Shown: positions 1 to 64,000, counted from the first letter of the stretch. The stretch: DNA of 64,000 nt from an uncultured delta proteobacterium (GCA_963696385.1 CAVOKF010000001.1:96001-160000), one strand, 5' to 3'. A program made the numbers and translations. The notes: a model not told the origin generated them from the letters alone.

Positions 1-1494
1 GTGGATGGACTGCAGGTCGAGGGCACGTTCCGAGCTCACCAGGTGCCGCTGCTGGTCGATTCCGATCATCCGGAGCACGTCGCCGAGCTCGAGCGGTGGA
101 TGCACAGCTACAAGCCGGAAGAACTGTTCGATGAGTCGGGCCGACTCATCGCGGAGCTCGCCGATCTGGCACCGAAGGGCGACCGGCGGATGGGGGCCAA
201 TCCCCACACCAACGGTGGCATTCTGCTGCGCGATCTGCGAATGCCCGACTTCCGCGTTCACGCGGTCGCCGTCCCTTCGCCGGGCGCTGTCAACGGTCAG
301 GATACGCTCGTGCTGGGCAACTTCCTGCGCGACGTGGCCCGCCTGAATCAGGAGCCGCGCACGTTCCGTGTCTTCGGGCCCGACGAGACCCTTTCGAATC
401 TTCTCGGGGCGGTCTTCGAAGTCACCAACCGCCAGTGGGACGCGCGAAAAGCGCACAATGACGAGTTTCTTGCGCCCGACGGGGGCGTGCTCGATTCGAT
501 GTTGAGCGAGCACCAATGCGAGGGTTGGCTCGAAGGGTATCTTTTGACCGGGCGGCACGGAATCTTCAATAGCTACGAAGCCTTCATTCGAATCGTCGAC
601 TCGATGTTCAGTCAGCACGCCAAGTGGCTCAAGGTCACGCTGGAGTTGCCCTGGCGCCGCAAGATCGCTTCGCTCAACTACCTGCTCGCGTCGCATGTCT
701 GGCAGCAGGACCACAACGGCTTCACGCACCAGGATCCAGGTTTTCTCGACCACGTCATCAACAAGAAGGCCGACATCGTCCGGGTGTATCTACCGCCCGA
801 CGGCAATTGCCTGCTGTCGGTCGTGGATCATTGCCTGCGCAGCCGTCACTACGTCAACGTGGTGGTGGCCGGCAAGCACGCCCTGCCGCAGTGGCTCGAC
901 ATGGACGCCGCGATCGTCCACTGCGAGCAAGGCATCGGCATTTGGCAATGGGCCAGCAACGATCAAGGCGCCGATCCGGACGTGGTCATGGGCTGCTCCG
1001 GAGACACGCCCACGCTCGAGGTTCTGGCAGCGGTGTCGATTCTTCGGCAGCATCTGCCCGACCTGAAAGTCCGCGTGGTCAACGTCGTGGATCTGATGAA
1101 GCTACAGCCCCAATGCGAGCACCCGCACGGGCTGAGCGAACAAGATTACGACTCGCTCTTCACGAAAGACAAGCCCATCGTATTCGGATTTCACGGCTAC
1201 CCGTGGCTCGTCCATCGCCTGACCTACCGCCGGACCAACCGCAACCTGCACGTCCGCGGCTACAAGGAAGAGGGTACCATCACGACGGCCTTCGACATCA
1301 GGGTGCAGAACGAGTTGGACCGCTTTCATCTCGTGCAAGACGTGGTCGACCGCTTGCCGTCCGAATGGGGTACGAGAGGGGCCTATCTGAAGCAGATGGT
1401 GCAGGATAAGCTCGTCGAGCACAAGCAGTACATCGACCGACACGGTCAGGACATGCCCGAAATCCGAAATTGGAAGTGGGGCGAACGCCGATGA
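1..1494 (+). CDS. xfp: Phosphoketolase (XFP family), 5'-truncated by the window edge
   Basis: Motifs [48 protein letters not shown] and C-terminal [10 protein letters not shown]. Confidence 0.95.
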
Positions 1495-2531
1495 CCGTCG
1501 GACCGTCCTTGAACGTGCAGACGCTCGTCGACACCGCGAAAGAGCTCGTCGCCGGCGACAAGGGCCTGCTCGCGATCGACGAAAGTACCGGAACCTGCAA
1601 CAGGCGATTGGCCGAGCATGGCATCGCTCAAACCGAGGATATGCGGCGCGCTTATCGGGAGTGGATCATCACCGCGCCCCGCCTCGCCGAGAGCATCAGC
1701 GGCGTGATTCTGTACGACGAGACGATCCGCCAGCACAAGAGAGACGGCACGCCCTTCGTGGATGCCATCGCCGACGCGGGACTCGTCGCCGGCATCAAGG
1801 TGGATGCCGGTGCCAAGGACTTGGCCGGGCATCCCCGAGAGACCGTCACCGAGGGACTGGACGGCTTGCGGGATCGTCTGGCCGAGTACGGTCGAATGGG
1901 CGCGCGCTTTGCCAAGTGGCGTGCGGTGATCGCCGTGGGCGACGGCGTCCCGAGCCGCGGGTGCGTCGACGCCAACGCGCATGCTCTGGCTCGGTACGCG
2001 GCGTTGTGCCAAGAAGCGGGGCTGGTTCCGGTCGTCGAGGCCGAGGTGCTCATGGGCGGCGACGAGACGCTCGCTCGCTGCCGCGAAGTGACGGGTGAAG
2101 TCCTCCGTGCGGTGTTCGGTCAGCTGACCGGTCAGCGGGTCATGCTGGAGGGCATGCTTCTCAAGCCCAATATGGTGTTGCCGGGGCTTTCCTGCACCGA
2201 TCAGCGAAGTGTCGACGAAGTCGCCGACGCGACGGTGCGATGTCTCTTGCGCACGGTCCCTGCCGCCGTTCCCGGGATCCTGTTCCTGTCGGGAGGTCAA
2301 CCGGCCGAGTTGGCCTCGGCCCGCCTGAATGCCATGAACGTCCGCTTCAAGGGGCGATTGCCGTGGGCATTGTCGTTCTCGTTTGCCCGCGCCATCCAAC
2401 AGCCGGCGCTCGAAATCTGGGCGGGCAAGGAAGCTCACGTGGCCAGGGCGCAACTGGCTTTGGTGCATCGATCCGTGTGCAACCGGGCGGCGCGCCGTGG
2501 CGAGTACAGCGCGGCGATGGACGGGAGATGA
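1491..2531 (+). CDS. Class I fructose-bisphosphate aldolase (eukaryote-like family)
   Basis: [24 protein letters not shown] (Schiff-base Lys), FLSGGQ, SFSFARA. ATGA overlap with the xfp stop at 1491-1494. Confidence 0.95.
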
Positions 2532-2553
2532 ACTGGCATTATCCTGGTGGGCC

Positions 2554-2979
2554 ATGAGCGTCCAAGTCGATGAACTCGTGCCGGTCGATTTTCACGATAT
2601 CGGCGGTGGACACGCGCTCGTTCGTGTGCGGTTGATCGGAGATACGACCCCCGCCTGGGCCAGTTTATGGGGCCAATCGGTTTCGGCGGCGAAGGCGCAG
2701 GCGGTCCATAGGCCGTTTCTGGAGCGTTCGGAGCCCGAGCTCAAGATGCAAAGCGGCAAGATCTTCCTCGAGTACAAGACGAAGGACGCCGAGCATGCGA
2801 CGGCCGTATTCAAGATTATCCGCGACGTTCTCGTGCCCGGCACGAGTCACCTTCTGGAAGAAGAAACCAAGCGCAACGCCGAGCAAGCGCGCCAGGGACA
2901 AGAGCGAGCGAGGCAGGCGAAGACCAACATCGACGCCATCACCGCCGCCGTGATCGAAGAAAGCAAGCGCAAGCCGTAA
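2554..2979 (+). CDS. Hypothetical protein (141 aa) with charged helical C-terminus
   Basis: ATG at 2554 just after the aldolase; protein-like composition; no family recognised. Confidence 0.6.
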   Translation: MSVQVDELVPVDFHDIGGGHALVRVRLIGDTTPAWASLWGQSVSAAKAQAVHRPFLERSEPELKMQSGKIFLEYKTKDAEHATAVFKIIRDVLVPGTSHLLEEETKRNAEQARQGQERARQAKTNIDAITAAVIEESKRKP

Positions 2980-3258
2980 CGCGCTGCCGTAGCGCCCCGA
3001 TCGCGAACGCGCCGCCTCCACCTTCCAGTGGGGCTTCGGGTTGCCCGCAATGGACCCGGTGCCCGCGTGATCGGCGTCGCGATGCCTCGACCATCGCTCG
3101 GGCTGCATGCCGCGCCGCTCGGTAAGCCCGAGCACCTGCCGTAGCGCCCCGATGGCAAACCCGGACGCGCGCGTGATGCCCGGTCGCTCGAGGCGAATTG
3201 CACGCTGGGCAGGGTGCACGTCGCCTCGCAGCGGCTCGTCGATCCTCCTCTCGGGTCT

Positions 3259-3274
3259 TGGCGCGCTCGTTGCT
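3259..3274 (+). promoter_or_regulatory. Putative sigma54 (-24/-12) promoter
   Basis: TGGCGCGCTCGTTGCT fits TGGC-N6-TTGC, about 35 bp upstream of the CBS gene, which has a GAGGAGGA RBS. Confidence 0.7.
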
Positions 3275-3308
3275 TATGACCCATCCAACCTAACTCGAGG
3301 AGGACACC

Positions 3309-3821
3309 ATGAACGTCTCGGAGATCATGAGCAAAGCCGCCAAATCGTGCGGGACGAATGACAGTTTGCAGGAGGCTGCGCGGATCATGTGGGAGAGCGA
3401 CTGCGGCATGGTCCCGGTCGTCGACGATCAAACGCGCGTCGTCGGCATCATCACCGACCGCGATATTTGCATGGCGGCGTACACGCACGGCCAGCCGCTC
3501 TGGCAGATCCCCGTGTCCCAGGCGATGGCCAAGCAGGTGCACGGTGTGCGCGAGAACGACCCCCTCGAAGTGGTCGAAACGCTGATGCGGCGAGTTCGGG
3601 TGCGCCGCGTGCCGGTCCTCGACGCCGACGGACGCCTGAAGGGTATTCTGTCGATGAACGACCTGACGCGTCATGCGCATCGCGCCGTCGGCCGTTGGAA
3701 CAACGGCCTCAGCGTCGACGGCATCGTCAAAACCCTGGCCGCGATCTGCGAACCGCGCGCGCATTCGGCCAACGTTTCGAGCGCCCCGGCTGCCAACGGC
3801 AGCCATGCCCCCGCCCCGTGA
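3309..3821 (+). CDS. CBS-pair domain protein
   Basis: VSEIMS, PVVDD..VVGIITDRDI, RRVPVLDADGRLKGILSMNDL; strong RBS. Confidence 0.92.
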   Translation: MNVSEIMSKAAKSCGTNDSLQEAARIMWESDCGMVPVVDDQTRVVGIITDRDICMAAYTHGQPLWQIPVSQAMAKQVHGVRENDPLEVVETLMRRVRVRRVPVLDADGRLKGILSMNDLTRHAHRAVGRWNNGLSVDGIVKTLAAICEPRAHSANVSSAPAANGSHAPAP

Positions 3822-3835
3822 CGAGGGACCCAGCG

Positions 3836-5266
3836 TCAACCGGCTGCGGCCGGCGTCATCGGATGCCGGCTCACGCTGTCCCCATCTTCCTGGCGCAGCT
3901 CGGCAAATACCCCGGATGAGAGCACGGTCAGCCCTCCCAGCACGACGAACGCAAGGTGAATGCCGTGAATCATCTGCCGCGGGTCGGAGTGGAGTCGGTC
4001 GGGGATGAACACCGCGGTCGTGAGTGAAGCTGCCGCGACGCCGAAGCTCATCGACATCTGCTGCAACGTGCTGGCGATCGTGCTCGCCATGCTCGTGTCG
4101 GCCTCTTGGATGTCGGCATAGACCAGCGTATTCATGCTGGTGAACTGCAGCGAGGAAAGGAAACCGAAGGCGGTCGCTTGAAGGCAGATCACGACGACGG
4201 ACGTCTGCGCTCCGATGGTGGCGAATAGACCGATGAGCAAGCCGAGCAGCACCGTATTGGTCAGCAGCACGCGGCGGTAACCGAAGCGGGTCAGGATCAT
4301 CGGCATGGTCATCTTCAGACTGATGGCTGCGATCGACTGGGGCAGGATGAAAAGCCCTGACTGAATCGGCGAATAGCCGAGCCCGACCTGATAGAGCAGC
4401 GGCAGCAAGAACGGCATTCCGCCGACGCCCAGGCGTGTGACGAAGCTGCCGCTCACGGCCACGCGCAACGTGCGGATGCCGAAGAGCCCGATCCGCAGCA
4501 AGGGATGCGCCGCGCGGATCGCGTGGCGCACGTATCCGACGATGAGCGCGGTCGCAAGGGCCAGTAGAGCGCCGCTCTGCGCTGCGCTCAGGGTATGCTC
4601 TCCAAAGATCTCCAGCACGTACGACAGAAGCCCAACGCCCGAACCGAACAGCAACAGTCCCACCCAGTCCAGTCGATCCGTCCGTGCGGCGCGATAGTCG
4701 GGCAGGTGGCGGTAGACGAGAAACAGGCCCACGAGGCCGATGGGCAGGTTGACGAAAAAGATCACGCGCCAATGGGAAAACGCGACGATCAGCCCTCCGG
4801 CAAGCGGGCCGATCATCGGGCCGATCAGAGCCGGGATCGCGACGAAGCTCATCGCGCGAACCAGCTCGGACTTCGCGAAGGCGTGCACCATCGTCAGACG
4901 GCCCACCGGGACCATCATCGCGCCGCCGCAGCCCTGGAGGATGCGGCACCCGACCAGGACGTGAATGTCGTTCGACATGCCGCACAAGAGCGATCCCAGC
5001 ATGAAGATCCCAATGGCCGAGGAAAAGACGGCGCGGGTCCCGAAACGATCGGCCACCCAGCCGCTCAGCGGGATGAACACCGCCAGGCTCAGCGTGTAGC
5101 TCGTGAGCACCGACTTCATGCTGAGCGGAGCCACGTGCAGTGCGGCCGCCATGGCGGGCAGCGCGGTATTGAGAATCGTCGTGTCGAGCGATTCCATGAA
5201 GAACGCCACCGCCACGAGCCACGGCAGCATGCGTTTCACGGATTCGGCCGGGGCCGACTGGGTCAT
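3836..5266 (-). CDS. DHA2-family MFS efflux transporter (EmrB/QacA-like)
   Basis: FMESLDTTILNTALP, motif A GWVADRFGTR, RILQGCGGAMMVPVGR, many TM helices; start approximate. Confidence 0.92.
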   Translation of the reverse strand: MTQSAPAESVKRMLPWLVAVAFFMESLDTTILNTALPAMAAALHVAPLSMKSVLTSYTLSLAVFIPLSGWVADRFGTRAVFSSAIGIFMLGSLLCGMSNDIHVLVGCRILQGCGGAMMVPVGRLTMVHAFAKSELVRAMSFVAIPALIGPMIGPLAGGLIVAFSHWRVIFFVNLPIGLVGLFLVYRHLPDYRAARTDRLDWVGLLLFGSGVGLLSYVLEIFGEHTLSAAQSGALLALATALIVGYVRHAIRAAHPLLRIGLFGIRTLRVAVSGSFVTRLGVGGMPFLLPLLYQVGLGYSPIQSGLFILPQSIAAISLKMTMPMILTRFGYRRVLLTNTVLLGLLIGLFATIGAQTSVVVICLQATAFGFLSSLQFTSMNTLVYADIQEADTSMASTIASTLQQMSMSFGVAAASLTTAVFIPDRLHSDPRQMIHGIHLAFVVLGGLTVLSSGVFAELRQEDGDSVSRHPMTPAAAG

Positions 5267-5386
5267 GGTCGGGCCAGAGTACCGTCGCCCACGCGCGGCG
5301 GGCACGATCGACTACCCCACAGCGCAAGCGGCCCATGCGCGGCCTTGTGCACCCGCCGATTCGCGGTCACCCGACCGCATTCGGGC

Positions 5387-6028
5387 TCACGGGCCATGCT
5401 CCGGCGCTTCGTCCGCTACGGGCATCGCCCCCGACCCTTCGGCGCGAAGCTCGGCGGTGGCCTTGTCCGCCAGGATGTTCACGGCGTCGACGAGTGCCGT
5501 AGACAAGGCCATGACGATGGCATCGGCCTCGGCATCGCCCGTGGCCGGCGCGATCGCCCGCTCGATCGTGACGGACCGCGCGAATCGTACGACGCGGTGG
5601 TCGACCAGCGAATAATCGATCTGGACTCGACCTACGTGGGCGGGTGCGCGGACTTCCTCGAACGCCATGACGTCGACGTCGAGGGTGGTGCCGGCCCCAT
5701 ACAGGATCTGCCGAATACCGCGGCGGTCGAAGAGTGCGCGACCGAGCTCGCGTCGAACGTACGACTCGGGTTTGTCCGTCCACCGTCGCCCTTCGTAGTA
5801 TCCGATTTCGTAGACCGAGTTGCGAAACACAATCTCGTCTTTGAGGTAGGCCGCTGCCGTGACGCGCCCGAGCCTCAACTCCAACCCGCTCGGCGCGACC
5901 GGATCTGCAGGCGTCGCCGCGCTCTCCGGGGTGAAATAGCGAGATACGAACGGGTCGCTCTTGAAAAAGAGCGCACACCCGATCTGCGGCAACAGGGCCG
6001 CCATGCACCAGGCCCTTCCGATCTTCAT
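5387..6028 (-). CDS. ABC-type transport auxiliary lipoprotein (PqiC-like)
   Basis: Signal ending QIGC, RRWTDKP, LDVDVMAFEE; coupled downstream of mlaD. Confidence 0.8.
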   Translation of the reverse strand: MKIGRAWCMAALLPQIGCALFFKSDPFVSRYFTPESAATPADPVAPSGLELRLGRVTAAAYLKDEIVFRNSVYEIGYYEGRRWTDKPESYVRRELGRALFDRRGIRQILYGAGTTLDVDVMAFEEVRAPAHVGRVQIDYSLVDHRVVRFARSVTIERAIAPATGDAEADAIVMALSTALVDAVNILADKATAELRAEGSGAMPVADEAPEHGP

Positions 6029-6987
6029 CGGAGCGCCTTGGTCCGGCCCTTGAGCAGCATATCCGAGTCCCGGTCGAGCGCGTCGCCGAGCCTCTGGACC
6101 GCAGCCGCGGCCTCTTGCACATTGCGCAGGGTGTCCTCGAGGTTCTCCCCGAGCCCCGTCGCGCCGTGGGCGACGTCGCCCACGGCGGTCGACGCGCGTT
6201 CGACGCTGGCGATCAAGCCTTTCTTTCCTTGGAGACGTTCGATGAGCCCATCGACGTGCGCCACCGTTGCCTGCAACTGCACGAGCGTCGCTTGGGCTTC
6301 GTGCGATAGCTTTTCGACGTCCGCGCGCTCGATCACGCGCCGAACGTCGGCGAGCAGGGCGTCCACGTGGCCGAGCGTCGCGCCGGCCTTGTCGGCAATG
6401 TGCTCGGCCGTGACGTCCTCGAGCAAGGCACTGATTTTCGCCAGCAACGTCACGATTTGGTCGGCCACTTCCGGAAAGCGGTCGACCGCGTGAACGACCG
6501 AGTCTTCCAGATTTTTGATCGTCGATCGCGCCGACGGGATGTAGTTTTCCGGCACGGGGAACGGTAACGGCAGGACGGGATTGTCCTCGATTGGGAAGAA
6601 GTCGATCGAGATGAACATGACCCCCGTGAGACCCGAGGAGTCGAGTTGCACGCGCAAATCCGGCGGCACGGCCATCGTCGTTTTCGCCCTTGCAACCGAC
6701 GCGAGTCCCAGGGCCTTGAGATCGCCGACCCCGAGCTGGCTCGTGATCGCGACGCGGCGGTGATCGGGAGCAATGTTGATGACCGATACGCTGCCGATCG
6801 TGACGCCGCGGAATTTCACCGGCGATCCGACGTCCAGGCCTTGGACCGATTCGTCGAAGAACGACTGATAGCTCACGGTCTTCTTTTCCAGATTCCGCGC
6901 CCCCAGGGCGACGGCGCTGCCGATCGCCACGACGAAGCCGACCACGACGAAGAGGCCGAGCTTCCAGTGATTGGTCGGAGCGGGCAT
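6025..6987 (-). CDS. mlaD: MCE/MlaD-family protein
   Basis: N-terminal TM, ESVQGLDVGSPVKFRGVTIGSV MCE motif, SGLTG, helical C-terminal stalk. Confidence 0.9.
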   Translation of the reverse strand: MPAPTNHWKLGLFVVVGFVVAIGSAVALGARNLEKKTVSYQSFFDESVQGLDVGSPVKFRGVTIGSVSVINIAPDHRRVAITSQLGVGDLKALGLASVARAKTTMAVPPDLRVQLDSSGLTGVMFISIDFFPIEDNPVLPLPFPVPENYIPSARSTIKNLEDSVVHAVDRFPEVADQIVTLLAKISALLEDVTAEHIADKAGATLGHVDALLADVRRVIERADVEKLSHEAQATLVQLQATVAHVDGLIERLQGKKGLIASVERASTAVGDVAHGATGLGENLEDTLRNVQEAAAAVQRLGDALDRDSDMLLKGRTKALR

Positions 6988-6988
6988 T

Positions 6989-7744
6989 TCAGTGGGCTCT
7001 CGCTGCACGGTGAAAGAACCGCTGGACGCGTTCATCGGCACACGAGTCTCTGAGATCGGCCGGAATGCCGGAGGCGATGATGCTCTGGCTCTCCTTGTCC
7101 AGCATGATGCAACGCGAGACGATCTTGAAGATGCTCGCGAGCTCGTGGGTCACGACGACCACCGTCAATCCGAGAGCGCGATTGAGCACGAGAATCAGGT
7201 CATCGAGCTCGACGGCCGTGACCGGGTCGAGCCCAGCGGACGGCTCATCGAGAAAGAGAAGACGGGGCTCCAAGGCCATCGCTCGAGCAATCGCAGCGCG
7301 CTTGGTCATGCCCCCCGACAGCTCCGAAGGCAGCTTGTCCTCGACCCCGCGCAAGCCGACCAGGCACAGCTTGGCGCTGACGATGGCGCCCACCGCCTCG
7401 GGGGTGAGATCGGTCCACGTGTGAAGCGGCAGTCCGACATTTTCGCCGACGGTCATCGACGTGAAGAGGGCCCCGGATTGAAACACGACCCCGAACGGCG
7501 GCCGTCCGACTTCAAGGTGTTGGGCCGCCGCGCCCGCGACGACGACCGTGCCTTGCACCGGGGTCTCGAGGCCGACGAGATACCGCATCAGTGTGGACTT
7601 TCCGCATCCGCTCACGCCGAGAATCGCGAATATGTCTCCGCGTGCGACGTCGAAACTCATGTTCTTTTGCAGGGTGACGTCGTCCCAACCGATCGTGAGA
7701 TCGACGACGCGGATCATGGCTTCGTCGCTCATTTCCAGGATCAT
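6989..7744 (-). CDS. mlaF: MlaF-family ABC ATP-binding subunit
   Basis: Walker A GVSGCGKST, VFQSGALF, LSGGMTKRAAIARA, FLDEPSAGLDP; ATGA overlap with mlaE. Confidence 0.92.
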   Translation of the reverse strand: MILEMSDEAMIRVVDLTIGWDDVTLQKNMSFDVARGDIFAILGVSGCGKSTLMRYLVGLETPVQGTVVVAGAAAQHLEVGRPPFGVVFQSGALFTSMTVGENVGLPLHTWTDLTPEAVGAIVSAKLCLVGLRGVEDKLPSELSGGMTKRAAIARAMALEPRLLFLDEPSAGLDPVTAVELDDLILVLNRALGLTVVVVTHELASIFKIVSRCIMLDKESQSIIASGIPADLRDSCADERVQRFFHRAARAH

Positions 7745-8973
7745 CGATGGATCGCGTGAAAAAAGACCGTGAAACCTGCGTCGAGCAGGACGATGACGAA
7801 CAGGGTGGTCACGACCGACGAGGTGGTGCGGCGCCCGACCCCTTCCGCGCCCCCTGTGGTCGCGAGTCCTTGCTGACACGAGATGAGTGCGATGGCGACA
7901 CCGAAGACGGCGCTCTTGAGGATGCCCGAATAGACGTCCCAGAGTGTCACGGCCTTTGCGGTCTCTCTCAGGTATCCGACGATCGTGAGATCGAGACTCA
8001 TCAAGCCGACCACGAGGCCCCCCAGAATGCCGACGGCATCGGCCAGCAGCGCTAGGATGGGGATCGCGAGGAAGAGCCCAACCGCGCGCGGCAAAACGAG
8101 ATACCGGATCGGGCCGAGTCCCATCGTACGCAGCGCGTCGACCTCCTCGGACACCTTCATGGATCCGAGCTCCGCTGCAAAGGCCGCGCCGGACCGGCCG
8201 CACAGGATGATGGCGGTCATCAGCGGTCCGAGCTCTCGCGTGACCGAGAGGCCGACGAGATCGGCGACGAAGATGTTCGCTCCGAACTGCTTCAGCTGGA
8301 CGGCGCCCTGGTAGGCCATCACGAAGCCGACGAGAAAGTTGATCAGCACCACGATGGGCACCGCGTCGGCCCCCACACGCTCCATGGTCGGCCAGACGTC
8401 GCTCCAGTTGCCGCTCCGGGGGGCTCGCAGCGTGGCCGCCGCCGATAGAATCATTTGGCCCAAGAACGCCAGAACGAGCTGCGTTTCGACGACCACGGTC
8501 AACGTGGCGCGTCCGATCTGAGCGAACGCCCCCTCCGGCCTCCGCTTGCTCACTGCGCGAAGGTGAGCGTCCCCTTCGTAGAGATGAACGATCTCTTGGA
8601 CGTTCGGACGGGCACCGACGAACTCGGACGCGATTCCCTGCGCACGCAGGCGATTGCGGAGATGAACGAGAAGGGCCATCGCTCCGCCGTCGACGGCTTC
8701 GACCTTGGAGAGATCGAAGTCCAGCCGCGGCGGCGAAGCCGAGACGAGGAGCTTTCGCGCCTCGGTCCAGAGCGCGCCGGCATCGACGAATTCGAGGCGC
8801 CCGCGCACATGGATGGTTCGGCAAGGTTCCCCCTCGACGGCGCGGTCGATCGAAAAGCCATGCCGATTCGGCGCTGCAAGCAGGCTCACGACGAGGCTAC
8901 AGCAACAAGCATTCCCGCACGGGCTATCCGCGGTACCGGGCCGCGCGACGCCTCCTTGGGATCGCGTGTCCAT
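7741..8973 (-). CDS. mlaE: MlaE-family permease with N-terminal STAS-like domain
   Basis: RELGPLMTAIILCGRSGAAFAAELGSMKVSEEVDAL, GAEGVGRRTT; STAS-like DLSKVEAVDGG; start uncertain. Confidence 0.92.
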   Translation of the reverse strand: MDTRSQGGVARPGTADSPCGNACCCSLVVSLLAAPNRHGFSIDRAVEGEPCRTIHVRGRLEFVDAGALWTEARKLLVSASPPRLDFDLSKVEAVDGGAMALLVHLRNRLRAQGIASEFVGARPNVQEIVHLYEGDAHLRAVSKRRPEGAFAQIGRATLTVVVETQLVLAFLGQMILSAAATLRAPRSGNWSDVWPTMERVGADAVPIVVLINFLVGFVMAYQGAVQLKQFGANIFVADLVGLSVTRELGPLMTAIILCGRSGAAFAAELGSMKVSEEVDALRTMGLGPIRYLVLPRAVGLFLAIPILALLADAVGILGGLVVGLMSLDLTIVGYLRETAKAVTLWDVYSGILKSAVFGVAIALISCQQGLATTGGAEGVGRRTTSSVVTTLFVIVLLDAGFTVFFHAIHR

Positions 8974-9140
8974 GGGGCGTTTTCGCAATTTCCCCGGCAC
9001 CGTGGTGGTTTGCGAATCGCCCAGCAACGACGTACCCATCCGGCTGAGGTCACGTCGTTAGGCCGTGCCGCGGAGCGCCCCGTGAACGCGGAGGCTCGCC
9101 GAGATGAGACCCCGCCTCTTTTGGCGCCGCCTGTCTCGAT

Positions 9141-9156
9141 TGGCATGGGATTCGCA
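9141..9156 (+). promoter_or_regulatory. Putative sigma54 promoter
   Basis: TGGCATGGGATTCGCA (GG-N10-GC), 25 bp upstream of ATG 9181. Confidence 0.5.
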
Positions 9157-9180
9157 TCCGCAATCGCGAGGTCGTCTGCC

Positions 9181-9753
9181 ATGCGATGCGAAGCGATTCT
9201 GACCCAACACGATCTGCGCGATCTGTTCGCGAAATTGGCACCGCTCGAGATTCGTGTCGGGGAGAGCGCCACGTTGGTTCTCGAATCGCCGACGGAGGTC
9301 TCGTTGGTCGCCCTCGAGGGGGTGAACGTCGTGTGCGACGCGACGCTCCACTGGCCGCTGCTCGGGGTGGACCTGCCGGTGCACATGCGCCAACTCACGG
9401 TCCGAATTCATCCCGCCGTGCGCCCGGGTCCGAATGGCAACAGCAGCGTGCTCGTATTCACCCTTCAGATCGAACGCACGGGTGTGTCGCTTCTGCCAGC
9501 CTCCTTCGACGACCGCGTGACCACTCTTTTGAACAAGGAGCTCGTCACCAAGCACGTCGAACTCGCGTGGAATTTCGGAAAAACGCTAACCCACGTGTTT
9601 TCGCTGCCGGCGGGCCTCGTGTCCGCCGCTGCCTTGGGTGTTCGTGTGGAATCCGGCACGACCCGGGTGACCGAGAACGACGTTCGGCTCGTCGTCGAGT
9701 TCGGAGCCGAAGTGCAAAAGCGCGTCGGGGCCACGGACCGACGGTCGGCGTGA
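9181..9753 (+). CDS. Hypothetical protein (190 aa), beta-rich
   Basis: ATG 9181 after a sigma54-like site; protein-like composition; no family recognised. Confidence 0.7.
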   Translation: MRCEAILTQHDLRDLFAKLAPLEIRVGESATLVLESPTEVSLVALEGVNVVCDATLHWPLLGVDLPVHMRQLTVRIHPAVRPGPNGNSSVLVFTLQIERTGVSLLPASFDDRVTTLLNKELVTKHVELAWNFGKTLTHVFSLPAGLVSAAALGVRVESGTTRVTENDVRLVVEFGAEVQKRVGATDRRSA

Positions 9754-9757
9754 GCGA

Positions 9758-10567
9758 TCAGCCGCTCACTTCATCGGTCCACACCCGGAAGCTTTCCAGC
9801 GTGTTGGGGCCGAACGTGGTCGCGATGGCCACGTCCGCCGCGTCGCGGCCTCGGGCGATGAGCACTCGGCCGATACGTGGGGTGTTGTTGCGCGGATCGA
9901 ACGTGTACCATTGCCCGCCCAGATACGCCTCGAACCATGCCGCAAAGTCCATCGGTGCGTACGGCGGCGGCAGCCCCATGTCCCCGAGATAGCCCGTGCA
10001 GTACCGCGCCGGAATGTTCATGCAACGGCAGAACGCGATCGCCAAATGCGCGTAGTCGCGGCAGACGCCCTTGCGTTCGTGGAAGGCATCCCATGCCGTT
10101 TTCGTCGGCCTGGCGTGTTCGTAGCCGAACGAAATGTGACGATGCACGAAGTCGCAGATGGCTTGCACGCGACCCCAGCCGGTCGGCGCGCCGGCAAACA
10201 GGGCCCAGGCCGTCTCCAACAGTCGGTCGGTTTCACAGTAACGACTCCCGAGCAAAAAGACCAACGAGTCCTCCGGCAACGAGGGCACGTCGGACTGCTG
10301 TGCCGCGGACGCCACCACGTCGGGCCATCCGGTATCGCTCACCACCGCATCGGACGTGATTCGCACCTGACCGGCGGGCGCCAATACCCGGCTGCACCAA
10401 TTGCCGAACATGTCTCGATACGCCGTGATCGGCGCACTCGGGCTGACGATGAGATAATCGGGTCTGACAATGTCCGATGCCCGACTGTAGTGAATGTTGA
10501 CCACCAAAATGAGTGGGGTCGGTTGAGGAAACTGGTAGAGCAACTCGTAGCCGACTCGGATTTGCAT
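9758..10567 (-). CDS. Transglutaminase-like family protein
   Basis: GVCRDYAHLAIAFCRCMNIPARYCTGYLGD, DFAAWFEAYL, TFDPRNN. Confidence 0.92.
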   Translation of the reverse strand: MQIRVGYELLYQFPQPTPLILVVNIHYSRASDIVRPDYLIVSPSAPITAYRDMFGNWCSRVLAPAGQVRITSDAVVSDTGWPDVVASAAQQSDVPSLPEDSLVFLLGSRYCETDRLLETAWALFAGAPTGWGRVQAICDFVHRHISFGYEHARPTKTAWDAFHERKGVCRDYAHLAIAFCRCMNIPARYCTGYLGDMGLPPPYAPMDFAAWFEAYLGGQWYTFDPRNNTPRIGRVLIARGRDAADVAIATTFGPNTLESFRVWTDEVSG

Positions 10568-10897
10568 GGGGGCGGGCAGGTGGACGCACCGTAACGTGAT
10601 TATACCGTGGACCATACCAAAACGGTGCCAACGGTGGGACGATGCGCGATTCGGCATGGACTCGAAACGCGTGTGAAATGGATGCGACTCCGATCGGCCC
10701 ATCCGCGACCGTCCGACGACTCTCTTCCGATGCTCCTCGTGCCCTTATGGGCCTAAGACGCAAAGAGCCCGCGCCCATCGCAAAACGCCACCAAGGCCAT
10801 GGGGCAGTGAGCCCATGCGCAAAGGCGGATCGGCAGTCCAGCCGCCCCGAATGCGCGGAGTGGTTCGTGGGAGCGACTGTTGCATGGGAACACGCGC

Positions 10898-11983
10898 ATG
10901 GATCGAAATGTCGTGCTCAGCGACTTCATCGTCGCCCACCGCGATGAACTGATCGCGCTCACACGGGCGAAGGTCGCTCAACGACTGGCTCCAAGAGCCA
11001 CAGAACGGGAGCTTTTGTGCGGAGTGCCCTTGTTCTTGGATCAACTCGCCGAAACGCTTGATGGCGAGCCGACGTCGGTGGACAAGGCGATCGACCTCGG
11101 CGCGGTGGCGCACGGCGCGGCGTTGCTGAACCTCGGGTATACGGTGGCCCAGGTCGTTCACGACTACGGCGATGTCTGCCAGGCGATCACCGAGCTCGCC
11201 CTGAACAGCCACGCGCGGATCGCGACCGACGAATTTCACACGCTCAATCGATGCCTCGACAACGCCATCGCTCAGGCGGTGACGGAGTACACGCGGCTCC
11301 GGGAGCGATTGCTGGTCGATGGCGAAACGGAGCGATCGGGCCTCTTCGCGCACGAGCTACGAAACCGGATCTCGGCCGCGCAGTTTGCGTTCCAGGCGAT
11401 CAAGAACGGTCGCGCGCCCATCGCGGGGAGTGTCGCGTCGCTCATCACGCGAAACCTCCATGGGATGAAGGACCTCGTCGATCAAGCGCTGCTCGAGGTG
11501 CGTCTGGACTCCGGGACCGCGCGTCGGCAGCGCATTCATTTGCAAGAGCTTCTGGAAGAGGCGGAAGTCGACGGGATGATGGAGTCGGGGACGCATGGCG
11601 TTTCGCTCAGCGTCGCGGCGACCGATCGCCGCGTCGATGTGCACGCGGATCCCCATGTTCTCGCAGGAGCCGTCGGCAACCTGCTGCAAAACGCGTTCAA
11701 GTTCACGCCCGCGGGCGGGCATGTATCGATCAGGACCTCGGTCGCCGACGGGCACGTCGCGATCGAGATCGAAGACCAATGCGGGGGACTTCCTGAAGGC
11801 AAGGCGGAGGTGTTGCGGCGCGCCTTTGCGCAGTCCGGGAGCCAACGAAAGGGGTTGGGGCACGGCCTATTCATCAGCCTCAAGGGCGTCAAAGCAAGCG
11901 GGGGAGAGATCCGCGTGCGGGATGTTCCGGGAAGAGGCTGCGTCTTCGGAATTGACCTGCCGCTGATGCCCGCAACGGCATGA
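10898..11983 (+). CDS. Cytoplasmic sensor histidine kinase
   Basis: H-box FAHELRN, N-box NLLQNAFKF, G1 IEDQCGG, G2 GLGHGL; no TM segments. Confidence 0.9.
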   Translation: MDRNVVLSDFIVAHRDELIALTRAKVAQRLAPRATERELLCGVPLFLDQLAETLDGEPTSVDKAIDLGAVAHGAALLNLGYTVAQVVHDYGDVCQAITELALNSHARIATDEFHTLNRCLDNAIAQAVTEYTRLRERLLVDGETERSGLFAHELRNRISAAQFAFQAIKNGRAPIAGSVASLITRNLHGMKDLVDQALLEVRLDSGTARRQRIHLQELLEEAEVDGMMESGTHGVSLSVAATDRRVDVHADPHVLAGAVGNLLQNAFKFTPAGGHVSIRTSVADGHVAIEIEDQCGGLPEGKAEVLRRAFAQSGSQRKGLGHGLFISLKGVKASGGEIRVRDVPGRGCVFGIDLPLMPATA

Positions 11984-13815
11984 CAGAGGCTTCGGCCTGG
12001 TCGCCAGTCGCGAGGGGCGGTCGCTCTCGCTCGGCGCATCGACGCGTGCTTCGAGGTCGCCGCGTGCGCGGCGCGATCGTCGGCTGGTTTGGAGCGATCG
12101 TCCTCTTGTCCGTTGTCACGGGACCTGCCCGCGCTCAGGGCAATGGCCTCTCCGCTCCGACGGGAGGGCGCTCGACTCTGATGGGCAACACGGGCGTAGC
12201 GCTCGCGCGCGACGGATCCGGGCCGTTTCTCAACCCGGCCACGATCGTCCGCATCGACGATCACTCCCTCGCGTTCTCCGTCAACTTCTACACGTTTGCC
12301 GCGACGCACTTCAGCGGCTGGCACCAGCAGGGGCCGGTCGACGCCTCGCTCTTCGGAAACGTGTCGCTCCGCGGGACCGGCGTCTGGTCGGACGGTCTCG
12401 ACATCTTGCCGTCGACGCTCTGCCTTTTCTTTACGATTCGGGGCGTGAGCTCGGAGGGATCGCACGACTCCGGCTTCCACCGCGGCCGTCATAAAGTGGC
12501 CTTCTGCTTCGGCAGCACCGAGTCGGCGGACGTCGGCTTGCCGGCGCTTCCTCTTCACGCAAGCACGCCGCTCGGCTCCACCGCGCAGGCGCAATCGGTC
12601 AGTCGCAGGTGGAACCGATTGTACGCGGGGCCGACCTACAGCTTCTCGCCGACCGACAGCCTTGCGCTGGGGGCCTCGATCCAGGGCGTCTACACCTCCG
12701 ACTCGTTCATCTTCGACAGCAGCAGCGTGACGTCGACGCTTTCGGGCAGCGCGATCGAGTCGTCGCTCGGGACGAGCGGCAACGGGCATGCGTTCGATCT
12801 GGCAGCCAGCCTCGGTGGCATCTACCACATCGGAAATTTCACGTTCGGCGCGAGCGTGCAACTGCCGGCCGTGCACCTTTTCGGCGTGTACGATGCGACA
12901 CTGCACGAGGAAAACGGAGATCCGGACAGCCACACGGCGACCCTTGCGACGGGACAGGGTTCGTTCAATGCCCCGCCGCCGGCGCGATTCGCCGTGGGTG
13001 CGGGGCTGGAACGGGGACGACTGGTGCTCGAACTCGACGAACGGCTCGACCTGCCCGTCGGCGCCATGTCGTCGACCATGACCGTGAGCGAGACGACGCT
13101 TGCAACCGGCGCTGCGCCTCTCGTGTCGCGCGCGTCGTACGTCGTCCCCGAGCGGCCCGTCTTGAACACGTCGGCCGGCTTCGAGTACCTGTTCTCGCCG
13201 ACGTTCAGCGTGCTCGGCGGAGCGTCGACCAATTTCACGACACTGTCGGCTCTCTTCCCGCAATCGTCGCTCGGCAACCTCGCGCCGGCCCGGACCAATA
13301 GCCTCGCCGTGTCTTTTGGAATCGGTTCGTACGGCGGCGGAACGGACCTGCTCATCGGGGCGCAGCTCGGGTACGGGTGGGGCCAGGCGATCGCGGTCAA
13401 TCCGTATGTCATCCCCAACCAGTGGGTCACGGTCGACCTCCAATCCTACAGTGCGATGATCGTCTTTGCGGGCGCCACGAGTTTCCGGTCGATCGGACGC
13501 GCTTTCGAAAAGATCGAGAATGCGGTCACGACCGGCAATCCGGATCGACCGAAGTCCGAGACGCCGACCGGCACGGCCGCCCCGGTAAGCCCGCTCGTGC
13601 CGGCTCCAGGCGTCCCCGGACCGGCCCCATCCAACGCGCCGACGGAGCTTCCGAGAACAGGCGAGTCGGATCCGCGCAACACCGGGGCGGACGGCGGAGT
13701 CGTCGAGCCTTTCGGTTCCCCAACGGCAGGCGACGGCGGGGCACCGCCGGCCCGGCCTTCCGATCTGCCATCGCCGCTCTTCGATCCACTCCATCGCGCG
13801 GTGCCGCCCGGGTGA
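11980..13815 (+). CDS. Putative outer-membrane beta-barrel (FadL/OmpP1-like) with Pro-rich C-terminal tail
   Basis: Signal ending ARAQ; GGRSTLMGNTGVALARDGSGPFLNPA resembles the FadL-family N-terminal motif; amphipathic beta strands. Start may be about 12064. Confidence 0.6.
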   Translation: MTEASAWSPVARGGRSRSAHRRVLRGRRVRGAIVGWFGAIVLLSVVTGPARAQGNGLSAPTGGRSTLMGNTGVALARDGSGPFLNPATIVRIDDHSLAFSVNFYTFAATHFSGWHQQGPVDASLFGNVSLRGTGVWSDGLDILPSTLCLFFTIRGVSSEGSHDSGFHRGRHKVAFCFGSTESADVGLPALPLHASTPLGSTAQAQSVSRRWNRLYAGPTYSFSPTDSLALGASIQGVYTSDSFIFDSSSVTSTLSGSAIESSLGTSGNGHAFDLAASLGGIYHIGNFTFGASVQLPAVHLFGVYDATLHEENGDPDSHTATLATGQGSFNAPPPARFAVGAGLERGRLVLELDERLDLPVGAMSSTMTVSETTLATGAAPLVSRASYVVPERPVLNTSAGFEYLFSPTFSVLGGASTNFTTLSALFPQSSLGNLAPARTNSLAVSFGIGSYGGGTDLLIGAQLGYGWGQAIAVNPYVIPNQWVTVDLQSYSAMIVFAGATSFRSIGRAFEKIENAVTTGNPDRPKSETPTGTAAPVSPLVPAPGVPGPAPSNAPTELPRTGESDPRNTGADGGVVEPFGSPTAGDGGAPPARPSDLPSPLFDPLHRAVPPG

Positions 13816-13872
13816 TCGCCCGGCCCCGATTTGGCGTACCATGCGTAGGCTCAGGAGTGAGCGCGAACTCCC

Positions 13873-14184
13873 TCAAACGGGGGCGGCCTTGGCCGGCTGC
13901 CGCGCCGCCTTTTCCATGGCGGTCGCCAGATCGAAATCGAGAGCGCTGATGCCGCCGGCATCGTGCGTCGTCAGATCCACGACGACACGATTGAAGACGT
14001 TGAACCACTCGGGGTGATGGTCCTGCTTCTGCGCGATGAGTGCACACGTGGCCATGAAGCCAAATGCGTCGGAAAAGTCGGCAAACGTGTAATCGCGGTG
14101 GAGCTTGCCGTCACGCACCACCCATCCGGGCAGCCTCTGCAATCTCTCTTTCAACTCGACCTCGGTCAACTTGGGCATTTTCAT
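13873..14184 (-). CDS. phhB: Pterin-4-alpha-carbinolamine dehydratase
   Basis: FADFSDAFGFM, DHHPEWFNVFNRV, LTTHDAGGISALD. Confidence 0.93.
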   Translation of the reverse strand: MKMPKLTEVELKERLQRLPGWVVRDGKLHRDYTFADFSDAFGFMATCALIAQKQDHHPEWFNVFNRVVVDLTTHDAGGISALDFDLATAMEKAARQPAKAAPV

Positions 14185-14246
14185 GCCCGAATGCGAGCAC
14201 GGTCCATGCCGAGGATCTCGTCCATGCCCTGACCGGGCGCGTTGCC

Positions 14247-15659
14247 TCATTTCGGCGCTGGGGTTCTCCGCGACGACAGAAAAAGGACCAGCTGCTCCAG
14301 CTCCTGAGGCGCGAGCGTCCCCGCAAAGCCCGGCATGTTCGTTCCACCGTTCGAAATTCGGATCGTGATGTCCTCTCGCGTCAGAAGATCGCCGATGGTG
14401 CTCAGGTTCGGTCCGCGCCGCCCGCCGTTGCCCGCGATGAGATGGCAGTTCAGGCAACCCTTGTCGTGAAAGAGCCGCGCGCCCTCCGCCACGGGCCCGT
14501 CGGTGGCACCCACGACCTCCGCGGTGAGCGGCGGCGCGTCGAAATTCGGCGACCAAGGCGAACGAGCGCCGAGGATCCAAAGGGACCCGATCATGACCAC
14601 CGTGAGCACCACCATCCCGATCGCCCACGGGCGACGCCGCGCGCTCCGCTCTCCCTTGTTGGAGATGAGCGGGGCAGAAATGAGCAGTCCGCCCACGGCG
14701 ATCGGCGCAAAGAGGATGATGGCGGTCTCGATCCTCGGCGGAGCGAGCGCGAGGACCGCGAAATACCAAAGAAGGTACCAATCCGGGCGCGGGTCGGAGG
14801 CAAGGAGACTCGGGTCGGGCGGAGCGCCGATCGGGACAGGACCGACGAAGATCGCGAGCAGAAGGATGCCCGTCGCCATCGCGACGCCGAACACGACGTC
14901 GCGCCAGGCGGCGTCCGGCCAGAAGGGGACGCCGTGCTTCGCGAGGTGCTCCTTGTAGCGGCTCCGGTACGTCTTGGGATCGACGAGATCGCCGGCCGTG
15001 GGCGGCTCGGAGATCCCGTGCCTCACCACGAGGAACACGTGCAGGGCCACTCCCGCGAAGAGCATCGCAGGGATCAGAAACACGTGGATGGCGAAAAAAC
15101 GACTGAGCGTGGCGCCCCCCACCGTGTCGCCTCCGAGGATGAAGCGGGCGATCCGGTCGCCGACCAGGGGCAGGCGCCCCGCCTGCTCCGCGCCGACCAC
15201 GACCGACCACGTCGCGTTTTGGTCCCAGCGAAGCAGCTGGCCGGTGAATCCCATGCCGAGCGTCAACGCGAGGAGCCCCACCCCCGAGAGCCAATTCATC
15301 TCGCGGGGAAACTTGTACGATCCGGAAATATAGACCTGCCCCATGTGGATGCCCACCATCAGCACCATCGCCGAGGCGCCGTAGTAGTGGAGCCCGCGCA
15401 GCGTGCGGCCGAACGGGGCGCTGTTCGTGATGAAGAGCAGGGTCTCGTACGCCTGCGAGGACGAGGCGATGTAGGAGAAGGCGAGCGTCACGCCGCTCAG
15501 GACTTGGATGGCGAGCGCGAACAGCGTGGCGCTCCCGAACACGTACCACCAGCGCGCGCCGCGCGGCACCGGGTGCTTGAGCAGCGGTCCGACGAGCGAC
15601 GAGATGCCCACGCGATCGTCGATCGTGGCCCAGGTGGTCTTCACGAGTCGCTTGATCAT
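14247..15659 (-). CDS. Cytochrome b (bc complex) fused to a C-terminal monoheme cytochrome c
   Basis: [15 protein letters not shown] and AIHVF/LHVF heme-b His pairs, FPREMNW, PDWY Qo motif, C-terminal CLNCH...NMPGF. Confidence 0.93.
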
Positions 15660-15661
15660 GT

Positions 15662-16204
15662 TCAGCCGATCGGGATGGGGTCCGCTCGGATCGCCACTTC
15701 GCCGTTTTGGATGCGGACCGGGTACCGGGTGAGAGGGTGAGGCGGCGGTCCAGCAGCGACGCGACCATCCTCGTAGTACACGCCGCCGTGGCAAGGGCAC
15801 ATGAAGAGAAGCGCTTCTCGGATCCAGCGAACGGGGCATCCGAGGTGCGAGCAGTTGACCGAGAATGCGACAAACTCGTCCTCGCTCAAGCGGCGGAGCC
15901 ACGCGGAGGTTTTCGCGGTGACGCCCGCCCAGGGCAAAGGCGATCCGTCGATGAACACGACGTTGACGGTCTCGCCCACTTTGAAATGTTCGACCTTGCC
16001 CACGGGGCGCCATTCGAGAGGAGCGTCGCGAAGGAGCGGCGCCACGACGAACCCCACCCCGGGGACCGAGATCGCGGCGCCGCAAGCGACGCCCAGGCCG
16101 ACCGTCATTTTGCCGAGGAGCTGGCGACGCGCGATCTCGTGAGCCGACTCGGGCGGCCTCTCGACGAGCGCGGGCTCGTCGTCGTCCCGCTTTTCATGGT
16201 TCAT
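15662..16204 (-). CDS. Rieske [2Fe-2S] subunit of the bc complex
   Basis: Tat-like ARRQLL plus TM; CSHLGC and CPCHGGVY boxes; GPPPHPL. Confidence 0.94.
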
Positions 16205-16418
16205 GGCGGATCTCTCCAATCCAGCCGATCAGGGATACGACGACGACCAGAGCCCCCCCGAACAGAACGACGGGCGACGTTGCGATTCCCCACAAGCCAA
16301 GGGTGATACCGAACGCCATCGAAGCGGGGAACACCGTGGGTCGAGCCATCCCCTCGAGCCTGACCTCGACCCCATCGGCGGCGTCCTCGGGCTTCGGACG
16401 GTCGGGATCGGACGTCAT
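16194..16418 (-). CDS. Small 2-TM membrane protein, probable oxidase subunit IV-like accessory
   Basis: 74 aa, PTVFPASMAFGITLGLWG...IGWIGE; overlaps ctaG stop (ATGA) and the Rieske start. Confidence 0.65.
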   Translation of the reverse strand: MTSDPDRPKPEDAADGVEVRLEGMARPTVFPASMAFGITLGLWGIATSPVVLFGGALVVVVSLIGWIGEIRHEP

Positions 16419-17212
16419 GGCGCGCCTCCCGCCGCATGCGGCAGAGTCTGCTCCTCGCCGTAATAGCGGCCGATCGTCGCGAGGATCGCCGCCGCGTAGA
16501 CAAAGCAGGCCGGTACCCACATCATCAGGCCACCGATCTCCTGATCGGCCCGACACGACAGACCCCAGCCGTCGCGCAAGAGCGGAAGGACGCCGAGCGA
16601 GTCGACGGGGTGCGTGTACGCGCTGCAGACCTCGACGGGCGAGAGGGTGACCACGATGCCGAGAATCGTGCAGGCGACGCACGCGGCGAAAAGATACAGG
16701 ATGGCGGCGAATGCCGGCAGGCGATCCGCGACGCAAGGCGCGAGGATCGGTCGCCAGAACGCGTACCCCATCCCGAGCAGCGACGCGGTCTGAAAGGCCT
16801 GCACACTCGGGCTTACGGCGGCCGCGTTGCAGAGCGAGGGCGCATGCCAGAACCACATGGCTCCGACGCCTGCGACCCAAGGTCCCAGGTACCCGAACGC
16901 GCCTCGATCGCGCGGAGGAGACGCGCGCGGCGCGCGCTCGCGAGGCAGTCCCAGAAGCACGAGCGGCGGGACGACCAGCATCAGGAGCAGGTGCTGGAGC
17001 ATGTGCGCGCTGAACGAGTAGCCCCGCGCGAGAACGCCGATCGGCGACGCGAGCGCCACAAAGAAGATCGCGACCGCTAGACCAAAGAAGACCGCCCTTG
17101 CGTCGAGGCGACCGCGGTAGCGAAAACCGTACGCGCCGAGCGCGAGGATGCACGCGAGCGGGACTACGGTCCCCGGATCCCACGCCGAAAGCAGAAGCGA
17201 ACGTGTCGTCAC
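16415..17212 (-). CDS. ctaG: caa3-type cytochrome c oxidase assembly factor CtaG
   Basis: FSAHMLQHLLLMLVVPP, WFWHAP, DQEIGGLMMWVP; GTGA overlap with the subunit I stop. Confidence 0.9.
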   Translation of the reverse strand: MTTRSLLLSAWDPGTVVPLACILALGAYGFRYRGRLDARAVFFGLAVAIFFVALASPIGVLARGYSFSAHMLQHLLLMLVVPPLVLLGLPRERAPRASPPRDRGAFGYLGPWVAGVGAMWFWHAPSLCNAAAVSPSVQAFQTASLLGMGYAFWRPILAPCVADRLPAFAAILYLFAACVACTILGIVVTLSPVEVCSAYTHPVDSLGVLPLLRDGWGLSCRADQEIGGLMMWVPACFVYAAAILATIGRYYGEEQTLPHAAGGAP

Positions 17213-19422
17213 AGAACGATTCTTCCGTAGACGAGGGTGAACACGACGAGCCAAACCGCGTCGACGAAGTGCCAATAGAGCCCGACGGCCCGAAGCGCGC
17301 GAGACGACTTGTCCCGAAAGTCGCCCGTGGACGCGAGGCCCGCGAGGAATCCAAGCGCGACGAGCCCCAGCAAGACGTGGAGGCCATGAAATCCGGTGAG
17401 GGTGAAGAAGGTGGACGTGAACAGGCTGCTGTCCACCGCGAACCCGCGCTCGAAGAGCTTCGCGTACTCGCGGGCTTGCCCGCCCAGAAAGACGAGGCCG
17501 AGCGCGAGGGTCGCGGTCGACCACGCGCGGAAGGCGCGAATCGTGCCGCGCGCGAGGCCTCTTTCCGCGAAGTAAAGGGTGAGGCTGCTCGCGAGCAAAC
17601 ACACGGTCAGTACGCCGGCTTTCTTGACGTCGAGCGCGGCCGCCGCCGCCTTCGTCGACAGGTTGAAGAAGACATACGACAGGATGAGGACGACGAAGAA
17701 CGCCGCTTCCGAGACGATGAGCGCCCAGACCGCGACCACGGCCTTGTCGGGCGCGTGGCTCTCTGGCGCGGCGGTGCGGGCTGGCGTGCCCTCGGGCGCA
17801 ACGGGATCCCGAAGCGGACGCCGGCTGCGGACGGAAAGAGCGCGCTCGAAGTTGTGCGGAGGCGGTGGCGAAGTCGTTGCCCACTCGAGGGTCCACCCGT
17901 TCCACGGATTGTCGCCGGCGACATGGCCGCGACGCAGGCTCGTCGCCATGTTGATCCCGAAGACGGCGACCGACACGCCCATGACGAACGCGCCCACGGT
18001 CGAGGCCATGTTCAGCGCGCCCCACCCGGGCAAATCCGGATACGTGTACACGCGCCGGGGCATGCCCAGGATGCCCAGAAAGTGCTGCACGAAAAATGTC
18101 AGGTTGAAGCCGACGACCGTGAGCCAGAAGTGCGCCTTGCCCCACCGCTCGTCGAGAAGGCGGCCGGTCATCTTGGGAAACCAGTAATAGATCCCCGCGA
18201 AGATCGCGAAGGCCGTGCCCCCGAACAACACGTAGTGGAAATGCGCGACCAGATAATACGTGTCGGTGACCTGCCAGTCGATCGGTGCCGCGGCGAACGT
18301 GATGCCGCTCAGGCCGCCGATGACGAACTCGAGCAGAAACGCGACCGCGAACATCATCGCCGTCGTGAACCGGATCGCGCCCCCCCACATCGTCGCGATC
18401 CAGTTGAAGATCTTGACGCCGGTGGGCACGGCGATGGCCATGCTTCCCATCGCGAACGCCAGGTCGGCTCTGTGCCCGAGCCCCACCGCGAACATGTGGT
18501 GGGCCCAGACGCCGAAGCTCAGGATCGCGATGGCGACCGTCGAGGCCGCGACGAACTCGTAGCCGAAAATGGGCTTTCCGGAGAAGACGGGGATGACCTC
18601 GGAGATGATCCCGAACGCCGGCAGCGCCATGATGTAGACCTCCGGGTGCCCGAAGGTCCAAAAGAAGTGCTGCCACAAGATGGCCGAGCCGCCGCCGGTC
18701 GCCTGGAAAAAGTGAGCGTCGAGGCGGCGATCGACCAAAAGCATCACGAGCGACGCGTTCAGGACGGGCAACGCGAGGACGATGAGGCTGGCGGTGACGA
18801 ACGTCATCCACACGAACAGCGGCAGCCGCCGGATGGTGAGGCCGGGTGCGCGGAGCGTGATGACCGTGGCGATGAGGTTGATCGCCCCGCTGACCGAGCC
18901 GATTCCGAGCACCAGAAGCGCCAGGATCCAGTAGTCGATCCCTGCCGTGGAGCTGTAGGGTGTCTCGCTGAGCGGGGCGTAGCTGAACCAGCCGGCCGAA
19001 GGGGCGCCGCCGGCGAAGAGGCTGAAGTGAAGGAGCAGGCCGCCAAACGGGAATAGCCAATAGCTCAGTGCGTTCAGCCGCGGAAACGCCATGTCGCGGG
19101 CCCCAATCATCAGCGGCACGAAGTAGTTGCCCAGACCGACCAGCGCGGGCATCACGACGAGAAAGATCATCGTCGTGCCGTGCATCGTGAACATCTCGTT
19201 ATACGTCTCCGGCGAAAGAAAGTGCGCGTTCGGGCGCGCGAGCTGGATACGAATGAGGAGCGCTTCGACTCCTCCGACGGCGAAGAAGACGAGTGAGGTG
19301 AGCAGATAGAGCAGGCCGATGCGCTTGTGATCGACTGTGGCCACCCAGGCGAATGCGCCGAGTTCGTCTTGCCGCGCGCCGCGTTCCGGGACGACGGCGA
19401 CCTCGGGATTCGCGACGGTCAT
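17209..19422 (-). CDS. ctaD: Cytochrome c oxidase subunit I fused to subunit III (type A1)
   Basis: TMHGTTM, FGHPEVY, VWAHHM, PTGVKIFNW, AHFHYV; C-terminal subunit III motifs IVSEAAFF, TGFHGLHV, YWHFVDAVW. Confidence 0.96.
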   Translation of the reverse strand: MTVANPEVAVVPERGARQDELGAFAWVATVDHKRIGLLYLLTSLVFFAVGGVEALLIRIQLARPNAHFLSPETYNEMFTMHGTTMIFLVVMPALVGLGNYFVPLMIGARDMAFPRLNALSYWLFPFGGLLLHFSLFAGGAPSAGWFSYAPLSETPYSSTAGIDYWILALLVLGIGSVSGAINLIATVITLRAPGLTIRRLPLFVWMTFVTASLIVLALPVLNASLVMLLVDRRLDAHFFQATGGGSAILWQHFFWTFGHPEVYIMALPAFGIISEVIPVFSGKPIFGYEFVAASTVAIAILSFGVWAHHMFAVGLGHRADLAFAMGSMAIAVPTGVKIFNWIATMWGGAIRFTTAMMFAVAFLLEFVIGGLSGITFAAAPIDWQVTDTYYLVAHFHYVLFGGTAFAIFAGIYYWFPKMTGRLLDERWGKAHFWLTVVGFNLTFFVQHFLGILGMPRRVYTYPDLPGWGALNMASTVGAFVMGVSVAVFGINMATSLRRGHVAGDNPWNGWTLEWATTSPPPPHNFERALSVRSRRPLRDPVAPEGTPARTAAPESHAPDKAVVAVWALIVSEAAFFVVLILSYVFFNLSTKAAAAALDVKKAGVLTVCLLASSLTLYFAERGLARGTIRAFRAWSTATLALGLVFLGGQAREYAKLFERGFAVDSSLFTSTFFTLTGFHGLHVLLGLVALGFLAGLASTGDFRDKSSRALRAVGLYWHFVDAVWLVVFTLVYGRIVL

Positions 19423-20363
19423 CGGAGTGTCTCCAGATACGCGACGAGGTCTTTGACCTGATGGTCGGGCAGCTGTGCGTTCGGCATGTGGCAGCCCTCC
19501 TTGATGTCTTGCGGATTCTCGAGCCATTGAGCCAAAGTCGCCGGGGTGTTGGGCAGGACCCCGGCGCCCAGCGTCGTGCGCTCTGCGAGGTGCGTCAGGT
19601 CGGGTGCGAACCGGGCGCTTTCTCCGTTGCCGCGGATCGAGTGACACGTGATGCACGTCATCGCTGCGAAGATCGTCGCACCTCGGAGCGCCGCCTCGTC
19701 TACCGGGTGAGCCGCCGGGGCGATCTGGTGACGCTCCCAGGTCGTGAATTGGTCCGGCGTGTCCATCACGACGAGGATGCGCATCCACGCGTGCTGGGCG
19801 CCGCAGTACTCGGCGCACGTGCCCGCGTACGTGCCGGGTTGATCCGCCTGCATCCAGAGGCTCGTGGGCCGTCCCGGAGTGGCGTCCATCTTGCGTCCGA
19901 GCTCGGGAACCCAGAAATCGTGCACGACGTCCGCCGACTCGAGGCGAACGACCAGCGGCTTGCCGGCAGGGAGGTGGATCTCGTTCGCGGTGACGGCGCC
20001 CGACGGGTACCTCGCCTCCCACCACCACTGGTGGGCGATGATCGTCACGTCCGGGGCCCGATCGACCGCGGGATCCGACGCCTGCATCGCTCGTCCGGTG
20101 AGGACCAGCAGCCAGGTGAGGAGCAACACGGGGGCGATCGTCCAGCCGATCTCGAGACGCGTATTGCCTTCGATGGGCTTCGGTTCGCGCGCACTCTTTG
20201 CGCGAAAGCGCAACACACAAACCGAGATCAGAGCCGTCACGAGGAAGAAGACGGCGCCGCAAAGGAGCAGCGTGGTCGCGAAGAGGTTGGCGATCGCGGC
20301 CGCCTGGGGCGAGTGGGGATGGAACGGCCCTGCGACGAGGCCCGTCAATGCCTTGGCGCTCAC
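19419..20363 (-). CDS. ctaC: Cytochrome c oxidase subunit II with fused cytochrome c (caa3)
   Basis: LEIGWT, HQWWW, DVVHDFWVP, CuA motif CAEYCGAQHAWM, C-terminal CITCH...HMP; GTG start inferred. Confidence 0.93.
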   Translation of the reverse strand: MSAKALTGLVAGPFHPHSPQAAAIANLFATTLLLCGAVFFLVTALISVCVLRFRAKSAREPKPIEGNTRLEIGWTIAPVLLLTWLLVLTGRAMQASDPAVDRAPDVTIIAHQWWWEARYPSGAVTANEIHLPAGKPLVVRLESADVVHDFWVPELGRKMDATPGRPTSLWMQADQPGTYAGTCAEYCGAQHAWMRILVVMDTPDQFTTWERHQIAPAAHPVDEAALRGATIFAAMTCITCHSIRGNGESARFAPDLTHLAERTTLGAGVLPNTPATLAQWLENPQDIKEGCHMPNAQLPDHQVKDLVAYLETLR

Positions 20364-20435
20364 CGCCGCAAGGCTATCTGCGACCCCCGGAACCGACAAA
20401 CGCGAAGCGGCAAAAGCCCTGAGCCACGAGCTCGC

Positions 20436-20468
20436 TTGCAATTTGCAAAGTGCCTTGGCAAGGTGCAA
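20436..20468. promoter_or_regulatory. Tandem palindromic sites, possible enhancer-binding-protein UAS
   Basis: TTGCA-ATT-TGCAA (20436-20448) and TGGCA-AGG-TGCAA (20456-20468) in the divergent intergenic region. Confidence 0.4.
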
Positions 20469-20589
20469 AGGATGGCATGCGCCAGGGTGGTTGACCGACG
20501 CCTCTCTCTGCGCGGGAGGCGGGGTAGGTTCACTTTTCTTTCGAGGGGTTGCCGACTCGGCCCCACCCGGACCGGGGAGCCACGATTCC

Positions 20590-20605
20590 GGGAACGCATC
20601 GTGCA
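20590..20605 (+). promoter_or_regulatory. Possible sigma54 promoter for the multiheme genes
   Basis: GGGAACGCATCGTGCA (GG-N10-GC) just upstream of ATG 20621. Confidence 0.35.
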
Positions 20606-20620
20606 CGTGGCCGCGGATCC

Positions 20621-21976
20621 ATGAGCCGATCGCCTTTCCTCGCCCTCGTCGCTGGACTTTGGTTTCTCGGCCTGGCGGGCTGCGCAGGCCCGGTCGGTCC
20701 GGAAGGCGCGACTGGAGACGCCGGTCCACCGGGGCCTCAGGGCGCCACCGGCACGGCCGGGCCTGCCGGGCCCGCCGGTCCGGCGGGTCCTGCCGGCTCG
20801 GTGGGTGAAGCCGGAGCCGTTTCGATCTCGGTGTCGTGCTTGTCGCCGTGCCATGGCTTCAATGGGGTCATCACGCAGTACCAGGGAAGCACGCACTACC
20901 AGGTGTACCTGGCGAACGTGGATACGACGACCGCGGCGGAGTGGGTCGCTCCGGGCGACGCGTGCGGCAACTGCCACGCCATCGATGCCCTTCAGCAACG
21001 CGTCGCGGGAAACGTCATGACCGATGGCGACGCCGGCGTCGTCAACCTCGCTGGCGGCGAGCTTCAATACTGGGATACGACCAAGGATCCGGCCGCGCCG
21101 AACTACGCCAACTACGCCGGGACCGCCACGGTGGCGCAAGTTTATTGCACCACCTGCCATAACGTGACACCCGCCAACGATCCGCACGTCACGGGGATCC
21201 CGTGGACGCCGGGGTCCTTCCCGCTCAATGTCGCGCCCGACGGGGGCACCGTATTTCTCGAGAAAAGCCCCTCGGTCGGTGCGGTCACGGGCACGGCGAC
21301 CCCTCGCGACTACGGCCCGAGCGACACGTGCATTTGGTGCCACAAGTCGCGTGTCGACGTGACCAACTACATCGCCGCGGACGCGGGCAACCGGATCACG
21401 AGCGTCTACTGGGGACCGCACGAGGGGCCGATGGCCGACGTCTTCACGGGGCAAGGGGGCTATCAGTATCCGAACGTCACCTATTCCGAGGACTCCCACG
21501 AAGTGGTGCTCGGGTGTGTCGACTGCCACATGCCCAACGTCACGAGCAACGCCAACGTCCCCGACCACTCCTTCAATCCTCAGCTGAGTGTGTGCGCGAG
21601 TTGCCACATGCCGGCGCCGACGAACTTTGACGTGGGGGGTGGCGAGACGGTCATCAAGAGCGCGATGACCGACCTCCAACGGGCTTTGAACAACCAGGGC
21701 TGGCTGACGCGCGCGACCGCTCCGCCCTACACCCCGCTGACCGATCCGGACGGCGGGGCCGGCCAGGTCGGCGACGGGAACTGGGCCGACGACAATCCGC
21801 TGCCGGGCGTGACCCTCACGGCGGCTCAGGCCGGGGCGCTCTACAACTATCTGATCATCTCCCGCGGCGGAGCCTACGGCGTGCACGCTCCGCTCTACGA
21901 AGGGCAGCTCCTCTACGATTCGTACGAGGCCGTGACCGGTGGCGCGCCGCCCACCTACTCGGCCGGCCGCCCGTAG
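20621..21976 (+). CDS. Multiheme cytochrome c lipoprotein with collagen-like stalk (5 CXXCH + 1 CX3CH)
   Basis: Lipobox LAG-C21, then 14 G-X-Y triplets; CLSPCH, CGNCH, CTTCH, CIWCH, CVDCH, CASCH; C-terminal YGVHAPLY. Confidence 0.88.
   Translation: MSRSPFLALVAGLWFLGLAGCAGPVGPEGATGDAGPPGPQGATGTAGPAGPAGPAGPAGSVGEAGAVSISVSCLSPCHGFNGVITQYQGSTHYQVYLANVDTTTAAEWVAPGDACGNCHAIDALQQRVAGNVMTDGDAGVVNLAGGELQYWDTTKDPAAPNYANYAGTATVAQVYCTTCHNVTPANDPHVTGIPWTPGSFPLNVAPDGGTVFLEKSPSVGAVTGTATPRDYGPSDTCIWCHKSRVDVTNYIAADAGNRITSVYWGPHEGPMADVFTGQGGYQYPNVTYSEDSHEVVLGCVDCHMPNVTSNANVPDHSFNPQLSVCASCHMPAPTNFDVGGGETVIKSAMTDLQRALNNQGWLTRATAPPYTPLTDPDGGAGQVGDGNWADDNPLPGVTLTAAQAGALYNYLIISRGGAYGVHAPLYEGQLLYDSYEAVTGGAPPTYSAGRP
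20687..20812 (+). repeat. Collagen-like (Gly-X-Y)14 coding repeat
   Basis: GPV GPE GAT GDA GPP GPQ GAT GTA GPA GPA GPA GPA GSV GEA. Confidence 0.9.
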
Positions 21977-21984
21977 TCGCGGCG

Positions 21985-23529
21985 GTGAACTCGGCGATCG
22001 CTCGAACGATCGGCATCCTCTGCCTTTTGGCGTCGTGCCAAGAGGACCGGGCGACCGAGTCGCAGCCGCCGGGCTTCGACGTCGACGTGGGGGTGCCGAT
22101 CCTGCAGGCGCACTGCGTCTCCTGCCACGGGAATACGAACCCGGCCGCGGGCTGGAGCGCCACGTCGTATTTGGCCGCGATCGGCTGCGTCGCGCCTTCC
22201 GGCGCGCCGGCCACGCTCCCGGCGAGCGGGGCCGCTCCGATTCTCGCCGCGCTCGACACGGCACCGCACGTAGGGCTGCTTTCGGACTCCGATCGCTCGA
22301 CGCTCTTGGGATGGGTGGTCGCGGGCACCCCGGACGTCGTGGACGGGGTGCACGATCCAGGGTTTGCCGATCCGCGGTCGATCGCGTTCCACGGGACGAC
22401 CTTACGCGCTGTGCGCTGGGCCCCGATGCTCGACGCCGACGATCCGAACGCGTGCGGGCGCTGCCACGCGGGAGCGCCCTCGACCCCCGCCGGCGTCACA
22501 TCGCCTGCACCGGGCGCGCCCGCCTGTACGAGCTGCCACGACCAGCCCGGGGGAGCGCTGGCGTGCAGCACCTGCCACGGATCCGGTACGATCGCCTACC
22601 CCCCGCGGGATCCTTGCTTTTTCCCGGGTGACGCGGTCAACGCCGGGGCCCATGCGGCGCACGTCCAGCCCTCGGAGGCTTTGCCGACGGGAGTCGCGTG
22701 CTCGACGTGCCATCCGGTGCCCGGCAATCCGGTCATCGGGGGCTATCACGGCGACGGGACCGTCGAGATCCTCTTTGATCCGACGGTCGTGGCCGGCGAA
22801 GCCAGCTACGACCGCGCGACGCAGACCTGTGCGGTTTATTGCCACGACCAGGGCGGCGCCCGGCCGCGACCGACCTGGAGCGAGACCACGCCGATGGCGT
22901 GCGGCGACTGCCACGGCTCGCCACCGAGCGGTCACTACGTGGGGCCGTGCAGCAATTGCCACGCGGAGGCGAATGCCACGGGCACGGCGCTGACCGGTGG
23001 GCCGCTGCACCTGAACGGCAAGGTCGACCTCGGCAACGGCAGCGGCCTCTGCGGCGCGTGCCACGGCAGCGGCAGTAGCCCGTGGCCGAGCACGGCCGCG
23101 CACCCGGCGCATCAGAATCCGACGATCACGGTGCCGCTCGATTGCACGAATTGCCACGTGGTGCCGAGCACGATCCTGGATCCCGTTCACCTGGATGGCA
23201 CGGTGCATGTCACGCTCTCGGGGCTCGCCATGGCGCGCGGATCGCTGCCAGCATGGGACGGCACCCAGTGCACGAACGTCGCGTGCCATGGGGCCAACCT
23301 GGCCGGCCCTGCGGCCGCCCCGGCCTGGAACGACACGTCGGGGGCGCAGGCCAAGTGCGGGGCATGTCACGGAATTCCACCCTCCGATCACACCCCCGCG
23401 ACGGACTGCAACCGCTCGGATTGCCACGGCTCGGAGGTGTCGATCGATGCCAACGGCACTCCGTCGATTGCCGCGATCGGCTTATCCCGCCACATCGACG
23501 GCATCATCGAGTTCGCCGGCTCCGAGTGA
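21985..23529 (+). CDS. Multiheme cytochrome c lipoprotein with CXXXXCH...CXXCH modules (10 CXXCH + 3 non-canonical)
   Basis: Lipobox LLAS-C; 10 CXXCH plus CAVYCH, CTNVACH, CNRSDCH; recurring H(L/I)(N/D)G motifs and P-x-W-x(n)-CGxCH. Confidence 0.88.
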   Translation: MNSAIARTIGILCLLASCQEDRATESQPPGFDVDVGVPILQAHCVSCHGNTNPAAGWSATSYLAAIGCVAPSGAPATLPASGAAPILAALDTAPHVGLLSDSDRSTLLGWVVAGTPDVVDGVHDPGFADPRSIAFHGTTLRAVRWAPMLDADDPNACGRCHAGAPSTPAGVTSPAPGAPACTSCHDQPGGALACSTCHGSGTIAYPPRDPCFFPGDAVNAGAHAAHVQPSEALPTGVACSTCHPVPGNPVIGGYHGDGTVEILFDPTVVAGEASYDRATQTCAVYCHDQGGARPRPTWSETTPMACGDCHGSPPSGHYVGPCSNCHAEANATGTALTGGPLHLNGKVDLGNGSGLCGACHGSGSSPWPSTAAHPAHQNPTITVPLDCTNCHVVPSTILDPVHLDGTVHVTLSGLAMARGSLPAWDGTQCTNVACHGANLAGPAAAPAWNDTSGAQAKCGACHGIPPSDHTPATDCNRSDCHGSEVSIDANGTPSIAAIGLSRHIDGIIEFAGSE

Positions 23530-23551
23530 TCGTGCGCTGAGCCCCTCCGGG

Positions 23552-25112
23552 TCACGGGCTCGAAGCCCGGAACACGTGGCAACCGGTGCACACCGATACG
23601 CCGGGCTCGTGGTCGCCCCGGTCGGTGTGGCAACTTGCCGTGCACGTGGCGCGATCGTCGCGTGGCGGCTCGTGGGGCGACACGTGGCAGCTGGCGCACG
23701 CCGCGTGGCCCGGCACGGCATGGAGCCCCGGTAACGTGGCCGGCGCATGGCACGTCGTGCAAGCGGGGGGCGCGGCGATGCCGCCGGGGCCGTGGGGGCG
23801 ATGGCAGTTCCCGCAGCCTCCCGGGATCGCCCCGTGCGGCTCGCGGGTCTTGTCCGCATGGCACGAGGCGCACGGGGGCGTGGGCTGCCCGCCGTGGGGC
23901 TCGTGGCAACCGATGCAGCGCTGGTGGCCCGCGGGCGCGGACTTCTGTTCGACGGCATGGCAGGTGCCGCAAGGCGCCGGCGCCGCAATCGCATGCACGA
24001 CCGATGCGCCGTGGCACGACACGCAGTCGGCATGGCCGGGGTTCGATGCGACGAGCGTGGTCTCGTGGACGTGACAGTCTCGGCACAGGGTCTTTTCGTC
24101 CAGCCCCTCGAAGGCGTGCGGCTTGTGGCACGCCTCGCAGACGATGGCTCCGCTGTGCGCGCCGGTGTCGGTGGAGGCCACCTTCTCGTGACAGCTCGTG
24201 CACGTGGCCGCGACCGCGGTCGGATCGTCCGTGTGGGGCCGATGGCACGTGACACACGCGGCCGCGTTCCCGTGACTCACCTGGACGTCCTGGTGGCATC
24301 GCGCACAAGCGGCCGCGGCCGCGCCGGGAGCGTGCGGATTGTGGCAGTTCACGCAAACGGCGTGGGCCGGGACCTCGCTGGCGACCAGCGTGGTCTTGGG
24401 GCCGTGGCAGCTGACGCACACGCTGGCTTTCGCGACGAAGCTGTGAGGCTCGTGACAATTGAGGCACGCGTCGTGGGCGCTCGGGTGCGGTTCTGACCCC
24501 TGCGCATGGCAGCTCGCGCAGGCGGCCTTCGCCGCGGACGCAGGCTCGTGGGGGCGGTGGCAGTCGAGGCAACCCTTCGAATCCGGCGTGCTCGCCGTGC
24601 TCGGGCGCGCGCTCGCGGTGGCAACTCGTGCAATCCGCCGGGACGATGGAAGGGGTCTCGTGCAGGCGGTGGCACGTCGTGCAGTCGACGGTCGCGTGTT
24701 GCACCACGGCCGGCAGAAGGCCCTCCGGCCTCGCGTGGCAGTCGATGCATGTCGGCTCGGCACGCCCGATCGCGAACGCATGGCAGGTCAGGCAGTCGGT
24801 CGAGCGGGACGGACTGCCGTGGTGGGCGACGCCGGTTTCCCTCGCATGGCATTTCGTGCAGACCGCCGTGCCGGGGTTTTTGAACCCGTCGCGCTCGAAG
24901 TCGTGGCAGTCGTGGCACTCGGCCTTCGCCGCGCCCACGTGCGTCCGGTGACCGGGAGTCGTGCGCGCCTGGGCCCACGACGCGGGCACGAAGTCGGGCG
25001 TCACGCTCTTCGCCCTGTGCCGCCCGATCAGGACCCGCACCGCGAGGCATGCGGCCACGATCACGACCGCGCCGGCGAGGCCAAAGAGGACTCGTCGGAC
25101 CCCCCGGGTCAT
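23552..25112 (-). CDS. About 25-heme cytochrome c interrupted by a single-base frameshift near 24580
   Basis: 6 CXXCH in the frame starting 25112; 18 CXXCH + CTASCH in a second frame ending 23552. Removing one base from GGATTCG joins ...EHAG to SKGCLDCH (519 aa). Confidence 0.85.
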
Positions 25113-26146
25113 GGACCGACCCCGTGACACAGACGACACGGCACGTCGCGGTGAACGTCCTTGTGGCTCGTGAAGCCGGGACCGTGAGGGTTGCCGCCCG
25201 GTCCGCCGACGCGATGGCAGCCGACGCAGAGGGTCTCGCCGGCGCCTCCGTGGCAGCCCGCGCAGGACACCGGATCGATGCGGGCCTGCACCCCGTGCTC
25301 GCCGTTCGCCCAGCCCGGCGGGTGGGGGCTAGGCGCCGCGGAGCCGGCGACGTTCTCACGAGTGTGGCAGTCGACGCACGAGCTTTCCGTGTGGCACGTC
25401 GTGCAGACCCCCGGATCGGCCCTCGCTTCCTCGGGGTGACGAGCCATGAATCCGGCGCGATGAATGCCGGACAGGCTCACCTCGCCCAAGGCGAGCTTCC
25501 AGGGCAGGGCAGGGACCGTGCCCTCACCATGGCACGACGCGCACTGCCGCTCGGTGTGGCAGCTCGCGCAGAGGTCGCGCGCGCTGGCCGCTCGTACACC
25601 ATGCTCGCGGACGAAGTCAGCGTCGTGAACGAGGTGATCGTCGGGCGGTACTCCCTCGTCGCGCAAATCGACGTGGCAGCCGTTGCAGTCGCGCATCGCC
25701 CACTGGTCGCGGTGCTCGTGGCATCCGAAGCAGGTGGCCATCTTCGGCAAGACGGTCTCCGGACGCGCTTCGGCCACGTCGGAATGGCACCGAACGCAAT
25801 CGCCGTGGACCGCACCCATGTGGCGTGGGTGATCGAATCGAAGCTGCGCGCGTGCGAGCTCCGCCACTTGGCGTACGTACGGTTCGCCGTGACACAGCAT
25901 GCACGGTCGATCGTCGTGGGGCTTCTCGTGGCATCGCCGGCAGACGGCGTCGGACGGAAAATGGATCGGCCCCGTGTCTCCAGCGAGCGCGACCCCTACA
26001 TGGCATTCGACGCAGTTGATGCCCTTGAGCACGTGGGCGCGGTGCTCGAACGGGTGCGACGGCAGATCATGACGAAGGCCGAGCACGCTGGCGCACGCCG
26101 CGAGCGCGATCGACACGACCATCCCGAGCGTGAAACGCATCCTCAT
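25109..26146 (-). CDS. 13-heme cytochrome c lipoprotein (c3-like FxHxxH modules)
   Basis: Lipobox LAA-C; 13 CXXCH counted; FEHRAH, FDHPRH; ATGA overlaps on both sides. Confidence 0.9.
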   Translation of the reverse strand: MRMRFTLGMVVSIALAACASVLGLRHDLPSHPFEHRAHVLKGINCVECHVGVALAGDTGPIHFPSDAVCRRCHEKPHDDRPCMLCHGEPYVRQVAELARAQLRFDHPRHMGAVHGDCVRCHSDVAEARPETVLPKMATCFGCHEHRDQWAMRDCNGCHVDLRDEGVPPDDHLVHDADFVREHGVRAASARDLCASCHTERQCASCHGEGTVPALPWKLALGEVSLSGIHRAGFMARHPEEARADPGVCTTCHTESSCVDCHTRENVAGSAAPSPHPPGWANGEHGVQARIDPVSCAGCHGGAGETLCVGCHRVGGPGGNPHGPGFTSHKDVHRDVPCRLCHGVGP

Positions 26147-27402
26147 CGGGTTCCCGAGGAGGGGCCGGGTGGCGCCGCGGTTTCGGGCCCGCCCAGCGCG
26201 TACGAGAGACGCACCAGGGCATCGGCCTCGTAGCGGAGCTGGGGCGTCGCAGAGGCTTCCAGAGCGCCCGCGACCTGCCAGCCGTTAGGGGACCGCCACG
26301 ACAGCGCCGACAGGCCCCACGGCCACGCGACGCCGCGTCCGTCGGGGTGGTCGGCCGCGACAATCTCGATCTCCGACGAGTAGCAAAAGCCCTTGCCCAA
26401 GGGCACGGCACCGATGGCGCGCACCCCCGTCCACCGCGCTCCGGGCAGATCGACGCGGCGCAGCTCGATTCCGAGGTTGCCGTTGCCCCGGTCGTCGAGG
26501 CGCAGCGTCGCGCGCACCCACCCGTTGCCGCCGAGATCGCCCGCGACGTCCTGACCGGCGCCGCTCGCGAGCAGGTCGAGCCGTGGGGCCGCTCGCCACC
26601 GAACGGTCGCCCCAATCGTCTGCGACGGCAGGTCGCCGAGCACGGAGAACAGCGACGTCGCGGGCAGCAGCCTGCCGGGCGACAGCTGCGACCCGAATAG
26701 CTCGAAGCGCCAATCGTTCCATCGTGCGGCGGCCGACGCGCGAGCCTCCGCGATCCCGGGGTTCTCGAGGTCGTACGCGCCGAACGCTGCGACGTCGAGC
26801 CAACGAGCCGGAGCCGCCGCAAGGTCGGCCCCCACCTCTTCACTCGAGATCTCCCCGTCCTCGCGCCGCTGCACGTAGGAGACGCCCAGTGTCACGGTGT
26901 CGGCGACCCTTTGGGCGACCCGACCCCCGGCGATCCAGTCGTAGCTGCGCGCCCCGAAGCGCGGGACCACCGGAAGCCCGCCGAAGGTCTCCACCGTGGA
27001 TCCCCACGGGGCACGTCCGATCACATGCACTCCGTCGATTTGCACCGGGTGCACCGCACCTGTGGCGATCACGAAGCGTCCGGCGAGGGCTTCGACATAC
27101 CCGTGCGGCTCGCGGAGCCGGACGGTCAGCACCAGGACATCGCCGGTGAAATGCGGCGAACGCGCACCGGCCCAGACCAGCGCTTCGGCGCTGATCCATG
27201 GGCGCATCGCGTCCTGCCCCTGAAGGACGACAAGTCCCGCCGGGGATGACGTCCCCTGCGTCTCGGCGAGAGCGTCGGCCCGAAGCCGCAGGGGGTCCGC
27301 CCCCGCCCCCGACCCGAGTCCCATGGCACCGGCGACGGTCGTCGCCGCACACGCCACAAAGCGTCGCCGCGGGGGACGACTGGCCGTTGTCTTGCAAGAC
27401 AT
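26143..27402 (-). CDS. Putative outer-membrane beta-barrel of a porin-cytochrome module
   Basis: Signal peptide, many alternating amphipathic strands (VTLGVSY, GWVRATLRL, ALVRLSY); first gene of an operon with two multiheme cytochromes. Confidence 0.72.
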   Translation of the reverse strand: MSCKTTASRPPRRRFVACAATTVAGAMGLGSGAGADPLRLRADALAETQGTSSPAGLVVLQGQDAMRPWISAEALVWAGARSPHFTGDVLVLTVRLREPHGYVEALAGRFVIATGAVHPVQIDGVHVIGRAPWGSTVETFGGLPVVPRFGARSYDWIAGGRVAQRVADTVTLGVSYVQRREDGEISSEEVGADLAAAPARWLDVAAFGAYDLENPGIAEARASAAARWNDWRFELFGSQLSPGRLLPATSLFSVLGDLPSQTIGATVRWRAAPRLDLLASGAGQDVAGDLGGNGWVRATLRLDDRGNGNLGIELRRVDLPGARWTGVRAIGAVPLGKGFCYSSEIEIVAADHPDGRGVAWPWGLSALSWRSPNGWQVAGALEASATPQLRYEADALVRLSYALGGPETAAPPGPSSGTR

Positions 27403-27453
27403 GGTCGGCGTGGGCCCCGTGCAAGTCCCAGGCGCGCGTCGCGAGGCCATCGG

Positions 27454-28107
27454 GTGACCCTGCTGGCGTCGTCGCCCTTGGCGGTGGTCGAGTGCGCGAG
27501 CGCGGCGTTGTCGGCGACCATCCTGGTCGGCTACCTCGTCTTGCGTCCGCCACTGATGCGCGCCACCAAGCTGTGGCTGCTTCTCGGGCTCGGTGTGTTC
27601 CCCATCGGCGCGGCTTTTGCGGGCAACGTGCAGGGCTTCGAGGCGACCAAAGATCGCGTGTTTTGCGGGTCATGCCACGTCATGGCGCTGCACCGTGCCG
27701 ATTCCGACGACCGCGCAAGCGGATCGCTCGCATCGCGGCACGCTCGCAATGCCATGTTCGGTAACGAAAACTGTTACGTGTGCCATGCCGACTACGGGAT
27801 GTTTGGCACGATCCTGACCAAGGCCGGCGGCCTGAGACACGTATGGTTGTACTTGACCGAATACCGACAGACGCCTGTCGAAGAGGCCAAAAAGACGATC
27901 CATCTGCGCGAGCCCTCGAAGATGAACGGAAACTGCATGCAGTGCCATTCGACCGACGACACGCTTTGGCTCAAAGTGCCCGACCATAGGGCGTCGCTCG
28001 ACGACACCCGGGCCGGGCGTTTGGGCTGCGCGAGCGAAGGCTGCCATGGGCTCGCCCACCCGTTCTTTCAGGCTCCCGGGGCGGCCGACAAGGCGGGAAA
28101 GCCTTGA
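27454..28107 (+). CDS. NapC/NirT-family tetraheme quinol dehydrogenase
   Basis: N-terminal TM helices, FCGSCHVM, CYVCH, TKAGGLRHV, NCMQCH, CASEGCH..AH; start uncertain. Confidence 0.8.
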   Translation: MTLLASSPLAVVECASAALSATILVGYLVLRPPLMRATKLWLLLGLGVFPIGAAFAGNVQGFEATKDRVFCGSCHVMALHRADSDDRASGSLASRHARNAMFGNENCYVCHADYGMFGTILTKAGGLRHVWLYLTEYRQTPVEEAKKTIHLREPSKMNGNCMQCHSTDDTLWLKVPDHRASLDDTRAGRLGCASEGCHGLAHPFFQAPGAADKAGKP

Positions 28108-28343
28108 GCGCACGACCTGTCGACGTACGGTGGTTAATCGTTTCGTGCGTGTGCGCGCTCGCCGCGCTGGCGCTCATGACGTGGCAGGTCTTCAACCCGA
28201 CGGTCTGGCCCGTCATCGTCGCCATGTCGCTCGGGCAGGTGCTCGGCACCGCGTCTTTCGCCGCGTTCGGGTACGTCGTCTTCGCCGACTTCCGGGCCCA
28301 ACGTCGAGCCGACAGGGTATCGAGGTCGATCCCGCCGACGTGA
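28104..28343 (+). CDS. Small 2-TM membrane protein
   Basis: 79 aa with two hydrophobic helices; TTGA overlap with the NapC-like gene stop. Confidence 0.65.
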   Translation: MSARPVDVRWLIVSCVCALAALALMTWQVFNPTVWPVIVAMSLGQVLGTASFAAFGYVVFADFRAQRRADRVSRSIPPT

Positions 28344-28645
28344 TCCTCGTTCAACTCGAGCTCGCTGGCTCGATCCTTCGGGCCCTGGCCGCGCTTTGGG
28401 CAAAATGCGAAAGGCACTGTGGCGAATCGCGAATGTTCCTTGCTGATTCGGATCGGCTGCTTTGCGCATCCGGGCAGGCGAGCGCCCTTGTGCTTGAAAC
28501 CGGCCCCGACCGTTCCATCCGCGTCGCGCTCGCAGCGGCCGTTCAACCTCCGGTGCGCACGCGCGTTTTCGGAGTCGAATCGGGGCGCGCTGCCTCCGCA
28601 CGCCTTGCGCAGACCGGCACGGTTTGCGCATGATAAGCCCCGTCC

Positions 28646-29491
28646 ATGTCGATCCGGATCGCATCGCTGGCGGTGATTCCGGCGGTCCTGCTCGCGGGCG
28701 GCCTGGCGCTCTACGGCGTGGAGCGCGAACCAGACGCGACCGCTGCCGCTCACGGGATCTCCGCGCCGCCGGCCGCCGAGGGTGAGGCGCTGCCCTTCGG
28801 AAGCGACGAGCCCCCCCTTCCGCCCGACCACCCGCCCATTGGATCGGCGAACTCGCCGTTCGAGCAAGGCGAAGCCCTGCCACCCAACCACCCGCCCATT
28901 GGATCGGCGAACTCGCCGTTCGAACAAGGCGAAGCGCTGCCACCCAACCACCCGCCCATCGGATCGGCGAACTCGCCGTTCGAACAAGGCGAAGCGCTGC
29001 CACCCAACCACCCGCCCATCGGATCGGCGAACTCGCAGCTCGGGTCGCTGGCCCGTGCTTCCGACGATCCCTCTGCGATCGTCTGGAAAATGCCAAAAGG
29101 CTGGCAGGAGACGCCGAGCCCGAATGCGATGCGACTAGCGACGTACCGCGTTGCCGGTTCGGTGGAGGTGATCGTGTTGCGCGCCGGGGGCGCGACGCAG
29201 GCCAACATCGACCGATGGGTCGCGCAGTTCGACGACGTCGGCCACCAGGGACGCGTGGACAAGACGGTGCACGGCCTGCACGCCGTCACGGTCGACGTCT
29301 CCGGCACCTACGTCGGCGGCGGCATGACGATGGGGGCACCGGCCGATCCGAAGCGCGACTGGGCGATGGTGGGCGCCATCGTCGAGAGCCAGAGCCCTTC
29401 GTATTTCTTCAAGATGACGGGACCGGCAGCGGCGGTTCGCGCGGCGCGTCCCGCGTTCGACCGCATGATCGACAGCATCGCACCCCTTTGA
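28646..29491 (+). CDS. Exported or membrane-anchored protein with LPP(D/N)HPPIG repeats and a globular C-terminal domain
   Basis: N-terminal hydrophobic segment, four His-Pro motifs, then WKMPKGW..MRLATY..ANIDRWVAQF..FFKMTGP. Confidence 0.8.
   Translation: MSIRIASLAVIPAVLLAGGLALYGVEREPDATAAAHGISAPPAAEGEALPFGSDEPPLPPDHPPIGSANSPFEQGEALPPNHPPIGSANSPFEQGEALPPNHPPIGSANSPFEQGEALPPNHPPIGSANSQLGSLARASDDPSAIVWKMPKGWQETPSPNAMRLATYRVAGSVEVIVLRAGGATQANIDRWVAQFDDVGHQGRVDKTVHGLHAVTVDVSGTYVGGGMTMGAPADPKRDWAMVGAIVESQSPSYFFKMTGPAAAVRAARPAFDRMIDSIAPL
28817..29036 (+). repeat. 60-bp tandem repeat, about 3.7 copies
   Basis: Near-identical units encoding LPPNHPPIGSANSPFEQGEA, seen on consecutive 60-nt lines. 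Confidence 0.95.
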
Positions 29492-29745
29492 CCGACGCGC
29501 CGCGGAGGCGCGATCGCGACCCCATCCGCAACCGGACGGGCGAACGTGGCACTGCCGCACGGAGTCGAAGCCGCGGTGTGCGTCCTTCGAAACGCAACAC
29601 CGGCCCGGCCAATGGCAAGGATGCCACCGGGTCCGTTGCGTCGGCGGCGCGTTCAGCCCCATCAAACTCCTATTCTTTGGGGACGACCCCATGTGTGCGG
29701 CCAAAGTGTTGAATGGCATAGGACGTGTTTTTCGGATTCAGTCGA

Positions 29746-30084
29746 ATGATCGGAATGCTCAGAAACCAGCCCACTCCTTCGATGGTCGTTGCTGCTGCGC
29801 TCGCCTTCTCGATCGCGCCGAGCGTCGCCGCCGGAGAGAGCGACGCGGCCAGCGCGTGCATCTCGTTTTGGGGCGAGACGCGGTTTGGAGGCGTTGGGTT
29901 CACCCATGTCGTCCACGTCGCCAACAAGTGCGCGGCGAGCGCGGTGTGCGCCGTCAGCACCGACACAGAACCGACTCCTCAGGCTGTCACCGTGGGCGGA
30001 AAACAAGCTGTGGAGGTCGTCACCTACCTTGAATCGCCGGCGTCAAAGTTCACGCCGCGCGTGACGTGCTCGATGCAGCGCTAG
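29746..30084 (+). CDS. Small secreted protein with four Cys
   Basis: Signal peptide, CISF...NKC...VC...TC pattern; start uncertain (29725, 29746 or 29755). Confidence 0.7.
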   Translation: MIGMLRNQPTPSMVVAAALAFSIAPSVAAGESDAASACISFWGETRFGGVGFTHVVHVANKCAASAVCAVSTDTEPTPQAVTVGGKQAVEVVTYLESPASKFTPRVTCSMQR

Positions 30085-30331
30085 CGCCTCGCACGTCGAG
30101 GCGTCGCTCGCAGGCTCAGATGGGAGCGCCGGTCGTGGATTGAGGTCAACGAACCCGGAACTCGGGGTGATTGTTCAACTGGCCACTGGCTGACCGCCAT
30201 CTTGAGCGGGCTCGTCATCTCCTCGTCGTTGCGTTTCCGAAAGAAGCTTCTCTGACAGCGGGCCGGGGTCATCGGGTCGAGCTGCCCGTGTGCGCGCAAC
30301 AAAGAGAGGCCCCATCGAGGACCGAACCGCA

Positions 30332-31966
30332 TTAGCCGTGCCGACCACCGCTCACGACCACTTCGCCTGCCCCGCTGTGGCGCACGCGGACGAGGAATCC
30401 GCCGGAGCCGAGAGGGCGCTCCGTGTAGCCGTCGGCATCCAGCGCTTCGCGCCTCGGTACGGCAACGCCGGCCAGCCGGACGCTTTTCGGCCGAAACGTC
30501 AGTCGCAGGGTGTCGGTCGCGTCCGGATCGAAGTCGGTCCAGGCGACGCGCGCGGCAGCGTAGTCGACATGGGTGACGAGCGAGGTGGAGCGCAGCAAGT
30601 GATCTTGCCCATGGGGAGCCCAATCCGGCACGGCCGCCATGGCCACGAGGAAGTGGCGAATGTAATCCCCGTATCCGTCGCTGAACCAAAAGCCTTCGAT
30701 CGGGTCCTCGGCGACCGCCACGATTCCGTCGTCTCGGCACGCGTACGTGGCCCAGTTGAGTGAACGGCCCGCACGTTCGCGAGCCGCGGGATTGCCGGTG
30801 GCTTCGTACCAGAGGGCCATCGTTGCGCCAAAGCGGGCGGTATGGCTGGCCATCTTCGTCGTGTCGTCTCCCTGCTCGCTCAACACCGTGGCGCCCCACT
30901 GGACACCCCGGTCGAGCCCGGTGTCTCCACCGAACTTCTCGACCGTCCACGACAGCACGTGGCTCACGTGCTCGCGCCAGGAAGGATCGGAGTCCCGGTG
31001 CGACATCAGCCAACTTGCGGTGCGCAGAGCCGAATACTGATTGGGGTTGGTGGCGACGTCCGGATGAATGTCGACATCCTCGAAGTAGCCGCTCCAGGAA
31101 TCGCGGACGATCGGCACGCCCAAAAGCCAAGTCAAGGCGATCTGCCGAGCGCGCGCGTACCCTTCGAGATGGCCGAGCTTCAACCGTTCGAGCTCGTCGA
31201 ACAGCATGATCGCTCCCACCACGTTGGAGGAATAGTCCTCGCGCACCTCGTTCGTCTTGGCGTGGACGCGAAACGGCCATGGCGACGCGACTTCGCTCCC
31301 CGCACGAACATGCTTCGCCAAGGCGTCGGCGCAAGCGACCGCGCCGTCACGAAAGAGGACGTCGCCGGTGATCTCGAACATCTGCAGGTACGCAAACCCG
31401 AGCTCTCCGACTTTGTCGGGCTCAATCACGCCGATGCCGTCGCCACGCCCGCAGAAATCGCACCAGGCATCGTCGGCGCCCCCGTATTCCACGGCGCCGG
31501 CGGCGGCGCTGGCGAAGGGGACGCGAGCCCAGTCCCAATCGGCGGGGGTCGTGCCGTGGGCGAGCTGATGCGAGAGCGCCTTGCGCGCTACCCGAATCGC
31601 GGCGGCGTCGCCGCTGAACGCGTACCAGAGTAGGGCCGAGTCCGTCAGCGCAGCATAGAAGCTCGCGGGATTGTGGGGCCAAGCGATCCCCTCGAACGTC
31701 TGCGGATCGAACCGCGAATACGCGAGCCATGTTTCGAGCCCATTGTCTTGAATGGGAAACTTCGTTTCGAGAGCGTTCCACGCGAGCTCTGCGACGTGCG
31801 CGTAGGGCGAGTCCTGGGTCGACCACGAGAGCAACGTTCGATACCGGTCCAGGCGGACCGGGCGACCGAAGAGAGACTGCGGGTTGGCAAGCCCCGGACC
31901 GGGCTCGACAACGGTCGATGCTGCCACCGCGATGCACGCGAGAACAAGCACGCGGCGCGGCACCAC
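30332..31966 (-). CDS. Secreted hypothetical protein, possibly (alpha/alpha)6-barrel glycosidase-like
   Basis: Signal peptide; Trp/Asp-rich helical hairpin repeats (WYAFSGD, FEITGD, WYEATGN). Fold assignment is inference. Confidence 0.65.
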   Translation of the reverse strand: MVPRRVLVLACIAVAASTVVEPGPGLANPQSLFGRPVRLDRYRTLLSWSTQDSPYAHVAELAWNALETKFPIQDNGLETWLAYSRFDPQTFEGIAWPHNPASFYAALTDSALLWYAFSGDAAAIRVARKALSHQLAHGTTPADWDWARVPFASAAAGAVEYGGADDAWCDFCGRGDGIGVIEPDKVGELGFAYLQMFEITGDVLFRDGAVACADALAKHVRAGSEVASPWPFRVHAKTNEVREDYSSNVVGAIMLFDELERLKLGHLEGYARARQIALTWLLGVPIVRDSWSGYFEDVDIHPDVATNPNQYSALRTASWLMSHRDSDPSWREHVSHVLSWTVEKFGGDTGLDRGVQWGATVLSEQGDDTTKMASHTARFGATMALWYEATGNPAARERAGRSLNWATYACRDDGIVAVAEDPIEGFWFSDGYGDYIRHFLVAMAAVPDWAPHGQDHLLRSTSLVTHVDYAAARVAWTDFDPDATDTLRLTFRPKSVRLAGVAVPRREALDADGYTERPLGSGGFLVRVRHSGAGEVVVSGGRHG

Positions 31967-32178
31967 TCGCTCAGGTTAGCCGCTCGTCTTACCCGAGTCA
32001 GGCCTTGGTGATCCGGAGCGTAGGCTTAGGCCTTAGCGGAAGCCTAGCGGACCGTGTGCGAGGGCCAAGCATACCCGCGCAAAGGATCAGAGCTTTCCAG
32101 ACGGATCGAGCTTGTCGAGCGTTGACGGCATCTCGCGCACGGTGCACTAGGACAGGGATCGAGAGCGCCGGTTTTTTT

Positions 32179-32988
32179 TCAGCGGAATGCCGGCGTAGGT
32201 CGCGAAGTGGGCGTCGCGTCCAGGTCAACGGTGACGTTCGCCGTTTCGGCGACACTGGAAAGCAATGCGGTCGTCCACTCGAGGAGCTTTCCCGCGGCAT
32301 CGCGCGGCCGAACGTCGTGCTCCTCGAGCCGCACGGCCATCGGCCTTTTCGACCGGACCGTAATCCGCACCGGCTCGGAGTCCGAGGCGGCTCCGGCCGG
32401 ATAGCGGAAAGCGACATCGACAACGGCGTCTTTCGGAACCTCGTGTCCGTGAACGAGCAGGTTGCCGTGCACGGTCATGGTGCAGGTTCGGAGAAGATCG
32501 GATCCCTCGTGAGTCAGAGCCACCGCGGTGAGGTCCCGAGCGTTCGCAGTTTCGATGCCGCGAATGGCAAAATCGGCCCAGCGCATGTCCTCGTGGGCCG
32601 GCTCGCCCGCCTGCACTTCGAGCCAGGATCGTGCGTTTCGGGTCTGCAGCGTGTCATAGAGGCGGTTGCCGAACGTGTGCGTCGAGAACGTGGAGAGATC
32701 GACGCGGACCTGCCCTCGCGATTGCGTGAGGTCGTTCGGGACGAGGTCAAGCGTTCCCGTTGCGCCGGTCGCATCCCCCAGGATGCGCTCTTTGACCCCC
32801 TGCATCTCGACGTGCACAGCGCCGCTGGCTTCGATCGCGTAGTGCCACACCAGGCGCGTTGGACTCGGTATCGAAGCCGACAGCGAATTCGCGATCGGCG
32901 CGCGTTTCGCGGATTCGTGTGAGCGGCTGCACCCGGGCAGCCAAAGGGCCACAACCGCCATCGCGAGCGATTCTCGGCCGCACCCCAT
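32179..32988 (-). CDS. YceI-like lipoprotein
   Basis: Lipobox LPG-C; GTLDL...SRGQVRVDLSTF, WLEV, GNLLVHG pattern; start uncertain. Confidence 0.65.
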   Translation of the reverse strand: MGCGRESLAMAVVALWLPGCSRSHESAKRAPIANSLSASIPSPTRLVWHYAIEASGAVHVEMQGVKERILGDATGATGTLDLVPNDLTQSRGQVRVDLSTFSTHTFGNRLYDTLQTRNARSWLEVQAGEPAHEDMRWADFAIRGIETANARDLTAVALTHEGSDLLRTCTMTVHGNLLVHGHEVPKDAVVDVAFRYPAGAASDSEPVRITVRSKRPMAVRLEEHDVRPRDAAGKLLEWTTALLSSVAETANVTVDLDATPTSRPTPAFR

Positions 32989-33003
32989 GCACAAGCAACG
33001 TAT

Positions 33004-33115
33004 CGCACGGCCGATTCGGCTTCGAGCGTGGCGGCGCGGTTCAGTCTTCGAGAATGCCCCCCCTCGCCTGCGGCGCGAAGTTCTTGACAAGGAAGACCAC
33101 GACGATGCCGCCCAC
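33004..33115 (-). pseudogene. Internally deleted remnant of a CLC channel gene copy
   Basis: 33004-33055 matches 43663-43714 (48/52) and 33060-33115 matches 45195-45250 (52/56) of the intact CLC gene. Confidence 0.85.
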
Positions 33116-33210
33116 TGCCGGCCGCCTGCCAAGTCTTCGAGCCGGCGACCGGGACCGTTGGCGGATTGCGTTGGCGTTTCGCAAGGCGCCATGGTCTTGT
33201 GCGCTTCGCG

Positions 33211-35256
33211 GTGAGCCACTGGGACACGACCGACGGTTCGCCCACGCCTCTGGGCGTCACGTTCGTCGAAGCTCAGGCCTCGTACAACTGGGCGCTCTAT
33301 TCGAAGGCGGCGACCTCCGTCAGCTTGCTGCTGTTTGCGCCCACCGACCTGACGCACCCGGTCGTGCGGCGCGATCTCGACCCCATCCGCAACCGGACCG
33401 GGCGAACGTGGCACTGCCGCATCAAGGCGGCGGACGTCTTGCCGGCGGCCTACTATGGCTATTCGGTCGACGGGCCGCGCGGGCCGGGCAACCGCTTCGA
33501 CCCGACCAAGGTCCTTCTGGACCCGTACGCCCGGAGCGTGCATGCGAGCACCTTCGACTGCGCCGCGGCCATAGGCACGGGGTCGAACGCGGGACAGGCG
33601 CTGCTCGCCGAGATTCCCGTGCCCCGAGCGCCCTTCGACTGGAATGGGGATCGGCGGGTGCGCCACACACATGGTCTCGTCATCTACGAGATGCACGTGC
33701 GCGGCTTCACCGCACGGGCGAACTCCGGCGTGGCGCAGCAGCGGCGCGGATCGTTCGCAGGTATCGTGGAGAAAATTCCCTACTTGGTCGATCTCGGGGT
33801 CACGGCAGTCGAGTTGCTGCCGGTCTACGCGTTCGTTCCGGGGGTGCGCGGCGACTACTGGGGGTACATGCCCATCAGCTTTTTCGCGCTCCATCCGGCG
33901 TACTCGACGGCGCGCGCCCCCGCCGACCAAATCGACGAGTTTCGCGCCATGGTGAAGGCGCTTCACGTCGCCGGGATCGAAGTCATCCTGGACGTGGTCT
34001 ACAACCACACAGCCGAGCGGGGTGCAGACGGCCCGTGCCTAGCGTACCGCGGGATCGACAACTCGACGTATTACCTCTTGCAGGGCAACCTCGAAACGTA
34101 CCGCGACGACACGGGCACGGGCAACGTCCTACGGACGGGGCACCCGGCCGTCCGAAATCTCGTCGTCGACAGCCTGCGCTACTGGGTAAACGAGATGCAC
34201 CTCGACGGCTTCCGCTTCGACCTCGCGTCCATCCTTTCGCGAGACATCGACGGGCGCATCCGCATGGAGGACGCATCGATCATCAGCGAGATCTCGTCGG
34301 ATCCCGATTTCGCGGACGTGCGCCTCATCGCCGAGCCGTGGGACCTCGCGACCTCCCAGCTCGGACGGTCGTTCCCTGGGTTCGACTGGAGGCAGTGGAA
34401 CGGCCGGTTTCGCGACGACGTGCGCAAGTTCGTCAAGGGCGACCGCGGACTTGTACCGTTCTTGATGCGGCGGCTGTACGGAAGCGACGATCTCTTCCCC
34501 GATGAGGGCGACGAGGTCTACCGGCCGTACCAGGGCGTGAGCTTCGTCGACTGCCACGACGGATTCTGCATGTACGATCTGACCGCTTACGACGTGAAGA
34601 GGAACCGCGCGAACGGCGAAGACAACCGAGACGGCACCGATGCGAATCACAGCTGGAACTGTGGCTGGGAGGGCGATGACGGCGCTCCGCCGCACGTGGT
34701 CGCCGTACGAAGAAGGCAGGTGAAGAATTTCTGCACGCTTCTTTTGCTCTCGGACGGCACGCCTATGTTCGTGATGGGTGACGAATTTTTGCATACGCAA
34801 GGCGGCAACAACAACCCCTACAACCAGGACAACGAGACCACCTGGCTCGACTGGGAGCGGCGAGCGGCAAACGCGGACGTCCATCGATTCTTCAAGACGA
34901 TGATCGCGTTTCGCCGAGCGCATCCGACACTCGCGCGTGGCCGGTTCTGGCGCGACGACGTGCGTTGGTACGGTATCGCAGGACCGCCGGATCTGAGCTT
35001 GGATTCGCGGAGCGTGGCCTATTTTCTCGACGGTCGGTCGGAGCACGACGAAGACCTCTACGTGATGATCAGCGCCTATTGGGAGCCGCTGCGGTTCATC
35101 GTGCAGGAGCCGAGCGTCGAAAACCGCGGGTGGAAGCGTGTCGTCGACACGTCTCTGGACAGTCCGATGGATATCGCCGATCCGGGCTCCGAGATCGCGC
35201 TCAACACGCTGGATTATGTCGTCGGCCCGCGGTCCGTCGTGGTCCTTGTCCGATAG
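33211..35256 (+). CDS. glgX: Glycogen debranching enzyme / isoamylase (GH13)
   Basis: IYEMHVRGFT, YWGY, LDVVYNHT, DGFRFDLA, LIAEPWD, CHDGF, GNNNPYNQDN. Confidence 0.95.
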   Translation: MSHWDTTDGSPTPLGVTFVEAQASYNWALYSKAATSVSLLLFAPTDLTHPVVRRDLDPIRNRTGRTWHCRIKAADVLPAAYYGYSVDGPRGPGNRFDPTKVLLDPYARSVHASTFDCAAAIGTGSNAGQALLAEIPVPRAPFDWNGDRRVRHTHGLVIYEMHVRGFTARANSGVAQQRRGSFAGIVEKIPYLVDLGVTAVELLPVYAFVPGVRGDYWGYMPISFFALHPAYSTARAPADQIDEFRAMVKALHVAGIEVILDVVYNHTAERGADGPCLAYRGIDNSTYYLLQGNLETYRDDTGTGNVLRTGHPAVRNLVVDSLRYWVNEMHLDGFRFDLASILSRDIDGRIRMEDASIISEISSDPDFADVRLIAEPWDLATSQLGRSFPGFDWRQWNGRFRDDVRKFVKGDRGLVPFLMRRLYGSDDLFPDEGDEVYRPYQGVSFVDCHDGFCMYDLTAYDVKRNRANGEDNRDGTDANHSWNCGWEGDDGAPPHVVAVRRRQVKNFCTLLLLSDGTPMFVMGDEFLHTQGGNNNPYNQDNETTWLDWERRAANADVHRFFKTMIAFRRAHPTLARGRFWRDDVRWYGIAGPPDLSLDSRSVAYFLDGRSEHDEDLYVMISAYWEPLRFIVQEPSVENRGWKRVVDTSLDSPMDIADPGSEIALNTLDYVVGPRSVVVLVR

Positions 35257-35336
35257 GCGCACGGTGCATCCGGAACCGATTGAGGCATTTCACGTCGAGC
35301 TCTCCTGGTGCCTCGCCGGCGGCGAACGACGCAGGC

Positions 35337-38393
<3,057 letters not shown>

Positions 38394-38394
38394 G

Positions 38395-38664
38395 TCAGCG
38401 GTACCCGTAGGGCCACCATAGGGCAGTCGCCATCCAGAGGAGTCCGACGAAAAAGATGACCCAAACGAAGTCGCCGCCCCACCCCCAGCGATAGTGGTCG
38501 GCCTCGGCGGGAGCTCCGCGGGCGGTCGCCTGCAAGTGCCGGCGACGCTGAAAGTAACTGGGGTAGGGGGGTCCCCATCTCCTGTATCCCCAGCCGTAAG
38601 TAACCGGAGAAGCGAACAGCAAAAGCATGAATACAAGCCACAGCAGCCACCAAGAACCCATCAT
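38395..38664 (-). CDS. Small Trp/Tyr-rich 2-TM membrane protein
   Basis: GGAGGAG RBS upstream; MMGSWWLLW...YGWGYRRWGPPYP...WGWGGDFVW; ends 2 bp before the ATPase GTG. Confidence 0.75.
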   Translation of the reverse strand: MMGSWWLLWLVFMLLLFASPVTYGWGYRRWGPPYPSYFQRRRHLQATARGAPAEADHYRWGWGGDFVWVIFFVGLLWMATALWWPYGYR

Positions 38665-39011
38665 GGGATGCCTCGCTCCTCCGTTGGTGTTTTCGAGCGC
38701 GTGCCCAGCGAATGCAACTATCGGTCCTACCCCGGTCTCCACGACCGGACTACTGGACGCGGCCCGGGTAGGGCCCCGAAGGAGGCCGCGTACCCACGCG
38801 CTCGGCATGACGTGTACGCTCGCGGGACACATCTGGGCGGCTTTTGCGAAACGCCTGACGGGGGGTTGGCAGAATGCATGACCGCGCCTGTCTTTTCGGT
38901 GCAGACCCGTCATCACGGACTTCGTGAATGCCCGCGCTGCTCTCTGGCGACGTCAACGGCCAGTGCGGCCGTGCGCAGTCCCAACTGGGCGCGGAAAGTG
39001 ACGGGCGGTGC

Positions 39012-39027
39012 CGGCGCATGGATTGCA
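39012..39027 (+). promoter_or_regulatory. Putative sigma54 promoter
   Basis: CGGCGCATGGATTGCA upstream of the DoxX gene. Confidence 0.55.
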
Positions 39028-39069
39028 ACATGAATTGCAAAAGGGCAGCTTGCAAACAGGAGCCACCCC

Positions 39070-39540
39070 ATGACCCACGTCGTCGCCGCGTCTGGCCCGG
39101 GAAGTCGCGTATCCATGGATCGAATCGCTGCTTTTCGCCTCTGGCTCGTTCCGATTGGGCGTACTCTTTTCGCCGCCCTGTTCATCGCGGCCGGCCTCGG
39201 ACACTTCTCCGCGTCGACCATCGCGTACGCGGGCTATCGTGGCGTTCCGTTTCCCAATCTCGCGGTCCCGATGTCCGGCCTGATCGCCTTCGCGGGAGGG
39301 GTCAGCATTCTTCTTGGCTACCGCGCCAGACTCGGCGCGTGGCTCATCGTGCTCTTTCTCGTCCCCGTCACGCTCAAAATGCACCGTTTCTGGACGGTGG
39401 CCGACCCGACGATGGCGATGCTCGAACAAGTGATGTTCATGAAGAACGTCTCGATGCTCGGCGCCGCTCTGATCATCGCCCATTTCGGCGCCGGTCCGAT
39501 CAGCTTGGATGGCCATCGAAGTTCGCGGACCGCTTCGTGA
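39070..39540 (+). CDS. DoxX-family membrane protein
   Basis: IGRTLFAALFI, LLGYRARLGA, MHRFW, FMKNVSMLGAAL, GAGPISLD; AGGAG RBS. Confidence 0.92.
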   Translation: MTHVVAASGPGSRVSMDRIAAFRLWLVPIGRTLFAALFIAAGLGHFSASTIAYAGYRGVPFPNLAVPMSGLIAFAGGVSILLGYRARLGAWLIVLFLVPVTLKMHRFWTVADPTMAMLEQVMFMKNVSMLGAALIIAHFGAGPISLDGHRSSRTAS

Positions 39541-39882
39541 GGGGCTTCCGAGGCCGGGCACTCGGTAACGACCGTGGGGGCAACCCATTCGAGAATCCGG
39601 CGCTCGCCCGTGCAATCGCAAGTCCACTGCGAAGATGCAAATCGCCACACTCGAATCGCACGATTCACGCAGGCGTGGCAGATTGACTCAGTCGGTAGGG
39701 CGACCACGAGCGTGCGTCGAGTCTCCAGCCTGCAGCGCGGCGCACGGGGTCCCTTTCCCGGCACCGAGGACCACCGCCGGGCTACTTCCCATAACCCATC
39801 GGTCCGCATCACGATGGACGGCTGGTGCATCCCCCGCAGCGACCCGTTCGATTGCGCTGCCGGCCCGACGCCGGAGCGTGCC

Positions 39883-39898
39883 GGGCGTATTCATTGCT
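39883..39898 (+). promoter_or_regulatory. Putative sigma54 promoter
   Basis: GGGCGTATTCATTGCT upstream of the AGGAGG RBS and ATG 39944. Confidence 0.55.
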
Positions 39899-39943
39899 TA
39901 TCGCGAGCCGGCCGCCGGCGAGCGGTCGCAAGGAGGTCCGTCG

Positions 39944-40474
39944 ATGGATACGAAGAGTGAACGGAACTGCGTGGCCATTTTCGCGCGGCATCAGGATGCG
40001 GAGGCCGCAATCCAGAATCTGCAACGCGCTGGCTTCGACATGAAGAAACTCTCGATCCTCGGTCGCGACTACCACACCGAAGAGCGCGCCGTTGGCTTCT
40101 ACAACGGCGGCGATCGCGTCAAGCACTGGGGCAAGCTCGGCGCGTTCTGGGGCGGCATCTTCGGCATTCTGTTGGCGCCGGCGCTGTTTTGGATCCCGGG
40201 GGTCGGGCCGATCTTGACCGGCGGCGTCGTTGGGTCCTTCCTGATGGGCACCGTCGAAGGAGCTGCCGTCGGCGCAGTGGTTACCGGCGGCGCGAGCGTG
40301 CTGGTGGCGGCGCTCACGGGCATGGGAATCCCAAAGGATAGCGTCATCCGGTACGAGGCCGCGCTCAAGGCCGACAACTACCTCCTCATCGCGAGCGGAA
40401 CCGCCAGCGAGGTCGAGCGTGCTCGCGCCATCCTCGCGGAGCGTGGAGGCCAGGTGCAGGTTCACGCGAACTGA
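39944..40474 (+). CDS. General-stress (17M-like / DUF1269-like) Gly-rich membrane protein
   Basis: AIF..HQDAEAAI..LQRAGFDMKKLSILGRD, WGKLGAFWGG, IPGVGP, GIPKDSVIRYE. Confidence 0.85.
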   Translation: MDTKSERNCVAIFARHQDAEAAIQNLQRAGFDMKKLSILGRDYHTEERAVGFYNGGDRVKHWGKLGAFWGGIFGILLAPALFWIPGVGPILTGGVVGSFLMGTVEGAAVGAVVTGGASVLVAALTGMGIPKDSVIRYEAALKADNYLLIASGTASEVERARAILAERGGQVQVHAN

Positions 40475-40742
40475 CAGGGCTGTCGGCACGGCTATAGCGG
40501 TCTTGACCGGTTGCTCGGAACGACGGCAGCGCGGATCGTGAATCAAGCGGACCGGCCCGTGCTCGTCGCGCGCCCGCTTTCCGGTGCGCCTTGACGGGGA
40601 TTGGCTTGCTCCAAACTCGTGAACAGACTTCACTGGAAACGTCGGCGATGGCCCCCCGGAAGCTGCGGCGAAGACGACGTGGGCCGTGGCGTCTGCAACG
40701 AGGCCGTCGCGGGGAGCTCGAGCCCACATAGGCGACCGCAGT

Positions 40743-42311
40743 ATGCTGCATTTGTTGCGGAATCCGCCTGCCGTCTTCTGGCCACGCTGGGTCTTTTTGC
40801 GCCTGCTCGGCGTCGTGTTTCTTTCCGCGTTCTACTCGCTTGCTTTCCAGATTCATGGGCTTCTGGGCCCCGAGGGGATCCTGCCGGCGGGCCCGTACCT
40901 CTCCCGCGTGGCGAAGGCCATGCCGGGCCTGCTCCGATTCTGGTACGCGCCCACGGCCCTGTGGTTCGGCGCGAACAATGCGATGCTCACGGCGCTGGTG
41001 GCCGTCGGGATCCTCTCGTCGGCGTTGCTCATCTTGAACGTGTGGCCGCGACTAACCCTGGGCATCGCGTGGCTTGCCTTTCTGTCTTTCGTCGGGGCCG
41101 CGCAGGACTTTGCGTCCTACCAGTCCGACGGGATGCTCCTCGAGGCGGGGTTCATCTCTCTGTTCTTCGCGCCTGCCGGACTTCGCCCCGGCCTGGGCAC
41201 GGCGCACCCACCGTCTCGCGCGAGCCTTTTTTTGCTCAGGTGGGAGTGGTTTCGCATCTACTTCGAGTCGGGCGTGATGAAGCTCGCGAGTGGAGACCCG
41301 TCGTGGCGCGATCTCACGGCGATGGATCACTATTACGAAAACGGGCCTCTGCCGACATGGATCGGGTGGTACGTGCAGCATTGGGGGCACCCGTTCCATG
41401 CGGCAACGGCACTCGGCACCCTCGTGATGGAGCTTGGCGTATGCTGGCTTGCCTTCTTTCCACGCCCTTTTCGGCTCGTCTGCTGCCTTCTCTGCACGTT
41501 GCTCCAAGTGGGCATCATCGCGACGGCGAACTACGGGTTTTTGAATTACATCGTCCTTTTCCTCGGCGTACTGCTTCTCGACGACGCGTGGTTCGCGTCC
41601 GTGCGACGGCGTTTCTCGACGCGGATCGCCGGGTCAATCGCAAGCCCCACTCCGGCAGAGACGTCGCGTCCGAAACCGACCCGGACCTTGACCTCGGGCT
41701 TGCGCCGGATGGTCGCCGTCATTTCCCTCGGCCTGGTCTTCTATTCGACCTTCGCCGTTTTTCTCTTTGCGGCCGTGCCGACGCCCTTCCGGTGGCTTCT
41801 TTGGCCCGCCGAGGCAATCGAGCCCTTTCGCATCGCCAACCGATACGGGCTCTTCGCCGTCATGACGCCCGCGCGTTACGAAATCGAGTTCCAAGGTTCC
41901 AACGACGAAAAGACCTGGACCGATTATCCTTTTCGCTACAAGCCGCAGGATTCGTTGGGTCCTCCGGGCATTTACGCGCCGTACCAGCCGCGATTCGAGT
42001 GGAACCTTTGGTTTGCGTCGCTCGGGTCTTGGCGGAGCTTTCCGTGGGTCGTCCGGACCGAAGCGTGCCTACTCGATGGCTCCCGTAGCGTCCTGGAGCT
42101 TTTTGCGCGCGACCCGTTCCCTACGCCGCCCAAGTTCGTGCGTGCCGTCGTGTGGCACTATCGGTTTACCGACGCGGCAACGAAGCGGGCGACGGGAGCG
42201 TGGTGGCGGCGCGAAGAGCTCGGCCTCTACTGCCCCGAGCTCGAGAAGGACGCAAGGGGCATCATTCGGACGGTCGGGCAGCAACCCCGGGAAGAACCCA
42301 ATCCCGAGTGA
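40743..42311 (+). CDS. Lipase maturation factor (LMF) family membrane protein
   Basis: FLRLLGVVFLSAF, QSDGMLLEAGF, FESGVMKL..GDPSWRDLTAM..YENGPLP, YGLFAVMT, APYQPRFEWNLWFA. Confidence 0.9.
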   Translation: MLHLLRNPPAVFWPRWVFLRLLGVVFLSAFYSLAFQIHGLLGPEGILPAGPYLSRVAKAMPGLLRFWYAPTALWFGANNAMLTALVAVGILSSALLILNVWPRLTLGIAWLAFLSFVGAAQDFASYQSDGMLLEAGFISLFFAPAGLRPGLGTAHPPSRASLFLLRWEWFRIYFESGVMKLASGDPSWRDLTAMDHYYENGPLPTWIGWYVQHWGHPFHAATALGTLVMELGVCWLAFFPRPFRLVCCLLCTLLQVGIIATANYGFLNYIVLFLGVLLLDDAWFASVRRRFSTRIAGSIASPTPAETSRPKPTRTLTSGLRRMVAVISLGLVFYSTFAVFLFAAVPTPFRWLLWPAEAIEPFRIANRYGLFAVMTPARYEIEFQGSNDEKTWTDYPFRYKPQDSLGPPGIYAPYQPRFEWNLWFASLGSWRSFPWVVRTEACLLDGSRSVLELFARDPFPTPPKFVRAVVWHYRFTDAATKRATGAWWRREELGLYCPELEKDARGIIRTVGQQPREEPNPE

Positions 42312-42677
42312 GCCACCATGCAGCCGTCGCGCCACGCGAGTCCGTCAAGCACCGAACGGCGGACTCTGCCGCTCCTCGGCGCTTGCGCGCTCAGCTCGAT
42401 CTTTGAGCTCTTGGGCGGAAGCCTCAGCTCGCTCCGGGGAAGCCGATTCCAACGAAAGAAGGCAAAAGCACCCATGAAGCACAACGCGCGTTGCGCAGCG
42501 GCGCGACCGGCCGGCGAGGTCGCGGCGGAGCTTTAGCTTGTTGGGCTTCGTCCATGAATGACGGAACGGAGTCGCTCTTGCCGATATCGAAGAAAAGTTC
42601 ATGGGCGCGCGCTAGTCCCGTTCGATGACCTACGGACGCGGAGCCTTCGGTGCTGCTCGTAAAGGGTCTCGCTAGAA

Positions 42678-42693
42678 TGGCATGAACGATGCA
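42678..42693 (+). promoter_or_regulatory. Putative sigma54 promoter
   Basis: TGGCATGAACGATGCA upstream of the HdeA-domain gene. Confidence 0.6.
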
Positions 42694-42746
42694 GTGAATC
42701 GGATCGGATAATGCGGCCGTGGCCGCCTCAAAACAAGGAGTCCTCG

Positions 42747-43643
42747 ATGCGCCATTCGATCGTCTTCTATGTTGCGTTGGTCGCCGCTCCTCTCGGTATG
42801 GCGTGTGAGAAGGCAGGCGTAGAGGGACACGCGGACGCCAACAAATCGGACACGACGGTAGGCGCGGTTTCGTCGAATTCTGCGAAGGCGCTCGAAGACT
42901 ACCGCCACCAGAAGCAGACCGACCTCGAGTCGCTCGACAAGAGCATCACGGACCTGGAAGCGAAGGAGAAGGTCGCTGCCTCGAACGCCAAGATGGACCT
43001 GGACCGCTTGCTGCCTGCGCTCAAGGTACGGCGCGACGCGTTCATGAACGATCTGCGCGCGATCGACGCCACGGGCGCCGCGACTTGGGACTCGACCAAG
43101 GCACGCCTCGACAAGGAATGGGATGATCTCAAGGCGGCGACCGACAAGGCGACGAGCGTTGCGACTTCAGCGTTTGCAGCCACTCACAAACCTGGCGAGA
43201 TGACCTGTGCGGACTTTCTTGCGCTCGCTGACGTTGAAAAACCCAAGATCGTTTACTGGGCTGAAGGTTTCAACAAGAATGGCAGGGCGATCGACTCAGC
43301 CTTCGACATCGTTGAAACAGACCGATTGGTGCCCGTACTCGTAGCGGAGTGCGTGAAAACTCCAAAGGAATCGCTGTCGAAGGTAGTCCAGCAGCATCCC
43401 TCCGCGCCGAAACCGGCGACTGCGGCGAAACCGGCAAAAATGACGTGCGAGGAGTTTGTCGCGCTCGAGGACGTCGCAAAGCCAAAAGTCGTCTACTGGG
43501 CCGAAGGTTTCAACAAGGATGGCAAGGCCACCGATGCGGTCGTGGATATCGATGAAACGGATAGGTTAGTTCCCACGCTCATTAGGGAGTGCAAAGAGAC
43601 GCCCAAGCTCACGCTCTGGCAGAAAATCAAGAAATACTTTTGA
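42747..43643 (+). CDS. Lipoprotein with coiled-coil stalk and two tandem HdeA-like acid-chaperone domains
   Basis: AAGGAG RBS; lipobox-like GMA-C; two copies of MTCxxFxAL...YWAEGFNK.G...D....D.LVP.....C with 47 residues between the Cys, as in E. coli HdeA C18-C66. Confidence 0.85.
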   Translation: MRHSIVFYVALVAAPLGMACEKAGVEGHADANKSDTTVGAVSSNSAKALEDYRHQKQTDLESLDKSITDLEAKEKVAASNAKMDLDRLLPALKVRRDAFMNDLRAIDATGAATWDSTKARLDKEWDDLKAATDKATSVATSAFAATHKPGEMTCADFLALADVEKPKIVYWAEGFNKNGRAIDSAFDIVETDRLVPVLVAECVKTPKESLSKVVQQHPSAPKPATAAKPAKMTCEEFVALEDVAKPKVVYWAEGFNKDGKATDAVVDIDETDRLVPTLIRECKETPKLTLWQKIKKYF

Positions 43644-43699
43644 GGTCCGCCGGCCGAGTCACCGCACGGCCGATTTGGCTTCGATCGCGGCGGCGCGGT

Positions 43700-45484
43700 T
43701 CAGTCTTCGAAAATCTCCATACCGTCCGCGATGGCTTCGACGATGTGGGTTTTGGTCACGACCCCGCGAAACCTGGGCGCCCCATCCATCCGCTCGCCTT
43801 CGGTCGTGACCACGACAGCGAGATCGGCCTGGACCCGTTGCATGGCCGCGATGAGATCGAAAAGGGTCGTCCCGCTGCCGACCTCGACAAAGTCGTGGCG
43901 GACAACGTCCGCGAGGGACGTCGCCGCGAGGAGCGCGTCAGGGTGCTCTCGGACCCACTGTCGCGAAATGACCCCGACAATGTTTTCGCCGTCCACGATC
44001 ACCCAGTAAACGGGCCCCTCGGCTTGATCGTCGATGATCCGGAGCTCCGCAGCGGCCGTGGGAGGAAGTGCCGCTGCGGTCGCCATCGCCATGTCTGCGA
44101 CATGATGGACGAGGTACGCGTTCGCCTGGAGCGCTTCGGGCATGACGTGGCCGCGACGCGCGAGTTTCATCGTGTAGATGTTCTGCTGGAGGAGCAGCCG
44201 TCGCAAGCCGTGACTCACAGCCACGGTCAGCGTCATCGGGAGAACGACCGAATAGTCGAGTGTCATTTCGAAAGTCATCACGATCGCGGTCAGCGCCGCC
44301 CCCGTTGCGCCGGCGACCAGGCCCGCCATCCCCGCGAGGGCCAACGCAGCCGGATCGAACGGAAGTCCGGGGAAGAGCCCGTGCAGACATCGGCCGAACG
44401 CCCCTCCAAGCGTCGCGCCCATGAACAGCGAAGGAGAAAAGATCCCGCCCGACCCCCCCGACCCGAGCGTAAGCGACGTCGTCAGGAGCTTGAGCCCACC
44501 GAGAGCGACGAGCATCCACACGCTCGGAAGGGCACCCTTCAGGACATCGCCAATCGTCGCATACCCGACCCCTTCGACATAGTAATGGCCCCAGAACACC
44601 ATCGCGGCCTCGATCGTCAGGCCCACGCCGAGGGTGCCGACGATGTGGCGGGCGTAGTCGCCGCCGATCCACTTCTCGAACAGGTCTTCGGCGCCGTAGA
44701 GGGCGCGGATGAATGCCACCGCGACCCACGCCATCCCCGCGCCCAATACGACGTATGCGGGCAGCACCCCCACCGTCATCGACGCATGCACGGGAGGAAC
44801 CGTAAACGCCGGAGCGTCGCCGAAGAGCCTTTGGCCAATGAACGTGGCCGTTGCGGTCGAGAGCGCCACGGGTACGAGCGTTCGCACGCTGACTTCGTGC
44901 ATCAAGACTTCCACGGCGAAGAGGACCCCTCCGAGCGGTGTGTTGAACGTCGCGGCGATGCCGGCGCCTCCCCCCGCGGCGACCAGCGTCGCCCGCTGCC
45001 ATCGCGAGACGCGCGCGATGCCTCCGATCCACGAGGCGAAGGCCGCACTGATCTGGACAATGGGACCCTCACGCCCGACCGATCCTCCGCTTCCGATCGA
45101 AATGGCCGACGCCACGGATTTGACCGCCGCGACGATGGGTCGGATGACGGCCTTGCCGTAGTAGATGGCGTCCATCACTTCCGGCACGCCATGTCCCCTC
45201 GCCTCGGGGGCGAAGTTCTTGACAAGGAAGACAACGACGATGCCGCCCACGACCGGTGCCAGTACGATCGCCGGTCCCCAAGGACTCGGCGGCGTATGCA
45301 GACTGGTGTCGTAGCGAACGGAGAGATGCCCGAGAAAAAAGAGGTTGTGGATGAGGCTGATCAGCATCCGAAAGGCGTACGCCCCGAGGCCGGCGGCGAC
45401 GCCCAGAAGCACTGCGAGACACGAGAACGCGAACGGGCCCCGGGCCAAATGCGCGTCGGCGACGAGGCGCCTGGGCGCATGCAT
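43700..45484 (-). CDS. CLC-family Cl-/H+ transporter with degenerate CBS pair
   Basis: GHGVP, GREGP, FNTPLGGVLFAVE, GGIFSP, NIYT; start uncertain. Confidence 0.93.
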   Translation of the reverse strand: MHAPRRLVADAHLARGPFAFSCLAVLLGVAAGLGAYAFRMLISLIHNLFFLGHLSVRYDTSLHTPPSPWGPAIVLAPVVGGIVVVFLVKNFAPEARGHGVPEVMDAIYYGKAVIRPIVAAVKSVASAISIGSGGSVGREGPIVQISAAFASWIGGIARVSRWQRATLVAAGGGAGIAATFNTPLGGVLFAVEVLMHEVSVRTLVPVALSTATATFIGQRLFGDAPAFTVPPVHASMTVGVLPAYVVLGAGMAWVAVAFIRALYGAEDLFEKWIGGDYARHIVGTLGVGLTIEAAMVFWGHYYVEGVGYATIGDVLKGALPSVWMLVALGGLKLLTTSLTLGSGGSGGIFSPSLFMGATLGGAFGRCLHGLFPGLPFDPAALALAGMAGLVAGATGAALTAIVMTFEMTLDYSVVLPMTLTVAVSHGLRRLLLQQNIYTMKLARRGHVMPEALQANAYLVHHVADMAMATAAALPPTAAAELRIIDDQAEGPVYWVIVDGENIVGVISRQWVREHPDALLAATSLADVVRHDFVEVGSGTTLFDLIAAMQRVQADLAVVVTTEGERMDGAPRFRGVVTKTHIVEAIADGMEIFED

Positions 45485-45628
45485 CGCGCGAACGGCACCG
45501 TGGGTCGACTGAACGGTCACCGACGGTGAGACCTTGACGTTACCGGGCACCGCTGGTCGGCCATGCACGGTCGCGCGAGCGAAACACCTCGGGCACGGTA
45601 GCACACCACGTCCCTCCAGCGGGACCGT

Positions 45629-47056
45629 TCACGACCGCGACCGTGCGATGGACTGGCTCGTCGCCCACGCCAGGAGAGCGGCCCCAAAGCATGGCGCGAG
45701 CGCCGCAAGCGATCGCAGCGCGACCCGAAAAACCGTCGTCCCACACCCGGAGTGCGCGAGGTGGACCACAGACCACACCGCATCCACCGCCGCGGCTGCC
45801 GTGGTGCACGCAAGACGCGCCGGGCGGGGACGTACCGCGCTTCGGAAGAGCTGTGCAGCGAGCAGCAGGTCAAATCCGATCCAGGCGATGAGAATGTCGC
45901 GAGAGACCCCCGATTCGTTCGAGTAACCGAATGCGACCAGCCCAGCCAGGAGGCCTATCCATGGCACCAGGGGCAGGGCGAGCACCAAAGGCGGTGCGCT
46001 CGGGTGGCGCGCGATCGAACGCAGGGCAAACGCAAGCAAGGAGCCCCCCGCAAAGGCGCGCAAGGATTCGACGACGTGCGCGGTCGGGCACTCGCCGTTC
46101 GGGAATACGAGCCACACGTCTTGCCAAAGGCAGGGTCGCAGTCGCTGCTTGAAGGCATGAAGCCCGTAACAATCGTAAAGAGGCCGGAAAATGAACCGGG
46201 CGCATCGCAACCAGTACGACACGGGGCCGGCCAATGGCGCGAGCCCGAGCGTGACAAATGCGCTGTCGCGCGATTCGCACATCATCGTATCCAGGAGCAA
46301 CTCGGTCGTGCCGTTCGGCGCTCGCCGGCTCCGCACGATGTCCTCCACCAACCAGCCCCGCGTCGCATGAATCGGCACGGCCGAAAGAAACTCGACGATT
46401 CGCCCATCCCACTCCGCCACGTAGTACCGATGGTCGCAGGGCACGTGAAACGGCTCGACCGAGACCAAGAAGGCCATCGGCGCGATGTGACGCGACGCCA
46501 ACCATTCCTTGGCGAGCGATTCCACTTCGGACCGCAACGGTGAACCGCGATCCAGCTCGCCCGCATCCATGCGGCGAACGCGCACGCCCTTCGCTTTGGC
46601 GCGTCGGATTTGCTCGCGGAGGCTCCGATGCTGGCCCCGTTTGGCGATCCACTCTGCGGGCCGCCAAAGGGGCTGCTGACCGAGCAGAAGGGACGCAAAG
46701 CCCTCGATGTTGGAGGTCTCGGTTGCAAAAAAACACGCGCTCCGGCCGTTCGCCTTCGCGCTGCATAGAAATGCCATGGCCGCATTGGAGACGCACGACG
46801 CATCCACCAGTGGCCGCCCAGCCGCAATCCACGCACGCCCGCTGTCCACGTACGCCACGCACGCTCGGTCCGTACCCATCGAGCCCTCGTCGAACCAGTA
46901 ACGCATGCCCGATTCGACGGAGAGGAACGACACAGCGTCGGCGCCGAACCGCCGCAGCAGAACAAGGAGCCGTTCGCGTTCGCGCAAGCGCGTTTCGAGG
47001 GAACCTCGCGTTCGGATTTCGCCGTCGCCGTTGCCTGAGAAGCCGATCGCGTGCAC
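45629..47056 (-). CDS. DUF2156 / MprF-like aminoacyl-phosphatidylglycerol synthase domain with C-terminal TM helices
   Basis: WIAAGRPL, SLREQIRRA, IVEFLS, RSRRAPNGTTELL, TLGLAPLA, YDCYGLHAFKQRLRP..WQ. Confidence 0.85.
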   Translation of the reverse strand: MHAIGFSGNGDGEIRTRGSLETRLRERERLLVLLRRFGADAVSFLSVESGMRYWFDEGSMGTDRACVAYVDSGRAWIAAGRPLVDASCVSNAAMAFLCSAKANGRSACFFATETSNIEGFASLLLGQQPLWRPAEWIAKRGQHRSLREQIRRAKAKGVRVRRMDAGELDRGSPLRSEVESLAKEWLASRHIAPMAFLVSVEPFHVPCDHRYYVAEWDGRIVEFLSAVPIHATRGWLVEDIVRSRRAPNGTTELLLDTMMCESRDSAFVTLGLAPLAGPVSYWLRCARFIFRPLYDCYGLHAFKQRLRPCLWQDVWLVFPNGECPTAHVVESLRAFAGGSLLAFALRSIARHPSAPPLVLALPLVPWIGLLAGLVAFGYSNESGVSRDILIAWIGFDLLLAAQLFRSAVRPRPARLACTTAAAAVDAVWSVVHLAHSGCGTTVFRVALRSLAALAPCFGAALLAWATSQSIARSRS

Positions 47057-47430
47057 GGTCCGCCCTCTGTCTTACCAGCACCATGCGCTGACGCGCCGCT
47101 CGTAACGGATTGCTCGTGGCGGACGCATGCGTCGAGCTTCCCGAGCGATAGCCGATCCATCCGCGCACCAGGCTCGGACAGGTCGTCTCCGCCGTGAGCC
47201 GCGAGGGTGGCCGAGGATGCAGAGGGACAAGAGGCCGCGCAAGCCAGGCGCTCACGAGTTCGACCGGAATGGAAACCTGTTTCACCCGGGACTACGGTGG
47301 GCGCCGATCGCGCATGAGCTCACGATGACGGTGCCTGGAAACGGCGAAGTGCCAGCTCGTTCTGCGGGTCTGCGGCCGTTGAGAGGAATCGTGACCCGGG
47401 CGGTCGATTCGAGCGAGCCACTCCGGTGGC

Positions 47431-49254
47431 CTCCAACTGCTCGGGCGTACGCTCCTGACCGCGGCGCTCGTGGGGGTCGCGGCCGGCTTGGTCGGATCCT
47501 TCTTCTATGCCGGTGTCGAAATCGTCGAACGGATCGTCCTGGAGCGCTGGTGCGGATACGTCCCGCTGCGCGCCGCAGGTGAGCCGGTCGCGCGAGCGAC
47601 CGCCGAAGCTCCGTTTCGGGGCTGGCTCGTCTGGTTGGTGCCCGCCGTCGGCGCCCTTGGGGCCGGCCTCATCACTCGGTTGGCGCCGGAGGCGCGGGGC
47701 GGCGGCGCGGACGCCATCATCGAGGCCTTTCACTCGCACCGCGGACTCGTCCGGCGGCGCGTTCCGCTCGTCAAAGCCGTCGCGTCGATTCTAACCCTCG
47801 GATTCGGTGGATCCGGCGGTCGCGAAGGGCCGACGATGCAAATGGGCGGCGGCATCGGATCGGTGATTGGCCAATATCTTCGCGCAACCGATCGTGAGCG
47901 GCGCGTTTTGCTCGTGGCGGGGACCGCGGCGGGCATGGCTGCCGTGTTCCGAACGCCGCTCGGCGCGGCCTTGCTCGCGGTCGAAGTGCTGCACCGGGAC
48001 GATTTCGAGGCCGAAGCGCTCGTCCCGTCGGTTTTGGCCAGTGTGGTCGCCTACTCGGTCTTCATTTCCATTTTTGGCGAGTCGACGCTATTCGTACACG
48101 CTGCCAAGTACCCGTTCGTTCCGCAGCACCTGCCGCTCTATGCGCTACTCGCCGTCCTCGTCTCGGCCATTGCGGCGATGTTCCTGGTCGTGCTGCGCAC
48201 GACGCAGGCGTACACCGCAAGGGTGCGGATCGCCGATTGGGCGAAGCCCGCCCTGGGTGGGCTTCTTCTCGGCGCAGCGGCCGTGCCGGTGATCCTCTTC
48301 GTAGGTCGGCAACTCGGGCGCGACGGAATGGGACTCGGAATTCTGGGCGGCGGCTACGGCGCAGCCCAACTGGCGATCACAGGAGCCCCTTGGTTTCCGG
48401 GCGGCTGGCGCGCCGTGGAGCTCCTGGTCCTACTCGGCTTCGCCAAGATCTTTGCGACTGCGCTTACCGTGGGAACCGGCGGAAGCGCCGGGGACTTCGG
48501 TCCATCGCTCGTCATCGGCGGCATCTTCGGGGGAGCGTTTGGTCGAGCGGCCCAACTGTTGCTTCATGACCCGCGAATCGATCCCGGCGCATTTGCGCTC
48601 GTCGGGATGGGAACATTCTACGGGGGACTGGCCCATGTCCCCATCGCATCTCTCGTCATGGTGTGCGAACTCACAGGCAGTTACGACCTGCTCGTGCCGC
48701 TGATGCTGGCCAACGGGGTGAGCTTCATCGCGCTCCGCAATCGCTCGCTTTACCACGCGCAGCCGGCGACGCGCCGGGACTCGCCTGCGCATCGCGGCGA
48801 GCTCATTCTCGACGTCCTGCGCGACATACGTGTCGGCGACGTCTTGGTGAAGGGGCGCCCGTACGCGGTCTTCCAGGCCACTGCTCCTGCCACCGAGGTC
48901 ATTCACGAAGTAGCCGGTGCACAATGGCAAGACGTCTTTCCGGTGATCTCGTCGAACGGAGCGGTCGTCGGAGTGATCACGAGCGACATCCTCCGCACGA
49001 TTGTACAAGAACCGAGCATTGCCGAATGGGCGATCGCGCACGACATGATGCTGGCTCCAGTCATCGTGCACGACAGCGCCGATGTGAGCAGCGCGCTCGA
49101 AATTTTGCTCTCGCACAGCGCCCGAGAAGTCGTGGTCGTGGACGACGATGGACACATCGTCGGCTTTCTCGACGAAGCCGAGATCTCGCGCCTGCACCAT
49201 CGATCGACACACGCCATCGACCTGTCCGACCGATCCGTCACGGGGGCCCCCTAA
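47431..49254 (+). CDS. Second CLC-family transporter with CBS pair; 5' end possibly frameshifted
   Basis: GGGAD, GREGP, FRTPLGAALLAVE, GDFGP, SLYHAQ. Frame continues upstream of GTG 47470 (LQLLGRTLLTAAL) to a stop at 47392. Confidence 0.9.
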   Translation, partial: LQLLGRTLLTAALVGVAAGLVGSFFYAGVEIVERIVLERWCGYVPLRAAGEPVARATAEAPFRGWLVWLVPAVGALGAGLITRLAPEARGGGADAIIEAFHSHRGLVRRRVPLVKAVASILTLGFGGSGGREGPTMQMGGGIGSVIGQYLRATDRERRVLLVAGTAAGMAAVFRTPLGAALLAVEVLHRDDFEAEALVPSVLASVVAYSVFISIFGESTLFVHAAKYPFVPQHLPLYALLAVLVSAIAAMFLVVLRTTQAYTARVRIADWAKPALGGLLLGAAAVPVILFVGRQLGRDGMGLGILGGGYGAAQLAITGAPWFPGGWRAVELLVLLGFAKIFATALTVGTGGSAGDFGPSLVIGGIFGGAFGRAAQLLLHDPRIDPGAFALVGMGTFYGGLAHVPIASLVMVCELTGSYDLLVPLMLANGVSFIALRNRSLYHAQPATRRDSPAHRGELILDVLRDIRVGDVLVKGRPYAVFQATAPATEVIHEVAGAQWQDVFPVISSNGAVVGVITSDILRTIVQEPSIAEWAIAHDMMLAPVIVHDSADVSSALEILLSHSAREVVVVDDDGHIVGFLDEAEISRLHHRSTHAIDLSDRSVTGAP

Positions 49255-49439
49255 TGGCGATTTCGGCTGCGGGGACCTGGACGTCGCGTCGGGCGTCTCT
49301 GCGATGGCAGGCGGTGTCTAGGGGGGTCTCGTTTCCGCTGCTGCGGCGTCCGACTCAAGCTTGGCCGGATCCACTCGCGGCGGCTCGCCGGGAAGTTTTT
49401 TTCAGGTTCATCCTGGTCCCAGGCCGATAGACTGCGCGC

Positions 49440-50471
49440 GTGCGACGGGTGGCTCGATACTCCGGTGTCCGCTTGGCTCTGCTGACCGCGACCCTGTGCC
49501 TTTTGGGTTGCGCTGGCCCGGGACGTGTGCAGTACGACGGGGGTGGCTGCCTCAAGGATGGGCGGCGGCTGACGATTCGGGATGTCGAATCGGACCAGGC
49601 CGAGGTGGCCCGCCGAATCGCCTCGCGTCAGCCCTGGTTCGCGGTGATCACGATTGGCGTCGTCCTTCTCGCCGCAGCCGGCAACGCCGAGAAGGGCCTG
49701 CTGCTCGTCCGCGCCCGACACGCCGAGGGGCATCGTCCCCTCACCGATCGGCTCCGGGAAGTTCTTGCCCGGCAGCGGGAGAACCCTGTTCTGTTCTCGG
49801 CGATCGTGGGCGGCTCGTTGGCCCTCATCGGCGTCGCCAGCGTCGCGTACATTTACCTCGACATCGACAAGCGCGCGAGCGAACGAGCGCTCGAGATGCT
49901 TCAGTTTTGCCATCTTGCGCTCCGCACCCAAGAGGAGGAGGGCGTCCTCAACGATCAGCGACACAACCTCGAGTCCATTCAGTCGACCGCCGGCGACATC
50001 CGCTCGCTCGTGGACAAGCTGCCGCCCGACCAGCAGCGCAAGGCTCAGTTGATCGTCGATCAGATGAACGAGGCGCTCGCGAAACAAGGCAAGATCGTGG
50101 GCGAGTACGTGGAGCGTACGGACGAGGCGCAGAAGGACTTGAGCGCCCACACGATGGCGATGGAGAAGGGACTGGCCTCGGTCGACGGCAAACTGGCGGA
50201 CCTCCGGTCGGTACCCACGAACCTGCGGGACTTGGAGAGCGCTGCCCATCGCATCGACGAGACAACCAGTTCGGTGGACTCGCGCTTGCGCGACCTGCGC
50301 GCCGGCATCGCGGACGTGGACGCCAAGCTCGAAACGTTGCTTGCGCGCCCCGCCTGTGCCGCGCCTCGTGTCTCGCCCGAGGCCTCCGCCTCCGCTTCGG
50401 CTGTCGCCGCGCCGGTGCCGCGGTCGCGAACCCGGGACGGCGGCCTGGACGGGGGAAGGAGCTTGCCCTAA
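49440..50471 (+). CDS. Hypothetical membrane protein (lipobox-like signal, 2 TM, long coiled coil)
   Basis: LLG-C, two hydrophobic segments, heptad-rich C-terminal half. Confidence 0.7.
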   Translation: MRRVARYSGVRLALLTATLCLLGCAGPGRVQYDGGGCLKDGRRLTIRDVESDQAEVARRIASRQPWFAVITIGVVLLAAAGNAEKGLLLVRARHAEGHRPLTDRLREVLARQRENPVLFSAIVGGSLALIGVASVAYIYLDIDKRASERALEMLQFCHLALRTQEEEGVLNDQRHNLESIQSTAGDIRSLVDKLPPDQQRKAQLIVDQMNEALAKQGKIVGEYVERTDEAQKDLSAHTMAMEKGLASVDGKLADLRSVPTNLRDLESAAHRIDETTSSVDSRLRDLRAGIADVDAKLETLLARPACAAPRVSPEASASASAVAAPVPRSRTRDGGLDGGRSLP

Positions 50472-50600
50472 CGCCACTGGAGGTACGAACGCGGCTTGCC
50501 ACCCTGCCGTTTTGGGGGGGGCCGGACTGCCGTGGGTGGCGGGGACGAAAGATCGCGCCTTGTCGCCCAAAAATCTGTGTTCATCTCGCCTCGGAACGCG

Positions 50601-52067
50601 ATGACGATCGCCACCAAGTTCACTCTCGCCCTGCTCGCGTGTGTCATCGTCGCGGTGATGAGCTACGCGACTCTGGCGGTGCGGAGCGAGCTGACTCGTT
50701 CGGAGTTGGGCATTGTCGAGCACGAGGCTGCGACCGCTCATGCCCTTCGGCCGGCGATTCGCGACGTATGGCTGCATGACGGAGAGCCTCGCGCCCTGCA
50801 GCTCGTCGAAGAGGCACGGCAGCGCCTCCGTAACGTGGACGTCCGGCTCGTTTCGCTCGACCCCGCCGCGCCTTCCGGGAAGAGGCCACGGATCGACGTG
50901 CTCCGACTGGCGGGGCTTGAGGATGGACACGACGTCGTCGTGGTCGATCGCCACTTCGAAAAAGCCGGTCGAATCTTCACCTATGTCGGGGTGCCCTTGG
51001 CGACGTCGGCGGCCACGGCGATCGAAGTGTCGCAGTCGCTCGCCGGTCACGCCGCGGTCCGCCGCGAGGTCTTGCGCAGCGCGGGCCTCACGGCGCTCGT
51101 CATCGCCGCCGCGGCCGGAGTCGTCACCTCGTTGCTCGGCCTGGTCCTGATCGGCCGACCGCTCGCGGAGCTCGTCGCGCAGGCCCACCGCATCAGTGAG
51201 GGAGACCTGTCGTACCGCATCGCGATTCGGCGGCGTGATGAGATCGCCAAGCTCGGGGATGCCATGAACCGCATGTGCGAGCGTCTTCGCGAGGCGCGTG
51301 AGAGTGAGCGGGCGCAGGCGAACGCCAAGATGCGCGCCCTCTCGCAACTTCGGCACGCCGACCGCCTCGCCACCGTCGGACGGCTCGCGGCCGGCCTCGC
51401 GCACGAGCTCGGGACCCCGCTCAACATCGTCCAGGCCCGTGCCCGGCAGGTGGCCGGCGGCTCGCTCGCCCCTCCGGACGCGAGCGAGAAGGCCCGCATC
51501 ATCGTCGAACAGGTCGGGCGAATGACGAAGCTCATCCGGCAGCTTCTCGACTTTGCGCGCAAGGGCGAGCTGCAGCCGGTCGACGTGGATATTCGGGCCC
51601 TCGTCGACCGCGCCGTGACGCTTCTCGAGCCCATTGTGCGGAAAAGCGGCGTGTCGTTGGCCGTCGCGGGCGGCACGGAGCCCCTTCACGGCCACATCGA
51701 TCCAGAACAGATGACCCAGGTCGTCCTGAATCTCTTGATGAATGCGCTGCACGCGACCGAGTCGGGAAAGGCGGTCTCGATCGCCCTGGGCCGCGGCCGT
51801 GCCATTCCTCCGGCCGATGACGGACGAGGCGAGCAGCCCTGCCTGCGTATCGAGGTCCGCGACGAGGGGGCCGGGATTGCTTTGGAGGCCCTGCCGCGAA
51901 TTTTCGAGCCCTTCTTCACCACGAAAGACGTCGGCGAGGGCACGGGGCTCGGGCTGTCCGTGGCGTACGGCATCGTGAAGGATCACGGCGGGTGGATCGA
52001 TGTGGCCAGCGAGGTCGGACAAGGCAGCACCTTCACCGTGTGGCTGCCGGACGCGGGGCGATCGTGA
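50601..52067 (+). CDS. HAMP-domain sensor histidine kinase (NtrB-like)
   Basis: 2 TM, HAMP (RDEI..L..AMN.M), AGLAHELGTPL, NLLMNA, DEGAG, FEPFFTTK..GEGTGLGL. Confidence 0.95.
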   Translation: MTIATKFTLALLACVIVAVMSYATLAVRSELTRSELGIVEHEAATAHALRPAIRDVWLHDGEPRALQLVEEARQRLRNVDVRLVSLDPAAPSGKRPRIDVLRLAGLEDGHDVVVVDRHFEKAGRIFTYVGVPLATSAATAIEVSQSLAGHAAVRREVLRSAGLTALVIAAAAGVVTSLLGLVLIGRPLAELVAQAHRISEGDLSYRIAIRRRDEIAKLGDAMNRMCERLREARESERAQANAKMRALSQLRHADRLATVGRLAAGLAHELGTPLNIVQARARQVAGGSLAPPDASEKARIIVEQVGRMTKLIRQLLDFARKGELQPVDVDIRALVDRAVTLLEPIVRKSGVSLAVAGGTEPLHGHIDPEQMTQVVLNLLMNALHATESGKAVSIALGRGRAIPPADDGRGEQPCLRIEVRDEGAGIALEALPRIFEPFFTTKDVGEGTGLGLSVAYGIVKDHGGWIDVASEVGQGSTFTVWLPDAGRS

Positions 52068-53419
52068 CTCGGGTCCTCGTCGTGGATGACGAGCTGGCCA
52101 TGGCGCAAGCCATGGCCGAGGAGCTCACGGCGCGGCGCTTGGAGGTCACGGTCCTAACAAGCGCCGACGCGGCCTTCTCGATGGTGACGGAAGGCGACTT
52201 CGACGTCGTGGTGACCGATCTGAACATGCGCGGCATGAACGGCATCGAGCTCTGCGATCGCGTCGTGACCAACCGATCGGACGTGCCGGTCATCGTGGTG
52301 ACGGCCTTCGGGAGCATGGATACGGCGGTCGCTACGCTGCGAGCCGGCGCGTTCGATTTTTTGACGAAGCCCTTCGGGATGGAGCAACTCGTCATCGCGG
52401 TGGAGCGCGCCGCGCAGCACCGATTCCTTCGCGAGGAGGTCAAGAGGCTGCGGGCAGCCGCTACGCCATCCGGGCCATTCGCGGAGTTCGTGGGGTCGAG
52501 CCCGGCGATGAAGACCGTATTGACCCTGCTCGATCGAATCGCCGAGACGGACACGACGGCTCTCGTCACGGGCGAGACGGGCACGGGAAAAGAACTGGCG
52601 GCTCGCGCCATCCACCGCCGTAGCCGTCGCTCGGACGCGCCGATGGTGACCGTCAATTGCGCGGCCGTACCCGCCACCCTGCTCGAAAGTGAGCTCTTCG
52701 GCCACGTGCGCGGCGCCTTCACCGACGCGCGCACCGACCGCAAGGGCCTCTTCGTCCAAGCGCACAAGGGGACGCTCTTTCTCGACGAGGTCGGCGAGAT
52801 GCCGCCGGAGATGCAGGTGAAGCTTCTCCGCGCCCTCGAGGCGCGGACGGTGCGGCCCGTCGGTGGCCAGCACGAGGTGGCCTTCGACGTGCGACTGATC
52901 ACCGCCACCCACCGCGATCTCGTGGCAAGCGTCGAAGAGGGGACCTTCCGGGAGGACCTGTACTACCGCATCAACGTCCTGGAGATCACGATGCCGCCGC
53001 TTCGCGCCCGAGGTACGGACGTGCTGCTGCTCGCGCGGTCGTTCCTCGAGGAGTTTGCGCGTCGGCACGCCAAACCCGTCCAGCGCATCTCGTCGCCTGT
53101 CGCGGAACGTCTGCTTTCGTATGCGTGGCCGGGAAACATCCGTGAGCTCCGCAACTGCATGGAGCGCGCCGTGGCGCTCGCGCGCTTCGAAGAGGTGATC
53201 GTCGAGGACTTGCCCGTCCAGGTGCGCGACTACCGACCGACCCATGTGTTGGTCGCCGCCAACGATCCTTCCGAGCTCGTACCGCTGGCCGAGGTGGAGC
53301 GGCGATACGTCGAACGGGTCATGGAGGCCGTAGGGGGCAACAAGCGGCAAGCCGCCCAGATCCTGGGGCTCGACCGGGCGACGCTCTATCGAAAGCTCGA
53401 ACGCTGGTCGCCGCGGTAG
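52064..53419 (+). CDS. Sigma54-dependent NtrC-family response regulator
   Basis: Receiver domain, GETGTGKE, ESELFGH, GAFTDA, FLDEVGE, WPGNIREL, Fis-type HTH; GTGA overlap with the kinase. Confidence 0.96.
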   Translation: MTRVLVVDDELAMAQAMAEELTARRLEVTVLTSADAAFSMVTEGDFDVVVTDLNMRGMNGIELCDRVVTNRSDVPVIVVTAFGSMDTAVATLRAGAFDFLTKPFGMEQLVIAVERAAQHRFLREEVKRLRAAATPSGPFAEFVGSSPAMKTVLTLLDRIAETDTTALVTGETGTGKELAARAIHRRSRRSDAPMVTVNCAAVPATLLESELFGHVRGAFTDARTDRKGLFVQAHKGTLFLDEVGEMPPEMQVKLLRALEARTVRPVGGQHEVAFDVRLITATHRDLVASVEEGTFREDLYYRINVLEITMPPLRARGTDVLLLARSFLEEFARRHAKPVQRISSPVAERLLSYAWPGNIRELRNCMERAVALARFEEVIVEDLPVQVRDYRPTHVLVAANDPSELVPLAEVERRYVERVMEAVGGNKRQAAQILGLDRATLYRKLERWSPR

Positions 53420-53420
53420 C

Positions 53421-53560
53421 AGTACGCTCTACCCCGAGCGACCGGCTGGCAACAAGTTCGCGATGGCGGCGCGTCGATCGTCCATGTCGAAGTACGCTCT
53501 ACCCCGAGCGATCGGGCGGCAACAGGTTCGTGATGGCGGCGCGTAGATCGTCCATGTCGA
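53421..53560. repeat. 70-bp tandem duplication of the 3' end of the receiver gene
   Basis: 53421-53490 versus 53491-53560, 64/70 identical. Confidence 0.95.
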
Positions 53561-54071
53561 ACGGCTTGTCGAAGAAAACGGCGAGCAGGTCCTCGGCGCG
53601 CTTTCGGGTCGCATTGTCGCCGAAGGCCGTCATCAGGATGACCGGCGTGTGCCGGTGCGCCTGGCGGAGCACCTCGAGGATCTGCAGCCCCGTGCAGACG
53701 GGCATGCGGATGTCGGAGACGATGAGGTCGACGGAGTCGTCGTCGGCCTCCATTTTCATGCGAGCGGCGATGGCGACGAGCAACCTGCCGCCGTCGGCCA
53801 CCTCGACCACCTCGTAACCGTCGTCGCGAAGGGCGTCGGCGACGACGCGGCGCATCTCGACGTCGTCCTCCGCGAGCAGAATGCGAAACGGGCGGGTGCG
53901 AAGCCCGGCAGGGTTCCCCGCATTCGAGGTCCGCGCAGCGTCCTTGGGCTCCGCGGCCGTGACTTCTGCCACAGCCGCGACGGAGCGTTCGTTCGGCGAC
54001 GTCTCCGCCTTGCCCTCGTCCGGCCGGATCCCATGCGAATCCGGCGGTCCTCTGGGGGTATTGTTGGCCAT
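53499..54071 (-). CDS. Single-domain response regulator with disordered N-terminal extension
   Basis: ILLAEDD, LIVSDIRMP, VILMTAFG, DKPFDMDDL. Confidence 0.9.
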   Translation of the reverse strand: MANNTPRGPPDSHGIRPDEGKAETSPNERSVAAVAEVTAAEPKDAARTSNAGNPAGLRTRPFRILLAEDDVEMRRVVADALRDDGYEVVEVADGGRLLVAIAARMKMEADDDSVDLIVSDIRMPVCTGLQILEVLRQAHRHTPVILMTAFGDNATRKRAEDLLAVFFDKPFDMDDLRAAITNLLPPDRSG

Positions 54072-54086
54072 GATGCCGATGCTTGT

Positions 54087-54195
54087 TGCACCCGGTGTGC
54101 CGTCGAAGCGCGCTCGCGCCGCGAGAGCGCACCACGGAAGGGGCCGGTGTGCCGTTCCATCGCCGTCGCATTCTGCAACACGGCGCATCTTGCAC
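54087..54195 (-). promoter_or_regulatory. Possible sigma54 promoter with two upstream TGCA-N3-TGC palindromic sites
   Basis: CGGCACACCGGGTGCA (54102-54087, minus strand); TCGCA-TTC-TGCAA at 54166-54178 and GCGCA-TCT-TGCAC at 54183-54195. Confidence 0.4.
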
Positions 54196-54457
54196 CCACC
54201 AAACCCTGCCGGCTGGCCTGGGCACCCCGGGACGGCGCCTCGACCCACGCCAACGCGTTTTTGAATCAAACGCTCGACATCCCGAGGTGGATTGGCCCGC
54301 CGTTTGCTTTTTTTGCCTAACTAACTAAGGACTGGCCATGCAATCCGAGGAGGTCGGCGGCTGCACGCCAGGGCCCATGAGCCATTGACGCCGGGACCGG
54401 ACCCCTCGAGCAACGACGCGGTTCGCACCCGGCGCAAGTCCACAAGGAGAACCCTGC

Positions 54458-54979
54458 ATGAGAATCTCAGTTACCCTCGGTGTTTGCTCCACACTCGTCC
54501 TGGCGGCGGCGGCCTGCGGCGGCTCGCAACCTCCCGCCGCTACGCCCTCCTCGGGGGTCAGTGCGTCCTCACCGCCGGAGACCTCCGCGCAGGCGGCCAC
54601 TTCCGGGAACGTCCAGATCTCGGTGGACATTCTGAAGGCTTGCGGTCTGACCGATAACGACGCGTACTTCCCATTCGATTCAGCACGACTGGAAAAACAA
54701 GATATCGGGCCGCTCAACACGATCGCGGTCTGCTTCTCGACGGGTGCCCTCAAGGGGCGATCGATGAAGCTCGTGGGTCATGCCGATCCGCGCGGCTCGG
54801 CCGGATACAACATGACCCTGGGGCAAGCCCGGGCCGACGGAGTGGAGGGCTACCTCGAAAAGAGAGGGCTCGCAAAGGCCAAGGTGGAGACCACGTCGCG
54901 GGGTGCGGTCGACGCTACCGGCACCGATGAAGCCGGCTGGGCACACGACCGCCGCGTCGACGTGCTGCTGGGGATTTGA
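54458..54979 (+). CDS. OmpA/Pal-like peptidoglycan-binding lipoprotein
   Basis: AAGGAG RBS; AAA-C; FPFDSA, LVGHADPRG, YNMTLGQARA, SRG, DRRVDV. Confidence 0.92.
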   Translation: MRISVTLGVCSTLVLAAAACGGSQPPAATPSSGVSASSPPETSAQAATSGNVQISVDILKACGLTDNDAYFPFDSARLEKQDIGPLNTIAVCFSTGALKGRSMKLVGHADPRGSAGYNMTLGQARADGVEGYLEKRGLAKAKVETTSRGAVDATGTDEAGWAHDRRVDVLLGI

Positions 54980-55082
54980 AGCCGCACGGTCGACGGCCGG
55001 CGCGGGGGGCGCCCGGCGCCATGGGGGATCGCGGCGTGGGAGGCGGGCGTCCGGCTTCGTCCGAGATTAGGGGCCGAGTGGG

Positions 55083-55976
55083 TTACGGGGTGGTTGGGGG
55101 CGACCCTAAGGTTGGATGGACGCTTTGCATGTACTCGTCGATGACCTTGCGCACGCTCTCATCCTTCGGGACGATCGAGATCTCGATACGGCGGTTGCGT
55201 TGATAGGCCGCTTCGGTATCGGCCGTGTCGATCGGGCGGAACTTCGAATACGCGGCCGCGGCGAAGTAGCCTCCATAGGTGTCGGCGAGGGTCGGGTTCG
55301 TCTCGAAGAGGTAGTCGAGGACGGCGGTCGCGCGTTTCGCCGATAGGTCCCAATTGTACGAGACGGACCCTCGGGTGTCGGTGTGCCCCTGAATGAGGAT
55401 GGTATCGATGTTGTCTCGAACACTGTCGTCCGCTAACGCATGACCGAGAGCCCGGCCCAGAGTGTCGAGGACGGGCTTGGCCTTCTCTTTGATCGTGAAG
55501 GACCCGTATTCGAACACGAGGTTCTCGTTGATCACGATGTTGCCGTTGTCGCCAATGGTCACGAGTGAGGCACCCGCGTCGTTGGTGGCTCCAAGCTCCG
55601 CTTCGATCGCTTGCTTCAGTTTGCTCAAAACGGTCACTCGCAATACGGCGATACTCTGCAATTGGGAACGCAGGCCGCCGAGCTGCCGGTTGCTTTCCGC
55701 GATGACGGCTTGTTGCTCGCGGAGTTGGCCGCGCGAAGCCGAAAGATCGCGCCGACCGCTCTCGATATCCGCCCGGAGCGCCCGCAACTGTTGCTCGGAC
55801 TGGGTCACTTGCCGCTGAAAGGCATCGAGACGCTTGCTGCTGACGAGATTTCGCACGTACGCGAGCAGAACGAGGACAAACAGAATCAGCGCCATCGTCG
55901 ACATGACGTCGGTGAACGCCGGCCAGATCTCGGGGAACCCTTCGGCGTTCGACAGCAGCGGTCGACGGTTGCGCAT
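55083..55976 (-). CDS. MotB/OmpA-family protein
   Basis: WPAFTDVMST TM with conserved Asp, coiled coil, IQGHTD, NWDLSAKRA, NRRIEI. Confidence 0.9.
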   Translation of the reverse strand: MRNRRPLLSNAEGFPEIWPAFTDVMSTMALILFVLVLLAYVRNLVSSKRLDAFQRQVTQSEQQLRALRADIESGRRDLSASRGQLREQQAVIAESNRQLGGLRSQLQSIAVLRVTVLSKLKQAIEAELGATNDAGASLVTIGDNGNIVINENLVFEYGSFTIKEKAKPVLDTLGRALGHALADDSVRDNIDTILIQGHTDTRGSVSYNWDLSAKRATAVLDYLFETNPTLADTYGGYFAAAAYSKFRPIDTADTEAAYQRNRRIEISIVPKDESVRKVIDEYMQSVHPTLGSPPTTP

Positions 55977-55982
55977 GCGCGC

Positions 55983-56774
55983 CTACCGCCCGTCGCGCGG
56001 CTTGGACGCCACGACCTGTACGTGGAATTCCCGCGTGTTCGCCGAGAACGCCCGCAGCGCAGACTCGAAGCAGCCGACCGCGGCTTCGAGCCGAGCGACC
56101 GACTCGCCGAACCCCAACAGCCGTCGTTCGAGGCCCGCACCGGCATCCGCGCTGCGAGCCGGCTCGAGTCGGTCCAAGTACGATTCCATCTGAATCATCA
56201 AGGCCATTCGCCGATCGGTGGGATTGAAGAGCACCGAGAGCACGGTCAGCACGACCGCGGATCCGACGCCGAGAAGGGAGTTCGAGAAAGCCACCGCCAT
56301 TCCGGTCAGCGCCTGGGAAAGTCCGCTCGTGAGGGCTTGGGAAACGTCGGCGACGGCGCCGGCGTCGGTGGACACGAGATGGACGAGCCTGCCGACGGAC
56401 AGGGTAAGGCCGTAAAAGGTGCCGAGAAGGCCCAAAATGATGACCAGGCCCGTGTCCGATTTCACGAAACGTTCCGCGAAGAGCAGCGGCCCCAGTTCGG
56501 ACTGGAAGTTGTCTTCAATGATGGCTTGCGTGCTTCGGTCGGGCGATCGCCGCGAGGCGTCCTCGGCATCCCGACGAATGCGGTTAAGGATCCGATGGGA
56601 GAAGGGCTGATGGTCCGGTCCGTGTTCCCGCAAGTCTCTTTCGAGGCTTGCGTATCGAGCACGAAGGAAGAAGGTCGCACCCACGCCCAGCGAGAGGCAG
56701 CCGAGCGTCGCCGCCAGGATCAGGCGGCCGGTCGTATCGACGAGTGACAGGCCATCCAAAATCGGGTTGGGCAT
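55983..56774 (-). CDS. MotA/TolQ/ExbB-family proton channel subunit
   Basis: 3 TM; LGLLGTFYGL, GMAVAFSNSLLG; GGAG RBS; directly upstream of the MotB-like gene. Confidence 0.85.
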   Translation of the reverse strand: MPNPILDGLSLVDTTGRLILAATLGCLSLGVGATFFLRARYASLERDLREHGPDHQPFSHRILNRIRRDAEDASRRSPDRSTQAIIEDNFQSELGPLLFAERFVKSDTGLVIILGLLGTFYGLTLSVGRLVHLVSTDAGAVADVSQALTSGLSQALTGMAVAFSNSLLGVGSAVVLTVLSVLFNPTDRRMALMIQMESYLDRLEPARSADAGAGLERRLLGFGESVARLEAAVGCFESALRAFSANTREFHVQVVASKPRDGR

Positions 56775-57008
56775 AGCTCTCCGTACCCCCGTCGTGCGCC
56801 CGAAGAGCAAAGCAGGCCACGCGGCCCTCTATTCCAGCAGCCCAGCCCCCTTTCGCCCAAGTTCTCGCATTTCAGTCGCTTCTCGCTTTTCGTTCGCTGG
56901 TCTCGCGCCCGCCCCGTTCTGATCGGGTGCGACCGGGCGGCTCGCTCGTTACGCACGGTCGCCCAGGGTGTAGTCGAAAGCGTCGCGCGCGCGGGCGGTT
57001 TGCTGCGG

Positions 57009-57686
57009 CTAATCGACCCGGAGGACATAGCCGACGCCCCGCAACGTGTGGATGAGCTTCGGAGAAAAATCGCGATCGATCTTGCCCCTCAGACGGCTCA
57101 CGAGCACGTCCACGACGTTGGTCTGGGGATCGAAGTGGTAGTCCCACACGTGTTGCAGGATCATCGTCTTGGAGACGACGCGCCCAACATTGCGCATCAA
57201 GTATTCGAGTAAAATAAATTCTTTGGTTTGCAACTCGATGGCTCGATCCCCGCGGTGAACTCGGCGGGAGACGAGATCGAGCGTGAGATCCGCGACGACC
57301 ATGCGCAACGGGACCTCGGCGCGCGGTGACGCGCGACGCATCAACGCCCCCACCCGGGCCAGCAATTCGGCGAAGGAGAATGGCTTGGTGAGGTAGTCGT
57401 CGGCGCCTGCGTCGAGACCGCGAACGCGGTCATCGACGGCCGCGCGCGCGCTGAGAATGATGATCGGAACGGCGATCTTGGCTTCCCGCAGCGCTCGAAT
57501 CACCGAGAGGCCGTCACGCCCCGGCAGCATGAGGTCCACGATGGCAAGGTCGACCCCAGGCCGACGGGCGAGTTGCAAGCCCTCGTCACCGTTGCGAGAC
57601 CAGGATACGACGTGGGCTTCTTGCTCCAAGCCTTGGCACACGAAGGCGCCGATTCTCTCGTCGTCTTCGATGAGCACCACGTGCAT
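57009..57686 (-). CDS. OmpR/PhoB-family response regulator (CusR-like)
   Basis: IEDD, DLMLPGRDG, GADDYLTKPFSF, VWDYHFDPQTNVVDV, IHTLRGVGY. Confidence 0.95.
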   Translation of the reverse strand: MHVVLIEDDERIGAFVCQGLEQEAHVVSWSRNGDEGLQLARRPGVDLAIVDLMLPGRDGLSVIRALREAKIAVPIIILSARAAVDDRVRGLDAGADDYLTKPFSFAELLARVGALMRRASPRAEVPLRMVVADLTLDLVSRRVHRGDRAIELQTKEFILLEYLMRNVGRVVSKTMILQHVWDYHFDPQTNVVDVLVSRLRGKIDRDFSPKLIHTLRGVGYVLRVD

Positions 57687-57986
57687 GGACGCCGCCGAGG
57701 CTTAGCACGAGCCTGGTGCCTTTCCGCGCGGCCTCATGCGTATGAATGGTGCCCGGCACCGCCCGCGCGCTTCTTACGTCGGGCGCCCCAGGCAACAGCC
57801 TGATCCAGATCGTCGTAACCGAAGTGCTTCAGCTGTGCTTTCACGAAGCGCTCCGCAAGCTTGAGGACTGGCCGGTGCCACATGACGGTCTCCCGGCAAC
57901 CCTACCGATCTGTCATGTTCACGAAAGGCCGCGGCATGGATCGCGACTCAGTATGGGCTTGGCCTCTCGATGACGGGGGACACGAG

Positions 57987-58457
57987 ATGGCCTGGAGGTA
58001 CCGCGCCATGAGCCCAGAGTTGACGAAAATGCAGCGTGCCAAGATGGACGAAGAGAGCGCGGCACGTCGCGCCGCCCCCGCGCACCCACCGATGCGCGAC
58101 CCGGAGCTTAGACCGGATCGCCCGCCCGCCCCGATAGAGACGGGCAACGACGCCAAGCCCAGGCGCGCGCGCGGTTTCGCCGCGATGGACCCCAGTCTCG
58201 CCAAGGAAATCGCGCGAAAGGGCGGCATGGCCGCGCATTCGGCGGGCAAGGCGCACGAGTTCACCCCCGAGGAGGCGCGCATCGCAGGACGCAAGGGCGG
58301 GCTTGCAGCGCAAAAAAAGCGGCTACTTCAGGTGCACGAAGATCGGCAGCGTGACCCTCATCCGTCCCGCATGACTGTCGTCGATCCCGAGAACGACGTC
58401 CACGGCCTTCAAACTCTTCCGAAGAGCCCCGCCACCGGAGGGACTCAGGGGAAGTAG
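57987..58457 (+). CDS. KGG-repeat stress-induced protein
   Basis: RGFAAMDP...EIARKGG...AHEFTPEEARIAGRKGG; start uncertain. Confidence 0.82.
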   Translation: MAWRYRAMSPELTKMQRAKMDEESAARRAAPAHPPMRDPELRPDRPPAPIETGNDAKPRRARGFAAMDPSLAKEIARKGGMAAHSAGKAHEFTPEEARIAGRKGGLAAQKKRLLQVHEDRQRDPHPSRMTVVDPENDVHGLQTLPKSPATGGTQGK

Positions 58458-58586
58458 CGAACGGGCCCTCCATCCCTTCACGCTTGTCTCTCGCCGCAAG
58501 GCTCCCTGAGGTGGCTTGCCGAGGCAGCTGACTCCCGAAAGGCGTGCCATTTCGCCACGCTCGCCGGCTGATCGTCGCGCCGGGGA

Positions 58587-58602
58587 GGGCACGACCATTG
58601 CA
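58587..58602 (+). promoter_or_regulatory. Putative sigma54 promoter
   Basis: GGGCACGACCATTGCA upstream of the BON-domain gene. Confidence 0.6.
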
Positions 58603-58728
58603 AGGTCTATCCAGAGGTCGTCGTGCAACGGTAGCGGCGACGGAAAAGCGATCATGCACGCCTTTCGCCTGGGCCAGCCATTCGACATCGATGACCCGCT
58701 TCTATGCGACGAGCGGACAGCGGGCTGC

Positions 58729-60288
58729 ATGCCCAATCGCTCCACACTCCTGACGCGTTTTTGGTGCTTTCTACTGCTGCTGGGGGGCGGGGGCACGCTT
58801 CTCGGGGTGCTGCCCGCCTGCGGCCGCGCGGAGCCCTCCGGCGGACCGGCGAGGTCTTCGGCCGTCGCGAGCGGCGCGTCCGCCGAGCCTTCGCTGTCGA
58901 GCGTTCTGGCCGCGCCGCTGCCCGACACGAGGCTCTCGAACGCGATCCGACAAGCCATCCAGCGCGACCCCGAATTGGGCTCGCAGGAGATCCGCGCGTC
59001 GGTCGCGAACGGCGACGTCACCCTGGGCGGCACGGTCCCGACGTTGTCGGCGAAGAACCGGGCGGCACAGCTCGTGAGCCGCTTCAAGGGAGTCTCCGCG
59101 CTCACCAACGGCCTCGTCGTCACCGCGCCGGCGAGGTCCGACGCGGAAATCAAAAAGGCCGTCAGCACCGCGATCCAGCGCGACGCGGCAACGCGCACCG
59201 CGAAGGTGCAGGTGACGTCGGAGGCCGGGGCGGTCAGCCTTCGCGGCTCGGCGGATTCGCCCACGCAGCGCGATCTTTTGGCGGAGGTTGCGTCGCGCGT
59301 GTCCGGCGTCGGTCAGGTGAACCTCGCCGTCGACCTGTCCCAGGGCTCGCCTCGCGGCGACGCGGAGATGGCGGCGGAGGTCCGAGACCGAATTCACGAC
59401 GACGCGCGGCTCGACGGGACGCGCATCGCGGTCGAGGTGAAGGGCCAAAGCGTGGCCGTTTCGGGAGTCGTGGGCAGCTTGGCGCAACGAGACGCGGCGG
59501 TGGAGGATGCCTGGGCCGCTCGGGTGGCGAACGTGGATTCGCAGGCGCTGCGCGTCGACTGGCGCGACAACGAGCGCGGCCGCACCGAGCCGCGAGGGCC
59601 TCCGGCCGACGGGCACATCGCGGACGCCGTGCGTCGCGCGCTCTCGAGCGACGCACGCGTGGGCATCCAACAGCCCACCGTCGTCGTCGACCGGGGCGTC
59701 GTTACGCTCTCGGGCACCGTGATGGACTTCCGAGCCGTGAAGGCGGCCGATCGCGACACGCGCCAAATCTTCGGGGTGGGCGGGGTCGACAACCGGTTGA
59801 CCGTCGGGCCGGCCATGCGCGAGAGCGACGCGACGATTGAGCAGCAGGTGGAGGGGAGCGTGTACCACGACATCGCAAACCCTGACGCGCGCAACGTCGA
59901 GGTCATGACCACGAACGCGAAAGTGACCCTGCGCGGACCCGTCGCGTCGCCCATGGAGAAGACGACGATCGAAGGCGACGTGGAGGAGGTGCCGGGGGTC
60001 GTGGCGGTGCAGGATGACCTGCAGGTTGCAGGCTACGGTCCCCAGACCCACATCGTCGCCGCGAAATCGATTCAGGATCGCGTGACGGAGGCCATCTTCT
60101 GGGACCCGCGCATCGAACCCAGCAAGATCACCGTCGACGTCGCTTCCAACGGGGATGCCACTCTGACGGGCGTCGTCGGCTCATGGGGCGAGGCCCAAGC
60201 GGCTCGCGATGACGCCATCGACGCGGGGGCAGCGCACGTGATCAACCGCATCCGAGCCCCGGGGAGCCCGCAGTCGCAGCGTCTCTGA
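58729..60288 (+). CDS. Lipoprotein with six BON domains
   Basis: LPA-C; six D..I...V/G.VTL.G.V/V.GV..V.N.L.V units. Confidence 0.9.
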   Translation: MPNRSTLLTRFWCFLLLLGGGGTLLGVLPACGRAEPSGGPARSSAVASGASAEPSLSSVLAAPLPDTRLSNAIRQAIQRDPELGSQEIRASVANGDVTLGGTVPTLSAKNRAAQLVSRFKGVSALTNGLVVTAPARSDAEIKKAVSTAIQRDAATRTAKVQVTSEAGAVSLRGSADSPTQRDLLAEVASRVSGVGQVNLAVDLSQGSPRGDAEMAAEVRDRIHDDARLDGTRIAVEVKGQSVAVSGVVGSLAQRDAAVEDAWAARVANVDSQALRVDWRDNERGRTEPRGPPADGHIADAVRRALSSDARVGIQQPTVVVDRGVVTLSGTVMDFRAVKAADRDTRQIFGVGGVDNRLTVGPAMRESDATIEQQVEGSVYHDIANPDARNVEVMTTNAKVTLRGPVASPMEKTTIEGDVEEVPGVVAVQDDLQVAGYGPQTHIVAAKSIQDRVTEAIFWDPRIEPSKITVDVASNGDATLTGVVGSWGEAQAARDDAIDAGAAHVINRIRAPGSPQSQRL

Positions 60289-60398
60289 TCGCTCCAAGCA
60301 TCTCCAACTTGTCATGTTCGCGCAAGGTCACGGCAAAGGCGCGGTCGCATGCTCCGGTCAGGCTCGAAGGTCGAGCCGCATTGGATCGGAGCGAAGCC

Positions 60399-61457
60399 AT
60401 GACGAACGCGCACGCAAACGACACGCAACGAGCGAACGGCCTGCCGGCCCCTTTGCGACCCCTGGTGGCGCCCGAAATACGCGAGCTCGAAGAGCGGATT
60501 GCTGAGGCGTCCTGCTGGGTCGCGCCGCTGAAGCGCGAGATCGGCACGGTGATCGTCGGACAGCATGCGCTGGTGGATCGTCTGATCGTCGGCCTGCTCG
60601 CCAACGGGCACCTGCTTCTCGAGGGGGTCCCGGGGCTCGCCAAGACGCTCGCGCTCAAGACGCTCGCCGGAAGCATTCACGGGGCTCGCTTCGGTCGGAT
60701 TCAATTCACGCCCGATATGCTCCCGTCGGACATCGTCGGGACCACGATCTACCGCGCGCAGACCGGTACCTTCGAAGCCAAGTGCGGACCGGTCTTCGCC
60801 AACTTCGTTTTGGCCGACGAAATCAACCGCGCGCCCGCAAAAGTGCAGAGCGCCCTGCTCGAAGCCATGCAGGAGGGCCAGGTGACGCTCGGCGACGAGA
60901 CGTTCGCCTTGCCCGAGCCGTTTCTCGTCCTTGCGACGCAGAACCCGCTCGAGCAAGAGGGGACCTATCCGCTGCCCGAAGCGCAACTCGATCGGTTCCT
61001 GATGAAAGTTCGCGTGCGCTACCCCGACATGTTCGAGGAGCGCGCGATCCTCGATTCGATGGCGGTCACCGACCCGCGCACGGCCGTTACCCCCGTGGTG
61101 TCGATCGATACGGTGGTGAACGCGCGTCGTGTCGTCGATCGGGTGTACGTCGACGACGCGGTCCGCGATTACATCGTGCGCATCATCTCGGCCACCAGAG
61201 AGCCGGGCCGCTACAAGGTTCCGATCGAAGGGCTGCTGCGCGCCGGCGCCTCCCCGCGCGGCACGATCGGTCTGACGCTGGCGGCGCGCGCCACGGCGTT
61301 TCTCCAGGGCCGAGGCTACGTCGTGCCGCAGGACGTCAAGTCCGTCGCGGCCGACGTCCTTCGTCATCGCCTCGCGTTGAGCTTCGAGGCGGAAGCGACG
61401 GGGGTCGATGGCGACGAGATCGTCCAGCGGGTTCTGCAAACGGTGGCGTCGCCATGA
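60399..61457 (+). CDS. MoxR-family AAA+ ATPase
   Basis: LLEGVPGLAKT, RIQFTPD, LADEINRAPAKVQSALLEAM, ATQNPLEQEGTYPLPEAQLDRF, GASPRG. Confidence 0.96.
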   Translation: MTNAHANDTQRANGLPAPLRPLVAPEIRELEERIAEASCWVAPLKREIGTVIVGQHALVDRLIVGLLANGHLLLEGVPGLAKTLALKTLAGSIHGARFGRIQFTPDMLPSDIVGTTIYRAQTGTFEAKCGPVFANFVLADEINRAPAKVQSALLEAMQEGQVTLGDETFALPEPFLVLATQNPLEQEGTYPLPEAQLDRFLMKVRVRYPDMFEERAILDSMAVTDPRTAVTPVVSIDTVVNARRVVDRVYVDDAVRDYIVRIISATREPGRYKVPIEGLLRAGASPRGTIGLTLAARATAFLQGRGYVVPQDVKSVAADVLRHRLALSFEAEATGVDGDEIVQRVLQTVASP

Positions 61458-62368
61458 AGCAAACCCACGCGGACGGCGCGACCCAGCGCATGGCAGACCG
61501 GGTCCGGCGAATCGAAATCAGCACGCGTCGGCTCAGCTCCGAAGCCTTCCATGGGGGCGTCCAGTCGCGCTTCCGAGGTCGCGGAATGGACTTCGACGAG
61601 GTCCGCGAGTACGAGCCCGGCGACGACGTCCGCGCCATCGACTGGAGCGCGACGGCACGCACCGGGCACACGTTCGTCAAGAAGTACCGCGAAGAGCGGC
61701 AGCTGACGGTGGTCTTCGTGGTCGACGCGAGTGCGTCGGGCACGGTCGGGTCGGCAGAGTCGACGAAGCGCGAACAGGCCGTCGAGATCGCCGGCGTTCT
61801 CGCGCTTTCGGCCGTCCGCAGCGACCACCGGGTGGGTGTGGCGTTGTTCACCGATGCCGTCGAGCTCTTCGTGCCGCCCGCACGAGGGCGGGCACACACG
61901 TTTCGCCTGGTCCAGGATCTCGTCGACTTCGAGCCTCGGGGACGAGGAACGAACCTCGCCGTCGCGTTGCGGCTGGTGCGGGAGCGTCTGCGCCGCCGCG
62001 CGGTCGTCGTGATTCTGTCGGATTTTCTCCTCGGGCAGGCGGGGTTGGATCAAGCGCGACCGGAGTTACGGGCTCTTGCGCAGCGACACGACGTGGTCGC
62101 GATCCGGATTGGCGACAAGCTCGATCGGCAGCTGCTCGCCTCGGCCGGGCTGCTGACGCTCGAGGATGCGGAGACCGGCGAGATCGTCGAGGTGGACACG
62201 GCGAAGGCCTCGCATCGAGCGCGCGTCGAGGCCATCGCCAAAGAGTCCGACGAGCGCATTCGCTCCCTGCTTCGCGGCGCGCACGTCGACCTGCTGGAAG
62301 TCGACACGGTGCGCCCGTATCTCGGCCCGCTCATCGGGTTCTTCCGAGCCCGCGGAGGACGAACGTGA
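61454..62368 (+). CDS. DUF58 protein
   Basis: FRGRGMDFDEVREYEPGDDVRAIDW, VDASAS, ILSDF; ATGA coupling. Confidence 0.93.
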   Translation: MKQTHADGATQRMADRVRRIEISTRRLSSEAFHGGVQSRFRGRGMDFDEVREYEPGDDVRAIDWSATARTGHTFVKKYREERQLTVVFVVDASASGTVGSAESTKREQAVEIAGVLALSAVRSDHRVGVALFTDAVELFVPPARGRAHTFRLVQDLVDFEPRGRGTNLAVALRLVRERLRRRAVVVILSDFLLGQAGLDQARPELRALAQRHDVVAIRIGDKLDRQLLASAGLLTLEDAETGEIVEVDTAKASHRARVEAIAKESDERIRSLLRGAHVDLLEVDTVRPYLGPLIGFFRARGGRT

Positions 62369-62970
62369 AAAGCCTGAAGCACGGCGCGCTCGCGAGTCCC
62401 ATCGCCGGGGTCGCGGCGACGTGGTCGGCCATCGCCTTTGCGGTGCCGGCGCCCACCGAAGACATCCGCGACATCCGTCCCCTGATCTTGTTTCCATCCT
62501 GGTGGCCCTGGGTGGCCGTCGCGATCGCGGCCAGTCTGCTGCTCTTGGCCACCGCCCTTGCGATTCACGTTTGGAAACGCCGCTCGGCGCGACCTTTGAC
62601 GCCCGAGGACCAAGCCCGACGCGCGCTCGCCAAAGCCGAATCGCTTGCGCGGCAGGGGCGCGCTCGCGAGTGGGCCAACATCGTCGCTCCGACGCTGCGG
62701 ACGGCGCTATCGGCCCGGCTCGGGCAGGACGCTTCGCCGATCACCACGAGCGAGCTCGCCTCCGCAGCCTGGGTGCAATCGCCTCGCGGCGTCGAGGTCG
62801 ATGCTCCACGGCTGATCGACATTCTGTCGACTTGCGATCTCACCCGGTTCGCGATGGCACGCCTCGAGGCCGACTCGCTCGTCGCCTCGACGCAAGCGGC
62901 ACGCGACTGGATCACGCGGCTCTTCGCCGCTGCCAAGCCCTCACCCGCGAGCCCCCCGGTGACCCCATGA
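62365..62970 (+). CDS. Single-TM accessory protein of the MoxR/Bat operon (DUF4381-like)
   Basis: DIRDIRP, TM helix, TTSEL, CDLTRFA; GTGA coupling. Confidence 0.75.
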   Translation: MKSLKHGALASPIAGVAATWSAIAFAVPAPTEDIRDIRPLILFPSWWPWVAVAIAASLLLLATALAIHVWKRRSARPLTPEDQARRALAKAESLARQGRAREWANIVAPTLRTALSARLGQDASPITTSELASAAWVQSPRGVEVDAPRLIDILSTCDLTRFAMARLEADSLVASTQAARDWITRLFAAAKPSPASPPVTP

Positions 62971-63968
62971 TTCATTTCCAGCATCCCGCGGCATTGCTTC
63001 TGCTCGTCCCGTTGTTCCTTTTGGCTTGGTGGTCGGGTCGCTCGGGACGCCCGAGCGCCATCACGCATTCGAATACGGAGCTCGTTCGGTCCGTCGCTCG
63101 GGTGCGGCGGACCCGCTGGGGGCGACTATTGCCGCATCTGCGCTGGATTTGCGCTGCGCTGTTCGTCGTCGCCCTGGCACGACCCGACGTCGAACACAGA
63201 CAGGCGGCGGTCCACGCTTCCGGCGTCGACATCATGCTGGCGGTCGACGTGAGCGGCTCGATGCAGGCCCGCGACATGATCGGGCCCCACGGGGCAACCA
63301 GTCGGCTCGACGCCGCCAAGGACGTCGTGGGTCGATTCGTCCGGGACCGTACAAGCGATCGCATCGGCCTCGTCGCCTTTTCGGGGGAACCGTACCTCGT
63401 CAGCCCGCTCACCCTCGATCACGATTGGGTGTTGCAAGGCCTCGAGCGCCTCGACGCCGCCGAAGCCGCCGACGGCACGGCCATCGGATCGGCCATCGCA
63501 TCCGGGGTGCGCCGGCTCGACGCCCAGGACGCCCAATCGAAAATCATGGTGCTCTTGACCGACGGGCAGAACAACGCCGGAAGGATCTCCCCCGCTGCCG
63601 CGGCCGAGGCCGCCCGCGCGCTCGGTGTGAAAGTCTACACGATCGGCGTCGGATCGGCGGGCGAAGCCCTCGTCCCCGTGACCAACGATCGAGGGCAAGA
63701 GCAAATGGTCAAGGCGCGCGTCGACGTCGACGAGACGAGCATGAAAGAGGTCGCTGCAGTGACCGGTGGCACCTTCTACCGCGCCACGGACACCGCATCG
63801 CTGCGAGACGTCTATGCGGCCATCGACCGATCGGAGAAGACGACGCGCACGCTGCACGCCTTCACCGACCACGAAGAGCGCTTCGCCTGGTTCGCCGCCC
63901 CCGGGCTGTTTTTCCTGCTCGGAGAGCTCGGCCTGTCCGCCACTCGCTTTCGCCGCGTCCCCTCTTGA
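62967..63968 (+). CDS. batA: BatA-like VWA-domain protein
   Basis: FQHP.LLLL, ALARP, MIDAS DVSGSM, DRIGLVAF, PLTLD, GTAIG, LLTDGQNNAG. Confidence 0.9.
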   Translation: MIHFQHPAALLLLVPLFLLAWWSGRSGRPSAITHSNTELVRSVARVRRTRWGRLLPHLRWICAALFVVALARPDVEHRQAAVHASGVDIMLAVDVSGSMQARDMIGPHGATSRLDAAKDVVGRFVRDRTSDRIGLVAFSGEPYLVSPLTLDHDWVLQGLERLDAAEAADGTAIGSAIASGVRRLDAQDAQSKIMVLLTDGQNNAGRISPAAAAEAARALGVKVYTIGVGSAGEALVPVTNDRGQEQMVKARVDVDETSMKEVAAVTGGTFYRATDTASLRDVYAAIDRSEKTTRTLHAFTDHEERFAWFAAPGLFFLLGELGLSATRFRRVPS

Positions 63969-63985
63969 CACACGGAGACTGACCC

Positions 63986-64000
63986 ATGCGATTCGCAGAA
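63986..64000 (+). CDS. Start of next gene (MRFAE...), probably BatB-like; truncated by the window edge
   Basis: GGAG RBS and ATG at 63986; only five codons visible. Confidence 0.4.

Follow-up and report, generated by a model that had tools for sequence, protein, structure and literature searches.

The gene cluster described here probably encodes a trans-envelope porin–cytochrome electron conduit specific to the Myxococcota, and its adjacency to a caa3/bc operon is, on the same reading, incidental. Its multiheme proteins would most likely form a chain of about 61 hemes that moves electrons over the cell envelope. The cluster lies in a window of 64,000 nucleotides, the whole stretch of DNA that was analysed, and is the main multiheme locus of the genome: 5 of the 11 genome ORFs with at least 4 CxxCH motifs sit at it. 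Beyond the cluster genes, CxxCH was found in only three other ORFs of the window, one motif apiece; in two of these the motif belongs to a cytochrome c domain, that of CoxII and that of the cytochrome b/c protein.

A script count gave 61 heme motifs over five multiheme genes (6+13+25+13+4), the same tally that the first-pass annotation had put at about 61. Two of these genes lie on the plus strand, cyt6 (20621-21976; 5 CxxCH and 1 CxxxCH) and cyt13-C4xCH (21985-23529; 10 CxxCH, 1 CxxxCH and 2 CxxxxCH). On the minus strand, the barrel gene (26143-27402, 419 aa) is the first gene of an operon with cyt13p (25109-26146; 13 CxxCH) and the 25-heme gene (23552-25112; 6 CxxCH in the N-terminal frame, 18 CxxCH and 1 CxxxCH in the C-terminal frame). 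ATGA start/stop overlaps couple the barrel gene to cyt13p and cyt13p to the 25-heme gene, and the barrel is thus tied to two multiheme genes, as first annotated. Divergent from this operon is the NapC-like (NrfH/NapC-type) gene (27454-28107, plus strand; 3 CxxCH and 1 CxxxxCH), and an accessory protein gene lies at 28646-29491 (plus strand, 281 aa).

The AF2 model of the barrel protein, built from 53 sequences, showed 22 strands with a pLDDT of 85.5 and a pTM of 0.77, and the beta-barrel proposed for 26143-27402 therefore held. The protein had no Pfam or NCBIfam match at E≤0.01 and no PDB sequence match at E≤10. Using VIA-align, we found that its best structural matches were the 22-strand TonB-dependent transporters (Z 19.9-18.3, 339-350 residues aligned, 5-11% identity), while MtrB (6r2q_B) ranked 17 with a Z of 16.2, below the 22-strand transporters. 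Unlike those transporters, the barrel is without sequence likeness to them, lacks the plug domain and was modelled with a cytochrome in its lumen. A transporter-like barrel of 22 strands that is plugless must hold something else in the lumen. Homologs of the barrel comprised 440 representatives at E≤1e-3, and it was present in 99 of the 401 Myxococcota genomes sampled.

The cytochrome cyt13p (345 aa) is the predicted occupant. Its 13 CxxCH motifs and its lipobox Cys18 were invariant in 44 sequences, and 68 of 70 orthologs contained exactly 13 CxxCH. The model of the complex of barrel and cyt13p scored 0.77 against 0.01 for the best of three controls, a score that is the model's own confidence for folds built without hemes and that may in part reflect resemblance to the solved Mtr porin–cytochrome complex (6r2q). 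Of the solved complexes, 116 of 157 attained this mark, as did 2 of 215 mismatched pairs; the runs for barrel and cyt13p shared at least 68% of their contacts, and the pLDDT of the partner was at least 70. The modelled contacts were formed between cyt13p residues 175-339 and strands along the whole barrel chain, and the C-terminal half of cyt13p is therefore predicted to be seated in the barrel. Among known proteins, cyt13p weakly resembled ActA of alternative complex III (8k9e_A, E 1.5e-6; 6f0k_A, E 4.2e-4; range to 0.43), and it scored 19.6 bits against QrcA, for which the cut-off is 180.

The gene first read as NapC/NirT-like scored above the cut-off for PF03264 NapC/NirT (42.9 bits, cut-off 24.1) and stayed below the equivalog cut-offs of NrfH and NapC, with 32.9 bits for TIGR03153 NrfH (cut-off 134.2). 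A profile of 25 orthologs had a single PDB match, NrfH 2j7a_C (E 8.7e-5). Two N-terminal membrane helices were predicted, and the motif is CxxCHxM for heme 1 and CxxxxCH for heme 4. Three CxxCH and one atypical motif, the CxxxxCH of the fourth site, were found in 49 of 49 orthologs, namely those with at least 85% query cover among the 80 loci of relatives, and the residues C71/C74/H75/M77, C107/C110/H111, C161/C164/H165 and C192/C197/H198 were invariant. By PF03264, the four conserved heme sites and the hydrophobic N-terminal segments, the protein belongs to the NapC/NirT/NrfH family. The accessory protein consists of a signal anchor, four 20-residue repeats with PPxHPPIG and a C-terminal domain about 155 residues long; a 60-bp tandem repeat (x3.7) covers 28815-29036 of its gene. 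The protein had no Pfam or NCBIfam match, and in the ESM Atlas it matched only unnamed clusters at 0.95-0.96, with DcrB/PsbP-like families below 0.9.

A single surplus base at 24580/24581, a T as judged against two relatives, breaks the window's copy of the 25-heme gene into two reading frames. The base is missing from the contigs of all four public runs compared, two of them otherwise identical to the window, indicating that the frameshift is an assembly error and that the gene is intact in the organism. The intact ortholog L030 contains 24 CxxCH and 1 CxxxCH. The AF2 model of a 25-heme ortholog (pLDDT 79, pTM 0.42) began with a confident 30-residue helix at residues 3-32; it gave no significant structural match, the best fold match being MtrA at E 0.24. 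In 20 of 35 orthologs no Cys precedes the first heme motif, in the clade of the window a Cys lies within the hydrophobic N-terminal stretch, and 6 distant orthologs have a clear lipobox in place of the helix. These features suggest that the 25-heme protein carries an N-terminal membrane anchor, the type of which is ambiguous in the clade of the window, and because of this ambiguity and the lipobox of the distant orthologs it could also be an outer cytochrome like OmcB of Geobacter.

The two remaining cytochromes are lipoprotein candidates for the cell surface. The N-terminus of cyt13-C4xCH reads LLASC, the lipobox from which its candidate surface location is derived; the strict lipobox pattern was matched in only 23 of 35 orthologs. 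It belongs to the CxxxxCH/CxxCH domain cytochromes, with 90.7 bits for TIGR01904 (cut-off 27) and 32.4 bits for PF09698 (cut-off 21.7). In cyt6, a collagen-like (Gly-X-Y)14 stretch stands right behind the lipobox Cys and was recognised by PF01391 Collagen with 33.8 bits (cut-off 27.2); PDB matches to collagen chains covered residues 17-69 only. Runs of 5-16 G-X-Y triplets occurred in 23 of 23 orthologs. We consider cyt6 a candidate stalked hexaheme lipoprotein, again placed at the surface by its lipobox.

To the extent of the loci compared, the cluster is conserved in soil and peat myxobacteria. The relatives are Polyangia, in agreement with the myxobacterium-like host suggested earlier, and the sequence turned up in metagenomes of soil, peat and bog from 14 studies. 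A cyt13p gene adjoined the barrel in 77 of the 80 loci from relatives; the other partners were the CxxxxCH cytochrome (60 loci), the NrfH-like protein (58), the 25-heme protein (57), the accessory protein (37) and the collagen-like hexaheme protein (32). All 18 loci taken from across the phylum have a cyt13p homolog after the barrel, with exactly 13 CxxCH in 16 of them. The more distant relatives have all five genes on one strand, as in the Minicystis rosea locus L076, and several distant loci carry the barrel and the 13-heme gene alone.

The architecture is closest to the Pcc systems. As described by Shi et al. (2014, PMC4245776), the Pcc of Geobacter (OmbB-OmaB-OmcB) places an 18-22-strand porin-like barrel beside a cytochrome of 5-14 hemes, its clusters hold further lipoprotein cytochromes with atypical CX3-15CH motifs, and a surface c-type cytochrome is optional, being absent in Anaeromyxobacter, a member of the Myxococcota whose pcc is a porin and a 12-heme cytochrome alone. 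The Pcc criteria of that paper include an adjacent cytochrome with 5-14 CX2CH and BLAST E<0.01 to OmbB, OmaB or OmcB of G. sulfurreducens; likeness to OmbB/OmaB and to the Anaeromyxobacter pair (Adeh_3392) was judged here by architecture. The present cluster has the 22-strand barrel (pLDDT 85.5), the adjacent 13-CxxCH cytochrome joined to it by the ATGA overlap and retained in the 77/80 and 18/18 loci given above, and two further lipoprotein multiheme cytochromes, candidates for the surface, with atypical motifs, and the two-gene pcc of Anaeromyxobacter resembles the distant loci reduced to barrel and 13-heme gene. It differs from Pcc in that the cytochrome predicted to be inserted is a lipoprotein with 13 hemes, the product of the third operon gene has 25 hemes and a membrane helix where Pcc has a 12-heme lipoprotein, the module includes an NrfH-like quinol dehydrogenase, and one cytochrome has a collagen-like stalk.

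With MtrCAB, MtoAB and PioAB the cluster shares the principle of a cytochrome threaded through a barrel and the structural match to MtrB. The MtrB barrel has 26 strands, whereas the barrel here has 22. PF11854 (MtrB_PioB) had no match in the barrel, and the decaheme families stayed far below their cut-offs (TIGR03508, 16.8 bits against 192.2; TIGR03507, 17-18 against 209.3). With heme counts of 13, 25, 13 and 6, membership in the Mtr/Mto/Pio group was rejected, and the earlier remark that the heme counts are unlike those of decaheme MtrA/MtrC was borne out by the 13 and 25 hemes found instead of 10. Like NrfH, CymA and NapC, the NapC-like protein belongs to PF03264, is membrane-anchored and has four heme sites with CxxCHxM at the first, but it has two N-terminal helices instead of one, CxxxxCH at the fourth heme site and no NrfA, Nap or Nir partner. 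An NrfHA nitrite reductase was rejected by the sub-cut-off TIGR03153 score and by the count of CxxCK motifs in the cluster proteins, which was 0. Alternative complex III was likewise rejected, the weak ActA likeness of cyt13p standing beside no Act, molybdopterin or FeS family among the cluster genes.

The neighbouring operon (14247-20363, minus strand) was identified by Pfam matches as COX2 with cytochrome c, fused COX1 and COX3, a CtaG-like gene (TIGR02737, 36 bits, below the cut-off of 279), a small membrane protein, Rieske, and cytochrome b with c. The divergent 257-bp spacer at 20364-20620, between the GTG of CoxII at 20363 and the ATG of cyt6 at 20621, was found as annotated. It is unlikely that Fe(II), minerals or reduced humics donate electrons to the conduit, which would pass them over the quinone pool or bc to the adjacent caa3 as one co-regulated surface-to-O2 pathway, even though both operons flank this one spacer, the organism has an aerobic chain, and porin–cytochrome systems with CymA-like partners, such as Mto, serve Fe(II) oxidation in other bacteria. 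Within 10 kb of the barrel, none of the 80 relatives' loci carried CoxI, CoxII or CtaG, and 1 of 80 carried cytochrome b/c with Rieske. In the closest relative, at about 92% nucleotide identity, cluster and oxidase operon do share a contig and lie within 15 kb of each other, about 9.5 kb apart, the interval being a 9.47-kb segment of unrelated genes (G6PD, GH15, SbmA-like, DUF4136) flanked by a short direct repeat; among four further genomes of the genus, one has the operon at a distance of 47 kb and three have it on other contigs. The blastn homology to the closest relative switches at 20388-20399, inside the spacer, and the 9.47 kb is absent in the window, so that the junction coincides with an indel. 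The adjacency is thus, judging from these alignments, a recent local rearrangement outside the conserved module, although the operon and the cluster may be loosely associated in this species group. The RuBisCO large subunit was not found in the genome (96% complete), which weakens lithoautotrophy only. Of the original interpretation, the conduit plan of barrel, modelled multiheme cytochrome insertion and NapC/NrfH-type quinol dehydrogenase stands, but the head-to-head junction as a functional unit, a dedicated surface-to-O2 path, does not, since the linkage is absent in relatives. Any quinol-coupled conduit can reach an oxidase via the quinone pool, and gene adjacency adds nothing to this.

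It is very unlikely that the proteins instead make up a redox enzyme of the periplasm or envelope, or serve as an electron store, acting on a soluble substrate or in redox buffering, with the barrel as substrate channel. NrfH-type proteins normally partner soluble-substrate reductases, a set of 61 hemes would store a considerable number of electrons, and the weak likeness of cyt13p to ActA and QrcA points the same way; however, the cluster genes yielded no catalytic partner, with no CxxCK and no subunit of the molybdopterin, FeS or Act kind, and the enzyme-family matches were all far under curated cut-offs. The cytochromes matched no known periplasmic enzyme above any such cut-off, the outcome on which the first-pass annotation had made its proposal depend. 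The strict coupling of barrel and 13-heme gene and the modelled insertion suit a conduit better than a diffusion channel.

In the porin–cytochrome conduit that we favour, the NrfH-like tetraheme protein in the inner membrane would exchange electrons with the quinone pool, the membrane-tethered 25-heme cytochrome would carry them through the periplasm, and cyt13p, with its C-terminal half inside the plugless 22-strand barrel, would pass them through the outer membrane; the CxxxxCH 13-heme lipoprotein and the hexaheme protein on its collagen-like stalk are the likely outside contacts. Most likely, respiratory electrons would be dumped on extracellular Fe(III), Mn(IV) or humic matter at low oxygen. 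The flow may also run inward: NapC/CymA-type proteins work in both directions in known systems, and we agree with the first reading that the direction cannot be read from sequence.

A more specific form of this conduit, which we offer tentatively and regard as possible but doubtful, is a hard-wired heme wire through the whole envelope without a diffusing carrier, running from the NrfH-like protein over the inner-membrane 25-heme cytochrome and the barrel-plugging cyt13p to the stalked hexaheme protein. The 25-heme cytochrome would then span the periplasm and dock on the periplasmic half of the lipid-anchored cyt13p, and the hexaheme cytochrome, trimerised on its collagen-like stalk, would reach particulate acceptors. 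If this is true, the typically aerobic Polyangia would gain extracellular respiration, which would be relevant to carbon turnover in peat and soil.

The region is organized as two back-to-back units, an aerobic respiratory operon (14247-20363, minus strand) and a cytochrome cluster (20621-29491). Gene calling by GC3 was too blurred at 65-70% GC, so reading frames were set by homology. On the minus strand, the operon encodes CoxII with a C-terminal cytochrome c domain, a CoxI-CoxIII fusion, a CtaG-like protein (36 bits, under the NCBIfam cut-off), a small membrane protein, a Rieske protein, and a cytochrome b fused to a cytochrome c domain. The cluster begins on the plus strand with a hexaheme gene, cyt6 (20621-21976; five CxxCH and one CxxxCH), and a CxxxxCH 13-heme gene (21985-23529; 10 + 1 + 2 heme motifs). 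The minus strand carries a 25-heme gene (23552-25112; 6, then 18 + 1 motifs), the 13-heme gene cyt13p (25109-26146; 13 motifs) and a beta-barrel gene (26143-27402), all three coupled by ATGA start/stop overlaps. A NapC-type gene (27454-28107; three CxxCH plus one CxxxxCH) and an accessory gene (28646-29491) follow on the plus strand. A scripted motif count gave the same heme figures as the first-pass annotation, 61 in all, and the 257-bp divergent spacer was also found as described, between the CoxII start (GTG, 20363) and the hexaheme start (ATG, 20621).

The barrel protein had no sequence match in Pfam, NCBIfam or the PDB. At least 1283 relatives were found among 8000 candidates scored in a 90%-clustered collection, where every homolog bearing a name is called 'hypothetical protein', and a 50%-clustered library held 440 representatives at E<=1e-3. 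AlphaFold2 with 53 sequences predicted a 22-strand fold for 26143-27402 (pLDDT 85.5, pTM 0.77), which agrees with the barrel proposed for this gene in the first-pass annotation. Foldseek returned only generic barrels (TM <=0.53). Using an exhaustive aligner, we found that the top matches were 22-strand TonB-dependent transporters (Z 19.9-18.3, 339-350 residues aligned), and that MtrB of the Mtr complex ranked 17th (Z 16.2). The alignments with the transporters begin past their plug domains, and the barrel gene here has no plug.

To model the complex, barrel residues 36-419 and cyt13p residues 19-345 were used, each with its own alignment. The complex score was 0.77, while the best control reached 0.01; 116 of 157 solved complexes attain the mark for this score, as do 2 of 215 mismatched pairs. 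At least 68% of contacts recurred between runs, and the partner pLDDT was at least 70. Predicted contacts run along the whole barrel chain (residues 43 to 398) and involve cyt13p residues 175-339, which we read as placing the C-terminal half of the cytochrome in the lumen and its N-terminal half and lipid anchor towards the periplasm. The model thus supports binding of cyt13p by the barrel, although the solved Mtr complex may have aided it. In an alignment of 44 cyt13p sequences, the 13 CxxCH motifs, the lipobox Cys18 and further histidines were all invariant, and exactly 13 CxxCH were present in 68 of 70 orthologs.

Fusions of barrel and cytochrome were considered as binding evidence and rejected, since HMM domain mapping of four long stop-to-stop ORFs in relatives (loci L111, L120, L121 and L125) placed the barrel in a different, overlapping frame. 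Both domains are complete in one frame at one of 98 loci, L042, where positions 9872-12196 (+) hold the barrel and a 13-heme cytochrome as a single frame of 775 residues; L044, the second copy in that genome, is unfused. The L042 frame could be a genuine fusion or the product of an indel error, and this locus, on a 1.7-Mb contig, was given no weight because it may carry an indel.

Named relatives all belong to the Myxococcota, mainly Polyangia; their metagenome-assembled genomes are labelled Polyangiaceae, Kofleriaceae, Nannocystineae, Sandaracinaceae, Haliangium and Byssovorax, and a cultured carrier is Minicystis rosea DSM 24000 (locus L076). We compared the window proteins by tblastn with 80 loci kept from 145 relatives found. 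The barrel was matched in 80 of the 80 loci, cyt13p in at least 77, the CxxxxCH cytochrome in at least 60, the NrfH-like (NapC-type) gene in at least 58, the 25-heme gene in at least 57, the accessory protein in at least 37 and the collagen-like hexaheme gene in at least 32, counts that are lower bounds because contig ends truncate many loci. Close relatives keep the arrangement of the window, with the NrfH-like gene divergent from the barrel; in distant relatives, the CxxxxCH cytochrome, NrfH-like gene, barrel, cyt13p and 25-heme gene all lie on the same strand, as at locus L076 of M. rosea.

A barrel profile (E<=1e-10) detected the family in 99 of 401 sampled Myxococcota genomes and 56 of 254 genera. 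In 18 loci from 18 genomes across the phylum, a cyt13p homolog directly followed the barrel in every case, with exactly 13 CxxCH in 16. Since several of the most distant loci contain this pair alone, the barrel and 13-heme cytochrome are the old core to which the rest was added. Larger cytochromes with 30 and 34 CxxCH stand beside the pair in the distant relatives L122 (genome and contig G156:C484, 8190-10181) and L117 (G049:C14, 2044-6021), respectively. A second genomic ORF with 13 CxxCH, of 626 codons from stop to stop (G000:C5:969450-971327, minus strand), may be a paralog of a cluster cytochrome.

The first-pass annotation had joined the conduit head-to-head to the bc/caa3 chain as one path from the cell surface through quinone to O2, and this linkage did not hold in relatives. 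None of the 80 loci had CoxI, CoxII or CtaG within 10 kb of the barrel, and the oxidase link was also absent in 17 loci that reach only about 8 kb past the hexaheme gene. Cytochrome b/c and Rieske genes occurred within 10 kb of the barrel in one of the 80, L095, at about 11300-11700, some 5 kb downstream of barrel and cyt13p and with no oxidase genes there. The closest relative, about 92% identical in nucleotides, has the operon and the cluster on one contig, 9.47 kb apart; the window lacks this intervening segment, which encodes a DUF4136 protein, an SbmA/BacA-like membrane protein, glucose-6-phosphate dehydrogenase and a GH15 glucoamylase. In the relative, a short direct repeat borders this segment, and the window has one copy of that repeat; the part with glucose-6-phosphate dehydrogenase and GH15 occupies a different place in the window's genome. 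Among four further genomes of the genus, one has the operon 47 kb off and three have it on a different contig. Because the linkage is absent or interrupted in relatives, we consider the head-to-head junction to be a recent deletion or rearrangement within the spacer (20388-20399).

Other features were noted on both flanks. At 29518-33160, 3.6 kb are missing from the closest relative, in which an isoamylase gene directly follows the accessory gene; this stretch contains an ORF of 544 residues (30332-31966, minus strand) for which neither Pfam nor NCBIfam gave a match. A secreted protein of 611 residues (11980-13815, plus strand) shows a weak N-terminal PorV/BamG-type likeness (E 4e-4, far under cut-off), and its gene adjoins the pterin-4a-carbinolamine dehydratase gene that closes the oxidase operon region.

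In the window, the 25-heme gene switches frame near 24580. Alignment located an extra T on the coding strand at 24580-24581 (GGATTCG, against GGATCG in two relatives). This base is missing from four of four public-run contigs from four studies, two of which otherwise match the window over 601 bases and may be its own source, while the other two represent a close strain with 9 substitutions. A frameshift or pseudogene was therefore ruled out, and we conclude that the break is an assembly error and the gene intact; further genes of this assembly may hold comparable single-base errors. The ortholog in the closest relative has 24 CxxCH and one CxxxCH, and heme sites in the 25-heme protein are spaced at one per about 19 residues. 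An ortholog model begins with a confident 30-residue helix at the N-terminus, and a structure search with the 25-heme model gave no match at E<=0.001. Of 35 orthologs, 20 lack a Cys ahead of heme site 1 and contain an uncharged stretch of 18-25 residues, which we read as a putative membrane helix that would place the protein in the inner membrane. Six distant orthologs, that of M. rosea among them, have a clear lipobox in place of the helix; in the window's own clade a Cys lies within the hydrophobic stretch, making the anchor ambiguous.

The NapC-type protein belongs to PF03264 (42.9 bits, cut-off 24.1) and scores under the NrfH and NapC equivalog cut-offs; among solved structures, its sole relative is NrfH, a quinol dehydrogenase (E 8.7e-5). 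In 25 orthologs, two hydrophobic N-terminal segments precede an invariant set of heme sites: CxxCHxM at heme 1, two more CxxCH and, as the fourth, CxxxxCH. No NrfA-type partner was found, the scripted count giving no CxxCK motif in the cluster proteins. The CxxxxCH 13-heme protein matches TIGR01904 (90.7 bits, cut-off 27) and carries an N-terminal lipoprotein signal. In the hexaheme protein, 14 Gly-X-Y triplets immediately follow the lipobox Cys; they match the Pfam collagen model (33.8 bits, cut-off 27.2) and PDB collagen chains, and runs of 5-16 triplets occur in 23 of 23 orthologs. Collagen rises about 0.86 nm per triplet, and the 14 triplets, should they assemble into a triple helix, would give a stalk of about 12 nm. 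A PDB search found no solved relative for the heme parts of these two lipoproteins. Within the accessory gene, a 60-bp tandem repeat (28815-29036; 3.7 copies, 96% matches) encodes four 20-residue units with the motif PPxHPPIG, in which the His-Pro-Pro might bind metal or heme. The accessory protein (281 residues) had no family match; for its C-terminal domain, the top scores in the ESM Atlas were unnamed clusters, and the likeness to DcrB, DUF4946 and PsbP (0.88-0.89) serves only as a lead.

The best reading of the cluster is a porin-cytochrome conduit. In the proposed path, the NrfH-like protein would exchange electrons with quinol in the inner membrane, the tethered 25-heme protein would pass them across the periplasm to the 13-heme lipoprotein lodged within the barrel, and one or both of the lipoprotein cytochromes would carry them outside. 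The first-pass annotation had suggested possible electron uptake from Fe(II), minerals or humics, or flow both ways. Outward flow, as respiration of extracellular acceptors, is favoured, though not decisively, because RuBisCO was not found in the genome (96% complete), the cluster is the genome's main multiheme locus, its sequence is present in soil, peat and bog metagenomes, and, according to PMC4245776, a Pcc cytochrome of a Myxococcota member rose under Mn(IV)-reducing conditions.

Experimental work on such conduits has mostly concerned Shewanella, Geobacter and Fe(II) oxidisers. Pfam and NCBIfam searches place the cluster outside Mtr, Mto and Pio. The Pcc architecture of Shi et al. 2014 (PMC4245776) has 18-22 strands and an adjacent cytochrome of 5-14 hemes, and by these architectural criteria the cluster is of the Pcc type. 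Surveys note many uncharacterised multiheme clusters in Myxococcota (bioRxiv 10.1101/2022.03.26.485925, PMC11495043), and the main-text passages covered here do not describe this module; term searches of a peat preprint (10.64898/2026.05.27.727921) and of PMC11475568 gave no mention of Myxococcota, Polyangia or NapC. Our literature search found no description of the module, which supplementary tables might list, and no paper combining 'collagen-like' with 'multiheme cytochrome'. Searchable papers offered no precedent for a plugless transporter-like barrel with a 13-heme lipoprotein as its predicted filling, for a 25-heme cytochrome tethered by a putative membrane helix, or for a cytochrome on a collagen-like stalk. 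The proposal is testable, since the cultured carrier M. rosea DSM 24000 exists. One in four of the sampled Myxococcota genomes carries the family and, if the proposal is true, extracellular iron, manganese or humic matter could serve in respiration for a large soil and peat group usually seen as aerobic predators or polymer degraders.
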